Source: Mustelus asterias (lineage: Eukaryota). Taken from it: a DNA stretch of 64,000 nucleotides. The notes under the pieces were generated by a model. That model searched no databases. It was not told the DNA's origin and was given only the letters and a program-made list of their open reading frames with translations. Each line of letters begins with the position of its first letter. The first letter of the stretch is position 1. The DNA lies in NCBI RefSeq assembly GCF_964213995.1, contig NC_135803.1, positions 26,350,001 to 26,414,000 of the forward strand, in the 5' to 3' direction. The translations under genes were made by a program, and so were the position numbers. Below, one piece after another: positions 1-64,000 of the stretch.

Positions 1-580
1 AGACATGCTGATAGTTACAGAGGCCGATGCAGTGAACCTTTGATGGAACATACAGATGAAACATCCCATGTGCCTAGCAATGAGGACACTGGCCACAGAA
101 AGACTACAACACCACCAACTAGTGTAACGACAGTCTCAGGACTTCTGAGCAGGCCAAACACAAGATTCCAGGACTTTATTACCACTGTTTTTTCAATTTC
201 AGTTTTCTTTCCAGCAGAAAAAGGGAGAGAGAAGGAGATGTGATGGCTATGCACCAATTGCTACAATCCGTACCTCAATATATATATGTTACATATATGT
301 AAGTAATATGCGCTCGTTTGATTATATGTCACGCAGTGGTCTATACATGGTTTCCTGTTGCGCCCACTTATACCTCAAGTCACCTGGTGTTCCAACTAAA
401 CAGGAAAGAAGTAGACCGAATGGTCACATGAGAACGTGATGACACGGCTATGAAAAGAAGTCACGAGGGCAGAAAGAGGAGGTTATATCCGGGAGAGCGG
501 ACAGAGCACAAATGTTTAAGCAGTGAAAAAAGCTATCTTGTTAAAAGTCCTCTTGTCAGTGATTCAGGGAACCTACAACA
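1..580 (+). mobile_element. 3' end of a Gypsy-like LTR retrotransposon (pol tail, polypurine tract, 3' LTR ~239-580)
   Basis: Peptide TTVSGLLSRPNTRFQDFI resembles Gypsy pol C-termini. The purine tract aaaaagggagagagaaggaga runs directly into TG at 239, and the segment ends ...ctacaaCA at 580. Confidence 0.55.
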
Positions 581-2646
581 TCTACAACCTTGTCAAACAT
601 CCGTGGGGAAATGGAAAGCAATGAAGCAAAGTTGGTAAAATAAACAAGCGGAAATCCTGTCAGAGAGAAAAGTAATAATTCTTCAAGGTAGGCATTCCTG
701 TAAAAGAAGTGGCAATGGATTAAAGAGTAAAATAAGCAAAATATTGTGGTTACTGGAATCTGAAACGAAAGCAGAGAATACCAGAAACACTCAGGAAATC
801 TGGTAGCATCTGGGGCCCGATAAAGGTTTTGGGAGGAAGGGGAAGGCAGAGGTGCAGGAAATGGATCGAATGCAGTTGCGAGCTCTTTCAACCACGGGGT
901 TGGGGGGAACTTGGTTCAGGAAAAAGGCAGACATGTCAAAAGTGCCATTTTTAACTGTGGTGTCATCATAACACTTGCGACAGAGGTGGAGAAAATGGGA
1001 GAATGGGATGGAGTCCTTACAGGAAGCAGGTTGCAAGGACCTGTAGTCGAGGTAGCTGTGGGAGACGGTGGATTTGTAATTAATGTTGGTGGTCAGTCTA
1101 TCATCAGAAATGAAGACAGGTCAAGGAAGGGAAGGCAATGGAAATATTGGCGATGAACTGTTTGAAGGTGAGGGACGGCTGGAAATTCGAAGCAAAATCG
1201 ATAAATTTTCCCAGGTCCAGATGGAACCACAAAGCAACACCAATACAGTCATTGATGTAATGTAAAAAGAATTGCAGGACTGGGCCTGAGCAGGACTGGA
1301 ACAAGGAATGTTCCACAAAATCCACAAAAAGGCAGGCATAACTGTGGCCCATATGGCTACACATAGCCATACCATTTATTTGCAGGAAGTGAGCCAAGTT
1401 AAAGTGGAATTAGTGGCAGAAGAGGTTCAGCCAGGCAGATGAGAGTGTTGGTGGACTGGGATTTTTAGACCTCTCCTCAAGCAAGAAGTGTGGAGCCCTC
1501 AGACCCTCCTGTCGGGGGATATAGATGCAGACGGATTAGACATCCATGATGAAAAGGAGGCGGTTAGCACCAGGGAATTGGAGATTGTTTCTGTGACATA
1601 GACCATCAGAGGAATCTCGAATGTGAGTGGGAAGAGATTGAAAAAAGGAAGGGGATGGAGTCAAGATGGCAAGAATTAGTTCTGTGGGCAGGAGCAGGCT
1701 GATACAATGGGTTTGCCAGGGCAGTTCTATTTGTGGATTTTGGGAAGGAGATAGAAGCATGCTGTGCGGGGTTTGGGGATTATGATGTTGGAGATTATGG
1801 AGGGAAGATCCTCAGAGGCGATGAGGTCAGTGACAGTCCTGGAGACAATGGTTTATGTTTAACGGTGATGTCACGGTCCAGGGCAATTTAGGAGAACGTG
1901 TCTGAGAGTTGGTGCTCAGCCTCAGAGGTCAGTACAGCAGATATCAGTGCCACCGCCAATGTCAGCAGTTTGATCACAAGGTCAGGGTTAGGACCTAAGA
2001 GAACGGAGTGTAGCAAGTTCAGAGGAAAACACGTTGGAGTGGTGAGAGGGGCAGAGAGATTGAGAGGGCTGATGTTGTGCCAACAGTTCTCAATAAAAGA
2101 TAAAGAGTAGATTGGAGGCCAGAGGGTGAGGTCCAGGTAGAGGGAGAATACTGCAAGTGGGTGAGGAGATCCATTGAATGCGGGGAAGACTCCTGCCCAA
2201 AGTAGTGAGCATGGATATGGAGGCAATGGAAGAAGAATTCAGAATTGTGCTGAGCCCGAAATTGATTGAGGTGAGGGCGTCTGGAGATGAAACTGAGGCC
2301 TTTGCTGAGTACAGAATGTTCAGCATCGAAAAGGGGCTGATTGGAGTGTATGGTAAATAAACGAGATGAAAAGAAGGAATGGTGTCAGAGTGTAGAGAAG
2401 GTGTGAAGGATCCCAGAAAGGCTTTGCTACCTGGAAGTTGTTGGAGCTTGTGTTCCTTAGTACCTGAAAGGAAGAGAAAAAATCTTCTTGTTAAGGCATC
2501 GGATGTGATGAAGAATAAAATGGAACAGGGGACAAGGACAGCATTGAGAGAGGTTGAGTGTGTACGTATGGAGACACTTGGCACTGAATGTGGATCTCAG
2601 AATGGGATGAGAACAACAATCCGAGGAATGTTGTATATCCCAGGGC

Positions 2647-2993
2647 TCATAGAATCATAGAAATCCTACAGTGCAGAAAGAGGTCATTTGGCCCATCGAG
2701 TCTGCACCGACCACAATCCCACCCAGGCCCTATCCCCATATTACTACATATTTACCCGCTAATCCCTCTAACCTACTCATCTCAGGACACTAAGGGGAAA
2801 TTTTAGCATAGCCAATCGACCTAACCCGCACATCTTTGGACTGTGGGAGGAAACTGGAGCACCCGGAGGAAACCCACGCAGACATGAGGAGAATGTGCAA
2901 ACTCCACACAGACAGTGACCCAAGCCGGGAACCGAACTCAAGTCCCTGGAGCTGTGAAGCAGCAGTGCTAACCACTGTGTTACCGTGCTGCCC
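2647..2993 (-). mobile_element. tRNA-derived SINE (HE1-like shark SINE) with CR1-type tail, inserted in the Penelope element
   Basis: Reverse complement of the head GGCAGCACGGTAACACAGTGGTTAGCACTGCTGC and of the (TTCTATGA)n tail; high similarity to the other copies in the window. Confidence 0.85.
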
Positions 2994-4021
2994 CAGTATC
3001 TGTAATACTGGGTGGATTCAAGACATGAGGGAAAGAACTTCAATTGGGAACCACATGAGGCGAGTTAGAGACAGAGACAGTCGGTGTGGAAGGAAATGTG
3101 GCTGAGAAAGCGAGTTTTGGTAAACACCAAGAGGGAAATGAAAAGCAATGAAGATGAACGTAGTAAAAGAGACACAGGGAAGTCTCATCGGAGAGAAAAG
3201 CAGTCTTTCTTTACAGTAGGCATTCCTGGAAGAGAAATGGTGGTGAATTAAACACTAAAACAAGCAAAATACTGTGGATGCTGGAATCTGAATCAAAAGC
3301 GGATAATACTGGAAAATGTCAGCAAGTCTGGCAGAATCTGCAGGAAGAGAAAACTGAGTTAATGTTTCGAAGGAGGGTTTTTGCATTGAGGCAAGAAATG
3401 TATGGGATATAAAACTAAGGGTTTAAGATGGAGGAGAAAGGTCACAGTGTAAAGTTGTTGAACTTAATGTTGAGTTCTGAGGGTTGTAATGTGCTTTATC
3501 AGAAGTTGAGATGTTGCTCATTAAGTTTGCGTTTTGTTTCAGTGGAATTTTGCAGCAGGACAAGGATGGACATGTGGGCATTAGAGAAAAGTGCTGAGTT
3601 ATTGTGGAAAACAACAGGAAGGTTCAGGTCCTCCTACAGGCTGAGTTTAGGTGTTCTGCAAATTGGTCACCCAGTTTGCATTTTGCCTTTCCATTGTAGA
3701 GGAGACCACATTGGAAGCAGCGTGTAGGAGGTGCAAGTGAAACACTGCTAAACCTGATAGGAGTGTTTTGGCCTTAAAAGATGTGGAGGGCGGAGGTAAA
3801 GGGGCAGGTGTTGCACCTTCTGCAACTGCAAGGGAAGATGCCATGGGAAGGGAATGAGAATTTTGGCTTGATAGAAGAGTGGACCATGGTGTCAGGGAGG
3901 GAGTGGTCCCTGAGGAATGCTAAAAGTGGTGTTGAGACAAGAATGTGCTCTGGGTGGCATCATGTTGGAGTTGGTGAAAATGGCAGAGAATGATTTTTTG
4001 AATGTGGAGGCTGGTGAGATG

Positions 4022-4091
4022 GAATTTGAGGACAAGGGGGACCACATCCTAGTTCTGAATTTGAGGACAAGGGGGACCACATCCTGGTTCT
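4022..4091. repeat. 35-bp tandem duplication
   Basis: gaatttgaggacaagggggaccacatcct(a/g)gttct occurs twice in tandem with one mismatch. Confidence 0.9.
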
Positions 4092-5099
4092 GGAAGGAGA
4101 TGAGGGCAGAAATGAGGGAAATAGTTAAATCTGATTGAGTGTCCTATCAACCACATTGGGAAAACCTCAGTTATGCAAAAAAGCAGACATGTCAGTAGTG
4201 CCATTTGCGATGGTGACATAATCATAACATGTGATGTAGTTGAAGAAAATAGGAGAATGTGATTAAGTCCTTCCAGGAAGCATGGTGTAAAGACCTGTAG
4301 TCGAGGTAGCTTGGGAGTAGGTGAGTTTGTAATAAATATTGCTGGTCGATCTATTACCGGAAATGGAGACAAAGATGTCAAGGAAGGGAAGGCAAGGCAA
4401 CTGTTGGTTATGAACCATGTGAAGCTGAGAGGGATGGAAATTGGAAGCAAAATCGATACATTTTCCTAGTGTCAGCACCCTTAGGAGGTCAAAGGGGTTC
4501 CATGACTGGAAAGGTTTGGGCAATCTTGGCCTAAGACGTGAGTATTTCCAAATCTTCCTTGCTGACACTGTTTAACTGATATGAATCCTGCGAAGTGGAC
4601 GCACAACTGTGTTGAAGATTGGCAATTAGCCTTTTGCAACTTCCTGAGGTACAGTCAAATTAATATACTTTTATTGATCTTATCACAGACCAATAAAATA
4701 CCTCTAATCTGCAAAGGCTGTGCAAGTTGACACATTTTATGACACAAGAACAATATTTACCACCTGGATTAGCATGACATTCAGCGAGAAGAGGGATGTT
4801 TATTATGGTCATTTGGATCATTTTTTATTCAAGCATTTAACTAACTGGCTATGGCTCACATAGGTGGACAAACATTTTTACACTTCCTATCCCCCGAGAT
4901 CTTGGAAAAATACATGGAATTTGGAATCAACAGGACCTAGCCCAATGTACAGCAACAACTTGTATTTAAATAATGTTTTTAACAGTGTCACAAAGTGAAA
5001 TAAGTACCAAGCCAATGGAGGAGACATTGGTACAAGTGAGCAAAGGTTTGGTGAAAGACATACGTTTAAAAAAACAACTTAGAGGAAGAACGAGAGGAT

Positions 5100-5449
5100 G
5101 GCACGTGGGCGGCACAGTGGTTAGCACTGCTGCTTCACAGCTCCAAGAACCTGGGTTCGATTCCCAGCTTGGGTCACTGCCTGTGTGGAGTTTGCACATT
5201 CTCCTCATGTCTGCGTGGGTTTCCTGCGGGTGCTCCAGTTTCCTCCCACAGTCCAAAGATGTGCGGGTTAGGTTGGTTGGCCATGCTACAAATTGCCCCT
5301 TAGTGACCTGAGATGTGTAGGTTAGAGGGATTAGCGGGTAAAATATGTAGGGATATGGGAGTAGGGCCTGGGTGGGATTGTGGTCGGTGCAGACTCGATG
5401 GGCCAAATGGCCTCTTTCTGCATTGTAGGGTTTCTATGATATCTATGAT
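5100..5449 (+). mobile_element. tRNA-derived SINE (HE1-like), CR1-type tail
   Basis: A-box-like GGCACAGTGG, B-box-like GGTTCGATTCC, tail TTCTATGATATCTATGA. Confidence 0.88.
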
Positions 5450-7188
5450 TAAGGAGGGAATTGTAGAGTTTATGGCTTAGATGGCAGAAAGCTTGACCAC
5501 CTATTGTTGGATGAAAGAAATGAATGATACCAAAAAGATCAGAGTTAGAAGAACAGAATTCTCAGAAGGTTGTCAGGCTGAAAGAGATTACAGATTTAGA
5601 CATGGGAGTGGCCGTGGAGGCATTTGAACACTAGGGTGAGATTTTTGAATTGAGGCATTGGTAACTGAGGGAGGAAATGGGGAGTCCTTGACTTCAGTCA
5701 GACCATTGAGGTTGGCCTATTGGAGTATGAACTCCCTGATTAAGCATCCCGTTGATGGGCCAGTCAGCGAATCTTTTCCTTGTACTTAACCAGGAGTGTC
5801 AGTTCCTCTGACACCCCCGGAAGTAGACTGCTAACTGCTAGCACTCTATTTACAAACTCTAACAGCAGTACACAAAGGGATTTTAATGAAGGGACTTCTG
5901 CCTCCAAAGAGTTATTACACCTTGTGATGCAGAATCTTTCAGACCAGAAGCTCAGCTCAGGGCCAAATAGGATGCCAGTGATGATAACAATCTGGTTCAG
6001 CCTGACACAGCAGCAAAAGAGGCATTGGAACTTGTGGCTAGGAAAAGCGGTTTGTGATGAGAGCTGGACAATGGCTTCCATCTTCCCAATGTTTAACCGG
6101 AGGACATTTCAACTCATGCAGCACTGGATGTTGGTCAAGAAGGCAAAAACATTTTGTGTGACCACTAATGCGAAAGGGGAAGTAAAGGACAATGAGAAGC
6201 CCAGTGTTAGGGAAACAAAATCCATGCATGGGGATGCAAAAATATAAAAGCCACCATAAAACCCTTCACATCACACAGTGTTTAAAGTATCCAGCCCAAC
6301 TGACCAGTTCCTGGGTTGGCAACCTGTGGGTCATGAGCTATATGCGGCTTATTAAAGACTCACATGTGGTTGTTGACCTTGATTGATCAAACGCACTTTT
6401 TCTCATGATCAATGTTTTAAAAATAGATAACAAAATGTGTTTCTAATTAAAAAGAATATCAGATATCTATATATTTCCTTGGCAATTATTATTTTTAACA
6501 GAACAGCTAGAACTTGTGAAAGTTTTAATCACAAAAATAAAATTCTCCTGAAAACTTGCTTGGATCAAAAGTCATAAAAAGGTACATTGTTTTGCCAGCC
6601 AAAATGACATCACATATTATGGTGTTTATGGCTTCTGTATTGTCAGCTACCCGATCATTTAAATCGCTCACAGACATTGATGGTAACTAAAAGGCTTGTT
6701 TTTGTTTTTTTAAACTTTTATCAACACTGAAATTGAGAGAAAGTATCATTCAATTAACAATATTTTTGTAAAAATCTTTAAAATGGTGTTGATAATCAAA
6801 TGTCCACTTACATTTATATTAATATTTGGATAATTTGGATTAATTTGAATTGTTTATTTATTTAATTAGTCAGCTAGTGTGTGTATTTTTTTGGCCTTTA
6901 CTTTAACAGCAGTTTTTCAATTTTAAAGTGTAAACTAGAAGTGGGCAGCAAAGGAGTCTGGGAAGGGTTTTTATTTTAACTTTAAAAGTCAGTTACCTGG
7001 GAGGTTCCCCCTCAGTAGTAGTTTTTTTTTTCTCTCGGGCCCCTCGCCCTATAAATTGGTGCAGAGGAGATACCCGATCCTCTACACTGGTAGAGGATCC
7101 CACCCTTCCATCCTCCTCTAACCTAATTATAAGTGTGGGGAAGTTTTTTGTTTTTTTTGTTTTCTTTTTTTCTTTTTTCTTGCTGGTA

Positions 7189-8118
7189 ATGGCTTCAGGG
7201 ATGGCAGTTCAGGCAGTATGCTGCATCTCCTGTGGGATGTATGTGGTGAGGAAATCCAGTAGTGTTTCAGGAGATTTTAGTTGTAAGAAGTGCATTAGAT
7301 TGCAGCTTCTGGAGGAGCGTGTAAAGGAGCTGGAGGGGGAGGTAGAGGAACTCCGCATAATTCGGGAGGCGGAGGTGGAAGTTGATAGGAGTTATAGAGA
7401 AATAGTAACTCCTAGAAATGAGGCTTGGGTCAATGCCAGGAGGAGGGGTAAGAAGCAATCGGGAAGACAATCCCCTGGGGCGGTTCCCCTCCATAATAGG
7501 TTTTCGGTGCTGGAGGCTACAGTTGAGGAGGAATCAACTGAGCATAGAGAGCAGATCTCTGGGGGTGAGCTGAGTGAGAAAGCTCAGGTGGTTAGGGGCT
7601 GTAAAAGACTGGGCCTTGTGATTGGGGACTCCACAATTAAGGGGACAGATAGGAGGGTCGGAACTAAAGGTAGGGACTCAGGGTTGGTGTGTTGCCTACC
7701 AGGGGCTGGGGTCCGGGATGTGTCTGACAGGGTATTCAGGACTCTTAGGGGGGAGGGAGATAAACCACAAGTTATTGTACATGTGGGGACACACGACATA
7801 GGGAGGATAGGGGAAGGGGATATTAGGCAGGGATTTATGGAGTTGGGGTGGAAACTAAAGGCCAAGACTGACAGAGTGGTTATCTCTGGACTCTTGCCTG
7901 TACCACGGGATAGTTTAGAGAGGAATAGGGAGAGGGAAGGTTTGAATTCATGGCTGAGGGGATGGTGCAGGAGGGAGGGGTTCAGGTACTTAAGCAATTG
8001 GGGCTCGTACTGGGGAAGGTGTGACCTCTATGAGAAGGATGGTCTACACCTTAATCAGAAGGGGACCAATATCCTGGGGGGTAAATTTGCTAAGGCCATG
8101 CAGGGAGGTTTAAACTGA
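7189..8118 (+). CDS. CR1 LINE ORF1p: Zn-finger/coiled-coil plus SGNH esterase domain (309 aa from ATG 7189)
   Basis: CISC..CKKC zinc motif, heptad repeat LQLLEERVKELEGEVEEL, and SGNH blocks VIGDS, HVGTHD, DGLHLN. Confidence 0.9.
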   Translation: MASGMAVQAVCCISCGMYVVRKSSSVSGDFSCKKCIRLQLLEERVKELEGEVEELRIIREAEVEVDRSYREIVTPRNEAWVNARRRGKKQSGRQSPGAVPLHNRFSVLEATVEEESTEHREQISGGELSEKAQVVRGCKRLGLVIGDSTIKGTDRRVGTKGRDSGLVCCLPGAGVRDVSDRVFRTLRGEGDKPQVIVHVGTHDIGRIGEGDIRQGFMELGWKLKAKTDRVVISGLLPVPRDSLERNREREGLNSWLRGWCRREGFRYLSNWGSYWGRCDLYEKDGLHLNQKGTNILGGKFAKAMQGGLN

Positions 8119-8168
8119 TTCGGGGGGGGGGAGGGATCCTGAGTAGTGGGGCTGAAAGTGAGGGATGC

Positions 8169-10988
8169 ATGGATGGGGACTGCAATGCACGGCATTGCAG
8201 AGGTGGGGTGGAGCAGGGTTTGAAATGTGTATACTTCAATGCCAGGAGTATTCGCAATAAAGTGGGTGAACTTGCAGCGTGGATCAGTACCTGGGACTTC
8301 GATGTTGTGGCTATTTCAGAGACATGGATAGAGCAGGGGCAGGAATGGATGCTGCAGGTCCCGGGGTTCAAATGTTTTAGTCGAAGTAGGGAAGGAGGTA
8401 GAAGAGGGGGAGGGGTAGCATTATTGGTCAGAGATTGTATCACAGTGTCAGAGAGGAGGTTTGATGAGGACTTATCTGTTGAGGTAGTATGGGCGGAGAT
8501 TAGAAATAGGAGAGGAGAGGTCACCCTGTTGGGAGTCTTTTATAGACCTCCTAAAAGTTCTAGAGAGGTTGAGGAAAGGATTGCGGAGTCAATCCTGCTT
8601 AGGAGTGAAAGTAATAGGGCAATTGTTATGGGGGATTTTAACTTGACTAATATTGACTGGAATTGTTATAGCTCTAGCTCGTTAGAGGGGTCAGTTTTTG
8701 TTCAAAGCGTGCAGGAAGGTTTTTTGACTCAGTATGTAGACAGGCCAACTAGAGGTGAGGCTATATTGGATCTGGTGCTGGGAAATGAGCCAGACCAGGT
8801 GCTAGACTTGGAAGTTGGTGTGCATTTTGGTGATAGTGACCACAATTCGGTTACGTTCACCTTAGTGATGGAAAGGGATAGGCTTGAACCTCGGGCCAGT
8901 GGTTTTAGTTGGGGGAAGGGTAATTATGAGGCTATTAGGAGAGAATTAGGAAACATAGGTTGGACTAGGAGATTACAGGGACTGGGAACGTCCGACATGT
9001 GGAGTTTTTTCAAGGAGCAGCTACTGCGAGTCTGTGATAGGTATGTCCCTGTCAGGCAAGGAGGAATTGGTAGGGCTAGGGAACCGTGGTGCACCAAAAA
9101 AGTTTCTTTGTTGGTTAAAAAGAAAAAGGAGGCTTATGTTCGGATGAGACGTGAGCACTCGGGTAGTGCACTAGAAAGCTTTAGATTGGCTAAGAGGGAG
9201 TTGAAGAGCGAGCTTAGAAGGGCTAAAAGGGGACATGAGAAGACTTTGGCGGATAGGGTTAAAGAGAATCCTAAGGCGTTCTATAGGTATGTCAAGAACA
9301 GAAGGTTGGTTAGGGCAAGTTTAGGGCCAGTTATAGATGGCAGAGGGAAGTTATGTGTGGAACCGGAGGAGATTGGTGAAGCATTGAACCAATATTTCTC
9401 TTCGGTGTTCACGCAAGGGGACATGAATATAGCTGAGGAGGACACTGGGTTGCAAGGGAGTAGAATAGACAGTATTACAGTTGATAAGGAGGATGTGCAG
9501 GATATTCTGGAGGGTCTGAAAATAGATAAATCCCCTGGTCCGGATGGGATTTATCCAAGGATTCTCTGGGAGGCAAGAGAAGTGATTGCAGAGCCTCTGG
9601 CTCTGATCTTCAGGTCGTCGTTGGCCTCTGGTATAGTACCAGAAGATTGGAGGTTAGCGAATGTTGTCCCATTGTTTAAGAAGGGGAACAGAGACTTCCC
9701 CGGGAATTATAGACCGGTGAGTCTCACTTCTGTTGTCGGCAAGATGTTGGAAAAAATTATAAGGGATAGGATTTATAGTTATTTGGAGAGTAATGAATTG
9801 ATAGGTGATAGTCAGCATGGTTTTGTGGCAGGTAGGTCGTGCCTTACTAACCTTATTGAGTTTTTTGAGAAAGTGACCAAGGAGGTGGATGGGGGCAAGG
9901 CAGTGGACGTGGTATATATGGATTTTAGTAAGGCGTTTGATAAGGTTCACCATGGTAGGCTTCTGCAGAAAATGCAGATGTATGGGATTGGGGGTGATCT
10001 AGGAAATTGGATCAGGAATTGGCTAGCGGATAGGAAACAGAGGGTGGTGGTTGATAGTAAATATTCATCATGGAGTGCGGTTACAAGTGGTGTACCTCAG
10101 GGATCTGTTTTGGGGCCACTGCTGTTTGTAATATTTATTAATGATCTGGATGAGGGTATAGTTGGGTGGATTAGCAAATTTGCTGATGACACCAAAGTCG
10201 GTGGTGTGGTAGACAGTGAGGAAGGGTGTCGTAGTTTGCAGGAAGACTTAGACAGGTTGCAAAGTTGGGCCGAGAGGTGGCGGATGGAGTTTAATGCGGA
10301 GAAGTGTGAGGTAATTCACTTTGGTAGGAATAACAGATGTGTTGAGTATAGGGCTAACGGGAGGACTTTGAATAGTGTGGAGGAGCAGAGGGATCTAGGT
10401 GTATGTGTGCATAGATCCCTGAAAGTTGGGAATCAAGTAGATAAGGTTGTTAAGAAGGCATATGGTGTCTTGGCGTTTATTGGTAGGGGGATTGAATTTA
10501 GGAGTCGTAGCGTTATGTTGCAACTGTACACAACTCTGGTGCGGCCGCACTTGGAGTACTGTGTGCAGTTCTGGTCCCCACATTACAGGAAGGATGTGGA
10601 GGCTTTGGAGAGGGTGCAGAGGAGGTTTACCAGGATGTTGCCTGGTATGGAGGGGAGATCCTATGAGGAGAGGCTGAGGGATTTGGGATTGTTTTCGCTG
10701 GAAAGGCGGCGGCTAAGAGGGGATCTTATTGAAACATATAAGATGATTAGAGGTTTAGATAGGGTGGATAGTGATAGCCTTTTTCCTCTGATGGAGAAAT
10801 CCAGCACGAGGGGGCATGGCTTTAAATTGAGGGGGGGTAGTTATAGAACCGATGTCAGGGGTAGGTTCTTTACCCAGAGGGTGGTGAGGGATTGGAATGC
10901 CCTGCCAGCATCAGTAGTAAATGCGCCTAGTTTGGGGGCGTTTAAGAGATCCGTAGATAGGTTCATGGACGAAAAGAAATTGGTTTAG
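8169..10988 (+). CDS. CR1 LINE ORF2p: APE endonuclease plus reverse transcriptase (939 aa from ATG 8169; the frame is open from 8094)
   Basis: Endonuclease motifs YFNARS, ISETW, MGDFN, SDH; RT motifs [29 protein letters not shown]. Confidence 0.95.
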   Translation: MDGDCNARHCRGGVEQGLKCVYFNARSIRNKVGELAAWISTWDFDVVAISETWIEQGQEWMLQVPGFKCFSRSREGGRRGGGVALLVRDCITVSERRFDEDLSVEVVWAEIRNRRGEVTLLGVFYRPPKSSREVEERIAESILLRSESNRAIVMGDFNLTNIDWNCYSSSSLEGSVFVQSVQEGFLTQYVDRPTRGEAILDLVLGNEPDQVLDLEVGVHFGDSDHNSVTFTLVMERDRLEPRASGFSWGKGNYEAIRRELGNIGWTRRLQGLGTSDMWSFFKEQLLRVCDRYVPVRQGGIGRAREPWCTKKVSLLVKKKKEAYVRMRREHSGSALESFRLAKRELKSELRRAKRGHEKTLADRVKENPKAFYRYVKNRRLVRASLGPVIDGRGKLCVEPEEIGEALNQYFSSVFTQGDMNIAEEDTGLQGSRIDSITVDKEDVQDILEGLKIDKSPGPDGIYPRILWEAREVIAEPLALIFRSSLASGIVPEDWRLANVVPLFKKGNRDFPGNYRPVSLTSVVGKMLEKIIRDRIYSYLESNELIGDSQHGFVAGRSCLTNLIEFFEKVTKEVDGGKAVDVVYMDFSKAFDKVHHGRLLQKMQMYGIGGDLGNWIRNWLADRKQRVVVDSKYSSWSAVTSGVPQGSVLGPLLFVIFINDLDEGIVGWISKFADDTKVGGVVDSEEGCRSLQEDLDRLQSWAERWRMEFNAEKCEVIHFGRNNRCVEYRANGRTLNSVEEQRDLGVCVHRSLKVGNQVDKVVKKAYGVLAFIGRGIEFRSRSVMLQLYTTLVRPHLEYCVQFWSPHYRKDVEALERVQRRFTRMLPGMEGRSYEERLRDLGLFSLERRRLRGDLIETYKMIRGLDRVDSDSLFPLMEKSSTRGHGFKLRGGSYRTDVRGRFFTQRVVRDWNALPASVVNAPSLGAFKRSVDRFMDEKKLV

Positions 10989-11573
10989 GTTGGAGGGTCA
11001 CAGTTTTTTTTTTTAACTGGTCGGTGCAACATCGTGGGCCGAAGGGCCTGTTCTGCGCTGTAATGTTCTATGTTCTATGTTCTAATACAAATCCATCAGT
11101 GTTCTTTTGTAACCAGTAATGTGCTCTTCACATTTAACCATACTTTTATTTTTGTGTCACTTGCAAATTTTAATATCCTCAAGCCCATTTATATATATAT
11201 TGAGAAGAACAGTGGTACCCAACACTATTTGCTGCGATAATGTTTCTAAATGTGCGAAGATATCTAAGATTTTATTTTATGAACTGCTGGTTAACACTGA
11301 GGACATATAGTGATTATATTAACTGTTTTATTTTGCATTGTTTCAAATTGTTAATACTTCAAGGGACATAATCACAAATCACTATTACAGTTAGGACTAA
11401 CAGGTAGAATCTATCTAGATATGTGAATATAATGATTGCCCCAGATTTTATAGCATGTATCAAATTTCTTTGCTATGAAATATTCTAATTAATTTTTCAT
11501 ATTTTCTTTTGCTACACATTTATTCTACTTGCATCAAAAGGACTACTGCTGTTCTAGTGGGTGTTTGCCAAAG

Positions 11574-11688
11574 ATGCTCAGGATGGTATGGTTGGCACTT
11601 GGGTTGTTCAGGGTGCTGTGGTGTCTGGCCCCACAAACCGGTTACATACATCCTGATGAATTTTTTCAGTCTCCGGAGGTTGTGGCAG
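11574..11688 (+). CDS. PIGZ: GPI mannosyltransferase 4, coding exon 1
   Basis: [38 protein letters not shown] carries the PIGZ/Smp3 HPDEFFQ motif. Donor G|GTAAAG, phase 1. Confidence 0.9.
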
Positions 11689-12193
11689 GTAAAGAAAATT
11701 CTGATAACTTACTTAAATTCTATTTTCTACAAATATTTTTTTTGCCATGATGAGTAATTTTGTTTCCTCCAAGCAGTTAGCCTTTTGTATCACAGAGGTT
11801 CAGAAGACAAAATTCAACATGCCTGGTCCACTTGATTGAAGGTGTACCTCTGACAAATGGAACCCTGCCTGTCCACCACAGCCAAAGCAAATGAGATTGA
11901 AAAAGTCACCACTACTCTTTTTGTGGAAACCCAGTTACAAATTCCAGTCAGGGGTGGGATTCAAAGTCAATGAAGTTTGTTTTGGGCTTCTTCCCAATAT
12001 TTTTTACTTAAGTTCAATGAAAATGTCAGCCTCTGTAGATTTGACATAACATAGTCTAATGCATAAAGTATACTATATATTTATGTTTTTGATATCAGAT
12101 TACACATCTGGAAAAGATGCCAATAGATATGCTTTATCTCTTGGCAAGGACAGAAAAAGCAACAGTGATAGACCAAAGTTACTGATTAAAATT

Positions 12194-12531
12194 TCATAGA
12201 AATCATAGAAACCCTACAGTGCAGAAGGAGGCCATTCGGCCCATCGAGTCTGCACCGACCACAATCCCACCCAGGCCCTACCCCCACATATCTTACCCGC
12301 TAATCCCTCTAACCTACACATCCCAGGACTCTAAGGGGCAATTTTTTAACCTGGCCAATCAACCTAACCCGCACATCTTTGGACTGTGGGAGGAAACCGG
12401 AGCACCCGGAGGAAACCCACGCAGACACGAGGAGAATGTGCAAACTCCACACAGACAGTGACCCGAGCATCGAACCCGGGACCCTGGAGCTGTGAAGCAG
12501 CAATGCTAACCACTGTGCTACCGTGCCGCCC
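12194..12531 (-). mobile_element. tRNA-derived SINE (HE1-like), CR1-type tail, in the PIGZ intron
   Basis: Near-identical to other copies; tail tcatagaaatcatagaaa on the + strand. Confidence 0.9.
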
Positions 12532-13158
12532 AAGCAGTTAGCCTTTTGTATCACAGAGGTTCAGAAGACAAAATTTATGAGAGGATGTAATTTTTTATGC
12601 AAGCAATGATGATTTAGCAGGTTAAAAATATCAACACTTTTTAATAATTTCAGCATCGCATTATTTTGAGATTCTAATTACCTTTGGATAATTTCATCAA
12701 CACCTCAGCCTCCATTGAGTTCTGCCATGTCAAACTTGACCCAGTGAATTAGACAAATTAAACAAGTTGCCATCAGCAGTCATAGAGTTCCTAATCACAC
12801 CAGATTTCAAAGACATATGATGAATCAGATACCTGATAAACAGACCTGCAAAATAGACAGGTGTCTTTGGCCAGTGATATATTTTCTGGTTAGGCAGTAT
12901 TAGATTTGGGGTTTTGTTATCGCAGTGGCAAATTGCAACATAATTGAAGGAAGTAAATATTGTCTCAGTGAGTGACTGTTTACAGACGGATGTTCTGTTA
13001 CATTATTTTACACAGCAGCACAAAGTGCCTTTCTTTGTGTATTCAACGGTCCCCATTTTAAGTTGGCTCTCTCTGTTCGACCATTGCCTTTTTGTTTCCA
13101 GAGAAGGGAAGAGAACAAGTTATCATGTCAGCATTTTCACAAGAGCAATAGTTCAGAA

Positions 13159-14061
13159 TGTCATGTATCAAGATATGGAGTAAAAGAAAGGTTCAAGAAT
13201 TGAGTAAAATAAAGATTAAAAGTAAAATTTGGATAGAATGAAATGAAGAATGAGATTGATAAGAGTGCATTTGTTTGAAAGGATACTTTGAGATGCGAAT
13301 TAGCAAAGCAGCAGGAAAACAAATGTCTATCTGAGTGACATGGGGATGAACAATGATGTATAAAAATAGAAGTTAGAACTTTTGAAGAGATTAATTTAAA
13401 GTGGAGAAAGAAGAATATAGTTTTCACCTACGCACTGAAACCTGGTCCACGGAATTGTGTAACATCAAATAGGAAAGCAGTATATCCATAGCAGGGAAAC
13501 TGAGTACAGCAGGAGAGGAGGAAGAGAGGTACAGCTGGGAAGCAGCTAAAATTATAGCCACACCCAGCTGGAAAGGCAGTTTGTCTCCCGAAAACAAGTT
13601 TGTGCTGAATGCATCTGTTTTAAAAAGAAAATTCAGAGAAAAGAACGCTGAACTGAAGAAAGGTTTTTCTGAGCTGGAAGATAACTTCTGGGCAGTAACT
13701 ATATACTGGATTTAGCTCCGAGAGTTATACAATACTGGATGTTACTTGGAAAACGGAAATTTCTCAGAGTTCAGAAACATAGATAGCTGGGAGCAGTGGC
13801 TAATTTCATAAATTGCGGTGCATGTGAGTAGCCATTACTATAGTTAAATGTACTGTTGTATTGTACTCTTTCTTGTGTGTTTCTTTTAAGTTCATAAATA
13901 TTCTTTATTAATTGATTACAACAAGACTTGACCGTTCCTCACTGTATATCTTTCCTCACATTATACCAAATTGAAAGTATTCACCACAAAGAACTGGTGT
14001 TCCAAGTTACCCTTCTGGGTTTTGGGATACCATCCATTTAACGTCAGCAGAGTTCTTAACA
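13159..14061. mobile_element. Possible solo LTR
   Basis: Bounded by TGTCA...TAACA, with a purine-rich body and an AT-rich polyA-signal-like region. No clean target-site duplication. Confidence 0.3.
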
Positions 14062-14231
14062 CAAGTACTTCAGGGATTGATTACTGTTGTTTTCACTTTC
14101 TGCAGTTTGCCAACAGGCTAGAACAAGACTTTAAATTGCATGTACCGTATTCTTATTTATGTACAGTGTTGAAAGTGTTGTTTTAAATTGTACAGTTTTT
14201 CATTTGAAACACATCTTTCTTTTCATTACAG

Positions 14232-15892
14232 GTGACATTTTAAATTTAAAGACCTTTCGCCCTTGGGAATTCAATACCAGCTACCCCAGTCGATCGGTCC
14301 TGTTCCCTCTGGTCACGACAGGCTTCTCCTTCATAGTCCTAAAAACATTGCACAATTCTGGCCATTTTGGTAGCATTCTAAACAGCTACAGTTTGTTGGT
14401 TTTCCCCAGATTCTACCTGACATGCCTGTCCTTTATACTAGACTATTCTGTATACCATTTAGCCTGTCTCTGGGGAACAGATCCATGGCATGCTTTAATA
14501 CTGCTGAGTGGGTCACACGTGATGCTGGTTTTTTACACCAGGACATTTTCAAATGTTATAGAAGGAGTTCTGTTTGCATTACTGCTGCTGTTAGTGGCAA
14601 TGGACACAACACAAGGGCATGTAGCACCACGTCCTAGGAAAAAGGAAAGGAGGAACAATAAACATCTTATTGGGATTGTTTTAGTTTCAGGCTTTTTTAA
14701 TAGACCCACATTCGTTAGTTATGCTTTAGTACCAATGCTCCTGTGGCTTTCCCGTGATCAGAAAGGCACATTTCAATTCAGTTTAAGAACAATATTAAAG
14801 AGATCCTTCGGCATTTTTTCACCTGTAATTGTAACCACTTGCATTTTCATTATTGTGGATACACTATATTTTGGTTCATTGTTTTCTGAAATTGACTGGT
14901 TCTTGAAAGATGGAAATGCTGGACATGAACACATTGTTAATCTAAGCCAACATCTATTTTTAACTCCACTCAATTTTATTCGGTATAACTTGGATCCAGA
15001 AAACCTTTCTACTCATGGGAGGCATCCTTGGTTTACACACCTGACTGTTAATGGGCTTCTGATGTTTGGTGTTCTTCATTTGTCAGCTGTTATAACTGCT
15101 TTTAGAATTATAATCCACAAATGTGTTTGCGCAGGTGGATGTCATGTGCCAAGGAAACAGCAGTTTGAAAAGAAATTACAAACACATTTTCCTTCAGTTA
15201 CTGAAGCTACTCCTTCAGTTGCTGAGTATTTGATTTTGGTTTATTTTGTTCCCTTAATCATCTTGTCCTTATTTAGTCATCAGGAAGCACGGTTTCTTAG
15301 TCCCCTTATTGCACCAGTTGTTATACATGGTGCTTTCAATTATGACGTGTTGAGAGGGAGAACTGTAATTATTGTATTTAACATTTTATGTTCAGTACTT
15401 TTTGGCTGTATGCACCAGGGTGGATTAATTCCTTGTCTGTCTTATTTAGAAAAAGCTTTACATTCAGAGGATCCTATGGCTAACCAGCCTGAGCACAATT
15501 TGATATTTTACCACACCTACATGCCTCCGAGGTATCTCCTAAACATCAGATCAGACCAAGAGTCTATCAAAATCATTGACCTGGGAGGGTCTGATGTTTC
15601 TGTCCTCAATAACACAGTGGATGGGCTACTCGACGATTTATCTTCCAAACACACTGAGCATAACCAAATAAATATCTATATCATTGCACCTGGTACTGTT
15701 GAATACACTATGAAATGTTGTGATTTTCAATGGGTAACTGTTGCATCCTTCTTCCCTCATTTATCTATGGAAGATCCTCCTGAAATTCCTTTACTTTTTT
15801 CTAAAGATGGATTGAACCAACTGAGTCTTTATATTTTCAAGGTGCACAAGAAGTTAAAGATTCTGAATTTTAATGGAACTCTATTTACATAA
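14232..15892 (+). CDS. PIGZ: GPI mannosyltransferase 4, coding exon 2 (total protein 591 aa)
   Basis: Acceptor ttacag|GT completes Gly in phase with exon 1. Multi-TM glycosyltransferase-22 motifs PWEF..PSRS, YTRTFSN, FNRPTF, HQEARFL, HQGG, YHTYMPP, FFPHLSMEDPP. Ends in TAA. Confidence 0.93.
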
Positions 15893-16150
15893 GGGCATAA
15901 AAAATAGGACCTGGAGTTGGCTTTTCAAGATTGCTTTGTCGTTCAAAAAGATTATGGCTGATCTCTGACCTCAATTCTACTTTTCTACCACTCCCATATC
16001 CTTTTAATCCCCTAGAGTTCAAATAGTCATCTACCTCAGCCTTCAATATACTGAAAGACTGTGCATTCACAACCCAAACGGTTCGAGAATTCTAAAAAAA
16101 AAAATCACAATTCTGAGTAAAGGAATTCTTCTTCATCTAAGTCTTGAGTG
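15886..16150 (-). mobile_element. CR1 LINE 3'-end fragment
   Basis: Minus-strand peptide SFSILKAEVDDYLNSRGLKGYG is a CR1 ORF2 C-terminus; tail-like acataagggcataa on the + strand. Confidence 0.7.
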
Positions 16151-18699
16151 ATTGCGACGATGGCTTGAGTTTCCATGAGGATGAAGGGGGTCTCTGACTT
16201 AGCCAAAATGGTGCTGGAGCTCCGATTTCAGAAGTTGCACTCCTGAGCCTGGTACCCACCATTTTTGCCAAGGGGGAATGGGAGTGAGTTGTAGATTGCA
16301 CATCCATGGTTCATGGGGACAGCTACAATATAGGATTAGTGCTACATGACTAATTCAACAATCAATTATTATCACAGTAGGGTGGGAGGTGAGTGCTTTA
16401 AGCTTACAGTTTGACTGACAGCTCCAAATGATAATATTGTTTTTGATGTGGGAGGTTATAAATACAAACGGTTGTCTTCAAATGGGTTAAGTAACTGAAG
16501 GAATTTAAACGCATTGAATAGTTTTTCTCTCAATGAGAGTGTGGTTTTAAAGTGGTCATCAGTAGACATTTAGAACTTGATTTTATTACATCCCAATATG
16601 GCTCCTGAGGTGTGTCCATGGCAGATACTGAATGAGTTGGCAAGGAGGAATAAAGGCAGTGGGTGAGGAGTCATGGGATTGATATGAGTTGGCACTAAGT
16701 TGGCACAGGAGCTATAAAGGACCTTGGAGGATGGGTAGAGAGGCATAAATTGACATGAAGGATATGTGGGACCATGGTGGGTAGGTAGGGGCATAGTTTG
16801 TCCTGGACAGTATGAGGGGGTCACAGAAAGTGGGGAACGAGAGATAGGTTGGCATGGAGGATATGCGGGGGGGGGGGGTGGTTTGGCTTGAGTTAGGATA
16901 GAAATGGCACGAGGAATGTGTGGGAGATGAGGGCTAGAGGGATGTGTTATGATTTATTGGGTTTTTCTTCCAGAGCATCAAGATGTGCCTTTTCACCAGC
17001 CTGCCCCAGCAGGCTCTCTGGCTTCCTCCAAATTCTTCTTTTTGGGAGCAGCGAACTCGACGCCCGTTATTACTGATCCGACTCCACCCCCAGAATGGAA
17101 ATTAGAAGATCCGCTGAGTTGGTTAGTGACATTGGGAATTTTTCCTGACCCTGAACTCCCAAATTGGGAAAACAAATTTGGCCCTATAACCCTAATTCCA
17201 GCTCTTTCACCAAGGGGAAACAACATTTCAGCATTTACCCTGTCAAGCCTCCTCAGAATTTCTTCAGTTTCTTTGAGGTCACCTCTCACTCTTCTAAACT
17301 GGAGGTTTATTTTTGAAAACTTTATAATAGTTAATTCTGTGGGGTATTTGTGAGCGTACTTCTTTTTGCTGATATACAAGAATGGGAGATATCCAGCAAG
17401 AATTGAGAGACATCACAGAGATCTCAGAGGCTTGTGGGGGTTGGAGGAGGCTACAAAGTCTTCTAATACAATCTAATTTGATGGAGCTTTTCTAAATTTA
17501 AAACAATTGCTAAACTTAGCTCTATGCTCTGATCACAGCTAGCTCGGCTCCAAATGGCTTTTATATGACCACTATGGAAAGGATTCAAATAGTAAAACAT
17601 GATTAGCGGCGAAAGATGGAAATTGTAGTTTATCAATTTACTTCACAGACCCCTGTTAATATTGGCAGATTCTGAGGGAAAAAAAAGTGAGTCCTAAACC
17701 AATATAGGTTTCTACATTTAGTTTATTGATTTATATCATAGTCTTATTAAGGATTGGAGAAATGACTGTCTTTGCAGAGAAAGTCTCCAGTAGAAATGTA
17801 CATTTGCAATATAGCACATTTTAGTAAGACATTCAGTGGCAGATTCGTCCTTTATCCTTATGCAATTACCTAACAATGTGTGTTCTTTCTTATACCTGTT
17901 AATCTGAGTGCAAAGTTACTAAAATTGTCTAAATAACCATGTTCTATTGCTCTTTACATTCTAGATAAGATGCTGAAACATTGTTATGTAATCTCGATAC
18001 AACTTGTCACGGCATTTGTTGAACTGCCGCATTAACTTGTGGTATTATGCATGTCAGTTGGAAAATTTGATTAAATCATAAGGATAACAGTCACCAACTA
18101 TATTGTCTGCATTTGATACAACGAACCACCAGCATAAGTAGACACCTCTTAGTACCAATAAACATCTGAAACTCAAACATATTTCCCAAGTATTGTGCAG
18201 GAACTGGTTGATTTTTGATAGACTATAAAGGGTGACATTGGGTAGCAACTAATATAATTGTAGAACCATAGCAAATTACAACACACAAGGAGGTTGTTTA
18301 GTCCATTGTGCCCGTGCTGACTTTTTGAAAGAGCTGTCATGCTTTGTCCCACATCACATTTTTTGTCTGTAATCCACTAAATTCGTAATCCTAAAGCATC
18401 TATTCAATTTGCTTTCAAAATTATTTATGGAACCAGCTTCTATGATTTCAAGTAGAGCAATCCAGACCTTAACAACTCTCTAAATGAAAAATAAAACTTT
18501 CTTCCTCGAGATGATTCTGTGCTATTGATATGTTTTATGTTTGAGGAGGACAGCTTTAAGATGCAGTGTTTTGTTGCAAGCAGTCAGTTTGTCAGAAAGG
18601 AATGTAGCGGATGCTGGAAAGAAGGATAATTATTCATTTTAGCCATGTAAGTGTTTACTTAAACAAAAGCTCATTAAACCTTCTGTTATCAAATACTGA

Positions 18700-19340
18700 G
18701 GCAAGTGGTCACTGATCAGGAGTGTGAATTTCTGTCTGAACTGGGTCTGGTGAAATTTTCGGATTCCAAAAAGGATCCCCAGTGCTTTGATTTGAACATA
18801 TCGGCTCTCTGCTTCACTTAAAAGTCCGCAATGCGAATGCTATGGGTCTTTCCACATGAGAGTATTATGTGTGAAACATTGGTCCCCACGCCATAAGGTG
18901 ATGCAGCACATGAAAGTTGTAGGATGTATTACGGAGGGGTCAAAGTGCCCAGTACCTCGGAATCTGTCAGAGTTGCCTGTTCCTTCTTGAATGCAGCATC
19001 AGACTTCTGTCCATTTCCAGGCTTTGTACCGACACAGAAGCTCATGCAGGGGTTTCAGCAGGGTTCCCAGCTGTGGAATGAATCTCCCGTAATAATTCAG
19101 CAAACTGAAGAATGAGCAAAGCTGGCCGATATTCTGAGAAGCTGGAGCATCCACAATAGCCTTGACTTTAGAAGGTGCTTTGTGAAGCCCAGCAGCATCA
19201 ATAAAGTACTCCAAATATTTCACAGGGCTGAAAAAACTTGCATTTGTCTTTGCGAACCCGTAGGCCATACTCCTCTAGCCTTTGTTGGTGGCATCCGAGT
19301 TCTTGACATCAGTCTTGCCAGTTAATAAGATGTTATGAGG
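18700..19340 (-). mobile_element. Gypsy-type pol fragment (RT / RNase H linker)
   Basis: LEYFIDAAGLHKAPSKVKAIVDAPA..QLCSFFSLLNYYGRFIPQLGTLLKPLHELL..WKWTE. Confidence 0.8.
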
Positions 19341-20660
19341 TGATATAGAACACTCCAGTACTATTATTCATGTTGTGACATTTTTGACACTGTTATCTCA
19401 CTCTTTCTCTTATTGAATGCATTTTTCACTGTTACTTGACTCCTGAAATCCAGAATTTTTGGTACTAACCAAAGCACTACCATACCCCATGAAGTCAGTG
19501 AACTAATAATCCAGAGAATGTGAATCATGACAGTTTAAATTTAGAACCTGAATCGAAATTCAAGTTCTGAATTTGGGAATAAAAGCCAGCGCAGTAAAAT
19601 GTGTAAACTTGCATCTGTGGTCATTGTAGACAAGTAAATATCCCAAATTCTATTCCATGGGGTGGTGAGCTGATTTCTGCTGCTGTTAATGGTTGAAGTG
19701 TTGTGGCGAAAAGCAAGAAGCGCATTAGCGCTTGACAACAGAAGCGAGATGTGATCCTCCAGACTACATTTTCACCCATAACTTCTGCTGTCTAGTCCAC
19801 GCTCTGAGACCAGATTACTTCCCTAAACATCTCATGCGCTTTAAAAGCCATTCCTTAAAATCTACCTTTGTGACCAAGCTTTTGATCTCCTGTCTTAATA
19901 TCTCTTTACATAGTTCAGTCTCAAGTTTTGTCTGATAACACTCCCATTGGGCCTTGGGACATTTAAGGTACCAAATGATGCAAGTTATTAAAACAAAGAC
20001 AGATTTTGTTCCTTTACCTCAATTTCTCATTAGAAAGCTTTTTTCTTGCATTATCGACTCACTGATTAAGACACTAGGCCAGCAATTTTCCCAAATAAAA
20101 TTTCCTTACTCTGAACAGCTGTAGAGCCGAGGCCATTTTCCTCAACTGCACTTTATTTCAAAATACCTTGAAACATAAATAGAATCACAATGCAAATTTT
20201 CCATTTTATGAAAGAAAATGTATTCGCTAGAACAATTTGTCCATGCAATAAGGCAAACCGACATTTTTAAAAATTCTTTGACCCATCACAGATCTGTCTC
20301 ATCTGACGGACTGTGTGCACCTAGATTGTCATTAATTTTAAATAGCGTTCATCTCAAACAGTTACAGCAAAACAGTGATAAAGGGAAAACAGGGACAAAA
20401 ATGGCAAATTAAATCCATTTCAAATCCTGGCGAGCTGGTCATGATCCTGGACTCATCCTCCACGACAGTATACCTGCACAAATCCCAAACTCATTGGGTT
20501 GCATTTCCAATCCAAGCACCATGAAGTCTGAAAGGGATTGTTTCTTGTGGCTTGTCTCCGGGACTGTGGTGTTTCTGAAATGGGATAACGGTGCTGATTT
20601 GTCCCTGGTTGCTCCAGCCTGGGTGAAGAGGGAGAGCCCGGCTCCTTCCTGGGCGGTCCC

Positions 20661-20969
20661 TCATTTCTGCTTCTTGTGGCCCGGAGCCTCCCTCGGGCCC
20701 TCCTTCAGCTCCCGGGCCCAGCTGTCCCTCAGGCGGGCCGCCCACTGGCTCAGCCCGCCCAGCTGGCGGGGCAGCGCGATCCGCTCCCACAGCTTGCGGA
20801 CGGCGCCGGAGCGGCGGAGGCGCTCGGCCGCCTCCCGGCCGCCCAGCTCCAGGCGGCTGGCCAGGGAGACGGTGATGCGGGCCGCCTGGCGGATGGGCTG
20901 CGTCTCGGAGAGCTTCTCCACCAGCCGCGCGTTATTCACCAGCGACTGCAGCAGCCGACCGAGCACCAT
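20661..20969 (-). CDS. NCBP2AS2: NCBP2 antisense 2 (HIAR) small protein, single exon, 102 aa
   Basis: MVLGRLLQSLVNNARLVEKLSETQPIRQAARIT resembles the human NCBP2AS2 N-terminus. Perfect Kozak GCCGCCATGG; head-to-head with NCBP2; AATAAA on the minus strand at 20152-20157. Confidence 0.88.
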   Translation of the reverse strand: MVLGRLLQSLVNNARLVEKLSETQPIRQAARITVSLASRLELGGREAAERLRRSGAVRKLWERIALPRQLGGLSQWAARLRDSWARELKEGPREAPGHKKQK

Positions 20970-21361
20970 GGCGGCAGCGGGACGGGGCTCTCTCACCTCT
21001 GACCCCTCACCCACTGTCGGCCATTCCCCCCTCCCTCCCTCCCATCTCCATGGAAACGGTTCGACCGCCTCGAATCATTACTAACGATTCTCCTTCCCTC
21101 CTTGTTTTCCGCTCACATTTTTATCTCGTTATTAACGACACAAAGAAGAAACACCGATCGCGCCATCTTGTTGGATTCTCCGGTCGGGCGATCATCCTCC
21201 GGTTCCAGCCGGGATAGAACCGGAACTGTTCTCACGGGCTCTGGTAGCGGCCCGGATGGATTTAAGGGCGGGGAACGTGGGACGGAAATATGGCCCGGTT
21301 TCCGGTCCGTGTAGGCGACTTCCGGTTCCGGTTAGCTGAGCGCTGCTTGTCTCCCGGCGTC
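20970..21361. promoter_or_regulatory. CpG-island bidirectional promoter shared by NCBP2AS2 and NCBP2
   Basis: 392 bp between divergent ATGs, CpG-rich, with a YY1-type CGCCATCTTG (21161-21170) and ETS/GABP-type CGGAA/TTCCG motifs including tandem ACTTCCGGTTCCGG at ~21318. Confidence 0.8.
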
Positions 21362-21436
21362 ATGGCTGTGGTGCTGAACGCGCTGAACAGTGACTCCCAT
21401 GTGGAGCTGAGCCAGTACCGGGATCAGCACTTTCGG
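21362..21436 (+). CDS. NCBP2: Nuclear cap-binding protein subunit 2 (CBP20), exon 1
   Basis: MAVVLNALNSDSHVELSQYRDQHFR; donor CGG|GTAACG. Confidence 0.93.
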
Positions 21437-21532
21437 GTAACGTCACCCTCAAGATAACTGACTGGTAACCAGCTAACCAATGTCAACTCACCCCCCCCGC
21501 CAATGATAACTGAGTGATAACCAGCTGACAGT

Positions 21533-21855
21533 GGGGGTGGCACAGTGGTTAGCACTGCTGCCTCGCAGCGCCAGGGACCTGGGTTTGATTCCCGGCTTGG
21601 GTTACTGTCTGTGTGGAATTTGCACGTTATCCCCGTGTCTGCGTGGGTTTCCTCCGGGTGCCCCAGTTTCCTCCCACACTCCAAAGATGTGTGGGTTAGG
21701 TTGATTGCTAAATTGCCCCTTAGTGTCCCGGGATGTGTAGGTTAGAGGGATTAAATATGTAAGGTCATGGGGATAGGGCCTGGGTGGCATTGTTGTTGGC
21801 GCAGACTTGATGGTCCGAATGGCCTCCTTCTGCTCTGTAAGGATTCTATTCTATG
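21533..21855 (+). mobile_element. tRNA-derived SINE (HE1-like) in NCBP2 intron 1
   Basis: Head GGGGGTGGCACAGTGGTTAGCACTGC, tail ATTCTATTCTATG. Confidence 0.88.
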
Positions 21856-22729
21856 AACCAATGTCACCATAAGTGATAGCTGACTGGTAACCAGTTAACT
21901 ACTGCTTTTCAAATCATAATCAATTAGTAACCACACAGTGGACGAACTGCATTAGTGCCAGGCTACATCTTTGCAGTAGTGACCTGGGCGCTCTCCACCG
22001 GTCTCTATACTCCGTTAGTTCAGCTCCATTTTCTTGGTGGGGGAACAAAAACAATTATTTCCACCTGGCAATTAAGTAGTTGCCTTACATCCTCAGCACG
22101 GCTTGGAATAAGGAACAGGGTTTGTTTTTGACATTTTTATTATGAGGCGCAGTAAGTTTGAAGAAGTGAGAGACAATTATAAAGAGGCCTATATTAAGTC
22201 AGTGCAGAAAATTAGCAATTGGAGTTCAATGTGCACTGGAGTGTGGTGACTTCTTGCGAGCTGTCCCCAGCACACCCTCTAATTCTGTCTTTTACTCTTG
22301 TTCTATGCTTTTAAAACTGCTCTAACTCTTAACTCTACATTCTGCACACTCTCCTTTCCTCCTTCCCTATGAATGGTATGCTTTGTTTGTCTAATGCACA
22401 AGAAACAAAACTTTCACTGAATGCCAATACATGTGACAATAAATCAAATCAGAGTGGACAAGTGCAAGGCTGGATTTGGATCCAAGAAAAACAAGCGAAA
22501 ATATTTTCTTAATGTTAAGAAAGTAGGGACTGTAGAGGAGCAAAGGGATTTGGATGTCCATATACACTAATCTTAAAAGTTAATGCACAGATTCAAAAAG
22601 CAATCAAAATCATTAATGGAATATTGGTCTTCATCTCTAAGGGTTTGGAAGGAGCAGGGGTTGTGCTTTTGTGTAGTGCCTTGGCCAGACGATATCTGGT
22701 TTCTTGTATTCAGTGTAGTTTTCTTGGTG

Positions 22730-23000
22730 AATATACATAGTAAGATCCCACAAAAAGCAATGAGATAAATGACCACTTAATGTATTTTTAAAGGTGATGA
22801 TTGAGGAGTAGCTCCACACTTCCTTTTTCAGACTGTGCCAAGACATCTTTAATGTTCATCTGAACTGGTGGATTCAGTTCAGGGTCTTATCTGAAAGATG
22901 GCACTTCCAGCATTGGCTGAAGTGTTAACTTAGATTATGTGCTCAAATGCTTGGTATGGAATAAGAAACTCAGAGTGAGAGTGCCATCATTAAGCCTGGT
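22730..23000 (-). mobile_element. Ancient Deu-domain-type SINE (AmnSINE/SacSINE-like), decayed
   Basis: Motifs tctgaaagatggcacttcc and ttagattatgtgctcaa are shared with the copies at ~23680-23990, ~45500-45850 and ~61110-61330. Confidence 0.55.
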
Positions 23001-23400
23001 TATTGCATTCCACTGCAGGTTACTGGCCATGAGTTGGACTTGTGAACTTGATGTCAGAATTAGCAGATAATGGAGGAGAAATTCAACATATGCTGCCTTC
23101 TGATGTGCTTCATGACATTGGTGTGATTTAAATCACAATTTGCCAACGCAAGATACCTAACATCTGCTTCAAGCAAGCACCTAGAAGTCACCAGATTCCA
23201 CTTTGGCACCTGGCATACTTTGGGCCCAGGTGTTTGAGACAAATTTAATCTCTCTCCCCCCCGCAACCACATACACAAAAGTTAGGTGCAGTGTTGAATT
23301 TCTCCTTTAACATTCATTAGATTGTAGAGGAGTGCGACTGTGCTGAATGTATTTTGTTTTTATTGTCCTGAATTTAAATTTAAACCCTTCTGTTCTTAAG

Positions 23401-23582
23401 GGAAGCCGATATGAGCAGGACAAATTACTAAGATACAGCTGCACTCTCTATGTTGGGAATCTGTCATTTTACACGACCGAGGAACAGATCTATGAACTCT
23501 TCTCAAAAAGCGGCGATGTTAAGCGAATCATAATGGGTTTGGACAAAATCAAGAAAACTTCATGCGGATTCTGTTTTGTGGA
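23401..23582 (+). CDS. NCBP2: CBP20 exon 2 (RRM RNP2/RNP1)
   Basis: [61 protein letters not shown]; acceptor ttaag, donor GTATCTTT. Confidence 0.95.
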
Positions 23583-23679
23583 GTATCTTTTATATGTGAC
23601 TATGTCCTGTGCTAAGATTAATTTTAAATAACAGTTGGCTCTGTTGGACATGTGTACTGACATAAAATGTTTTTGGCCT

Positions 23680-23990
23680 TAAAAAGGCAAAACTTATATT
23701 TCTGTAGTGCCTTTTGTGACAACGAGACATCCCAAAATGCTTTACAGGCAATTACGTACTTTTGAAGTGTAGTGGGGGAAATCCGGCAGTCAGTTTACGC
23801 ACAACAAACTCCCAGTACAAGCATCGGGATAATGATCAGATAATCTGATTTAGTAGTGTTAATTGAGGGATAAAGGTTGGCCAGGGCATTAGTGATAATT
23901 CCCCTACTTTTCAAAATAATGCCAGAGGATCTTTTACTTCCAACAGAAAGGCAGATTTTGGTTTAAGACCTCATCTGAACGACAGTTAGG
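23680..23990 (-). mobile_element. Deu-domain-type SINE, decayed
   Basis: gagggataaaggttggccagggca..aataatgccagaggatcttttac..ctcatctgaacgac. Confidence 0.6.
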
Positions 23991-24699
23991 AAGCCCCATA
24001 AGCCTTTTCTGCCATTCAGTGAGATCATTGGCATAATCTTTATTTAGTTAGCATCTAATGCTTTTTGTCGGAGACAGTTCCACACTCATCTTTTGTATGG
24101 AGAAGTGTTTTCCAACTTCTCTCCTGAATGGCTGAGCTGATTTTTAAATTTATTTCCTCTTGTCCTAAACTTCCCAACCAGGTTTCTCTTGGTCTACCCC
24201 ATGAAAACTTTCAAAATTCTAAAAAGCTTTATCAACTTGTCCTTTAACCTATTCCAGGAAATATAAGCCTACCTAGTGTAATTGCTCCTCAGAATCTTAA
24301 TTACTGGAGCCACGTTAACATTCTGGTAACTCTGTGCAGCATTCGTTGAAAAACCAATATAAAGCTTTCAAAGTTGTATTGCCCAGAATTGTATACATTA
24401 TTCCAGAAGTGGTCTAACCATGACTTTGTACAGCTGCAGCAAAATGTTCTCTTTATATTCTAGCTAACTGATACCATTATTTTTTCTAATATGTTTTACT
24501 TTAGTGAGTGCCAGCCAGTTTTCTATACTGGGACTACATTTTCAGGGGACAGCCACCCCTGCCCCCGGCCCCACTCACACTTGTCCATCTCGAGGCTTAT
24601 TTAGAGTGGCATTGGCATGAGCCTGGAAGTAGATTTTCAGTTTTCTTTGTGTAAGATGGACCCAAAAAGGGAGCTTTATTTTTCACATGTGCCTGCAAT

Positions 24700-24825
24700 A
24701 TAGTAAGAAGTTTAACAAGCTGTGTGTGGCTTTTGCTACCAAATAAACCTGTTGGACTTTAACCTGGTGTTGTTAAACTTCTTACTGTGTTTACCCCAGT
24801 CCAACACCGGCATCTCCACATCATG
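24700..24825 (+). mobile_element. Penelope-derived terminal repeat fragment
   Basis: gctaccaaataaacctgttggactttaacctggtgttgttaaacttcttactgtgtttaccccagtccaacaccggcatctccaca is the same family as 54355-54430 and 63448-63676. Confidence 0.75.
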
Positions 24826-25018
24826 CCTGCAATATGCCAGACCTGTGGGAATCATATGTAAAGAGCATGGAAGTGTTCTATTCCTATATCAATACACCTC
24901 ATCTAGACGCATGGAAACTTCACTGAAAAACATAGGGAAAGATTAATTGCTGATGACTCCCTATCTTTATGCATCAGTACTTATTTAAGTGGTACCTTAT
25001 CCTTGACGATTTAATTAG

Positions 25019-25157
25019 ATATTACACGCGTGGTGATGCTGAACAGTGCATGAGATTTATTAATGGGACACGCTTGGACGATCGAATCATCAGAACAGAT
25101 TGGGACACTGGCTTCAAAGAAGGCAGGCAGTTTGGGCGAGGAAAATCTGGTGGTCAG
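25019..25157 (+). CDS. NCBP2: CBP20 exon 3
   Basis: [46 protein letters not shown]; phase matches exon 2; donor CAG|GTACGT. Confidence 0.95.
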
Positions 25158-25518
25158 GTACGTTGTTTCTGTGTGATACTGTGCATACAATCAAACCTTG
25201 TCAAATGAAAACCTGAAAAGATCAAACAGTCTTTTCAAAGTCGTGGAATGAGAAAATAATTTTGAAATTTATTTTTCATAATGAGAATGTCAATTTCCCT
25301 GCAATGTAACTGGAATGACTATCTTGTCATAAAATGTGTGTTAAAAGGCAACGGCATTTTGAGAATTAATGATGTTGTGAAGCAGTAAAGTAATCATCAT
25401 CATTTCCCAAAAATGTCTGCTTTACTTGCGTTTAAAATAAGTGGAGCATCACTTACGTTATCGACTAGCAGTCCTTGTTTTTAAAAAAAACCAATTCCTG
25501 CAGTTGAATTATAATTTG

Positions 25519-25847
25519 AATCATAGAAACCCTACAGTGCAGAAAGAGGCCATTTGGCCCATCGAGTCCGCACCGACCACAATCCCACCCAGGCCCTACC
25601 CCCATATCCCTACATATTTACCCGCTAATCCCTCTAACCTATACATCTCAGGACACTAAGGGGCAATTTTTAGCATAGCCAATCAACCTAAGCCGCACAT
25701 CTTTGGACTGTGGGAGGAAACCGGAGCACCCGGGGAAACCCATGCAGACACGAGGAGAATGTGCAAACCCCACACAGACAGTGACCCAAGCCGGGAATCG
25801 AACCCAGGTCCCTGGAGCTGTGAAGCAGCAGTGCTAACCACTGTGCG
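25519..25847 (-). mobile_element. tRNA-derived SINE (HE1-like) in NCBP2 intron 3
   Basis: Near-identical to the 12194-12531 and 34702-35035 copies. Confidence 0.9.
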
Positions 25848-27221
25848 ACTTGTCTGTTAACCTGTAAGAATTGAATGACAGTGCTATCATAATGTATATT
25901 ACTGTAGCCATTATACAGTTGTGTACACTGTTAATTTCAAGTAAGCTTTAATTGCCCTTTGTTTAGAACACAAAGAGCCATCTCGTGGATCACTGAATCT
26001 TGCAGGGTTAAAAATATCTGGGGATGGAGCCTTGAGACCAGATTGGTTTGCCCCTGATGCCATTTGTCTCTAGTTTTCCTTTTAAAAATTGAATGCATGC
26101 CATCCCTCCTGTATAATTAGAACTCAATATCTTAACCAGTAATGTATGTGTGTGTGTGTGTTTGGAGATCTATTTATATTTTTTAAGGTGAGGAGGCCTA
26201 TGATGCAGTGAACATGTAGTAGTGACAATTCATTCAATTTCCCACTGAGGCAGTTAGACTTCTAACCATTTGGTTTATTATGGGTGCACTAACTTTGAAT
26301 GTATCTATTGGGCTGGTGTTAAGTTCAAATTTTGTTTAGTTGGTTTTTGAATTGTTACACTTTGATCAATAGTCAATGTTGACAGCCTGCCCTTAAAGTG
26401 GGTGATGAAAAGATCCCTGGTTTGCTGAAATTTAATCTTCTTCTTCCATCAAGTGTTAACCATTTTTGTAACAGTTATTCATTTCAACTTAGTTTTTTGT
26501 AGCAAAGACTTCAGTTTTACACTGAATATACATTGACATTTGGTATTGAGTCTGTGCTCAGTTATTGAACAGTCCAATCCTGTTGACAGAATGTTGGAAA
26601 TCACATATATCTATAGGGATCTGTGGCTTTAAGAAGGTCCTGCAAAGTGGGTCTTATGACATGTGTACCCTTTCAAACCAAAACTATACAACCAGGATTA
26701 TACCAAAACTGAATCCTGTTGCACCAGTTCTCAGTGAGTAACTCTTCATACGATGCAAGTCATGATGGCACTGTTGTTTGTATTTTATTGTGGGTCACAG
26801 TTTTAAGGTTTATAATGTGACCTGGTGACTGCAAAGAAATATGGTATTGATAACTTACATCAATCAATTCTCCATATCAGGAGCAAATTTTAGGAGAAGT
26901 TGAATAAAGGGAATACTGTCATGTCTACCTGGCTGGGACATAGAACAGCTTTTAGTTAATAAGTGGTTTTATTCTGATACAAGAACAGAAAATGCTGGAA
27001 AAGCTCTACCGGTCAGGCAGCACCCGTGCAGAAACAGTTAAGGTTTCAGATTCATGATCTTTCGTTAGAACAGAAGATAGAAATGTAAAGAGTTTTCCCA
27101 TGGAATCCATAAAATCCCTGCAGTGCAGGACGCCATTTGGCCCATTGAGTCTGCACCAGAGCATCTCACCCAGGCCTTGTGGGCAGTTTTATTTCCTAAT
27201 ATATTTGTTTTTTTTTTGCAG

Positions 27222-27320
27222 GTACGTGATGAATACAGGACAGATTATGATGCTGGTAGAGGTGGATTTGGTAAACTGGTCCAGATGCAGAGAGTCCCAG
27301 AACCAAGGCAGAAATTCTAG
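27222..27320 (+). CDS. NCBP2: CBP20 exon 4 (total protein 164 aa)
   Basis: T-rich acceptor tgcag|; [32 protein letters not shown]. Confidence 0.93.
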
Positions 27321-27542
27321 ACTTTCACTGGCTGCACATTTGAGCTAATTAAGCTGGAATCTTCATCGAAACCTGGGATTGAAGCATACAGCTAAACTTT
27401 AATGTCTACAGCTTTGTCCTGTTCATTTTTTCATCGGCCCAACGAACTCCTTTTATAGTTTTGAAACAGTGCCCAATTTTTTGAGGTGAAATCGTTGTGT
27501 TCAATTTTGGTTCCTTCTAAAGTTGTAATTTTTATCAATCCT

Positions 27543-27559
27543 AATAAAAAGTGAATAAA
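27543..27559 (+). terminator. Tandem AATAAA polyadenylation signals of NCBP2
   Basis: AATAAA at 27543-27548 and 27554-27559, about 220 nt after the stop codon. Confidence 0.7.
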
Positions 27560-28479
27560 AACCTGATTGTTTAAGGTGCCTTTGTAACCTCCCAGCACCT
27601 CATGCAAAATAAGTTACATGTCTTATATGTGTTTTCTTGTAAGTTAGAATGATTGTCATAGCAATTTGAAATACTTTGGAAACCTCCAAGATCCATTTCT
27701 AAGGTTGAGTGCACTGTTTTCATTAAGTTCATAGATTGATGCTGTGCTAAGTGGAAAATTCTGGCATTGGTGTAGTACAGCCTGCTGTCTAAACGTACAT
27801 TGGCGGGCAGCTCTGCTCTGAATCTGGCAACCCCCATGGGAGAGGCTGGTTGTCAATTTCAATATGTTCATTGCTTAATTACAGTGATATTAATGCTGGT
27901 TTTGGAATTAGACTTTGACTCCATTGTCTCTGGCTCCCCAAGTTTCCTGGAACTCACCAGTAAAAGCAAGGTGAGTAGAGAGCATGTGTTGAGGAATGTG
28001 TACCCATGACCGAAATAAGCCAATAAGTACACGGCCTTTGCACTGTTGTCTCGTCTTTTTGCAAAACGTGTCTGGTCCCCAATATTTGTGCTGACACACT
28101 GAAAATGTCATTTATGTTTGAAGATCTGTCTGCACGTCTCATCCACCTGATGCTATAGGTGCTCCTTAAGCGGTGTTATTTGTACCTCCACTGAGAATCA
28201 AGATGACCAACAGCAGCGGGGGCAGTGTGACTATGCTGTCAGCAGATACGCAACTCTGCGGAGAGAGGGAAGCAGCAGTGATGCAGCTCCCAGGAGGTCA
28301 TAAACATCACCGAGGATCTGCAGGCAGAGGTAAACTTCCTTGACATGTCTACTCCACAGGAGGTTCACCAGTGTTGTATCAGATGGTGGCAGACAACTGT
28401 ATCCTGCTGGAATGTGACTGCTGCCAACTGGCTGCCAAAGTAGCATTTGCTCAATGTGATGGGAAAGTAAAGGTGATAG

Positions 28480-28766
28480 GGATGGCCCGGTGGTTAGCAT
28501 TGCTGCCTCACAATGCCAGGGACCCGGGTTCAATTCCCGGCTTGGGTCACTCTGAAGTCTGTAGGTTCTCCTTGTGTGTGGGTTTCCTCTGGGTACTCCG
28601 GTGCCCTCATACAGTCTGAAAGATTGGTTAGGTGGACTGGCCGTGCTAAATTCTTCCTTAGTGTACCCAAAAGAGTGCTGGAGTGTGGCGATTAGGGGTT
28701 TTTACAGTAACTTCATTGCAGTGTCACATTACTTGTGACACTAATAAATAAACTTTACTTTAAACT
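28480..28766 (+). mobile_element. tRNA-derived SINE, second subfamily (tail gtaacttcattgcagtg..ctaataaataaacttt)
   Basis: Shares the GTGGTTAGCATTGCTGCCTCAC head with the HE1-like copies but has a different 3' half. Confidence 0.75.
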
Positions 28767-29239
28767 TGCCAAAGACTTCTTTACCTGTTCAGGAACTGAT
28801 TTCGACTATAGGAACACAAAGCACCATTCTAAGTACCGACTTGGGGGATGGGGTCAGCAGGTCAAGTCTCCCCCTCCTAATTCTGTTAGTACAATCAATC
28901 AGCTCATGATCCAGCTGTACTCCCTGCTTGCAATGAGCCATAGTACACTTAGTTCTAGATCAGTGAGGCGATGAGTGGTCAAGGCATCATGCAGCCAATT
29001 TAAAGAGGCACTCAAGAGTGTGCAAGCCATTGTTGAGGGTCTGAAGGCACCTGTTTGATAGCTGTACTTGATGTTTCATATAGGTAGCCACTCTGTCCAT
29101 GGACAAATACATTATCACAAAGGCCATGGATGGACTCCTCCAATCTCTAAGGCCACACGGTGCAGCTCGAAATGCTGCTAGAATAAATAAATAATACCTC
29201 GTGCATTATTTTCTGCTGTTCTAGAAGTATTCTTGTTCA

Positions 29240-30785
29240 AACATGGTCACCCCACAGTTCAAGGAAGTGCAACCAGAGAGGGAATGGATGACGACCAGTC
29301 AGAAGAAAGAGGCAGGCAGGTTGTCAGGAAAGCCCCAGGGTGCATCTCACTCAAGAACCGATTTTTCTTGTGTGTTGGAAATCGGCGAGAGTGACGGTTC
29401 CTCTGGGGAGTGCAGCCAGAGTCACGTTCACAGCACTGTGGGTGGCTAAGCTGCACAAGTGGGTAGGAGTAAGAGTGGAAGAGCAATAGTGGGAGGAGAC
29501 TCAATAGCGAGAGTGCAGACAGGTGTTTCTGCAGCTGCTGTTGTGATTCCAGGATGGTGTGTTGCCTCGCTGGTGCCAGGGTCAAGGATGTCACCGAACA
29601 GCTACAGCGTATTCTGAAAGGGGAGGGTGAACAGTCAGAGTTTCTGGTTTCCATTTGTACTAATGAGGTAGGTACAAAGAGGGATGAGGACCTGCAACAG
29701 GAATTTAGGGAGCAAGATCTCAGATTGAATAGCAAGGTTGTGATCTCTGGATTACTCCTGATGCAACATGCTAATGAGTATAGGAGGATAGAGCAGATGA
29801 ATACATGACTCAAGAAACAGTGCAGGGAGGAGGGCTTTAGTTTCCTGGGTAACTGGGTCCATTTCTGGGGAATGTGGGATCTGTACAAGTTGAATGGGTA
29901 GCACCTGAAACGGAACAGGACCAACATCCGTGTGGGGAGGTTTACTAAGTGCTTTTGGTGGGGGTGAACTTTAAACTAATTTGACAGGGATGGGATATGG
30001 CCTGGAGGTACAGTACAGTACAGTATACAATTATAGATAAAAAATCAAGCCAGTCTGGAAGGCAGAGTGAAAACAGCCATGTTAAGGCACAAGGGAATAT
30101 GGCAAGGCTTGATGGCATTTATCTTAATGCAAGGAATCTTATGGGTAGGGCAGATGAATTAAGATTGTTGATTAACACATGGGAGTGTGATATTATTGCT
30201 ATTATGGAGACATGATTGAGGGAGCTGAACTGGCAGCTCAATGTCCTGGGATATAGAATCTTCATGCAAGACAGGGAGGGTGTAAAAGAAGTAGGGTTGC
30301 ATTATTAATCAAGGAGTCATGTTTAAGTTAAAAGTTTAAAGTAGGCTTACATTAACACTGCAATGAAGTTACTGTGAAAATCCCCGAGTCGTCACACTCC
30401 AGCGCCTGTTCAGGTACACTGAGGGAGAATTTAGCATAGCCAATGCACCTAACCAGCACGTCTTTCAGACTGTGGGAGGAAACTGGAGCACCCGGAGGAA
30501 ACCCATGTAGACATGGGGAGAATGTGCAGACACCCCACAGATAGTGAGCCAAGCTGAAAATCAAACCCAGGTCCCCAGCGCTGTGAAGCAGCTGTGCTTG
30601 CCACTGTGCTACCATGGCACCCATGGCAATTAATGCAGTGAGGAGGGACGATAACTTGGCAGACTCCTCAACTGAGGGCATAGGGGTAGAACTGAAAAAC
30701 AAAAATGGAGCAATCACATTGCTGGGCATGTACTATAGGCCCCCGAACAGTCAGGGAAAGTTAGAAGAGCAGATATGTAGGTAAT
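29240..30785 (+). mobile_element. Decayed CR1 LINE (ORF1 esterase plus start of ORF2 endonuclease), interrupted by a SINE
   Basis: MVCCLAGARVKDVTEQLQRILKGEGEQ..TNEVG..VVISGLL and IYLNARNL..WECDIIAIMET, with stops and frameshifts. Confidence 0.85.
30323..30620 (-). mobile_element. tRNA-derived SINE, second subfamily, nested in the CR1 copy
   Basis: Reverse complement of the 28480-28766 type. Confidence 0.8.
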
Positions 30786-31871
30786 GGCCTGCAGATATTT
30801 AACTTTTAATATACTGAAAGATCTTCAATTAAGCAAAACCGATTTTTGGACAAAGTTGTTTTGCTGGGCTTTCTTGTGGCCAAGTTGGCCTGAGGCTTAT
30901 CAAGTATTAAACCAAGTCCTGGCTTGTTCCCAAAGAGCTGAGGGAGTTGTTTGTAGATGATTCATTTGGGAAGGTGGCAGAAACACAGAGACAAGGTCGA
31001 GGTGTTGGAGAGAGTGCACAAACCTCTTGCCCCACATGTGGTGGAGACTACAGATTGTGCATTGGTTTCTGAGAGAGCTGCTAAACCCATCAAACCAGAG
31101 TGGAAGTAAATCATTCTTGATCCCAGGTGACTGCCTGAGAAGATTAAATCTAGACATTTTAATTGCTGTTCTTGTCCAAACTACTTTCATTTGTGGGCAT
31201 CTAATAATCTTTAGAATAAGCACCTGGTGGGTAGCGACTGCTGTGCATTCAAGAGCCAGTCACAGGCCAGTTTTGGCAGTAAATAATTCATCTCCTGGCT
31301 CCCCAATATCTGTTTGCCATGTACAAGGCATATGAGAGAGGTGTGACGGGATATTCCTCACTTACCTGGATGAGTGCAGCACCAACAACAACATTCACAA
31401 AACTCAATACCGTTTAGGAAAATGATGCCCAAATCACTGACAATCCATCCACTACTTCATTTTCTAAACAACTGAAATCCCTCCTCTCTGGTAAATTTCT
31501 CCATTCACTCCAAGCTTTGACATTCTTCCTAATGTGTGTTGCCTGGAATTGAACAGGACACTTTAGCTCAAAGCTAAGTAGATGGGTCATCTTTTTAAAG
31601 TGCTGCAGTCTGTGATGCTGCTACGCCCACAGTACAGGATTTTAAAAAACCCAGTGACAATGAAGGAATGGCAATATGTTTCCAAGTCAGAATAGAGTGC
31701 AACTTGGAGGGTAATCGGCAGGCACCTGCTGCCCTTATTCCTTTAGGCTGCAAGTCTTCTGGGTTTAGGAGGTGCTGACACAAGAGTCTTGGTGAATTGC
31801 TGCAGTGCATGTTGTAATTATTATACATCACACATACGTTGTGTCGCTAATGGAGAGAGTAAATGTTGAAA

Positions 31872-32163
31872 AAGTTTAATAATTAATGTCACAAGTAGGC
31901 TTACATTAACACTGCAATGAAGTTACGTGAAAATGCCCTAGTCGCCACACCCCAGCATCTGTTCAGCAACAGAGGGAGAATTTAGCATAGCCAATGCACC
32001 TAACCAGCACGTCTTTCAGACTATGGCAGGAAACTGGAGCACCCAGACGAAACCCATGCAGATATGGGGAAAAGGTGCAGACTCCACCCAGACAGTGACC
32101 TAAGCCAGGAATCGAACCCAGGTCCCTGGCACTGTGAGGCAGCAGTGCTTGCCACTGTGTCGT
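31872..32163 (-). mobile_element. tRNA-derived SINE, second subfamily
   Basis: gtcacaagtaggcttacattaacactgcaatgaagttac..gcagcagtgcttgccactgtg. Confidence 0.8.
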
Positions 32164-32868
32164 GTTTCTGTCAGAGCTGTGAGCACTGTCAGTGATTTAG
32201 GCTTCATTTTGCTGAATGGTATTGAGTTTCCTGCATGTTATTATTGTTGGTGCTGCACTCATCCAGACAAGTAAGGAGTATCCCGTCACACCAATAGTGG
32301 AGCAATTAAAATCAAGGATGCTTAAGAGATGAGAATGAGATGAGTGCAGATTTGAACGTCATGGGATTGGGGGAGATAACAAAACTATAAAGAGAAGTTT
32401 AAAATCATGGCATTGCTCAAATAGGTCTTTTCAAAGAAAAGTTGTGTCCTTTTCCACTCCTACCAAGTTTATTGTACATTTGTCAGTGCTGTTCAATCCA
32501 TCTGTTTATCGTCCACACACGGCATTGTAGCACAGTGCTTTTTTCTCTATTTAACACTATTTTGTGCAAATTAACACCCCATTCATTTATCTTTTCCCTC
32601 TATTCCTCATCTATTCAACATTCCAAGGTATGTGTAGCAACCCAAGAGTTGTCCCAGAAGAGGCTGTGCACAATAAAAATGAGACCACTTGCATTCCCTT
32701 ATATTTTTTTCAATATCCTTCTTTATTTAAAAAAAATGCGTTTACCTCATTTATTTCTGCTATCTCCAATTGTCACTTCTGAGCTTTTATTTGTCCTCCC
32801 CAATCATCCTTTCTAGCTTAAACGTTTCTTCATCTTCCCCCTTTTCTTTCACCATTTATTAGCTCCTT

Positions 32869-33655
32869 ATTTGATTTTATTATCGTCACATAGATTAGTA
32901 CAGTGAAAAGTATTGTTTCTTGCGTGCTACACAAAGCACACCATTCAGAGAGGAGAGAATGCAGAATGTAGTGTTACAGTCATAGCTAGGGTGTAGAAAA
33001 AGATCAACTTAATGCGAGGTAGGTCCATTCAAAAGTCTGATAGCAGCAGGGAAGAAGCTGTTCTCGAGTCAGTTGGTACGTGACCTCACACTTGTATCTT
33101 TGTCCCGACGGAAGATAGAAGAAAGTACGTCTTGTGTGCGTGGGTTCCTTAATTATGCTGTGGGAAGTGTAGACAAGATGGCAGGCTGGTTTGTGTGATA
33201 CTACATTCATGACCTTTTGTAGTTTCTTGCGGTCTTGGGCAGAGCAGGAGCCATACCAAGCTGTGATACAACCAGAAAGAATGCTTTCTACGGTGCCTCT
33301 GTAAAAGTTGGAGAGAGTCGTAGCTGACATGCCAAATTTCCTTAGTCTTCTGAGAAAGTAGAGGTGTTGGTGGGGTTTCTTAACTATAGTGTCAGCATGG
33401 GGGTATCAGGACAAGTTGTTGGTCTTTTGGACACCTAAAGACTTGAAGCTCTCGACCATTTCTACAATATCCCCATTGATGTAGACAGGGGCAAATTCTC
33501 CACTATGCTTCCTGAAGGAGATTGTTGATATTGAGGGACAGATTATTGTCACCGCACGAGTTCAACAGATTCTCTATCTCTTTCCTGTACTTGGCTCGTC
33601 ATCATTTGAGATCCGACCCACTATGGTGGTGTCATCAGCAAACTTGAAAATCTGC
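32869..33655 (-). mobile_element. Rex1/Babar-like LINE 3' fragment (RT C-terminus and tail)
   Basis: FKFADDTT-like motif and MSATTLSNFYRGTVESILSGCITAWYGSCSAQDRKKLQKV. A tail similar to gtgacaataaatcaaatc also occurs at ~22280-22450 (+). Confidence 0.75.
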
Positions 33656-34454
33656 TCAGCCATAGCCCATCCGTGGGAAATTACTTCAGAATTCTCAGGA
33701 CTAGTACAAATGCCTCATGTAACAGAAATCCTCTCCCTGACAACACCCAAATATTGAGCTCTCTAATCTTCCAATTGCTTCTTCCAGCCGAGGGAGAAAT
33801 TGAGATGCTCACCCTAAAAGTCCTGATCCTCAACTCATGTTCTAAACTGGTCTTGAAGACTCCAGGCCTTTCCTGGTTCATTGGTTCTCATGTGGATCAA
33901 AGTAATTGTCCCCTTCTGCTGACAATCTTTTCCAGTCTCTCCAAAATGTCATTGGCTGTGGCAGTTTGGAGACAACAGGATAACCAATGGCTCAGTCTCA
34001 GTCAAAGTGGTTCAATATAATGTCTGAGTTTGGTGCTTCTTCAGCAGACTGGATCCACCATTTCATTTTTTGGTCCGAGGCATTATTAGTAATCCAGCTA
34101 AATTTGACTCAGCTTTTGGGGCACAGAGGGAGATGGTCCATGAATGGCATGATTCAGGCCGTCTGGTTAGATAAGTGAGTGCTAGATGAAGATTCTAGGA
34201 TCTTGGTTCCAATGTAAGAATATTAATTGCTTAATATGATACTTATCATGGTAGGGTCCAGGTGGAAATCCTTCAAGTAATAACACATTTAAATAGTACC
34301 GTTAACATAAAATTTCTCAAGACACATCACAGGAGCAATGAAAAACAAAATATGACAATGAGCATCAGATATTAGAGCAAATGGTCAAAAGCTTGGTCAA
34401 GAAGCATCTTAGAGGTGGAAAGAGGAGAATAGATTTATAAATAATAGATTTATC

Positions 34455-35035
34455 CAGCACCTGTTTGGATACACGAAGAGAGAATTTAGCATGGCCAATC
34501 CACCTAACCAGCACATCTTTCGGACTGTGGAAGGAAACCGCTGCACCTGGAGGAAGCCCACGCAGACACGGGGAGAATGTGCAGACTCCGCATAGACAGT
34601 CACCCAAGCCAGGAATCAAATCCAGGTATCTGGCGCTGTGATGCAGCAGTGCTAACCACTGTGCGTGCTGGTGTACCTCAATGAGCACAAGGATGATAGA
34701 AGTCATAGAAACCCTACAGTACAGAAAGAGGCCATTTGGCCCATCGAGTCTGCACCGACCACAATCCCACCCAGGCCCTACCCCCATATCCCTACATATT
34801 TTATCCGCTAATCCCTCTAATCTACGCATCCCAGGACACCAAGGGGCAATTTTAGCATGGCCAATCAACCTAACCCGCACATCTTTGGACTGTGGGAGGA
34901 AACCGGAGCACCCGGAGGTAACCCACGCAGACACGAGGAGAATGTGCAAACTCCACACAGACAGTGACCCAAGCCGGGAATCGAACCCAGGTCCCTGGAG
35001 CTGTGAAGCAGCAGTGCTAACCACTGTGCTACCGT
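34455..35035 (-). mobile_element. Two adjacent tRNA-derived SINEs (34455-34664 partial, second subfamily; 34702-35035 HE1-like)
   Basis: Two consecutive reverse-complement SINE heads (gcagcagtgctaaccactgtg at ~34644 and ~35008). Confidence 0.85.
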
Positions 35036-38000
35036 ACCAATAGGTGAAAGGGATTTAGTGGAAGTTAGAACACTTGCAGCAGAGTTTTGGATGACAGTTC
35101 TACAGATGTCACCAAATGCAGTCTTATGCTCTGGAGCATTTGATTCTGACTACAGAGCTGTCATGATCATTAATGCATATCTGTAGAAAGTTCCAACTAA
35201 GAAACGTTCCCCTGAATATTATTGCTGTTTAGTCTGCCACATCAGGTAAAATCTGGGTTTAAGCGGCATAACCTCCACTGTTGCTGCTTTTTATTTTTTC
35301 ACCATGTATTTGTGATCTGGAACATAGTCCCGATCTCTTGTTCCCTGGAAGGTTGTATCCCAGAGGATACACTGGAGGATCACTTGTAAATCACCATGCA
35401 GGAACTGCACGGGAATTGCCCGGGGAAAGTTTCAACTTCAGTGAGGCAATTGTCCTGCACGTGGAATTCTGACACTCTGATTTAAAGTTGGAAACTCCAA
35501 ATGGTTCCAACTTACTTAGTAGAATCATTCCACAGGAAATGTTGGAAGGCTTAAAACCAACTCCTGGATAACTAGACAACTGACCACACACCCTCTTTCC
35601 TCCCCCCCCCCCCCCCCCCCACCGGACCTCTCCCAGAATCATAGAATCCCTAGAATAGGAGGCCATTTGGCTCATTGCATCTGCACCAATTCTCCAAAAG
35701 AGCACCTCTCTCCTCCACACCCCCAGTAACCCATCCTACCCCTCACCCACTGAATTTACAAACTTATCTTCCCTTCGTGGTGTCAAAAGGGGCCACGGCT
35801 TTGTTACCCCCCAGACAACACTGAAGGACTCCAGCGATGCTCCACATTTCACAACAAGCCTGGGCTGGAAGTCTGGGCGAGAAGCGTGTAGCTCCAGTCT
35901 AAGGTAAGGAAACAAGGGCAAAGTGGCATTCCAACTCAAGATTTGGCCCAATGCTTTGCCTGTATAACCTTGCTCATAACCAACTGAAGATGAGGCAACA
36001 CCTCATCACCCATTTTCATAAAACCTCTGATCCCAAGCACAACAGTGACAAGTGATAATAGGCATTCAAATGGAATTCCCAGTCACTGAATACCATACAT
36101 TACAACAATAGCTACACTGCAAAAATGTCTCCTTGATTCTAAAGTGCCAAGATGTTCAGTGGTCACAAAAGCACTATTTAATACAAGTTTTTTTTCTATA
36201 CTCCTTCAAGGTGCAGAACTGACATTGTTCAAGTTTAAGACAGCCATCTTATGTAAACTGATTCTAATTATTTACTTTTCAAATATAAATAAGCCTTGAC
36301 CAAAGATATTTTTCTCATTTTAAAAATGTAATGCAAGGTATACACCCTGAAATTGTCATATGCTGTACCAAGAGCAAGGTTACGACACTGGGAGGGAAAA
36401 GATGCATTTACTCCCCTGTCCAACTGCTCAGAAACTCATTCCCATTTTCCAAATAGTTAACGTGCAATTAAGATAGCAGAAAGACTGGACTCCTTATTGG
36501 TTATGTTGCTCAATCTCATTTTACAAGCACGCAGAGACTACCACCGTAGTTTACAGAGCTTTTGGTGATAATTCCAACTCTGGGTGATGGCTATGAGAGA
36601 CTGATACCAATGATGTCCTACTCTATCATACTTGTTGATGAAGAGAAAGAGCAACTTCTCCTTTAAGCAGGAGTGAAGACCTCCTGCAGATGGCAGGTGT
36701 GAAACTATTTCACAGATCGTTGTAAAGACGAGGCCACCATCATCAACTGCAGGCAATTTGTCGCGCATCAACAAACTAGTTGTAAGTTATCAAGAAAGTT
36801 TAGGATTAAAACTCTTGCAAGAAAAAAAATCCTTTTTACATTTAAGTGGTTTACCATTTAAAGCATTGAAATTAATATGCAAACACCAAATTTCAAAAAT
36901 TTACAGCATTTTTATGTTTGCAATGTTAATACTTCAGATTTAGGGTAACAATTCGATCATGGATAACAGCATCATACAAACACTTCTTGGTATTGTGTGG
37001 TAATTCATTCTCAGTTAATCACAGCACACTTAACCAAAAATTTCAGACTGAGAACATAAAGTATGCAAAAAAAAAACTTCCAAAAGGTTACACCACACAG
37101 TAAGGAAAAAGAAAAGATGCAGGTAGGGCAATGAGAAGTCAGTAATAGAGGGTTAGATACTTCTCAAATACTTTATTGTCCAATTTTCATAACAACATAG
37201 AACTAATTACAACAGCTCTCCCTGTGTGAGTAAAAAAAAAAAGTCTCTCCTACTTTACTCACAGCTTCTATTATTGCACTAATGTTTATAACGTTACACA
37301 ACTTTCGTCTCCTAATCTGTAAAAGACTTGGTGGGTTCGGGATACAATGGATGGTGTACCAAGATGGTTTCAGCGCAGTACAAAGTAGATCTTGTATAAA
37401 TATTTAATTGCATCTTTGCACCTTCCTAAAGGGTATTGGCCGTACGATGCACTGTCATTGCTCACTACCATGAACACAGGTTCAATACAACTAGATGGTG
37501 CCCACGAGAGTCTGGAAATTCAGATTTAAAAACTCCTTCCAGGATTGCGAAATCACAGTACCAAAATAAAGCAGTTTATTTTCAGAATCATAACCAGAAC
37601 CTCCATCTGCAAGTATCCAGCACTTAAAATGAGAAAAAGATCAATTTCTGACGGAAATACTCAAATCAATGCCTCTCACGCTTCCTAATATAGAAGGAAG
37701 TTTGAATAATTTTTTCACTTACTGATTTGATTTCAAGTCATTGGGACAATTAACTGTCGCAGTGAAATTTATGCTTTGGCCAAAGCAATGAATGTACATA
37801 TTCTAGATTTATTCTGAGTTCAGACTGCAAAGTTTGGGGCAAATTTTGAAAAGGTTTAACTATGGGCGAAAAAAAAGTCAAATACTAAAAATCTGAAATT
37901 TATTTGCAATATTGTTGTAGAGCAGTAGGAGGTTAGCAGTCTACACTCCTCCCCTTCCATGTTTCAAAACTGAGCATTATCCAGAAAAACACTCACCCTC

Positions 38001-38194
38001 AAACACTTGACTCAATTAATTTAAGAATTCCTCCACTTAAATTTCCATCTTTTTGCTTCAAAGAAAAGATGAAATTTTTTAAAAAAGTTCACACTGGTCA
38101 TAAACCAGTTTCCTAAGTTACAAATTCCATGATTTGACCGATCAAAAAACAAAATATTAAATGGAAAACGGAACTATAAAAGTAGGTACAAGAT

Positions 38195-38510
38195 ACAGTG
38201 GTGTAATGGTTGCGTTGTTGAGCAGGTGCTCAAATCCCACCATCACAGTTTGCAAATTTTAATTCATGTTAAAAAAAAGTGATCAGTAAAGTGAGTATGA
38301 AGGTGCCATATTGTCGTTAAAAAGTTACAAACCTGAGGGTTATCAGGCTTGGCCCAAATGTGACTGCAGTCTCATATCAATGTGGTTGACTCAAATGCCT
38401 TCAGTTGCATTATGTCAGCAGTTCATGGAGGCTCACCACAACCTTCTCAGGGCAACTAGAGATGGATGATAGATCCTAACCTTGCCAGCAATGTTCACAA
38501 CCAAACAATT
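38195..38510 (+). mobile_element. Old SINE-like repeat in the presumed SENP5 3' UTR
   Basis: tRNA-like head cagtggtgtaatggtt..caaatcccacc and tail gggcaactagagatgg..ccttgccagcaatg. Confidence 0.5.
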
Positions 38511-39421
38511 AAAAAACAAAAGGTTACGTTGGCAGGACCCAAATCTGCAAACACTTGGGTACCTGATGTTTTAAGGGAAAGAACTTCTATATGGAGATTA
38601 GTCCTTCGGGGCAAAAGATTCAGAGTTAGAAATAAAATACAAAAGAATAATATTTTTCTTCAAGCAGAAAGGGAAAAGGCTTTTCATCAGTATGAAGCGT
38701 GGCAAATACATACACCAACTCAGATCAAATTATAATTATATCACTCTAGCAAATTCATTCCATTATTTTACTAATGAAATGGGGAAGCACAGCCCATTGA
38801 ACGTGAGAGAGAAAAATTCAGGAAAACAAGTCAAAAATATGCTTTAGTTTAAACATGTAAAATTTATAGTACTGATGTCCAGTGTTATCATTGCCTCTGC
38901 CATTCACAGTACTGACCCCAGAGTCACTGCGTTTTCTTGAATGAAACTATTTTCACTTTTAAACATGCTGCAGCTCAACACAATGACCTAATGGTCATTA
39001 AACATCTGTAGAAAAAGTGAAAATCTCCCCAGTGGATATGAAGAGGGGGCTTCTCACTTAATAATACCTGGAACAATTTCTACACTAAGACTTCAGTTTT
39101 CCCCTTAAGTTAATGTAAATTTTACTACTTCCTTTACTTTAGAGGTTCTCAAAATATGCAGACAATAAGGAAGTCTAAATTTATAGTCTACTGCTACATG
39201 CAATTTGTCAGCAACAGGCCAATCGAGCAAAGTTGTGCTTTTATTAAGTCTGAAGGTGCTCAGGCCATGCATGCACCTGGAAAGGAGGTTAGCACTGCCA
39301 CTGTGCCTTCAGTACTTCCTCCCTGCCTTCCACATGGCATGTAACAGTACTGGCCACACCGGTCTCCTGGAATGCAATTTCCTGGCGAGGAGTTTCCATC
39401 AGCAGTTTTTTTCTTGCCAGC

Positions 39422-39532
39422 TCACTCCAAAAGCTTGCACTCGCACAGTTCTCTGTAGATCACCTTTCTTACTTCAGGCATGTCCTTCTGAGAAAATTGA
39501 AAGGGTCTTCCTAGAGCCAGGCACTTGCAGTA
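39422..39532 (-). CDS. SENP5: SUMO-specific protease 5, last coding exon
   Basis: [36 protein letters not shown]; acceptor ttctag. Confidence 0.93.
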
Positions 39533-41327
39533 CTAGAAGGCCAATAGAAATACAGCATCAGCACATTGAAAAGGTTGCAAATTCTTGAAGGAATTGGCGA
39601 GGAGCAGGAGGTGGGAAAACACACCACCACCACCAGTCAATTCAACAGAGAACAGAGGAATCAGGACATGACAGAAAGGAGGAAAGGAAGTATTTATATA
39701 GCACTCTACCACATTTCTCCAAAACAGCTGTATAAATATTACAGTAGGCTAATGCAGCATCCATAATCCAACACTGCAGGAACAGCAATGAAATGAATTA
39801 ACTAATTTCTTTTTTGGTGGTGATGATTGAGGGAGGAACTTTGACAAGAATATTGGAATATGTGCCTGCCATTGCTTCCGTGATATATACCAGCAGAACA
39901 GACTTGATGGTATGATGGTTGTACCGCAGTGTCTAACTTGATTATACACCGGAATGGCTTTGAATCATAATCCTCTGATTCAGTGCTACCAAGCTGACAT
40001 AATGACAAACTGAAATGTACTACTTGGGTTGAGCACACATACCTAAATGATAGTAGGTTAAATGACAGTAGGTTAAATGACAAATAACAAATACAAATGA
40101 CAAATAAAGTACTTATTTGTACTTGCCTATATTAAACCTCAACAATCCATTCAGTCCATTATAGAGAGCGTCTTCTCACTCTTGGCTGAATCTTCCCACT
40201 CGCCCACACATTTCAGGCATTCCAACACCATTTTACACTTTAATCTTTCTTTCCCATTATTTGCCTCAGGTCAAACTTCCAATAACAATCTTGGCTTGGA
40301 AGGAAGTAGGAAGGCAAGTCTATTCCAAGTATCATTTTTTTTTCTACAGTTGTGCAACAAGGGTGAGATGCAGCCAAACCAAAACACCTCAACACAATCT
40401 GACACTGAGGCAGTAACCTGCAATTGTCAACATAATCAACCCAAGTCACGTTTACTACAGAAGGTTTAAAACAAAGTAAAATCAAGGCTATTAGAGTTAA
40501 GAAATCCTTAGCCGTGGTCCATTATTAAAGTCATTTATTTCAGGTCACCCAAGTTTCTTAGGATGTTTTAGTTGTCTCAGGAAGTCCTTAGGAATGCTCA
40601 ACAATGGCCTGGATGTGTTCTATTGGACATGTTCACTCCAGTGATACGATTAGGTAAATTCTGCCTCTTTGCTCTTTCAACAAAAAGATCTTTAAGAAGT
40701 CAGCCAGAAGTTAAATGCTACTTAATGTGGATTCGGAGAAAATTGAGATACTGAAGAGAAACATATTGTTCGTTTAAAGAATACTTGGCAGAAATCAATG
40801 CCAAAGACAAAGAGAGTATAATCAGATTATAATAACATGCCTTACGAGCGGGTGCGATGGGGAATTCAGTTGGAACGTATTTTAAAAGCTATAAATTTAT
40901 GGGTTCATTGAAGTGTGCATTTTACTAGGATAACAATAGTATCTTGCTATTTTAGCAGCGTAACCACAAACTATGGCGATTCTTCAGCAAAGTTAAGGTT
41001 CGGAAAAACTATAAATGGCAGCTTCAGAGTCCAGTTTCTGGCGCTTAATTTCCTCTTGAATGTTTGCATGGGAAATGTTTAACTCACCATCTAATTAATA
41101 AAAAATACGCAGGCTTATTGTATACAAAAAGAATAATAAAAGCTTAATGTTTCAGAACTTAGTGACCACTTGCATCTCTTTTCAGGTGCTGATATTTTCA
41201 GCATTTTATATCAGTATTAACTGATTTAAAACATTTGCAGTTTAAAAATAAATTGACAACGAAATGGCATTAAAATATTTCCTGGCACTGCAAAGCCTAT
41301 AGAATCAATATTATGACCAAAGGTGGA

Positions 41328-41620
41328 CCCGAGTTCGAATCCTGGCTTGGGTGAGTGTGTGTGTGGACCTTGCACATTCTCCCCGTGTCTGCGTGGGTTT
41401 CCTCCGGGTGCTCCGGTTTCCTCCCACAGTCCAAAGATGTGCGGATTAGGCGCAATGGCCATACTAAATTGCCCCTTAGTGTTCTAGAATGCGTGAGGGA
41501 TTAGCGGGATAAATATGTGGGGTTATGGGGATAGGACCTGGGTGCAATTGTTGTCGGTGCAGACTCGATGGGCCGAATGGCCTCTTTCTGCACTGTAGGG
41601 ATTCTATGATCTATGATTTC
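41328..41620 (+). mobile_element. 5'-truncated tRNA-derived SINE (HE1-like)
   Basis: B-box-like GAGTTCGAATCC, shared body, tail ATTCTATGATCTATGATTTCT. Confidence 0.85.
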
Positions 41621-41891
41621 TCCTGTGAAGGTAGTAATTGTTGATGGGCTGCAGTTTCATTTGGGCCCTTGGCCCTCAAACATTCTAAAAACAATTAATA
41701 AATTGAGGATTGAATCTATTTGCAGTTTTGTTCCTGATATGTATCTAGTCTGCTTTGCCTTCAGAGGTTTCAATTGCTGCGAGCTAGGAACCATTTTCAG
41801 CCTTCATAGGTGATTTGAATATTTTATTAGTCACCAAGCTTCACAACCACTTTACACAATTAGATCAGGGAAAATGAGAAGTTGTCCTTAC

Positions 41892-41942
41892 CTGAAGAAC
41901 AAACACACCACAGTCACTATCATTTTTCTGTTGAGGAATACA
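41892..41942 (-). CDS. SENP5: SENP5 exon with the catalytic Cys
   Basis: CIPQQKNDSDCGVFVLQ; tag| acceptor and |GTAAGG donor. Confidence 0.93.
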
Positions 41943-42561
41943 CTATGGGAAGAGAGAACAACACAGGCATCAAGTACAATATACACGCATTTCAAAGCAA
42001 CACGTGCAATTTAAAAAAAAATTAACCCTTCCTCTCAATGTCTTCCACGGACTATCATCATGTCCATGGGGAAAAGCAGCGATATCACAGACAACCCAAA
42101 TCCTTTCCTCAAAATCAGATCCACACACATGCACTGCCTCGGCAGACTTGCATACCAACCACTTTTGTCCCTCATGCTGCAGCAATCTAATTACCAGCCT
42201 GAGGTCAGTACAAGGACTAAACATCTGCTCAGTCTGTTTTAGTATGTGTTACTGGAGGAAGCCAGTCTGTTATGAGGAAAAAGTAGTTGCAACTTATTTT
42301 CATATGAATGAGATTATGCAAAATGTACGTTAAACAATCTAATGTGTGCAAGTAGGAACAAATATAAAATTTGTTAGCTTTTATGCAGAATTGAAACCAC
42401 CTCAACCTCAAACAACAGCAACATAAAGGCAGAATACTTTAAACTTTTGTTTTTATAAAGCACATATACAATTTATAGCTACATCTGTAGCAATCAGCTA
42501 GTTGCAGTCTGGAGCCTACCGTAAATTTAACCTCAAGCAAGTTAATCTGCCTGAACCTTAC

Positions 42562-42645
42562 CGTCGTGGCAAAAGCTTTCCACCCTTCCAGGAATGCAGG
42601 AAGATTCCTCTCACCAGCTTCTGTCTTTAAATACCTCAGAATGTT
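42562..42645 (-). CDS. SENP5: SENP5 coding exon
   Basis: NILRYLKTEAGERNLPAFLEGWKAFATT; cag| acceptor and |GTAAGG donor. Confidence 0.9.
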
Positions 42646-45499
42646 CTGTGAACCAGAAAAGTTGGGCAAATCAGACATACAGCAAGAAACAAGCAAAAAC
42701 ATGCACCAATTTGAAACTGCTCCAAGTTACTTTGTTGGAATGGGAGGGTGGGGACTGGACTCAAAATGTATACACACCATGCCTTTTTGCCCCTCATTAA
42801 TTTTAATTCCTCCCTGAACGGATTTACATCTGGAGTATGTTTCCATAAGTGTCAGTTATCCTCCAGCACATTACCTCAGTCAGCTAGGGTAATATAGTTG
42901 CACTCTTAGTACAATTTTCCATTACAAAGGCATAAAAACACCGACATCAACCTTCCTTGAATCTGAGTTTTGCACCCCACAACAGTTCCTAGAGTATGTA
43001 TTTCAATTACATGTTTCAAGAGCAACATCACGGTCTATGGATGTGCTGCAAATTCAAAGACAAGAGGTTTCAACAAGATTATAAGATGCCGTGATCTAGC
43101 ATCAAACCATGTTAGCGGTGGTTCTTTATCAGGATTCCTCAAATATCAAGTTGTTAGTCTTGGCCAAGGCATCATGGAAGCTGGCAAATGGAAGGTGAAG
43201 TGATTGCATAGAGGCAGGAAGGTTTACATTTAAGTACACATATATTCACTTGTTAACAATTATATTCTAGGTTGCTCTTGCTCATTGTAGCTGATAGAAC
43301 ACAGAGAAACATGTGGTCTTCTGACCACCTCCTAACTATGAAGTGAAGGCACTTAAGCAAAATGTCACTAAAAAATAAACTGTAGTAAGTACTTTTAACG
43401 AACCTACTAAATTCTGCATAAGCCAACGTTCAATAGTCAACAATTTTCTTACTAGAAAAGGACTTTCCTCCAATAACATTTCAAAGACTTGGAGTATCGC
43501 TGTTCAGGATTATTTCACTGGGTTGATTTCACAACTCAATCCACTTTTTAAATTGGAATAACCGTGCACCAATAATTTATCAAAATCCTTGCAAGCAAGA
43601 ATTTATCACCTAAATGCCCATTGGTAGCATCAAAAAATCTCCTGCTGCTCACCTGATTTTATTTTTTGGACACGTGCTCGACATTTGGCCCGTCATCTTC
43701 AGAGCCCCATTAGTTCCTTTACACCACTTCCTGTTTTGGGAATAACCAACCAAAAAGCTGGAGTGTTTTTTAGACTTGGACATTAATTGCATTTTCTCAC
43801 GCTTATTGGGTGTTGAGAATTCTTATACAGGGATCAGGGAGACCTCACCCCCTTATTCCACATTAACTGCCTAACTCAGGGTAACTAAGCCATGAGATGA
43901 GACAAGTCTTTCCCTTTCTCTGCTTTTTTTTCCACTCGTTTCTGCATCTATTATTCTTCCCTTTCTTATTCTACCATCAAAAACATTGTCCTCTCATTTA
44001 TGACTCCCCTTCTTCTACTTTGGGCACCGAGATCTGCTGCTCTAAGATTTAATACTTTATTTCTTTTTGGAATTGGCGGTCATCACAATCCAAATGGAGC
44101 AAGAATGACATAACTAACATCAGAAACTGAAAATTAAGAATATAGCCTCAACTAGATGTTCTAACTGATTCTCGGTACTTGCTGATACTGGACCGGCCCA
44201 CCTGGCTGCACTTTGCCATTTTCCCAGGTTTCTACAAAGAAACAAAACTACGAACCATAGCATGAATTCTGCCAACAGCACATCAGCCATGATCAAAATG
44301 AATGGCAGAGCAGGCTCGAAGGGCCGAATGGCTTACTCCTGCTTCTAGTTTCTATGTTTCTATATTAAAAAAGGGGAAAGTAGCCTAGGGTAGCTGTGCA
44401 ACATAGATCAGGTGCCTATCTGAGGAAATACTTGTGCATACATGTTAAGTGACGTTCCTGCCCGAGAAGGATGACATAAAGCCGACACAAAGGCAGTGCA
44501 TTTGCGACTTACTCCAGGAAATGATGCAAAGGAACTTCCTGTGCATATTTAAAAGGTAGTTTTAAACCCCTCCCCAGTTCATACTTCAGCAGACAATGTT
44601 TGCACGCTGTGTCTTATATGGTTAGACAGCATCCTCCATATTAAACAGTTGTTGATTAAAAAATACAACATTAAATAGTTCATGAGCAACACACTGAAAA
44701 CTGGGCGACGCTTATTGTTCTTGCTGACAGTCTGTTTGAATCCAGTTTCAAGTTATGAAATACAGAATTCTCCGCCCACGTGCAAGTGAAACGAACATGG
44801 CAGCAGTCATCTAGTTCTGAATCGTTGTTCATTCACACTGCATAACCAAGCACAAATTAGAGGAGAGAAGGGTAATGGTTTGGCAAATCAGTGCCCTTTT
44901 AGTTCAGGATTAGGGCACATTTCTGATGGTCCTGATTTGCATTCAACCTGTGCTCAATTTTACTTTGACATGATGGATGGAAACATCAGGGATACTAAAT
45001 TTCTCCATTCCTCAGTTAAGAGCCTTCACTCGAGGATAACAAAAATCATTGTCTTCAGATAAAGAGTGAAACAATCAGTACTCTCTCAAAAGTGTAATCA
45101 GAAAGTTACTGGGGTGAATTACGGATGCACATGCTGTTCACCTCTGGAGTGTTGATGAGTGGACAGAACTCAGATGCAACACTATACTGAATGATCAGTT
45201 TCTGTGCCATCTATCCTGTGGTGTATCCTATGTAATATTGCCTCATTGCCAAGTAAATGTACCTTCTCCTTTCTCTAGTCTAGTAACTTCTGTTCTATTT
45301 GGGAGAGATCACCTTCCCCTAATGCTGCCATTTGAACCCTCATGCTCCATCCTCTTATGAATTCACAACACTAAGTACTGTTATGTTTTGTCACACTGGA
45401 TCAGGTCTTCAGGTTAATGGAGCAATCAAACTGAACATTAAAACAAAGGTACCTATGACACTTGAAAAAAATTACCTAATGTTTTTTTAAAAAAATGAA

Positions 45500-45850
45500 A
45501 AACTCCCACAAAGAGCAATGTGATTTTGAGCAAGTAATTTGTTTCTGGGATTGAGTGATAAATACTGGCCAGGACATGGATGATAATGACACTGGTTTTC
45601 TTCTAAATAGTGCCATAAATAATGACATCAGATCTTTTGCAACCACGCGAGACAGTAGTATAGCCTTGGTTCAACGTCTCATTTGAAAGATGGACAGAAC
45701 ATAGGCCACTGAGCCAAGGCTCGGACAGTAATTCACTCCCTTAGCACTGCACTAGAACGTCAGCCCTGATTTTTGTGCTCGAGTGGGACTTGAACCCACA
45801 ACCTTCTAACGCAGAGGCAAGTGTGCTAGTAAGTGAGCTATTGCTAACCC
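45500..45850 (-). mobile_element. Deu-domain-type SINE (AmnSINE/SacSINE-like)
   Basis: ataaatactggccagga..aaatagtgcca..aacgtctcatttgaaagatgg..cactccctta..gagtgggacttgaacccac. Confidence 0.7.
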
Positions 45851-46827
45851 TGTCATTAATATGAACCATTACATTGCAAACTGTGTTCACTGACTGAATA
45901 AATAAGGACTGTGACATTTAATTATTGTTGCAGTATAGAGTTGGGTCCAGGAATCACTAGTTTGTTGGGTTACTACCGGTACATTTAATAAAGCAATGAC
46001 AACGATTGACCAATAAATGGATTCACACATTAAACTATCCAACAGAGCCTTGCTCTTAGACAGAATCTTCCTATGGAGCTGTATATGCAAACAGCACAAA
46101 CATAGATTTTATCTTTATTTATTTGGTGTTAATCTGTTGTTTAGTGGCTCTTATATGGCACTTACTACAAGGGTACACAAGTTTATTAAATTGTATACTG
46201 CATTGTCTGACAATATCCCACAACTCGAGACAAATTTATTTTAAAACACCGCAGGAAGAAGTTTACATTCCGGTTGTGAATATGAAACGCTCATACGTAA
46301 ACTGCAGGTACCTACTTTCTGTATCCAAATATCTGAAAAGAGCTTTACCATCAAGTCAGAAACTGAACGAAAATAGCACTGGGAATAACACAAAACAATG
46401 GGCTTGTTTTCAACTTAGAAGAAACTTGTGGAGAATGGCTACTCTGGGAAATGAAATGCTGTGCAAGAGGAAAGGTTCGATTCCTTGCCTGCACTGAATT
46501 AACTGCTCACATTGGGAATGCTACAACTGCCCTCGCCATCCCTGGACTAGAAAGGAAAGAGAAAGAAACAAAAGATCAGGCAGGATTCCTCCTTGACATC
46601 CAGTAACTTGAAATGGGCACACGAGTGGAGGATCAAGCTCCCTACTTTGAACGATCTACTACTATTCACTGCAGAGACTTACACATGAAAACACCTGTCA
46701 TTCAGGAGGCCTTCTATCAGTACTCATGGAACCATATTTCAGCTGGTCACTGCCTTCAAGAAAGGACAACAAAAAGGGAAGGTTTAAAACAAAAAGTGAC
46801 CACAAATAACTCAAATGATCGCCTTAC

Positions 46828-46965
46828 CTGAACACAAGAATTAAAATGGATGCCTTGAGAATCATAGAGACAAATTTTCCTATTTGGAAGATCAACTGTT
46901 AGCAATGACCAATGGATTTCCAAATGAATAGGGATTAGTAACAGGGCTTTGCTGAATAAATCCAC
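46828..46965 (-). CDS. SENP5: SENP5 exon with the catalytic His and Asp
   Basis: VDLFSKALLLIPIHLEIHWSLLTVDLPNRKICLYDSQGIHFNSCVQ. Confidence 0.95.
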
Positions 46966-47464
46966 CTAGACAGAAATACAAGAAGAAACACTTCTGGTCA
47001 GGCAGACAAATGGTCTGAAGAAAACAAGAACCTGCAGCTTGATTATCGATTAAGAGGTTTGGAACCAAGTGTACGCGAAAGCAGAGGCGATGCAGAACAA
47101 CACAACAAAAATGGTTACGGGGGTTCTATCACTGGTTTTGGAATGGGAGAGAAAAAGACAACTGTTAAGGTTCCTCTTAAAATTATGAACTGGAAATGAG
47201 AGGTTTTGTAGTGTAGAACTGGGGGATATGCTTAGAAGCTGACCTCTTTTTAGGGCAAACTAAATAAACAAACTCAGATTAATGAATTTGATTGACACGC
47301 ATTTTTAACATATCCTGTCTATTCCGATGTACTTTGTCTGCTTTAGCACGTTGATCAAAGGAGGCAATCTTAATGCCATTTTGGTCCACTTTGTGGTAAT
47401 TTCCATTTACGGGATAGCAACCACAAAATTTGAAACCTTTGATTTATTCCTGTCGAATTTTATA

Positions 47465-47745
47465 CGTTCATAAGATTATAGGAGCAGAATTAGGCCGTTC
47501 GGCCCATCGACTCTGCTCTGCCCTTCGGCCGTGGCTGATATGCTTCCCATCCCCATTATCCTTCAACCCATTACCAATTAAAAATCTGTAACTTCTTAAA
47601 TTTACTCACTGTCCCAGCATCCACCGCACTTTGGGGCAGCGAATTCCACAGATTCACAACCTTTTGGGAGAAGTAGTTCCTCCTCAACTCTGTTTTAAAT
47701 TTGCTACCCCTTATCCTAAGACTATGACCTCTCGTCCTAGTGCAG
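47465..47745 (-). mobile_element. CR1 LINE 3'-end fragment
   Basis: TRTRGHSLRIRGSKFKTELRRNYFSQKVVNLWNSLPQSAVDAG is a CR1 ORF2 C-terminus. Confidence 0.85.
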
Positions 47746-48329
47746 TGCATGAGTGAGAGAGAACAGGTCAAGTCCAAAATAAAGGAATATCCACGATTAG
47801 ACTGTTTAAAAATCTGTATATATTAGTTAAACATCTTTCAGGTTGGTTATTACAATACGGAAGTCTGTAACAATGTGCTGAGTTATGCTCAAGGTTCATC
47901 CTTTTAAATACACATATCTAGAAGGATCTAAACCAAAAAGGGCAAAATTCTCTTTAAAGCAATTTGGCTGAAAAACATGGGAGTGCTAGTTCAGATTAAC
48001 TATGCAAACAACTTGGCAGGGGTTGTCAGTTTTAGTACAGGGGTTGGTTTGGGTCAGAGCAATCACCTATTTTTGAATGCGACAGGAGGCTTTCTAGTCT
48101 GATGTAAAGACATGCTTCCACAGGGACTGGTCAAGTCAGTCACACATGTGGAAGACAAAAGCTTTATGCAGAACTGTGCAGTAGACAACATTATAATTTG
48201 GAAGGAAAGGTACGGCGCACCCCATGGTATTCACCACCACATCAATAGCTTCCACAACAATTCCTAAAATATGCTGGACTTGTAAAAATCCTGCTGCTTG
48301 TCACAATGCACTCTCTCTCAATGACTCAC

Positions 48330-48407
48330 CTTTTTTGTCCACCGCTTCACTCCATTGTATCCTTTAGTTTGAAGTTGCTTGTAAAAGAAGCTATTGAAGA
48401 AGTGAAC
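48330..48407 (-). CDS. SENP5: SENP5 coding exon
   Basis: VHFFNSFFYKQLQTKGYNGVKRWTKK; cag| acceptor and |GTGAGT donor. Confidence 0.93.
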
Positions 48408-49121
48408 CTGGAAAGGGGAAGCAGCAAAATGAATGAAGCAGAAACCTGTTTAACACTAGGCATTTTTGCTTCGTTGTCCTGCCATCTGGAATTTACATAT
48501 ATGATAAAATGCCCGCTTTTTGTCAGATTTATGGCCCCTACTCCCCCCGATGGCATTAATAACTGCCAGATTAAAGTTCAATACAGATGCCAACCACCAT
48601 CACTTCAGTGGGCATTTTTCACAAGTGAGTATTGGCCAACTACTTGTCTGCTTCACAGCTGAGCCTGATCCCATTCCACACATGGAACTCCAGCAGCGAT
48701 TGCTGGATTGCAATCATGGGAGGCAAACAGGTTGATTTTCCCACATTTTAACCAGGGGCACTGAAGCACCAGTGCTGTCCCTCCAGATGAGATCACCTAA
48801 TTGAGAACTACGGATTAGACTTGATGCTTCCTGTTATGCACAGACCAGCAATTCATTACTTTAAACAGCTGAGGGTGGTGTCTTTTCTCTAAAAGTTCCA
48901 CCCCCCGCCATGATTCCCAATCAATCAGGAAGGTAAGCTATTCCCTGGGCATTTTTGGTACTTTCTGGAGGTAAATGAGCTGGCCAACTTGCAACACTTT
49001 AGTTTGTTACAATTGAAAGACATGAACACCAAGGAATTCTGTACCAAACGGTGAGGCACACTATCAAAACTATAATAATGTATCTTCTACCAAAGGTCAG
49101 CCTTTGGTATTATAAACTCAC

Positions 49122-49169
49122 CTTATCCGGTACTGCATCTACAATCAGTTCTCCGTACATGTTTATTAC
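49122..49169 (-). CDS. SENP5: SENP5 coding exon
   Basis: VINMYGELIVDAVPDK; cag| acceptor and |GTGAGT donor. Confidence 0.92.
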
Positions 49170-49466
49170 CTGCAAGGAAACCAGACAGTTAATTATTTGT
49201 TCACTAGTACAGACTGCATTCAGCTAAGGTGATGCCTCCATTCAATAACGTAGAAAATGCAGTGGAGATTATAAAATTATACACGGTGGATGGTGGCTAC
49301 TACAAGGTTCTAACCTTTTAATCTAAAAATAACTTAATTTTCGATGTTTACACCCCAACCTCACTAACAATAAAACAAGTTGTTACTTTGCTGAGGTACA
49401 CGTGACCCTCCCAAGGATCTATTACAGTTGTAAACATTTCTGGCACAACTTGTCCCCTTGTCTGAC

Positions 49467-49614
49467 CTGATCGTTCAACCAGTTCTCTCCATAAAGCGTA
49501 GCCAGGTCATCCAAAGTCAAAACATGCTTGTTGTAAACCACTTGGAAACTGGACACTGGTTTGTTCACCTGCGCTTTCTGATACTTTCGTATTTCCATTC
49601 GGATGAAGACCTTC
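49467..49614 (-). CDS. SENP5: SENP5 coding exon (start of the peptidase C48 domain)
   Basis: KVFIRMEIRKYQ..YNKHVLTLDDLATLYGENWLNDQ; phase consistent with neighbouring exons. Confidence 0.93.
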
Positions 49615-50685
49615 CTGAAATACACACAACATAGAGGATACAATTTAACATGGCCTCTGTACTGTTCGAGAACCATATTTGGAATGAGCAAGGCTCTTAA
49701 AGGACACTCCTAACAGTCACATTTTTCATAGGAGTACAAAGAGGGGTGAAGAGAGTACTTTAAAAAAATGTTTTTTTTTAAAAAATGCCTTTTTTTCCCC
49801 TTCTTAGCTGAAAGAACCAATTGTCACTGAGGTTTGGTTGCACAGGCACGAGCAGTGTAAAATGGATTACACAAGTGGGAGCCTAGCCCGTGAATACTGG
49901 CAGGCTGTTTCACTGTGGACAACATCACACCCAACTCTCACTCAACTTTCCAGCTGAAATCGGTTTCTGTTTGGTGGTGGGGGCAGGTTTATGGAAAGGG
50001 AAGCGTTTGGGTTGTAACTGTAAACAATGCTGCCTTAATAAGAGTGGCTGCATTCCACAAGTAATTATTTGGAAATTAAGCAATAAAGCATGCTATAAAT
50101 ACAAGTTCTAACATAACTTATGTTATGTGCACATAACATAATAAGAGCCACATGCTCTCAGAGAAATCACAGCTGAAAGGTCTATTTTATTGGATAGGTT
50201 TTCTCGGTAGAATCTAGCAGTTCCAATAAAGTTGTTCAATACTCCTTTGAGTATTTTGCACAAATGTCTAACTGCTGAAATGAAGCAAGCAAAAACATAT
50301 ATTGGCAAAGGACCCAGGGAAGAAGGGGAACTTAATGGAGAGGGAAGATAATGAAAATAAAATCCAACAGCTCAAAATAAGGAACGCCTTACATGATATT
50401 CCTCTTGAGAAAATTTGCAATTGTGCAGAAGTTTTGCTCGTGTCAGAGTACAATGTATGTGCTTCAGTATTGGGTTACAGAATTCTCTCCGTCACCCTTA
50501 CTACTTCACCATTTAACAAAGTTAGTTCAACCAAGTCGAACCTCACGAGTTTGAATCCTGAGACATTTATTAAGGGCTAAACTGTGAGCACTTTACAAAA
50601 GCTAAATCTCAAGGACATGATGCACCTCAAACTTTTCAAATTCAAATGAATCAGGAAAACAAACTGTTTAAAGACTCATCACAAG

Positions 50686-51336
50686 GGGCCCGATTTTACC
50701 AAAACTTCACGCCCGTTTTCGGGCACGAAATCGTGGCAAAGTTGGGCGTCGGGCCTAAAACGCGGTCCAGACCCGACCCAAGGCCAATCGCGCCTTTACC
50801 AACGGCTGATCCGGGCACCGATCCGGTGCGCCCCCGAATCGGACAGCGGGCCGATGTAAATGCATTTGCATGCATTTAAATTGGCATAACGAAGCCCGCG
50901 CCCAACTTACTCAAGGATTCCCACTTTACGAGGTTCCGATCCGATCGGCGCCTGCGCATTTACCGTGTTGCTGAATTCAAGTCCGATAGGGCTTCAACTC
51001 AGCAACTGAACCGCCGAATCGCCCACCACCCTTCGCGGAGCGCCCCCGTGAACCACCCCGGCAGCCCATCCCCCCCCCTCCCCCGCCGAATCGCCCCCGA
51101 CCACCCTTCGCGGACCGACCCCGTGCTGTCAGCACTGTCTTTGACTTTCGCGCCCGGGTGCGCTGGGGCTTCGAACTGCGCATGCGCAGGTCTGTGCTCC
51201 GACAAATGCACTAGGCCCCGCCCACCGGACCTACGCCGAAAAAAGGCGTATGGGGGCGCTGGAGCGCGGCTGCCGGGCGCGGGTCTGATTTACGACCGCA
51301 CCCGGCACTTAGAGCCGATTTGGTAAAATCGGCCCC
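50686..51336. mobile_element. Non-autonomous DNA transposon (PIF/Harbinger-like MITE), CpG-rich
   Basis: TIR GGGCCCGATTTTACCA / TGGTAAAATCGGCCCC (one mismatch) and a 3-bp TSD AAG on both sides. Confidence 0.75.
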
Positions 51337-51361
51337 AAGGTGTTCTCTAAACCATACATAC

Positions 51362-51467
51362 CTGTCGTGGAAATCTTGATGAAAGAGCTGCTCTAGCTTC
51401 ATCAGAACATCATTCTCGCTAAGTGGAATAAAACTCCCATACTTCCTCAAAAACTCATCCAGGAAAG
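51362..51467 (-). CDS. SENP5: SENP5 coding exon
   Basis: AFLDEFLRKYGSFIPLSENDVLMKLEQLFHQDFHDR; cag| acceptor and |GTATGT donor. Confidence 0.92.
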
Positions 51468-51949
51468 CTGAGAAAAACAAAATACAGATCAGGAAAGTAT
51501 ATTGCCCAGCTTCACTCAATCTGGAAGTAATCACGCACTAAAACACATGACAGCAACAACCAGTTATAGAGCTCACCTAAAACTCATCATGCTCACTAGC
51601 TACGGAAGAAGCCTTTGGCACCTACTGGGTTGGTGATCTGCTGTGACAGATTGCATCTGGTACAGTTTTAAATATAATTTGCATTTGCTTTCTCAACTCT
51701 GGTTTCTACAGGGTGCATATTACAGAAAGAGATGTTATTTGCTTTTGTTACATCTATAACCCCACCTGACCCAAACGGAGCACAAGAGGAGAGTAAGGGA
51801 TTGATATATGCAAGCGATTAAAATTTGTTCAGAGTGTCCCCTCCCAAGAGGGTAACTGATTTTGTGTGATAATATTTCTGAAGATGGTAAGATTTTCTTT
51901 AAGATCAAAAATATCAACTATAACAAGGATGAATGTGAGTTAGCTTTTA

Positions 51950-52140
51950 AACAGACATGGAGTGAGACAACCCGAGTTAACTTTCGAGTTTGTATGACTC
52001 TTTAGAGTTCTGAAGAAGTCACACAGACTCGAAATGTGAACTCTGTTTCGCTCTCCACAGAAGCTGCCAGACCTGCTGAGTTATTCCAGCATTTTCTGTT
52101 TTTACTTTACATTTCCAGCACCTGCAGTATTTTGCTTTTA
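51950..52140 (+). mobile_element. Penelope-derived inverted terminal fragment with a degenerate hammerhead motif
   Basis: GAGTT-CTGAAGA-AGTC(ACACA)GACT-C-GAAA-TGTG-AACTC preceded by its inverted copy. The downstream part matches the PLE repeat at ~3260-3370. Confidence 0.7.
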
Positions 52141-52489
52141 ATTCAACATTGAGTACTTTGACTCAATTGGAACTGTAGATAGTCATGACAAACTGACAGA
52201 TTTCATTTTCAAATTGAACAGTTTCAGTGATCATAAAAAAACCCCACCATATTTATAAACTTTTGGGTGAGAAACTTGCCAAACATGGAACTCAGCTACA
52301 CAGACCATGAAGGTAAAGTTTCAGTCCACAGTTGACGCTAAGTTAGTCTGGGTGATAGTTGGGGGCATTACAATTGGCCATAGGTACACTTGACTAAGAA
52401 GAGGAAAATAAAAGTCATCAGCCAAGGGAAGAAAGTGGTAGGTAAAAGGTCAGGTCAGACTCAGCTACTGTGCTGTCCTGCTGTCACAA

Positions 52490-55400
52490 AACCACAAAAA
52501 AATAGACCATATGGTCCATCAGGCCTGCTCTATCATTCAACATAATCATGGCTGACCTTGGGCCTTCAATTCCATTTTCTACCTGGTTATCATATCCCTC
52601 AACTCCCTGCAAAACCAAAAATCTGTGTATCTCAGCTTTAAATGTATTCAACAATAGAGAATCCACAACTCTCTGGGGTAGAGAATTCTAAAGATTCACA
52701 ACCCTTTGAGTGAAGTGAGCTCTCCTCATCTCAGTCTTAAATGATTGGCCTCTTATTCTGAGACTCTGCGCCTGTGCTTTAGACTGGAGGAAACAACCTC
52801 AACATCTACCCTTATCAGGCTCCTCAGAATTTTGCAGGTTTCAATGGGATTGACTCTCATTCTTCTAAATTGCAGAGGTACAAGCCGAATTCAGTTGGCC
52901 TCTCATTATTGTTATTCCCAGGGAACAATCTAATAAATCTTTGCTGTACTACTTCCAATGCAAATATAGTCACCTTCCTTAAGAGCTGAGAACAAAACTG
53001 CACAGTGCTCCAGGTGTGGTCTCACCAAAGCCCTGAACAAGTGGAAGGAATAAGGAATGACTTCCTTATTCTTGTATTCCAATCCCCTTGCAATAAAGGC
53101 CAACATGCCATTTGACTTTGGATTGCCTGCTACACCTGCATGCTAACTTTGTGTTCCTTGTACAAGCACACCCAAGTCTCTCTGAACATTTAACACTTAT
53201 AAGTTTCACCCCTTTTGAAAATGCTCTGCTTTTCTATTATGATCAATGTGAATAACTTCACACTTCCCTAATATGATACTCCATCTGCCATCTTGTTGAC
53301 TACTCATCTAAACTTCTATATCTCCTTGCAGCCTCTGTATCCTCCCACAGCTTACCTCCCCACCTAGCTTGGCATAATCAAACTTTGATGCATTACCCTG
53401 TCTCTTCAACTAAGTAATTAACATATTGTAAATAGCCAAGGCTCCAGCATTGATCCTTGCTGCACTCCACTATTCACTGCCAACTTGAAAAAGCCCCGTT
53501 TATGCCCACTTTCTGCTTTTGAATTAACGAATCTTTTATCTTTGTTAAAATACTGCTTCCAAATCAACAAGCCCTTATTTTGTCTTTTAATCTTTTGTAT
53601 GGCACCTTGTCAAATTTTTTTGTGGAAATCTAGATATACTGCATCTACCGGTTCCCTTTTACCTACCATTGTTTAACCGACCTCTCTCTCCCTCCTTTCT
53701 CTATAAGTGGCGTAACATTTTCCAACTTTCAATCTAATGGGAATGTTCCCAAATCTGTGAAATTCTGGAAAATCATAGCCAGCAACCCACTATCTGAGAA
53801 CCCTCGGGTGTAGGCCATCAAGTTTTGGGGACTAATTGGACTTCCCACCCCCCCCCCCCCCGCCTCATTTCTGCCAATAATAATTTATCTCTGCTGAAAT
53901 TAATTCTCACTTATGTTAGCCCCGAGATTAAAAGCAAATTACTGCAGATGCTGGAATCGGAAACCAAACGAGAAAATGGTGGACAAAACGCTTTGACAAA
54001 GGGTCATCTGGACTCGAAACATCAGCTCTTTTCTCTCCTTACAGATGCTGCCAGACCTGCTGAGATTTTCCACCATTTTCTCTTTTGGTTTTAGCCCCTA
54101 GATTACCCACTATGTCTGGTATGAAACTTGTCTTCTACTCTGAAGACAGACAAAATATTTGTTCAATGCCTCTATTTCCTCATTCACGTGATAATTTCTC
54201 CTGTCCTTGCTTCTAATTTACTTTAGCTACTCTCTTCCTATTTATATTCTAATAAAAGCACATACAATCTGTTTTTATATTCCTGGCCATTTACTCTCAT
54301 TCTATTTCTTTCCCCTTTGTATCAACATTTTGGCAGCCCTCTGACTTCTAAAACACGAAGAGTTTTAACAACACCAGGTTAAAACTCTTACTGTGTTTAC
54401 CCCAGTGCAACGCCGGCATCTCCACATTCTAAAACACTCCCAATCCTCAGACCTACTACTGTTTTTTGCAACATTGCGAGCCTCTTCTTTTAATCTAATA
54501 CTATCCTTAACTTCCTGAGTGAGCTTTGTGCATTCAAATAAAATAACCTTTCAATTGTTTACATCTACTCCCTTCAATATCCTTATCCATCAGTGTACAA
54601 ATGTTGTTAAACTCTGTCCTGTCCCACGCCGCTTGTCTTTACCCACATTGTTATACTGTTGCGATGCCTCGACTTTTGTCTTTGGATTTCTAAACCTTCC
54701 TTTGCTTGACCTCTCCCCCTACCATCATCTCTTAGTTAAACTGGCTACCACCTCTTAGTTTAAAGCCCTGTCACAGCCCTCGTGATATGACTGGCCAGGA
54801 CATTGGTCCTAACCCAGTTCAAGTGGAGCCCATCCCAATGGGGTAGCTCATTCTTCCCAGAGTATGGGATGTCAGTGCCCCATGAAATCAAAACCACTTC
54901 TTCCCAAACCACTCATTCAGCCACACATTTAATTCTTTAATCTGCTTGACCCTACGTTAATTTGTGTGTAATTCACGTAACAATCTAGAGATGATTACCT
55001 TCGAGATTCTACATTTGAATTTGGTCCTTTGATCTTCAAATTATTTATATGTTCTACCTATGTCATTGGTTCCCACTTGGACCATGATAATTGGGACCCC
55101 CCGCCCCACCATCCCACTGCCTTCCCACTCTCTCCAGCCGGAATTAGGCAGGTAACACCAACTTTGAAGCTCCCAGTTACAGCTACAGAGAACAATATCT
55201 ATTCCCCTGACTATATGGTTTTCTTTCACGACCACATTCCGCTTTAGTCCCCCTACTAGAATGGCATCCCTCGCCATGTTGCCATAGTCAGTCCGCTGAT
55301 CTCCCTTGTGGCCCTTCTCCTCATAGGTAGCAAGTAACTTATACCTGTTGGACCAAGTCAGGAGCTGAGCCTGGTTCCCTTTACCCGCCTGACTCTCAGT

Positions 55401-55570
55401 CACACCCTTTGGTCCCTGACCAACTCTAAGGTTCTGTCTAACCCAAGGGGTGCGACTGCCTCCTGGAACAACGTATCCAGCTAAATCTCCCGCCCCCTGA
55501 TGCCTCACCATGTCTGAAACTCCAATTCCAGCTTAGCAACTCTGAGCTGAAGTTGCCTAATTTAAGACAC
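52490..55570 (-). mobile_element. Decayed, internally deleted CR1 LINE (ORF1 to ORF2 C-terminus) with nested PLE-derived inserts
   Basis: ORF1 remnants (WSNRYKLL, IIMVQVGTNDIG) near 55050-55500, RT remnants, and C-terminal LNTFKAEIHRFL near 52600. Confidence 0.8.
53930..54092 (+). mobile_element. Penelope-derived hairpin insert with a degenerate hammerhead motif
   Basis: Inverted ends aaaccaaacgagaaaatggtgg / ccaccattttctcttttggttt; core TTGACAAA-GGGTC(ATCTG)GACTC-GAAAC-ATC. Confidence 0.65.
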
Positions 55571-56639
55571 TTTCAGCACAGATGTTTGCCTGGGATTGCA
55601 GTGCATTCCACATCCCCATATGAGATAGTCAACAACACAACATGAGCCCTGCCATTTCTGACCAACTGATCAGTTGATAATTTACACAGATAGAGTAATA
55701 GAAAGCTGCACACACCAAGCCGAGATACAAAGCAATTCACCAAATACTGGCGGGTGAAAAAAGTAAAAAAAGCACCTTTTTGTCCCTCTGCACCAAGTTT
55801 CCAACTACTGAATATGTCTACACCTTACTCAGGTGCAGTGTCCTAGCTGCATACCCCTTTTTCCTTCAAACATCTCGTTGACAACATGTCCCTTCACACA
55901 CGAAGATTGCTTATTTTGGCAATGGGACGACTCTATCCACTCAGTCAAGGGCTCAAGGCTGAGGAACAGGGGGGAAACCCTTCCAAGTTAAAATATCAGG
56001 TTAGTACTTTGAGCTGATTGGCCCTGAAATTCCTGCGTCTTGGGAGGGTGGTATCGGGGAAAAGGCCCAGTTCTGTTGGAACTTTGCCCCTTGCTCCCAT
56101 GAACAGCTTTTCGGAAAGGGTGCAGGATTGGCGCGAGGGGTTTGGGCATGTCATACACTTGTAACGCTTCCAACATTATCACTAAAAGTAACAAGTCTAA
56201 CAGGGTGGCAGCTCCCCCCAAACTGCCAGAAATTCCATCTTTATTGATGCTGAAAATTATGCATTGCACAGATAATTCCTGGATCATAGTGGAAGTGGAG
56301 CCATCAACAGGGTAACAGAAATTTTGAAGCTGTTATTTTTAGCTGAATGACTGGAAATGTTGCTCCGAAACCACCACCATCCAAACATGGAGCAAAGCTT
56401 CAGGCAGCACGGTAATCCTTTGGGAACTCATCCCTTTTATCTAAATGAACCCGGCTCTGAAATTTTGGACGGGGATTAATGCCAAGATCGAATGGTGGCT
56501 GAAATGCCGCCCTCTTCAACAGGGCCCAAAAAATTGCAGGCTCCAAGTCTTTATTGCAGGAGAATAGACACTGGAACTATTGGGGAGATTAGCTTTAGAA
56601 GACCAATTAAAAATAAAAGGGCCACTATTCATTGATTCA

Positions 56640-58015
56640 GATTCATAGACGTTTCTGGCTCAGGAGAAGATCATTCAGCCCATCGTGTCCATGCCAGTCA
56701 GCAAAGATCAGATTACACGAATCCCATTTTCCAGTGCTTGGCCCATAGCCCTAGTTGTTATGACAACGCAAGTGAATATCTAAATACTTCTTAAATGTTA
56801 CAAGAGTTTCTGATTCAACCACTCTTTCAGATGGTGAGTTCCAGACTCCCACCATCCTCTGGGTGAAAAGCTCTCTCCTCAATTCCCCTCTTAGCCTTCT
56901 AACCCTTACCTTAAATGCCCCCTGGCTACTGACCCTTCTACTATTGGAAAAATCCTATTCCACCCAAGCTATGCCCCTCAAAACCTTATACACCTCTATC
57001 TGGTCTCCGTTCAACTTTCGCTGCTCCAAGGAAAATATGGTGAGTAGAACTGCACACAGTACTCCAGTTGCGGCCTCACCAGCATTTTATACAATTCCAA
57101 CATTAGATCCTTGGTTTTATATTCTATAGTTCTGCCAATGAAGAAGAGTATCCGTATGCCTTAACAACCTCATCTACTTGAACTGCTGTCCTTAGGGACC
57201 GGTGTACTTGTACACCAAGCTCTCTCATTTCATCTCTCTCTCTTAGTATATTCCCATTTATTGTGCATTTCCTACAACTGCTTGACCTCCCTAAATGCAT
57301 TACCTCACACTTCTCTATGTTAAAATCCATCTGTCATTTTACTGCTCACTCCACCAATCCATCAATCTGGTTTTGTAGATTACAGCTATCCTCTACACTG
57401 TCCACTACTCGGCCAATCTTAGTGTCATCTGTGCAAATTTTCCAATCGTATCCCCCACATTCACATCCAAATCATTAGCATATAACACAAACAGCAACGG
57501 TCCCAACACTGAGCCCTGTGGAACGCCACTTGAAACATCCATCGACATTACCCTTTGTTTCCTGTTACTAAGCCAACTTTTGATCTAGTGTACCACATTA
57601 CCCTGCATCCCATGGGCTTTTACTTTATTGACCAATCTACCATTTGAGACCATGCTAAAATCCATATACACAGCATCCACTGTACCACCTTCGACAACCC
57701 TTCTTCTCACTTCATCAAAGAATTCAATCAAGTTTGAGGTAAAACCTTTCTTTAACAAATCCATGCTGACCATCCCTGACAAGTCGATGCTTTCCGACGT
57801 GAAACTTAATTCTCTCAAGGTTGATTCTACTGTTTTGCCCACCACCAATGTAAGATTAACTCTTCCTGGTTCACACACAGATTACCTATATGGTCCCAAT
57901 TGGCCTTACTCTTCCCCTAGTTATTCTCTTGTTCCTTATATATTTAAAAAACCCCTTTGGGCTTTCCTTTATTCTATCCAACTAAACTTTTTCATGCACT
58001 CTCAGCTTTCCTAAT
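56640..58015 (-). mobile_element. Decayed CR1 LINE ORF2 (RT) fragment
   Basis: NLIEFFDEV..VDAVYMDFS and MDFNIEKCEVMHLGRS..ELGVQVHRSL. Confidence 0.85.
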
Positions 58016-58903
58016 TCCCTTTTACAAATTTCCTTTGTAATTTTAGTCTTTTCCTAATTTCCTTTCCCTGTTATACAAAAAAATTGACATGACCAACTGT
58101 GAGAGTCTTTGCTTCTGCTCTTTTAAAAATATTTCGTTGAAACAATTTTGTAGGGAGTAACCGAGAGGAGGTACTGAGATGAGGAGGCCCATTTGAAGCT
58201 CTCAATTAAAGTTCCAGGTTGTACCCGAAGTATCAATGCAACTTCTCTCAGTTTGCCTCCCATTTTACATTGCCTTTAGCTTTAATCAGTAAAACGAATG
58301 TTTGTTAGAAGGTTTTCAAGTAACAAGCAAGGTATCAAAGCCCTGGAATTTCTTAATGAGGTTTCTGAGAGAATTGCACAATGCGATTCACCAAGAAAGA
58401 TACTGCCCATGAGAACAGGACACGGGGTGAACCCGTTTCATCACATTGTGGATGTAGGTGGAGTAAATCTCCTTCGACCTTCGCCACTTCTTCCTGTCCT
58501 TTGTTACCTTGCATTCTAATTGTATTCTAACAGTTGTCTGGGGAACTACAGATGAGGAATGCAACATGAACTGCCTACGTCTGACAGCTAAGCCAATTGG
58601 AGGGAAGTGGAACCAACCAAATCATACGGAAATAATTAATTTTATACGTTTTTTTTAAACCACTGCTTAAACAGTACAATGTACCTTTTGTTCAAAAAAA
58701 GGTGGTCATGGGAGCACTTTCTTTTCAAACTGACATATTCCTCCTACTCCATTTGCACCTTATCTACAGAACCATTGTGCCAAATAGAGTACAAGCTGGA
58801 TTGCTGGTTAATTTCTATATTGCTCAAATTATTCCATTTAAAAAACAGCGCACGATTATCTTAGAAAGAAATAGAAATGGTTTTCTTAAACCAGCAACTG
58901 TAC

Positions 58904-60389
58904 CATGAATACAGGATATTAATGGTTCACTGGCAACAGAGCAGGTCTGAGATTCATTCTCCTTTCCCTTTTCGGCCTGACTCCTAGCTGGCAGTTCAGT
59001 CCTCACCGATGTGTGCTCAGCTTGTTCCTTGGTAGATCTATAGTAAATGTGGTCCATCAGCTGTGGTTGAAGCACAGGACATGGCTCACCACTTTGCAAA
59101 CAGACCGACTGGCCAGATTGATTAAGAGAAGCGCTTGTGTGTCTACATGATACAGGGCTCGGGTCCATTATGGCACTGATGACCTGCATCTCCCCATCAC
59201 AGACTGGGGTTTGGTTTGAAAGTCTCCCCTGCGCGAGGCTAAACAACTGGGATGTCCCATCAGCTTTCGACCACTTATCTGCACCCACAAGCTGGTTGGC
59301 ACCAGCATCCAATCCAAGAGGGCTCGAGGGAGGGAACACTGTTTCTGAGTTTTCATCGACTGTTTGATTATGTTCAACAAGCTTTTCACTTGAATGAAAA
59401 AAATGAGGCAAGGCCTCCTGCGGTTGCGAACTGTCCATCCTTTCATCAAAGGGCAAAAGTGAAACTTCGCAGCAATTAGTCAGGCAGGAATTGTCTTGTT
59501 TCATTGTCTCTGATGTACCACTATTCTGATCTGAACCAAACTGCACATTCTGGTTGGAATCTTCACCTTTGGGAGATGGCAGAGAAGATATATCACATGC
59601 CATTTTATCCAAACATTGGCCAGCCTTTTTTGGATTCAAGGATTGCACCCAATTTAACTTCTCTTGCTTTTGAGTGGTAGATTTTTTCCGCCTGTTTTGA
59701 TTATTAAATATTCTATAATGGAAGCTAAAGAGAGAATGTTTCCTGTAGAGCAGGCAGATTTTGTGCCCTTTCAGCTGCCGCTTTGTCTTGCGAGGTAAGT
59801 TATTAGGCAAGGAATCTTTGTTCCCTTGGAAGTCTATTCTTTTGTAACCATTTAATAGCTTCTGATTTATAATCCTGTCTTGAAGCCCACTGTTGTTTCG
59901 CTGGGATTTGGGGCAAGTTACCGTGGCAGGTGTAGTTAGATTTCTCGAGACTGCTGTACAATATAAAAGTGTCGATTTGCAGTCAGAATCTGGGGCTACA
60001 GCATTGCTGTTCCAATCTTCACAAATTTCATGTCCCTTACTTTCTCCTTCCTCATGGGGCACCAAGGTTGTTGTACACGTTTCCTCGGTTGGTATGTCAT
60101 TGAGGCTCGAGGTCAACAATGCTGTTTCCTTCTGTGCCGCCTTCAAATACGCGATGTCTTTCACAGATCTGCACGGTTGAAAATCCGAAAGCTCCTTTCT
60201 TAGCACGGACCTGACCCGTTTTTTCCTGATGGACAGCCACAGACGCTGCTTTTGTTGATAATAAAACTGTCTTTGGGAGCACAACGAGCCTTCCAGTTGC
60301 TTCCATTTGCTGTGGTGGGATTGCAGTTGCTCTCTAAGGTTTGCCCTCAAGAATCTTCTATAGCATTTGCCATCGCTGTGCTCCTTCAT
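58904..60389 (-). CDS. SENP5: SENP5 first coding exon (large, divergent N-terminal region); total protein 749 aa
   Basis: Acceptor ttttctcacag at ~60405, ATG at 60389 (MKEHSDGK), 1486 nt open, donor CATG|GTACAG in phase 1 joining the next exon (IHAFLDEF). Confidence 0.85.
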
Positions 60390-61109
60390 AGTCTGACAGT
60401 TCGGCTGTGAGAAAACATTAAGACAAAACTTTAAAGTACATATTGATAGCAATTTCTTAAATACCAGAACTGCGAGTTTAAACATCTTATTTTGAAAAAG
60501 AAAGCTAACTTGGTGGCCTTTCGAAATCTGGGATCGGAATTGGAATTCAGCCCAAACTGATGGGCAAAGATCTCATTTCATTCCTTTGTCGGTTCCATGG
60601 ATTCTACAGGAAACATGCATTGATAGTCCTAACCCAACAATAAGAACCCACAGCACAAAATTTTAAAATAAACTGGAGGTAATAGTCACACAGTTTACAG
60701 AATGGTCAATCTGGGAAGGGAAAGCTTTACTTGTAGTGTCTTTTGAGGTTTGGAAGCGAAATTGAGGAGATCAGTTCCCCAATCTCATTTATTCATTATC
60801 TCCACCCTATCTCCACATCTCACCCATTATGCCTACTGTTTTCCTTCCTAGAGAGCAGGTATACAGCTGCTTCCGTCAACTACATTCTTTGAAAGTTGCA
60901 GAGCGTTGTAAGCTTCAGTTTTCTTCCATTCCAATTGGAAAGCAAGTTGCCGTTTCTCATACTTTCAAGGAACTCACGACTTCCCTGAAAAAATGTATGG
61001 CTTGTCATCGGGAGAACTCTGTTAAACCACTGTGCTAAGTGCACTAGTAATGGTTAATAACTACAGTTGCACTAGAAATTAACACCATGAAAAATCCTGT
61101 TCAATGAAA

Positions 61110-61330
61110 AAGACTTGCATTTTTATATGGCTTTTCACGACCCCAGAATGTCTGAAAGTGCTTTATAGCTTTTGAAGTATAGTCACTGTTGTAATGTAAG
61201 AAAATGAAACAACCAATTTGCACACAGCCAGGCCCCATAATCTGTTACAGTGGTGCTTGGCAAGGGTTAAATATTGGCACGGAATCTTTAACATCCACCT
61301 GAAGGGGCAGATGGAGCCTTGGTTTAATGT
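61110..61330 (-). mobile_element. Deu-domain-type SINE fragment
   Basis: gacttgcatttttatatggcttttcacgac..aagggttaaatattggc..atctttaacatccacctgaaggggcagatggagccttggtttaa. Confidence 0.6.
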
Positions 61331-63447
61331 TAATGCATAGTCACAGAAGACTATGCGTTGTTGGTTGGACAACCATTACATTTCCAGGACACACTCTCAC
61401 CAAACTGCAACCATTTAAAGGATACAAAGTAAAACTGGAAAGCTGGCTGCAAATGTTTAAAATTAAACATCATTGTAAAGGGCTGCTTGCAGCATTGGAA
61501 TAATGGCAGCGGAAATTAAGCATTCACGTGAACACCAAAACATTCTGAAAATCTGGACAGAAAAGCAGCAAGCAGATTAAGATACAAGGATCAGCCATTT
61601 AAAAATTCTTAAAGACACATCTTAAGATGAGCGACAAACATTTTCACAAGAAAATGCATTGTTACTCTGCTTAGTTATGTTTGGGTCTGTATTTTCTTTT
61701 TGAAATAATGACATGGTGGGAATCCTTCTGTGCATAAGATTCCATGATTCAATGAAATGTTCTCTGACACCAAGTGCAGAAAGAACACAAGAGCTAGGTG
61801 AACAATGGATATTAAAAATCAGAATGCTTCAGAAACATGTTATGGTTATTTGGATAGTGAAAAAAATTAGTTTCTAGAATTTTCTCTCTCGTTAAACAAA
61901 AATCATTCTCAAATTCAGTTACAGTGAGCTCCAATTGCAGTGCTTTAATCAGGAGGTCCATTTCAATCTATTACATGATCTGGTTAACCACCGTACTGTC
62001 TATTCAGTTAATTCTATTGCCTTTCTTTCAGCTGTAAATTAATTGTGCATCTTTAATTACTGCTTGGCATTGGTGTTAGGTATTCATTATACATACTATA
62101 TTGTTGGAGCGCTCTGATAGGTGAATATTTTTAAATCCCAAGAGTGTTTGCTAACTCATAGTTGCTGAAGATCACCGTCTATGACAAATCCGTAACAAAC
62201 TATTTTACTTGCAAAGTGCTCACAAAGCAACATCCTTGAAAACGCTGTTCCAAAATGTCAGATATCCACTCTTTATTCGTAGGCTAGAACGGCAGCTGGT
62301 TTAATTTATCTTGTCGTGCTGTTCACACAGAGGAGATCCAGATTTCCCCACATGGAGCTAGCTCATGCACCTGGCTCTGTTCTTAGACCTGATGCTTTGG
62401 CTCAGTGACTGGAAGGAAAGCCAGTGCAACAGAGGTTAATGGCGAGTAGTTAAACTGCACATTCTTCAAGCCAATTTCCTACAAGTTAAAGGATCCTTGA
62501 ACAAGCAATGCTGCCACGAAATATTCCACCAGCTCTGGCCTTTTTGTTTACAAATAGGGCAGAAATCCTGCAGAGGGGAAACAATACTTGTCCACTCTAT
62601 CTAAACCAGCAAAGAACATTGGCTGGTCTGGGAAACTGGGCACGTGATTGTTAAGATTACAGAAATAAATTAAATTTCAGTTTTTCTACTCATTTTACCA
62701 TATCTTCATACTTCAACCAGACTTAACTATTCAATATTCTTAACTCCATAATCACAGAATCATACAGCACAGAAGGTCACGGTTCGACTCATTGTATCTG
62801 CGGAAGTTGAAAACAACTACGTGGCAGACATCAATACAGAATCCCTCTGTACACAAGTCATCACCCTCCCCCCACAGCATCACTCAGATCCATGCATTCC
62901 CCCTTGCCGGTGCCTCCCCATCTCCAGGACACGGTACACATACTATGCATCACGCCTCCTATCTTTAGGGTTCTCTACATACACTGCGCGTCCCCTCTCC
63001 TACTCTCAGGGCTCTCTCTATGCACACAGTGCAACTCCCCCCCCCCCCCCCCAAATCTCTAGGGCTCTTTAAACTGTGCATGCCCCCCCCCCCCCTCCCC
63101 ATTTACAGGACTCAATGCACACTGTGCAACCCCCCCTCATATCTCCAGGCTCCTCTATGTCAGTGGTTCCCAACCTTTTATGTCATGGCATACCTCTATA
63201 CTATAAAAGAAATTGAGGCCCACCTCCAATTTTCTGTCTTCTTCCCTTCCCTTACTTCTCTGTCCTCTCGCCTGTTTATTTGTATGTCTCCCTGTCTCTG
63301 TCGCTTCTCCCAGGGTTCTTGAACCCTTTTTGAGTTTTCACTTTTTGTGTCGGCACAGAGAACCTTTGTCTTCAGCTCCAAGTCCCGTCCGTCACGCACA
63401 TGGGCCTGACCGACATAAAAATCTATACCATGCATGTACATGTCATT

Positions 63448-63676
63448 ATGTGGAGATGCCGGCGTTGGACTGGGGTAAACATGGTAAGGAGTCTAACAAC
63501 ACTAGGTTGAAGTCCAACAGGTTTATTTGGTAGCAAACGCCACTAGCTTTCGGAGTGCTGCTCCTTCGTCAGGTGAGTGGAAGATCTGAAGGAGCAGCGC
63601 TCCGAAAGCTAGTGGCGTTTGCTACCAAATAAACCTGTTGGACTTCAACCTGGTGTTGTTAGACTCCTTACTGTGT
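63448..63676. mobile_element. Penelope-derived palindromic insert (84-bp arms, 20-nt loop)
   Basis: 63484-63567 is the reverse complement of 63588-63671 with 2 differences. Confidence 0.85.
63541..63575 (-). ncRNA. Minimal type-I hammerhead ribozyme motif
   Basis: Minus strand reads CAC-CUGACGA-A-GGAG(CAGCA)CUCC-GAAA-GCUA-GUG: full core, stem II, stem I CAC/GUG, and palindromic stem III AGCU. Confidence 0.65.
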
Positions 63677-64000
63677 ACGTCTCATTCCCAGCCCGCACAT
63701 GTGCAGGAGGCCCAAGATTCATCAGGTCTTGGAGATGCCGAACACAAAGCTGGAAATGAAGGATATTTTTAGTCCATTTTTGTGGCACGGGGTGGGGGGG
63801 GGGGATGCTTCACAGCACATTGGCTGGGAACCACTGCTCTATGCACACACAGTGGATCATTCCTTTTATATCCAAGACTTCAACACTATCCATACCCAAA
63901 CCCAATCTCTCCAGGGTTCTTTACACGCAACGTCCTTCCTCCTCTCCGGCCCCCCCCCCCCCCCAAAACCATCTCCAGTGCTTTGTATGCTATTCACCCC

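Follow-up and report, generated by a model that had tools for sequence, protein, structure and literature searches.

A Probable −1 Ribosomal Frameshift Site Joining ORF1 and ORF2 in Esterase-Type CR1 Retrotransposons

Introduction

How does a CR1 element, with two reading frames on one RNA, make its second protein? CR1-group elements are the dominant retrotransposons in most vertebrates (PMC13343379), and descriptions of the canonical vertebrate type give two ORFs, with no account of ORF2 translation in the parts of those papers covered here (PMC13343379, PMC4316615). The question is raised afresh by a 64,000-nt stretch of Mustelus asterias DNA (the window), which carries an intact young CR1 LINE of the esterase type whose ORF1 ends on a heptamer familiar from viral frameshift sites.

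A sequence-only reading of the window had proposed that CR1 uses virus-like −1 recoding, and had set this against L1-type LINEs, in which ORF2 is thought to be expressed by re-initiation. The first part has fared well; the contrast was too sharp, since a −1 frameshift has already been stated for APE-type non-LTR elements—in Dictyostelium TRE5-A and TRE3-A it is required for ORF2, according to a review legend (PMC5911963). Those elements share the APE-type, non-LTR organization of CR1, but the amoebal ORF1 lacks an assigned function whereas the CR1 ORF1 is an esterase. In mammalian L1 and silkworm SART1 the RNA is likewise bicistronic and ORF2 translation depends on translation of ORF1 (PMC2881922); the portions of the sources covered describe reinitiation or unconventional initiation rather than frameshifting, and L1 ORF2 is considered to start independently of an AUG (PMC5009743). 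For CR1 itself, no statement of a −1 frameshift was found in the literature searched, the coverage of which does not extend to the original CR1 papers.

The Window Element

The element (Table 1) was assigned to CR1 by the domains of its two ORFs, its tail type, and the identity of its ORF2 to bird-type loci. ORF1 contains CxxC pairs, an SGNH/GDSL esterase, and a likely coiled-coil stretch; it matches Pfam Lipase_GDSL_2 (PF13472, E 1e-7), its profile matches the ORF1-encoded esterase of PDB 4c1b (E 2e-37), and it is 28–33% identical to bird-type ORF1 proteins (alignment A1). ORF2 matches Exo_endo_phos (PF03372/PF14529) and RVT_1 (PF00078), with YFNARS and ETW motifs in the APE endonuclease and FADD in the reverse transcriptase; identity to bird-type L096 is 45% over 919 aa, and L095 gives about the same value. 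The element thus has the canonical vertebrate features: an esterase ORF1, an APE-plus-RT ORF2, and a short 3′ UTR with a microsatellite tail. That tail is an (ATGTTCT)n repeat here and a GATTCTAT repeat in L096. The 3′ end, which has no poly(A), is common to copies L273, L285, and L294, and the 5′ edge is placed where the longest matches with other family copies start (three at 6829, two at 6856). Chondrichthyan L2 elements, for comparison, are reported to have no ORF1 in the portion of the literature covered.

Table 1. Positions of the CR1 junction features in the window.
Feature	Position	Strand	Remarks
5′ UTR, young CR1 copy	6830–7188	+	5′ boundary approximate
ORF1, 309 aa	7189–8118	+	from ATG 7189; C-terminus Gly-Leu-Asn-stop
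Slippery heptamer T_TTA_AAC	8109–8115	+	X_XXY_YYZ phase; adjoins ORF1 stop
ORF1 stop TGA (8116–8118) and remainder of 10-nt spacer	8116–8125	+	length constant, letters vary
G-box GGGGGG-A-GGG, +11 to +20	8126–8135	+	conserved; candidate 3′ stimulator
−1 frame, 959 codons: linker, APE endonuclease, reverse transcriptase	8109–10988	+	
3′ UTR	10989–11084	+	short inverted repeat 11036–11049; (ATGTTCT)n tail 11063–11084
Heptamer and TAA, old broken CR1 copy	29970–29979	+	−1 phase, one stop
Heptamer and TAA, old broken CR1 copy	54755–54764	−	phase unreadable: frame breaks on both sides

Most of what the sequence-only reading reported at this junction holds. Rereading 8109–8118 returned the phased heptamer and its TGA; this is the one X_XXY_YYZ site in ORF1, and two more lie within ORF2. 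The −1 frame runs stop to stop from 8094, after the TAA at 8091–8093, to 10988, and from the heptamer onward it is stop-free through endonuclease and RT, so that the predicted fusion has 309 + 957 = 1266 aa. The G-runs also lie as described: G10 at 8122–8131, GGG at 8133–8135, GGGG at 8148–8151, GGG at 8162–8164, and GGGG at 8175–8178. TTTAAAC was said to end ORF1 in three diverged copies, and all three were found, the minus-strand one reading 54764–54755. In the copy at 29970, which has an ORF1 remnant at 29314–29964, one detail needs correction—the position given for the endonuclease, 29997, is a linker ATG, and the endonuclease match begins at about 30108.

Conservation of the Heptamer

Relatives were collected with protein queries, as the junction words are too common for a DNA search of the animal's own genome; the cross-species DNA consists of metagenome contigs and is of the bird-like ORF1 type. 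Viral contigs gave no related loci, and prokaryote contigs gave one related fragment. When copies were anchored without the last six ORF1 residues, 190 of 207 had ORF1 ending in TTTAAAC, and the stop codon nearly always abutted it (TAG or TAA in the majority of families, TGA in the window family). Each letter of the heptamer is kept in 19–20 of 20 shark- and bird-type units, which share ancestry, such that these counts overstate independence. We leave out of the argument the count of 20/20 for the terminal codons, which is circular because representatives were chosen with the heptamer.

Protein-level constraint does not account for this. Over the final 110 codons of ORF1, 18 further conserved columns show their commonest codon in only 39–82% of representatives, and the residue preceding Leu-Asn has seven different identities. 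The window element uses TTA for 14 of 111 Leu and AAC for 9 of 41 Asn, and 31% of its codons end in T; even with Leu-Asn fixed, TTTAAAC would be expected in about 1% of independent lineages, and the 19–20 of 20 units seen at each position are beyond chance. The heptamer is kept at the nucleotide level, beyond what the protein needs.

Further away, protein ends carry the comparison. Among homologous proteins reaching the ORF1 end, 100 of 116 finish in LN; of 73 scored distant representatives, 44 end in LN, 28 do not, and QGN (7) and KN (1) ends occur, the last two known from proteins alone. U_UUA_AAC, G_GGA_AAC, and A_AAA_AAC belong to the heptamers described as most shifty (PMC5009743), and LN, GN, and KN ends fit frameshifting because these heptamers would yield such dipeptides.

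Phase of ORF2 and Competing Explanations

Of the 179 copies with both anchors, 131 have the endonuclease in the −1 phase, and 114 of these 131 are stop-free. An alignment of junctions, proposed with the earlier reading, was to test whether TTTAAAC is kept synonymously and ORF2 always lies in the −1 frame: the former held, and each of the seven multi-copy clusters has −1 as its most frequent phase, but not every copy is in it. We read the 48 out-of-phase copies and the 17 heptamer-less ones as decay. The modal linker is −1 despite unequal lengths; stop-free linkers measure 110, 116, 122, 137, 152, 155, 173, 182, 233, 236, 263, 272, 290, and 365 nt, with 134 nt in another set, and both remaining frames contain stops in 19 of the 19 linkers listed. 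Counted from the heptamer, bird-type L095 has 1006 open codons and L096 has 953, and in a held-out young family (Y) 9 of 18 copies are open for 966–968 codons. A phased X_XXY_YYZ heptamer and a conserved open −1 frame into the downstream gene are what programmed frameshifting calls for, and both are found here.

An open linker and a constant phase would be predicted just as well by AUG-less termination-reinitiation at or near the ORF1 stop, with heptamer and G-box as a restart signal and a free ORF2p as the product. This is the most serious competitor, albeit an improbable one. It is proposed for L1 and SART1, it suits a stop that so constantly abuts the heptamer, and the −1 codon that first overlaps the stop is CUG in the window family; in the majority TAG/TAA families, however, it is CUA. 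CUA is a poor start codon. Reinitiation also leaves the exact in-phase X_XXY_YYZ letters and the LN/GN/KN pattern unexplained, which frameshifting explains.

If ORF2p came from ordinary AUG-dependent (re)initiation at ATG 8169, the heptamer would be a vestige, or a means of keeping a C-terminal Leu-Asn for the esterase. In the window family (A) this ATG is kept in 20 of 20 in-phase copies, family F2 retains its AUG in 29 of 30, and bird-type L092, L094, L095, L096, and L099 have a linker AUG. The G-run adds a point on the same side: copies of family A differ by about two substitutions per kb, yet G-run length breaks the −1 frame in 12 of 43, which is high for an obligatorily translated run and counts against frameshifting; in L293 and L312 such slips upstream of ATG 8169 leave ORF2 intact. 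No exclusive substitution unites the G11 variants, which suggests slips that recur and not a source lineage; a search for such a lineage found none, one small branch holding two G11 copies and one G10 copy. Against AUG initiation, the AUG positions are non-homologous between families, and AUGs are absent from most F0, F1, and F5 copies and from family Y. In F5 no AUG precedes the endonuclease in any of 14 in-phase copies, and all 17 in-phase copies of family Y have their first Met past the endonuclease Asn (+78 codons in 15). The codon-level conservation of the heptamer, and the frame open from ATG 8169 back to it, also speak against this explanation, which we regard as very unlikely. ATG 8169 is optional and not conserved across families, although it may have a backup role in the window family.

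Fusion at the RNA level—through an extra base inserted by a slipping polymerase, or a splice joint made at the AG of a TAG stop—is equally hard to credit: family A has its G-run slips, and database proteins P0031 and P0194 read from ORF1 directly into the FKL linker (P0031 on into the endonuclease), but a mutated copy or a gene model is the simpler account of each of these two, neither T3 nor A3 is a long run, a G-run 3′ of the stop cannot fuse the frames by slipping, and TGA or TAA families have no AG acceptor at the stop. A search for annotated long fusion proteins gave two matches, neither of them a CR1 fusion, which is weak evidence either way.

The G-Box and the Search for a Stimulator

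Beyond the heptamer, the conserved 3′ element is a G-box of 9–10 nt behind a fixed 10-nt spacer. G is found at +11 to +15 in 15–19 of 20 units and at +18 and +19 in 17 and 19, and no position from +20 to +60 exceeds 12 of 20. The sequence-only reading had suggested a G-quadruplex stimulator reaching 8178, and this part falls: four G3 tracts with loops of 1–7 occur in 1 of 18 representatives and with loops of 1–12 in 2 of 18 (12 show a weak two-tier pattern), conservation does not extend beyond +20, and family Y has only G4-A-G-T-GGG in this place. The optimum spacer for G-quadruplex-stimulated frameshifting is 6–8 nt (PMC3919603).

Nor was a conserved stable structure found 3′ of the heptamer, the z-scores for +6 to +75 in 18 representatives lying between −1.14 and +1.34. 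A hairpin predicted in 8094–8200 (z −3.1) was set aside; it is family-specific, with its start at the stop codon. Stems enclosing the G-box exceed swapped-arm controls overall (p about 0.001); in just 4 of the 21 junctions (A, L034, L102, and L108) does the native stem outdo almost every swap. A search for a long-range G-box partner gave no common best site. The G-box, a candidate stimulator, is less likely to be a four-tract G-quadruplex than a hairpin loop or a site where a protein binds.

As a separate observation, a C-tract about 635 nt upstream reads CCC-CTN in six of the seven readable shark-type sequences and in neither of the two bird-type ones; it tracks a Pro-Leu peptide motif.

A Model for ORF2 Expression

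We conclude that ribosomes probably get to ORF2 of this element through a programmed −1 frameshift on U_UUA_AAC at the end of ORF1—the comparison supports virus-like recoding strongly, through nucleotide conservation, a fixed −1 phase over varied linkers, and young families that do without an AUG. Most ribosomes would stop at the ORF1 end and release ORF1p; a smaller share, with tRNA-Leu and tRNA-Asn on the heptamer, would shift back by one base and go on to make an esterase-linker-endonuclease-RT fusion with the junction ...G-G-L-N/L-I-R-G-G.... The rate of slippage would set a ratio like that of Gag to Gag-Pol, the fusion would tether the enzyme to ORF1p multimers, and the G-box would be the probable 3′ stimulator.

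The layout has viral parallels. The coronavirus IBV uses the identical heptamer in the identical phase (PMC5009743), and retroviral gag-pol, like CR1, has the structural protein first and the enzyme in the −1 frame. Unlike the viral sites, CR1, a non-LTR host element, has no conserved pseudoknot or hairpin at 5–8 nt. In the arterivirus PRRSV, CCCANCUCC lies 11 nt from the shift site, on its 3′ side, and is bound by nsp1beta and PCBP (PMC5009743); the CR1 G-box begins at the same distance, but the likeness is positional only, the viral motif being C-rich with known binders and the CR1 motif G-rich with a hypothesised partner.

A broader version of the model is more doubtful, and we offer it tentatively. 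Across the jawed vertebrates, sharks through birds, all esterase-type CR1 may make RT only as an ORF1p-ORF2p frameshift fusion, and so may a wider clade of relatives; the stimulator may be a trans-acting protein on a linear G-box at the fixed spacer, a G-rich counterpart of the arterivirus motif; and distant lineages may have swapped U_UUA_AAC, G_GGA_AAC, and A_AAA_AAC, with LN, GN, and KN ends.

Implications for CR1 Biology

These results bear on how bicistronic LINE RNAs yield ORF2p. If the frameshift is real, the start of CR1 ORF2 has been drawn wrongly, and the CR1 enzyme would be a Gag-Pol-like fusion with a membrane-binding esterase and a multimerising domain, such that ORF1p would be directly involved in RT delivery. 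Intact ORF2s without an AUG would be explained, the counting of intact elements would change, and CR1 retrotransposition assays would need to retain the junction. CR1 would also add to the natural −1 sites one of great age whose stimulator is unconventional, contained in about 40 nt that can be tested by reporter.

The ORF1–ORF2 junction of the window element

The young, intact CR1 LINE of the window (the window element) carries the junction that the sequence-only reading had described: ORF1 ends in T_TTA_AAC, in phase directly before its stop, and the -1 frame is open into ORF2 (see table). The esterase–endonuclease–RT fusion of ~1266 aa expected from a slip was recovered on computation, at 309+957 = 1266 aa. 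ORF1 is a GDSL/SGNH esterase and ORF2 combines an APE endonuclease with an RT; a profile built from 23 ORF1s matches PDB 4c1b (E 2e-37), identified in the accessible part of PMC3905857 as the ZfL2-1 ORF1 esterase. The 3' end carries an (ATGTTCT)n tail. The same signal had been claimed for two old CR1 copies in the window—both do have TTTAAAC+TAA, and copy 2 keeps the -1 phase, interrupted by one stop, but the phase of copy 3 is unreadable.

Features of the window, with positions in the window
Feature	Position	Strand	Remarks
Window element	7189-10988	+	young, intact CR1 LINE
ORF1	ATG 7189 to TGA 8116-8118	+	309 aa; last codons GGT TTA AAC
T_TTA_AAC heptamer	8109-8115	+	X_XXY_YYZ phase; adjoins ORF1 stop
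-1 frame	after TAA 8091-8093 to 10988	+	without stops
Old CR1 copy 2, ORF1 end	29970-29979	+	
Old CR1 copy 3, ORF1 end	54755-54764	-	
Long exon-like ORF	14135-15892	+	Pfam Glyco_transf_22 (Alg9-like mannosyltransferase), E 1e-47
137-aa ORF	20661-21074	-	no Pfam match
582-aa ORF	58824-60572	-	no Pfam match
Decayed CR1 ORF2 fragments	56778-58053, 52616-53648, 47592-47777, 17191-17307	-	
Fragment	33004-33405	-	Pfam ALKBH8_N match

We take the long exon-like ORF to be a PIGZ-like GPI mannosyltransferase; the 137-aa ORF is presumably similar to NCBP2AS2/HIAR and the 582-aa ORF to the large exon of a SENP5-like gene, which on our assumption would fit a PIGZ-NCBP2-SENP5 synteny block. The ALKBH8_N model frequently matches the C-terminus of Rex1/Babar-type LINE ORF2.

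Conservation of the heptamer

With ORF1 queries, 247 loci were gathered from the M. asterias genome (3.7 Gb) and from metagenome and genome contigs; anchors that leave out the last six ORF1 residues placed 207 of these (the other loci either lacked an anchor, 36, or stopped at the junction, 4). TTTAAAC lies at the projected ORF1 end in 190 of the 207, a set that contains window copies 2 and 3 plus some likely duplicates. Condensing the copies left 20 units, made up of 7 families plus 13 of the 22 singletons; the other 9 singletons, which had a shifted stop or a short locus, were dropped. The expected retention of TTTAAAC at synonymous positions was found: every heptamer position is conserved in 19-20 of 20 units, against commonest-codon use of 39-82% among 20 representatives at 18 other conserved columns in the last 110 ORF1 codons (Leu 39-68%, Asn 58%), although these counts are not independent trials because CR1 families share ancestry. 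Terminal counts, being circular, were set aside from this control, in which one representative (L185) duplicates L159. Both codons are minority choices in the window element (TTA 14/111 Leu, AAC 9/41 Asn), and the residue preceding the terminal LN varies (A, S, T, G, C, R or D). Five M. asterias copies of cluster F1 (L228-L231 and L233) have TTTAAAC followed by GAG in place of the stop; ORF1 extends ~30 codons past the heptamer in L228-L230, with the -1 frame open in L228 and L230. Lying on small contigs, they may represent a single mutated copy in duplicate, not an active lineage.

An LN C-terminus is present in 100 of the 116 homologous proteins that cover the ORF1 end (154 examined), including named shark, ray and bird proteins. 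Of the best 150 matches in a profile search over 1.84 billion representatives, 145 were new proteins; the 73 with a scorable end comprise 44 LN, 7 QGN, 1 KN, 1 that continues into an FKL linker, and 20 with other ends. U_UUA_AAC would encode LN, G_GGA_AAC would encode GN after Gln, and A_AAA_AAC KN; all three are among the four heptamers that the available text of PMC5009743 lists as the most shifty. Judging by protein ends alone, we predict that the QGN and KN ends are encoded by G_GGA_AAC and A_AAA_AAC. CR1 ORF1 sequences also occur under bacterial names, as a Pseudomonas aeruginosa protein (P0011) and on a Providencia contig (L132), most likely through host-DNA contamination.

Reading phase, linkers and start codons

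In 179 copies both the heptamer and an endonuclease anchor are present; the phase is -1 in 131 (114 of them without stops), 0 in 28 and +1 in 20. The -1 phase is modal in 7/7 multi-copy clusters, and 48/179 copies lie in the other two phases. Stop-free linkers span 110-365 nt, and both other frames are interrupted by stops in all 19 linkers listed; only the lengths and other-frame stops are informative here, because the list was selected as open in -1. In a held-out test, with loci selected by ORF1 match alone, 19 of 20 long stretches were anchored, all 19 with the heptamer and 18 in -1 phase; 22 of 25 shorter loci were anchored, with heptamer in 20 and -1 phase in 20. A last set of 15 loci gave 10 anchored, the heptamer at its projected place in 7, and -1 phase in 4/6. 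Bird-type loci (resembling bird CR1) on metagenome contigs have the same junction, open for 1006 codons in L095 and 953 in L096; their ORF1s mostly share 43-74% identity with named proteins of birds and 28-37% with shark and ray proteins.

An ORF1 match lies inside a 785-aa open frame at L232 (G000:C6:90752908-90753177), possibly a natural in-frame fusion copy; in P0031 (Hypanus sabinus) and P0194, probably mutated copies or gene models, ORF1 continues in frame into the FKL linker, and in P0031 further into the endonuclease.

An AUG precedes the endonuclease in 20/20 copies of family A (that of the window element) and 29/30 of cluster F2, at unrelated positions, and is mostly missing in F0, F1 and F5 (0/14 in F5). 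In the held-out young family Y (18 copies, 9 open for 966-968 codons counted from the heptamer), the first Met lies downstream of the endonuclease Asn in 17/17 in-phase copies (+78 codons in 15), so an AUG start would remove the first endonuclease motifs. Reinitiation without an AUG, at the ORF1 stop and in the -1 frame, likewise predicts a fixed phase and an open linker, and LINE ORF2 translation is described as AUG-independent initiation in a section of PMC5009743 and as reinitiation-like in one of PMC2881922; we regard this explanation as improbable for CR1.

The named ORF1 homologues nearest to the window copy are from sharks and rays; a 68-aa ORF1 piece gave 150/150 scored matches 100% identical in the M. 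asterias genome, and by its sequences family A is very young. The first 30 loci all have the heptamer; junction length preserves the -1 frame in 20, and the remaining 10 deviate solely in G-run length. A frame-breaking G-run (G9, G11 or G12) occurs in 12 of 43 distinct copies, at ~2 substitutions per kb. No substitution exclusive to the G11 copies of family A was found, so these look like repeated slips. The rate of loss is high and counts against frameshifting; ATG 8169 could be a backup start in this family.

A candidate downstream stimulator

Conservation 3' of the heptamer is confined to G at +11 to +15 and +18/+19 (15-19 of 20 units), with no position above 12/20 from +20 to +60. The amino acid encoded just ahead of this G-box varies, which points to nucleotide-level constraint. 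The long G-quadruplex proposed earlier as stimulator proved family-specific: four G3 tracts occur in 2/18 representatives, and family Y has only G4-A-G-T-GGG. The sense strand of the window element is strongly purine- and G-biased (G 1319, C 497 of 3800; GC skew 0.45), so G-runs are common and caution is due on G4 predictions. A quadruplex may still have a role in family A, because G4s are able to promote -1 frameshifts at UUUAAAC, best with a 6-8 nt spacer (PMC3919603, in part). No stable fold was found at +6..+75 in 18 representatives, and a stem whose loop contains the G-box is evident in 4/21 junctions and weak in the rest. The G-box register equals that of PRRSV CCCANCUCC, which lies 11 nt 3' of the virus's shift site and is protein-bound (PMC5009743, in extract); a linear G-box might similarly act as a protein-bound stimulator of the -1 slip.

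Implications for CR1 LINEs

A full-text literature search returned nothing linking CR1 to frameshifting; the original CR1 papers fell outside its coverage, and an earlier mention is possible. The accessible portions of PMC13343379, PMC4316615, PMC11835228 and 10.1101/788562 make no mention of a CR1 frameshift. TRE5-A and TRE3-A need a -1 frameshift according to a figure legend in PMC5911963, to which the available portion of PMC5006619 adds nothing further. The junction of esterase-type CR1 LINEs carries a genuine recoding signal of deep conservation—most probably a -1 programmed frameshift, for which the conserved G-box, and not a long quadruplex, would be the candidate stimulator.
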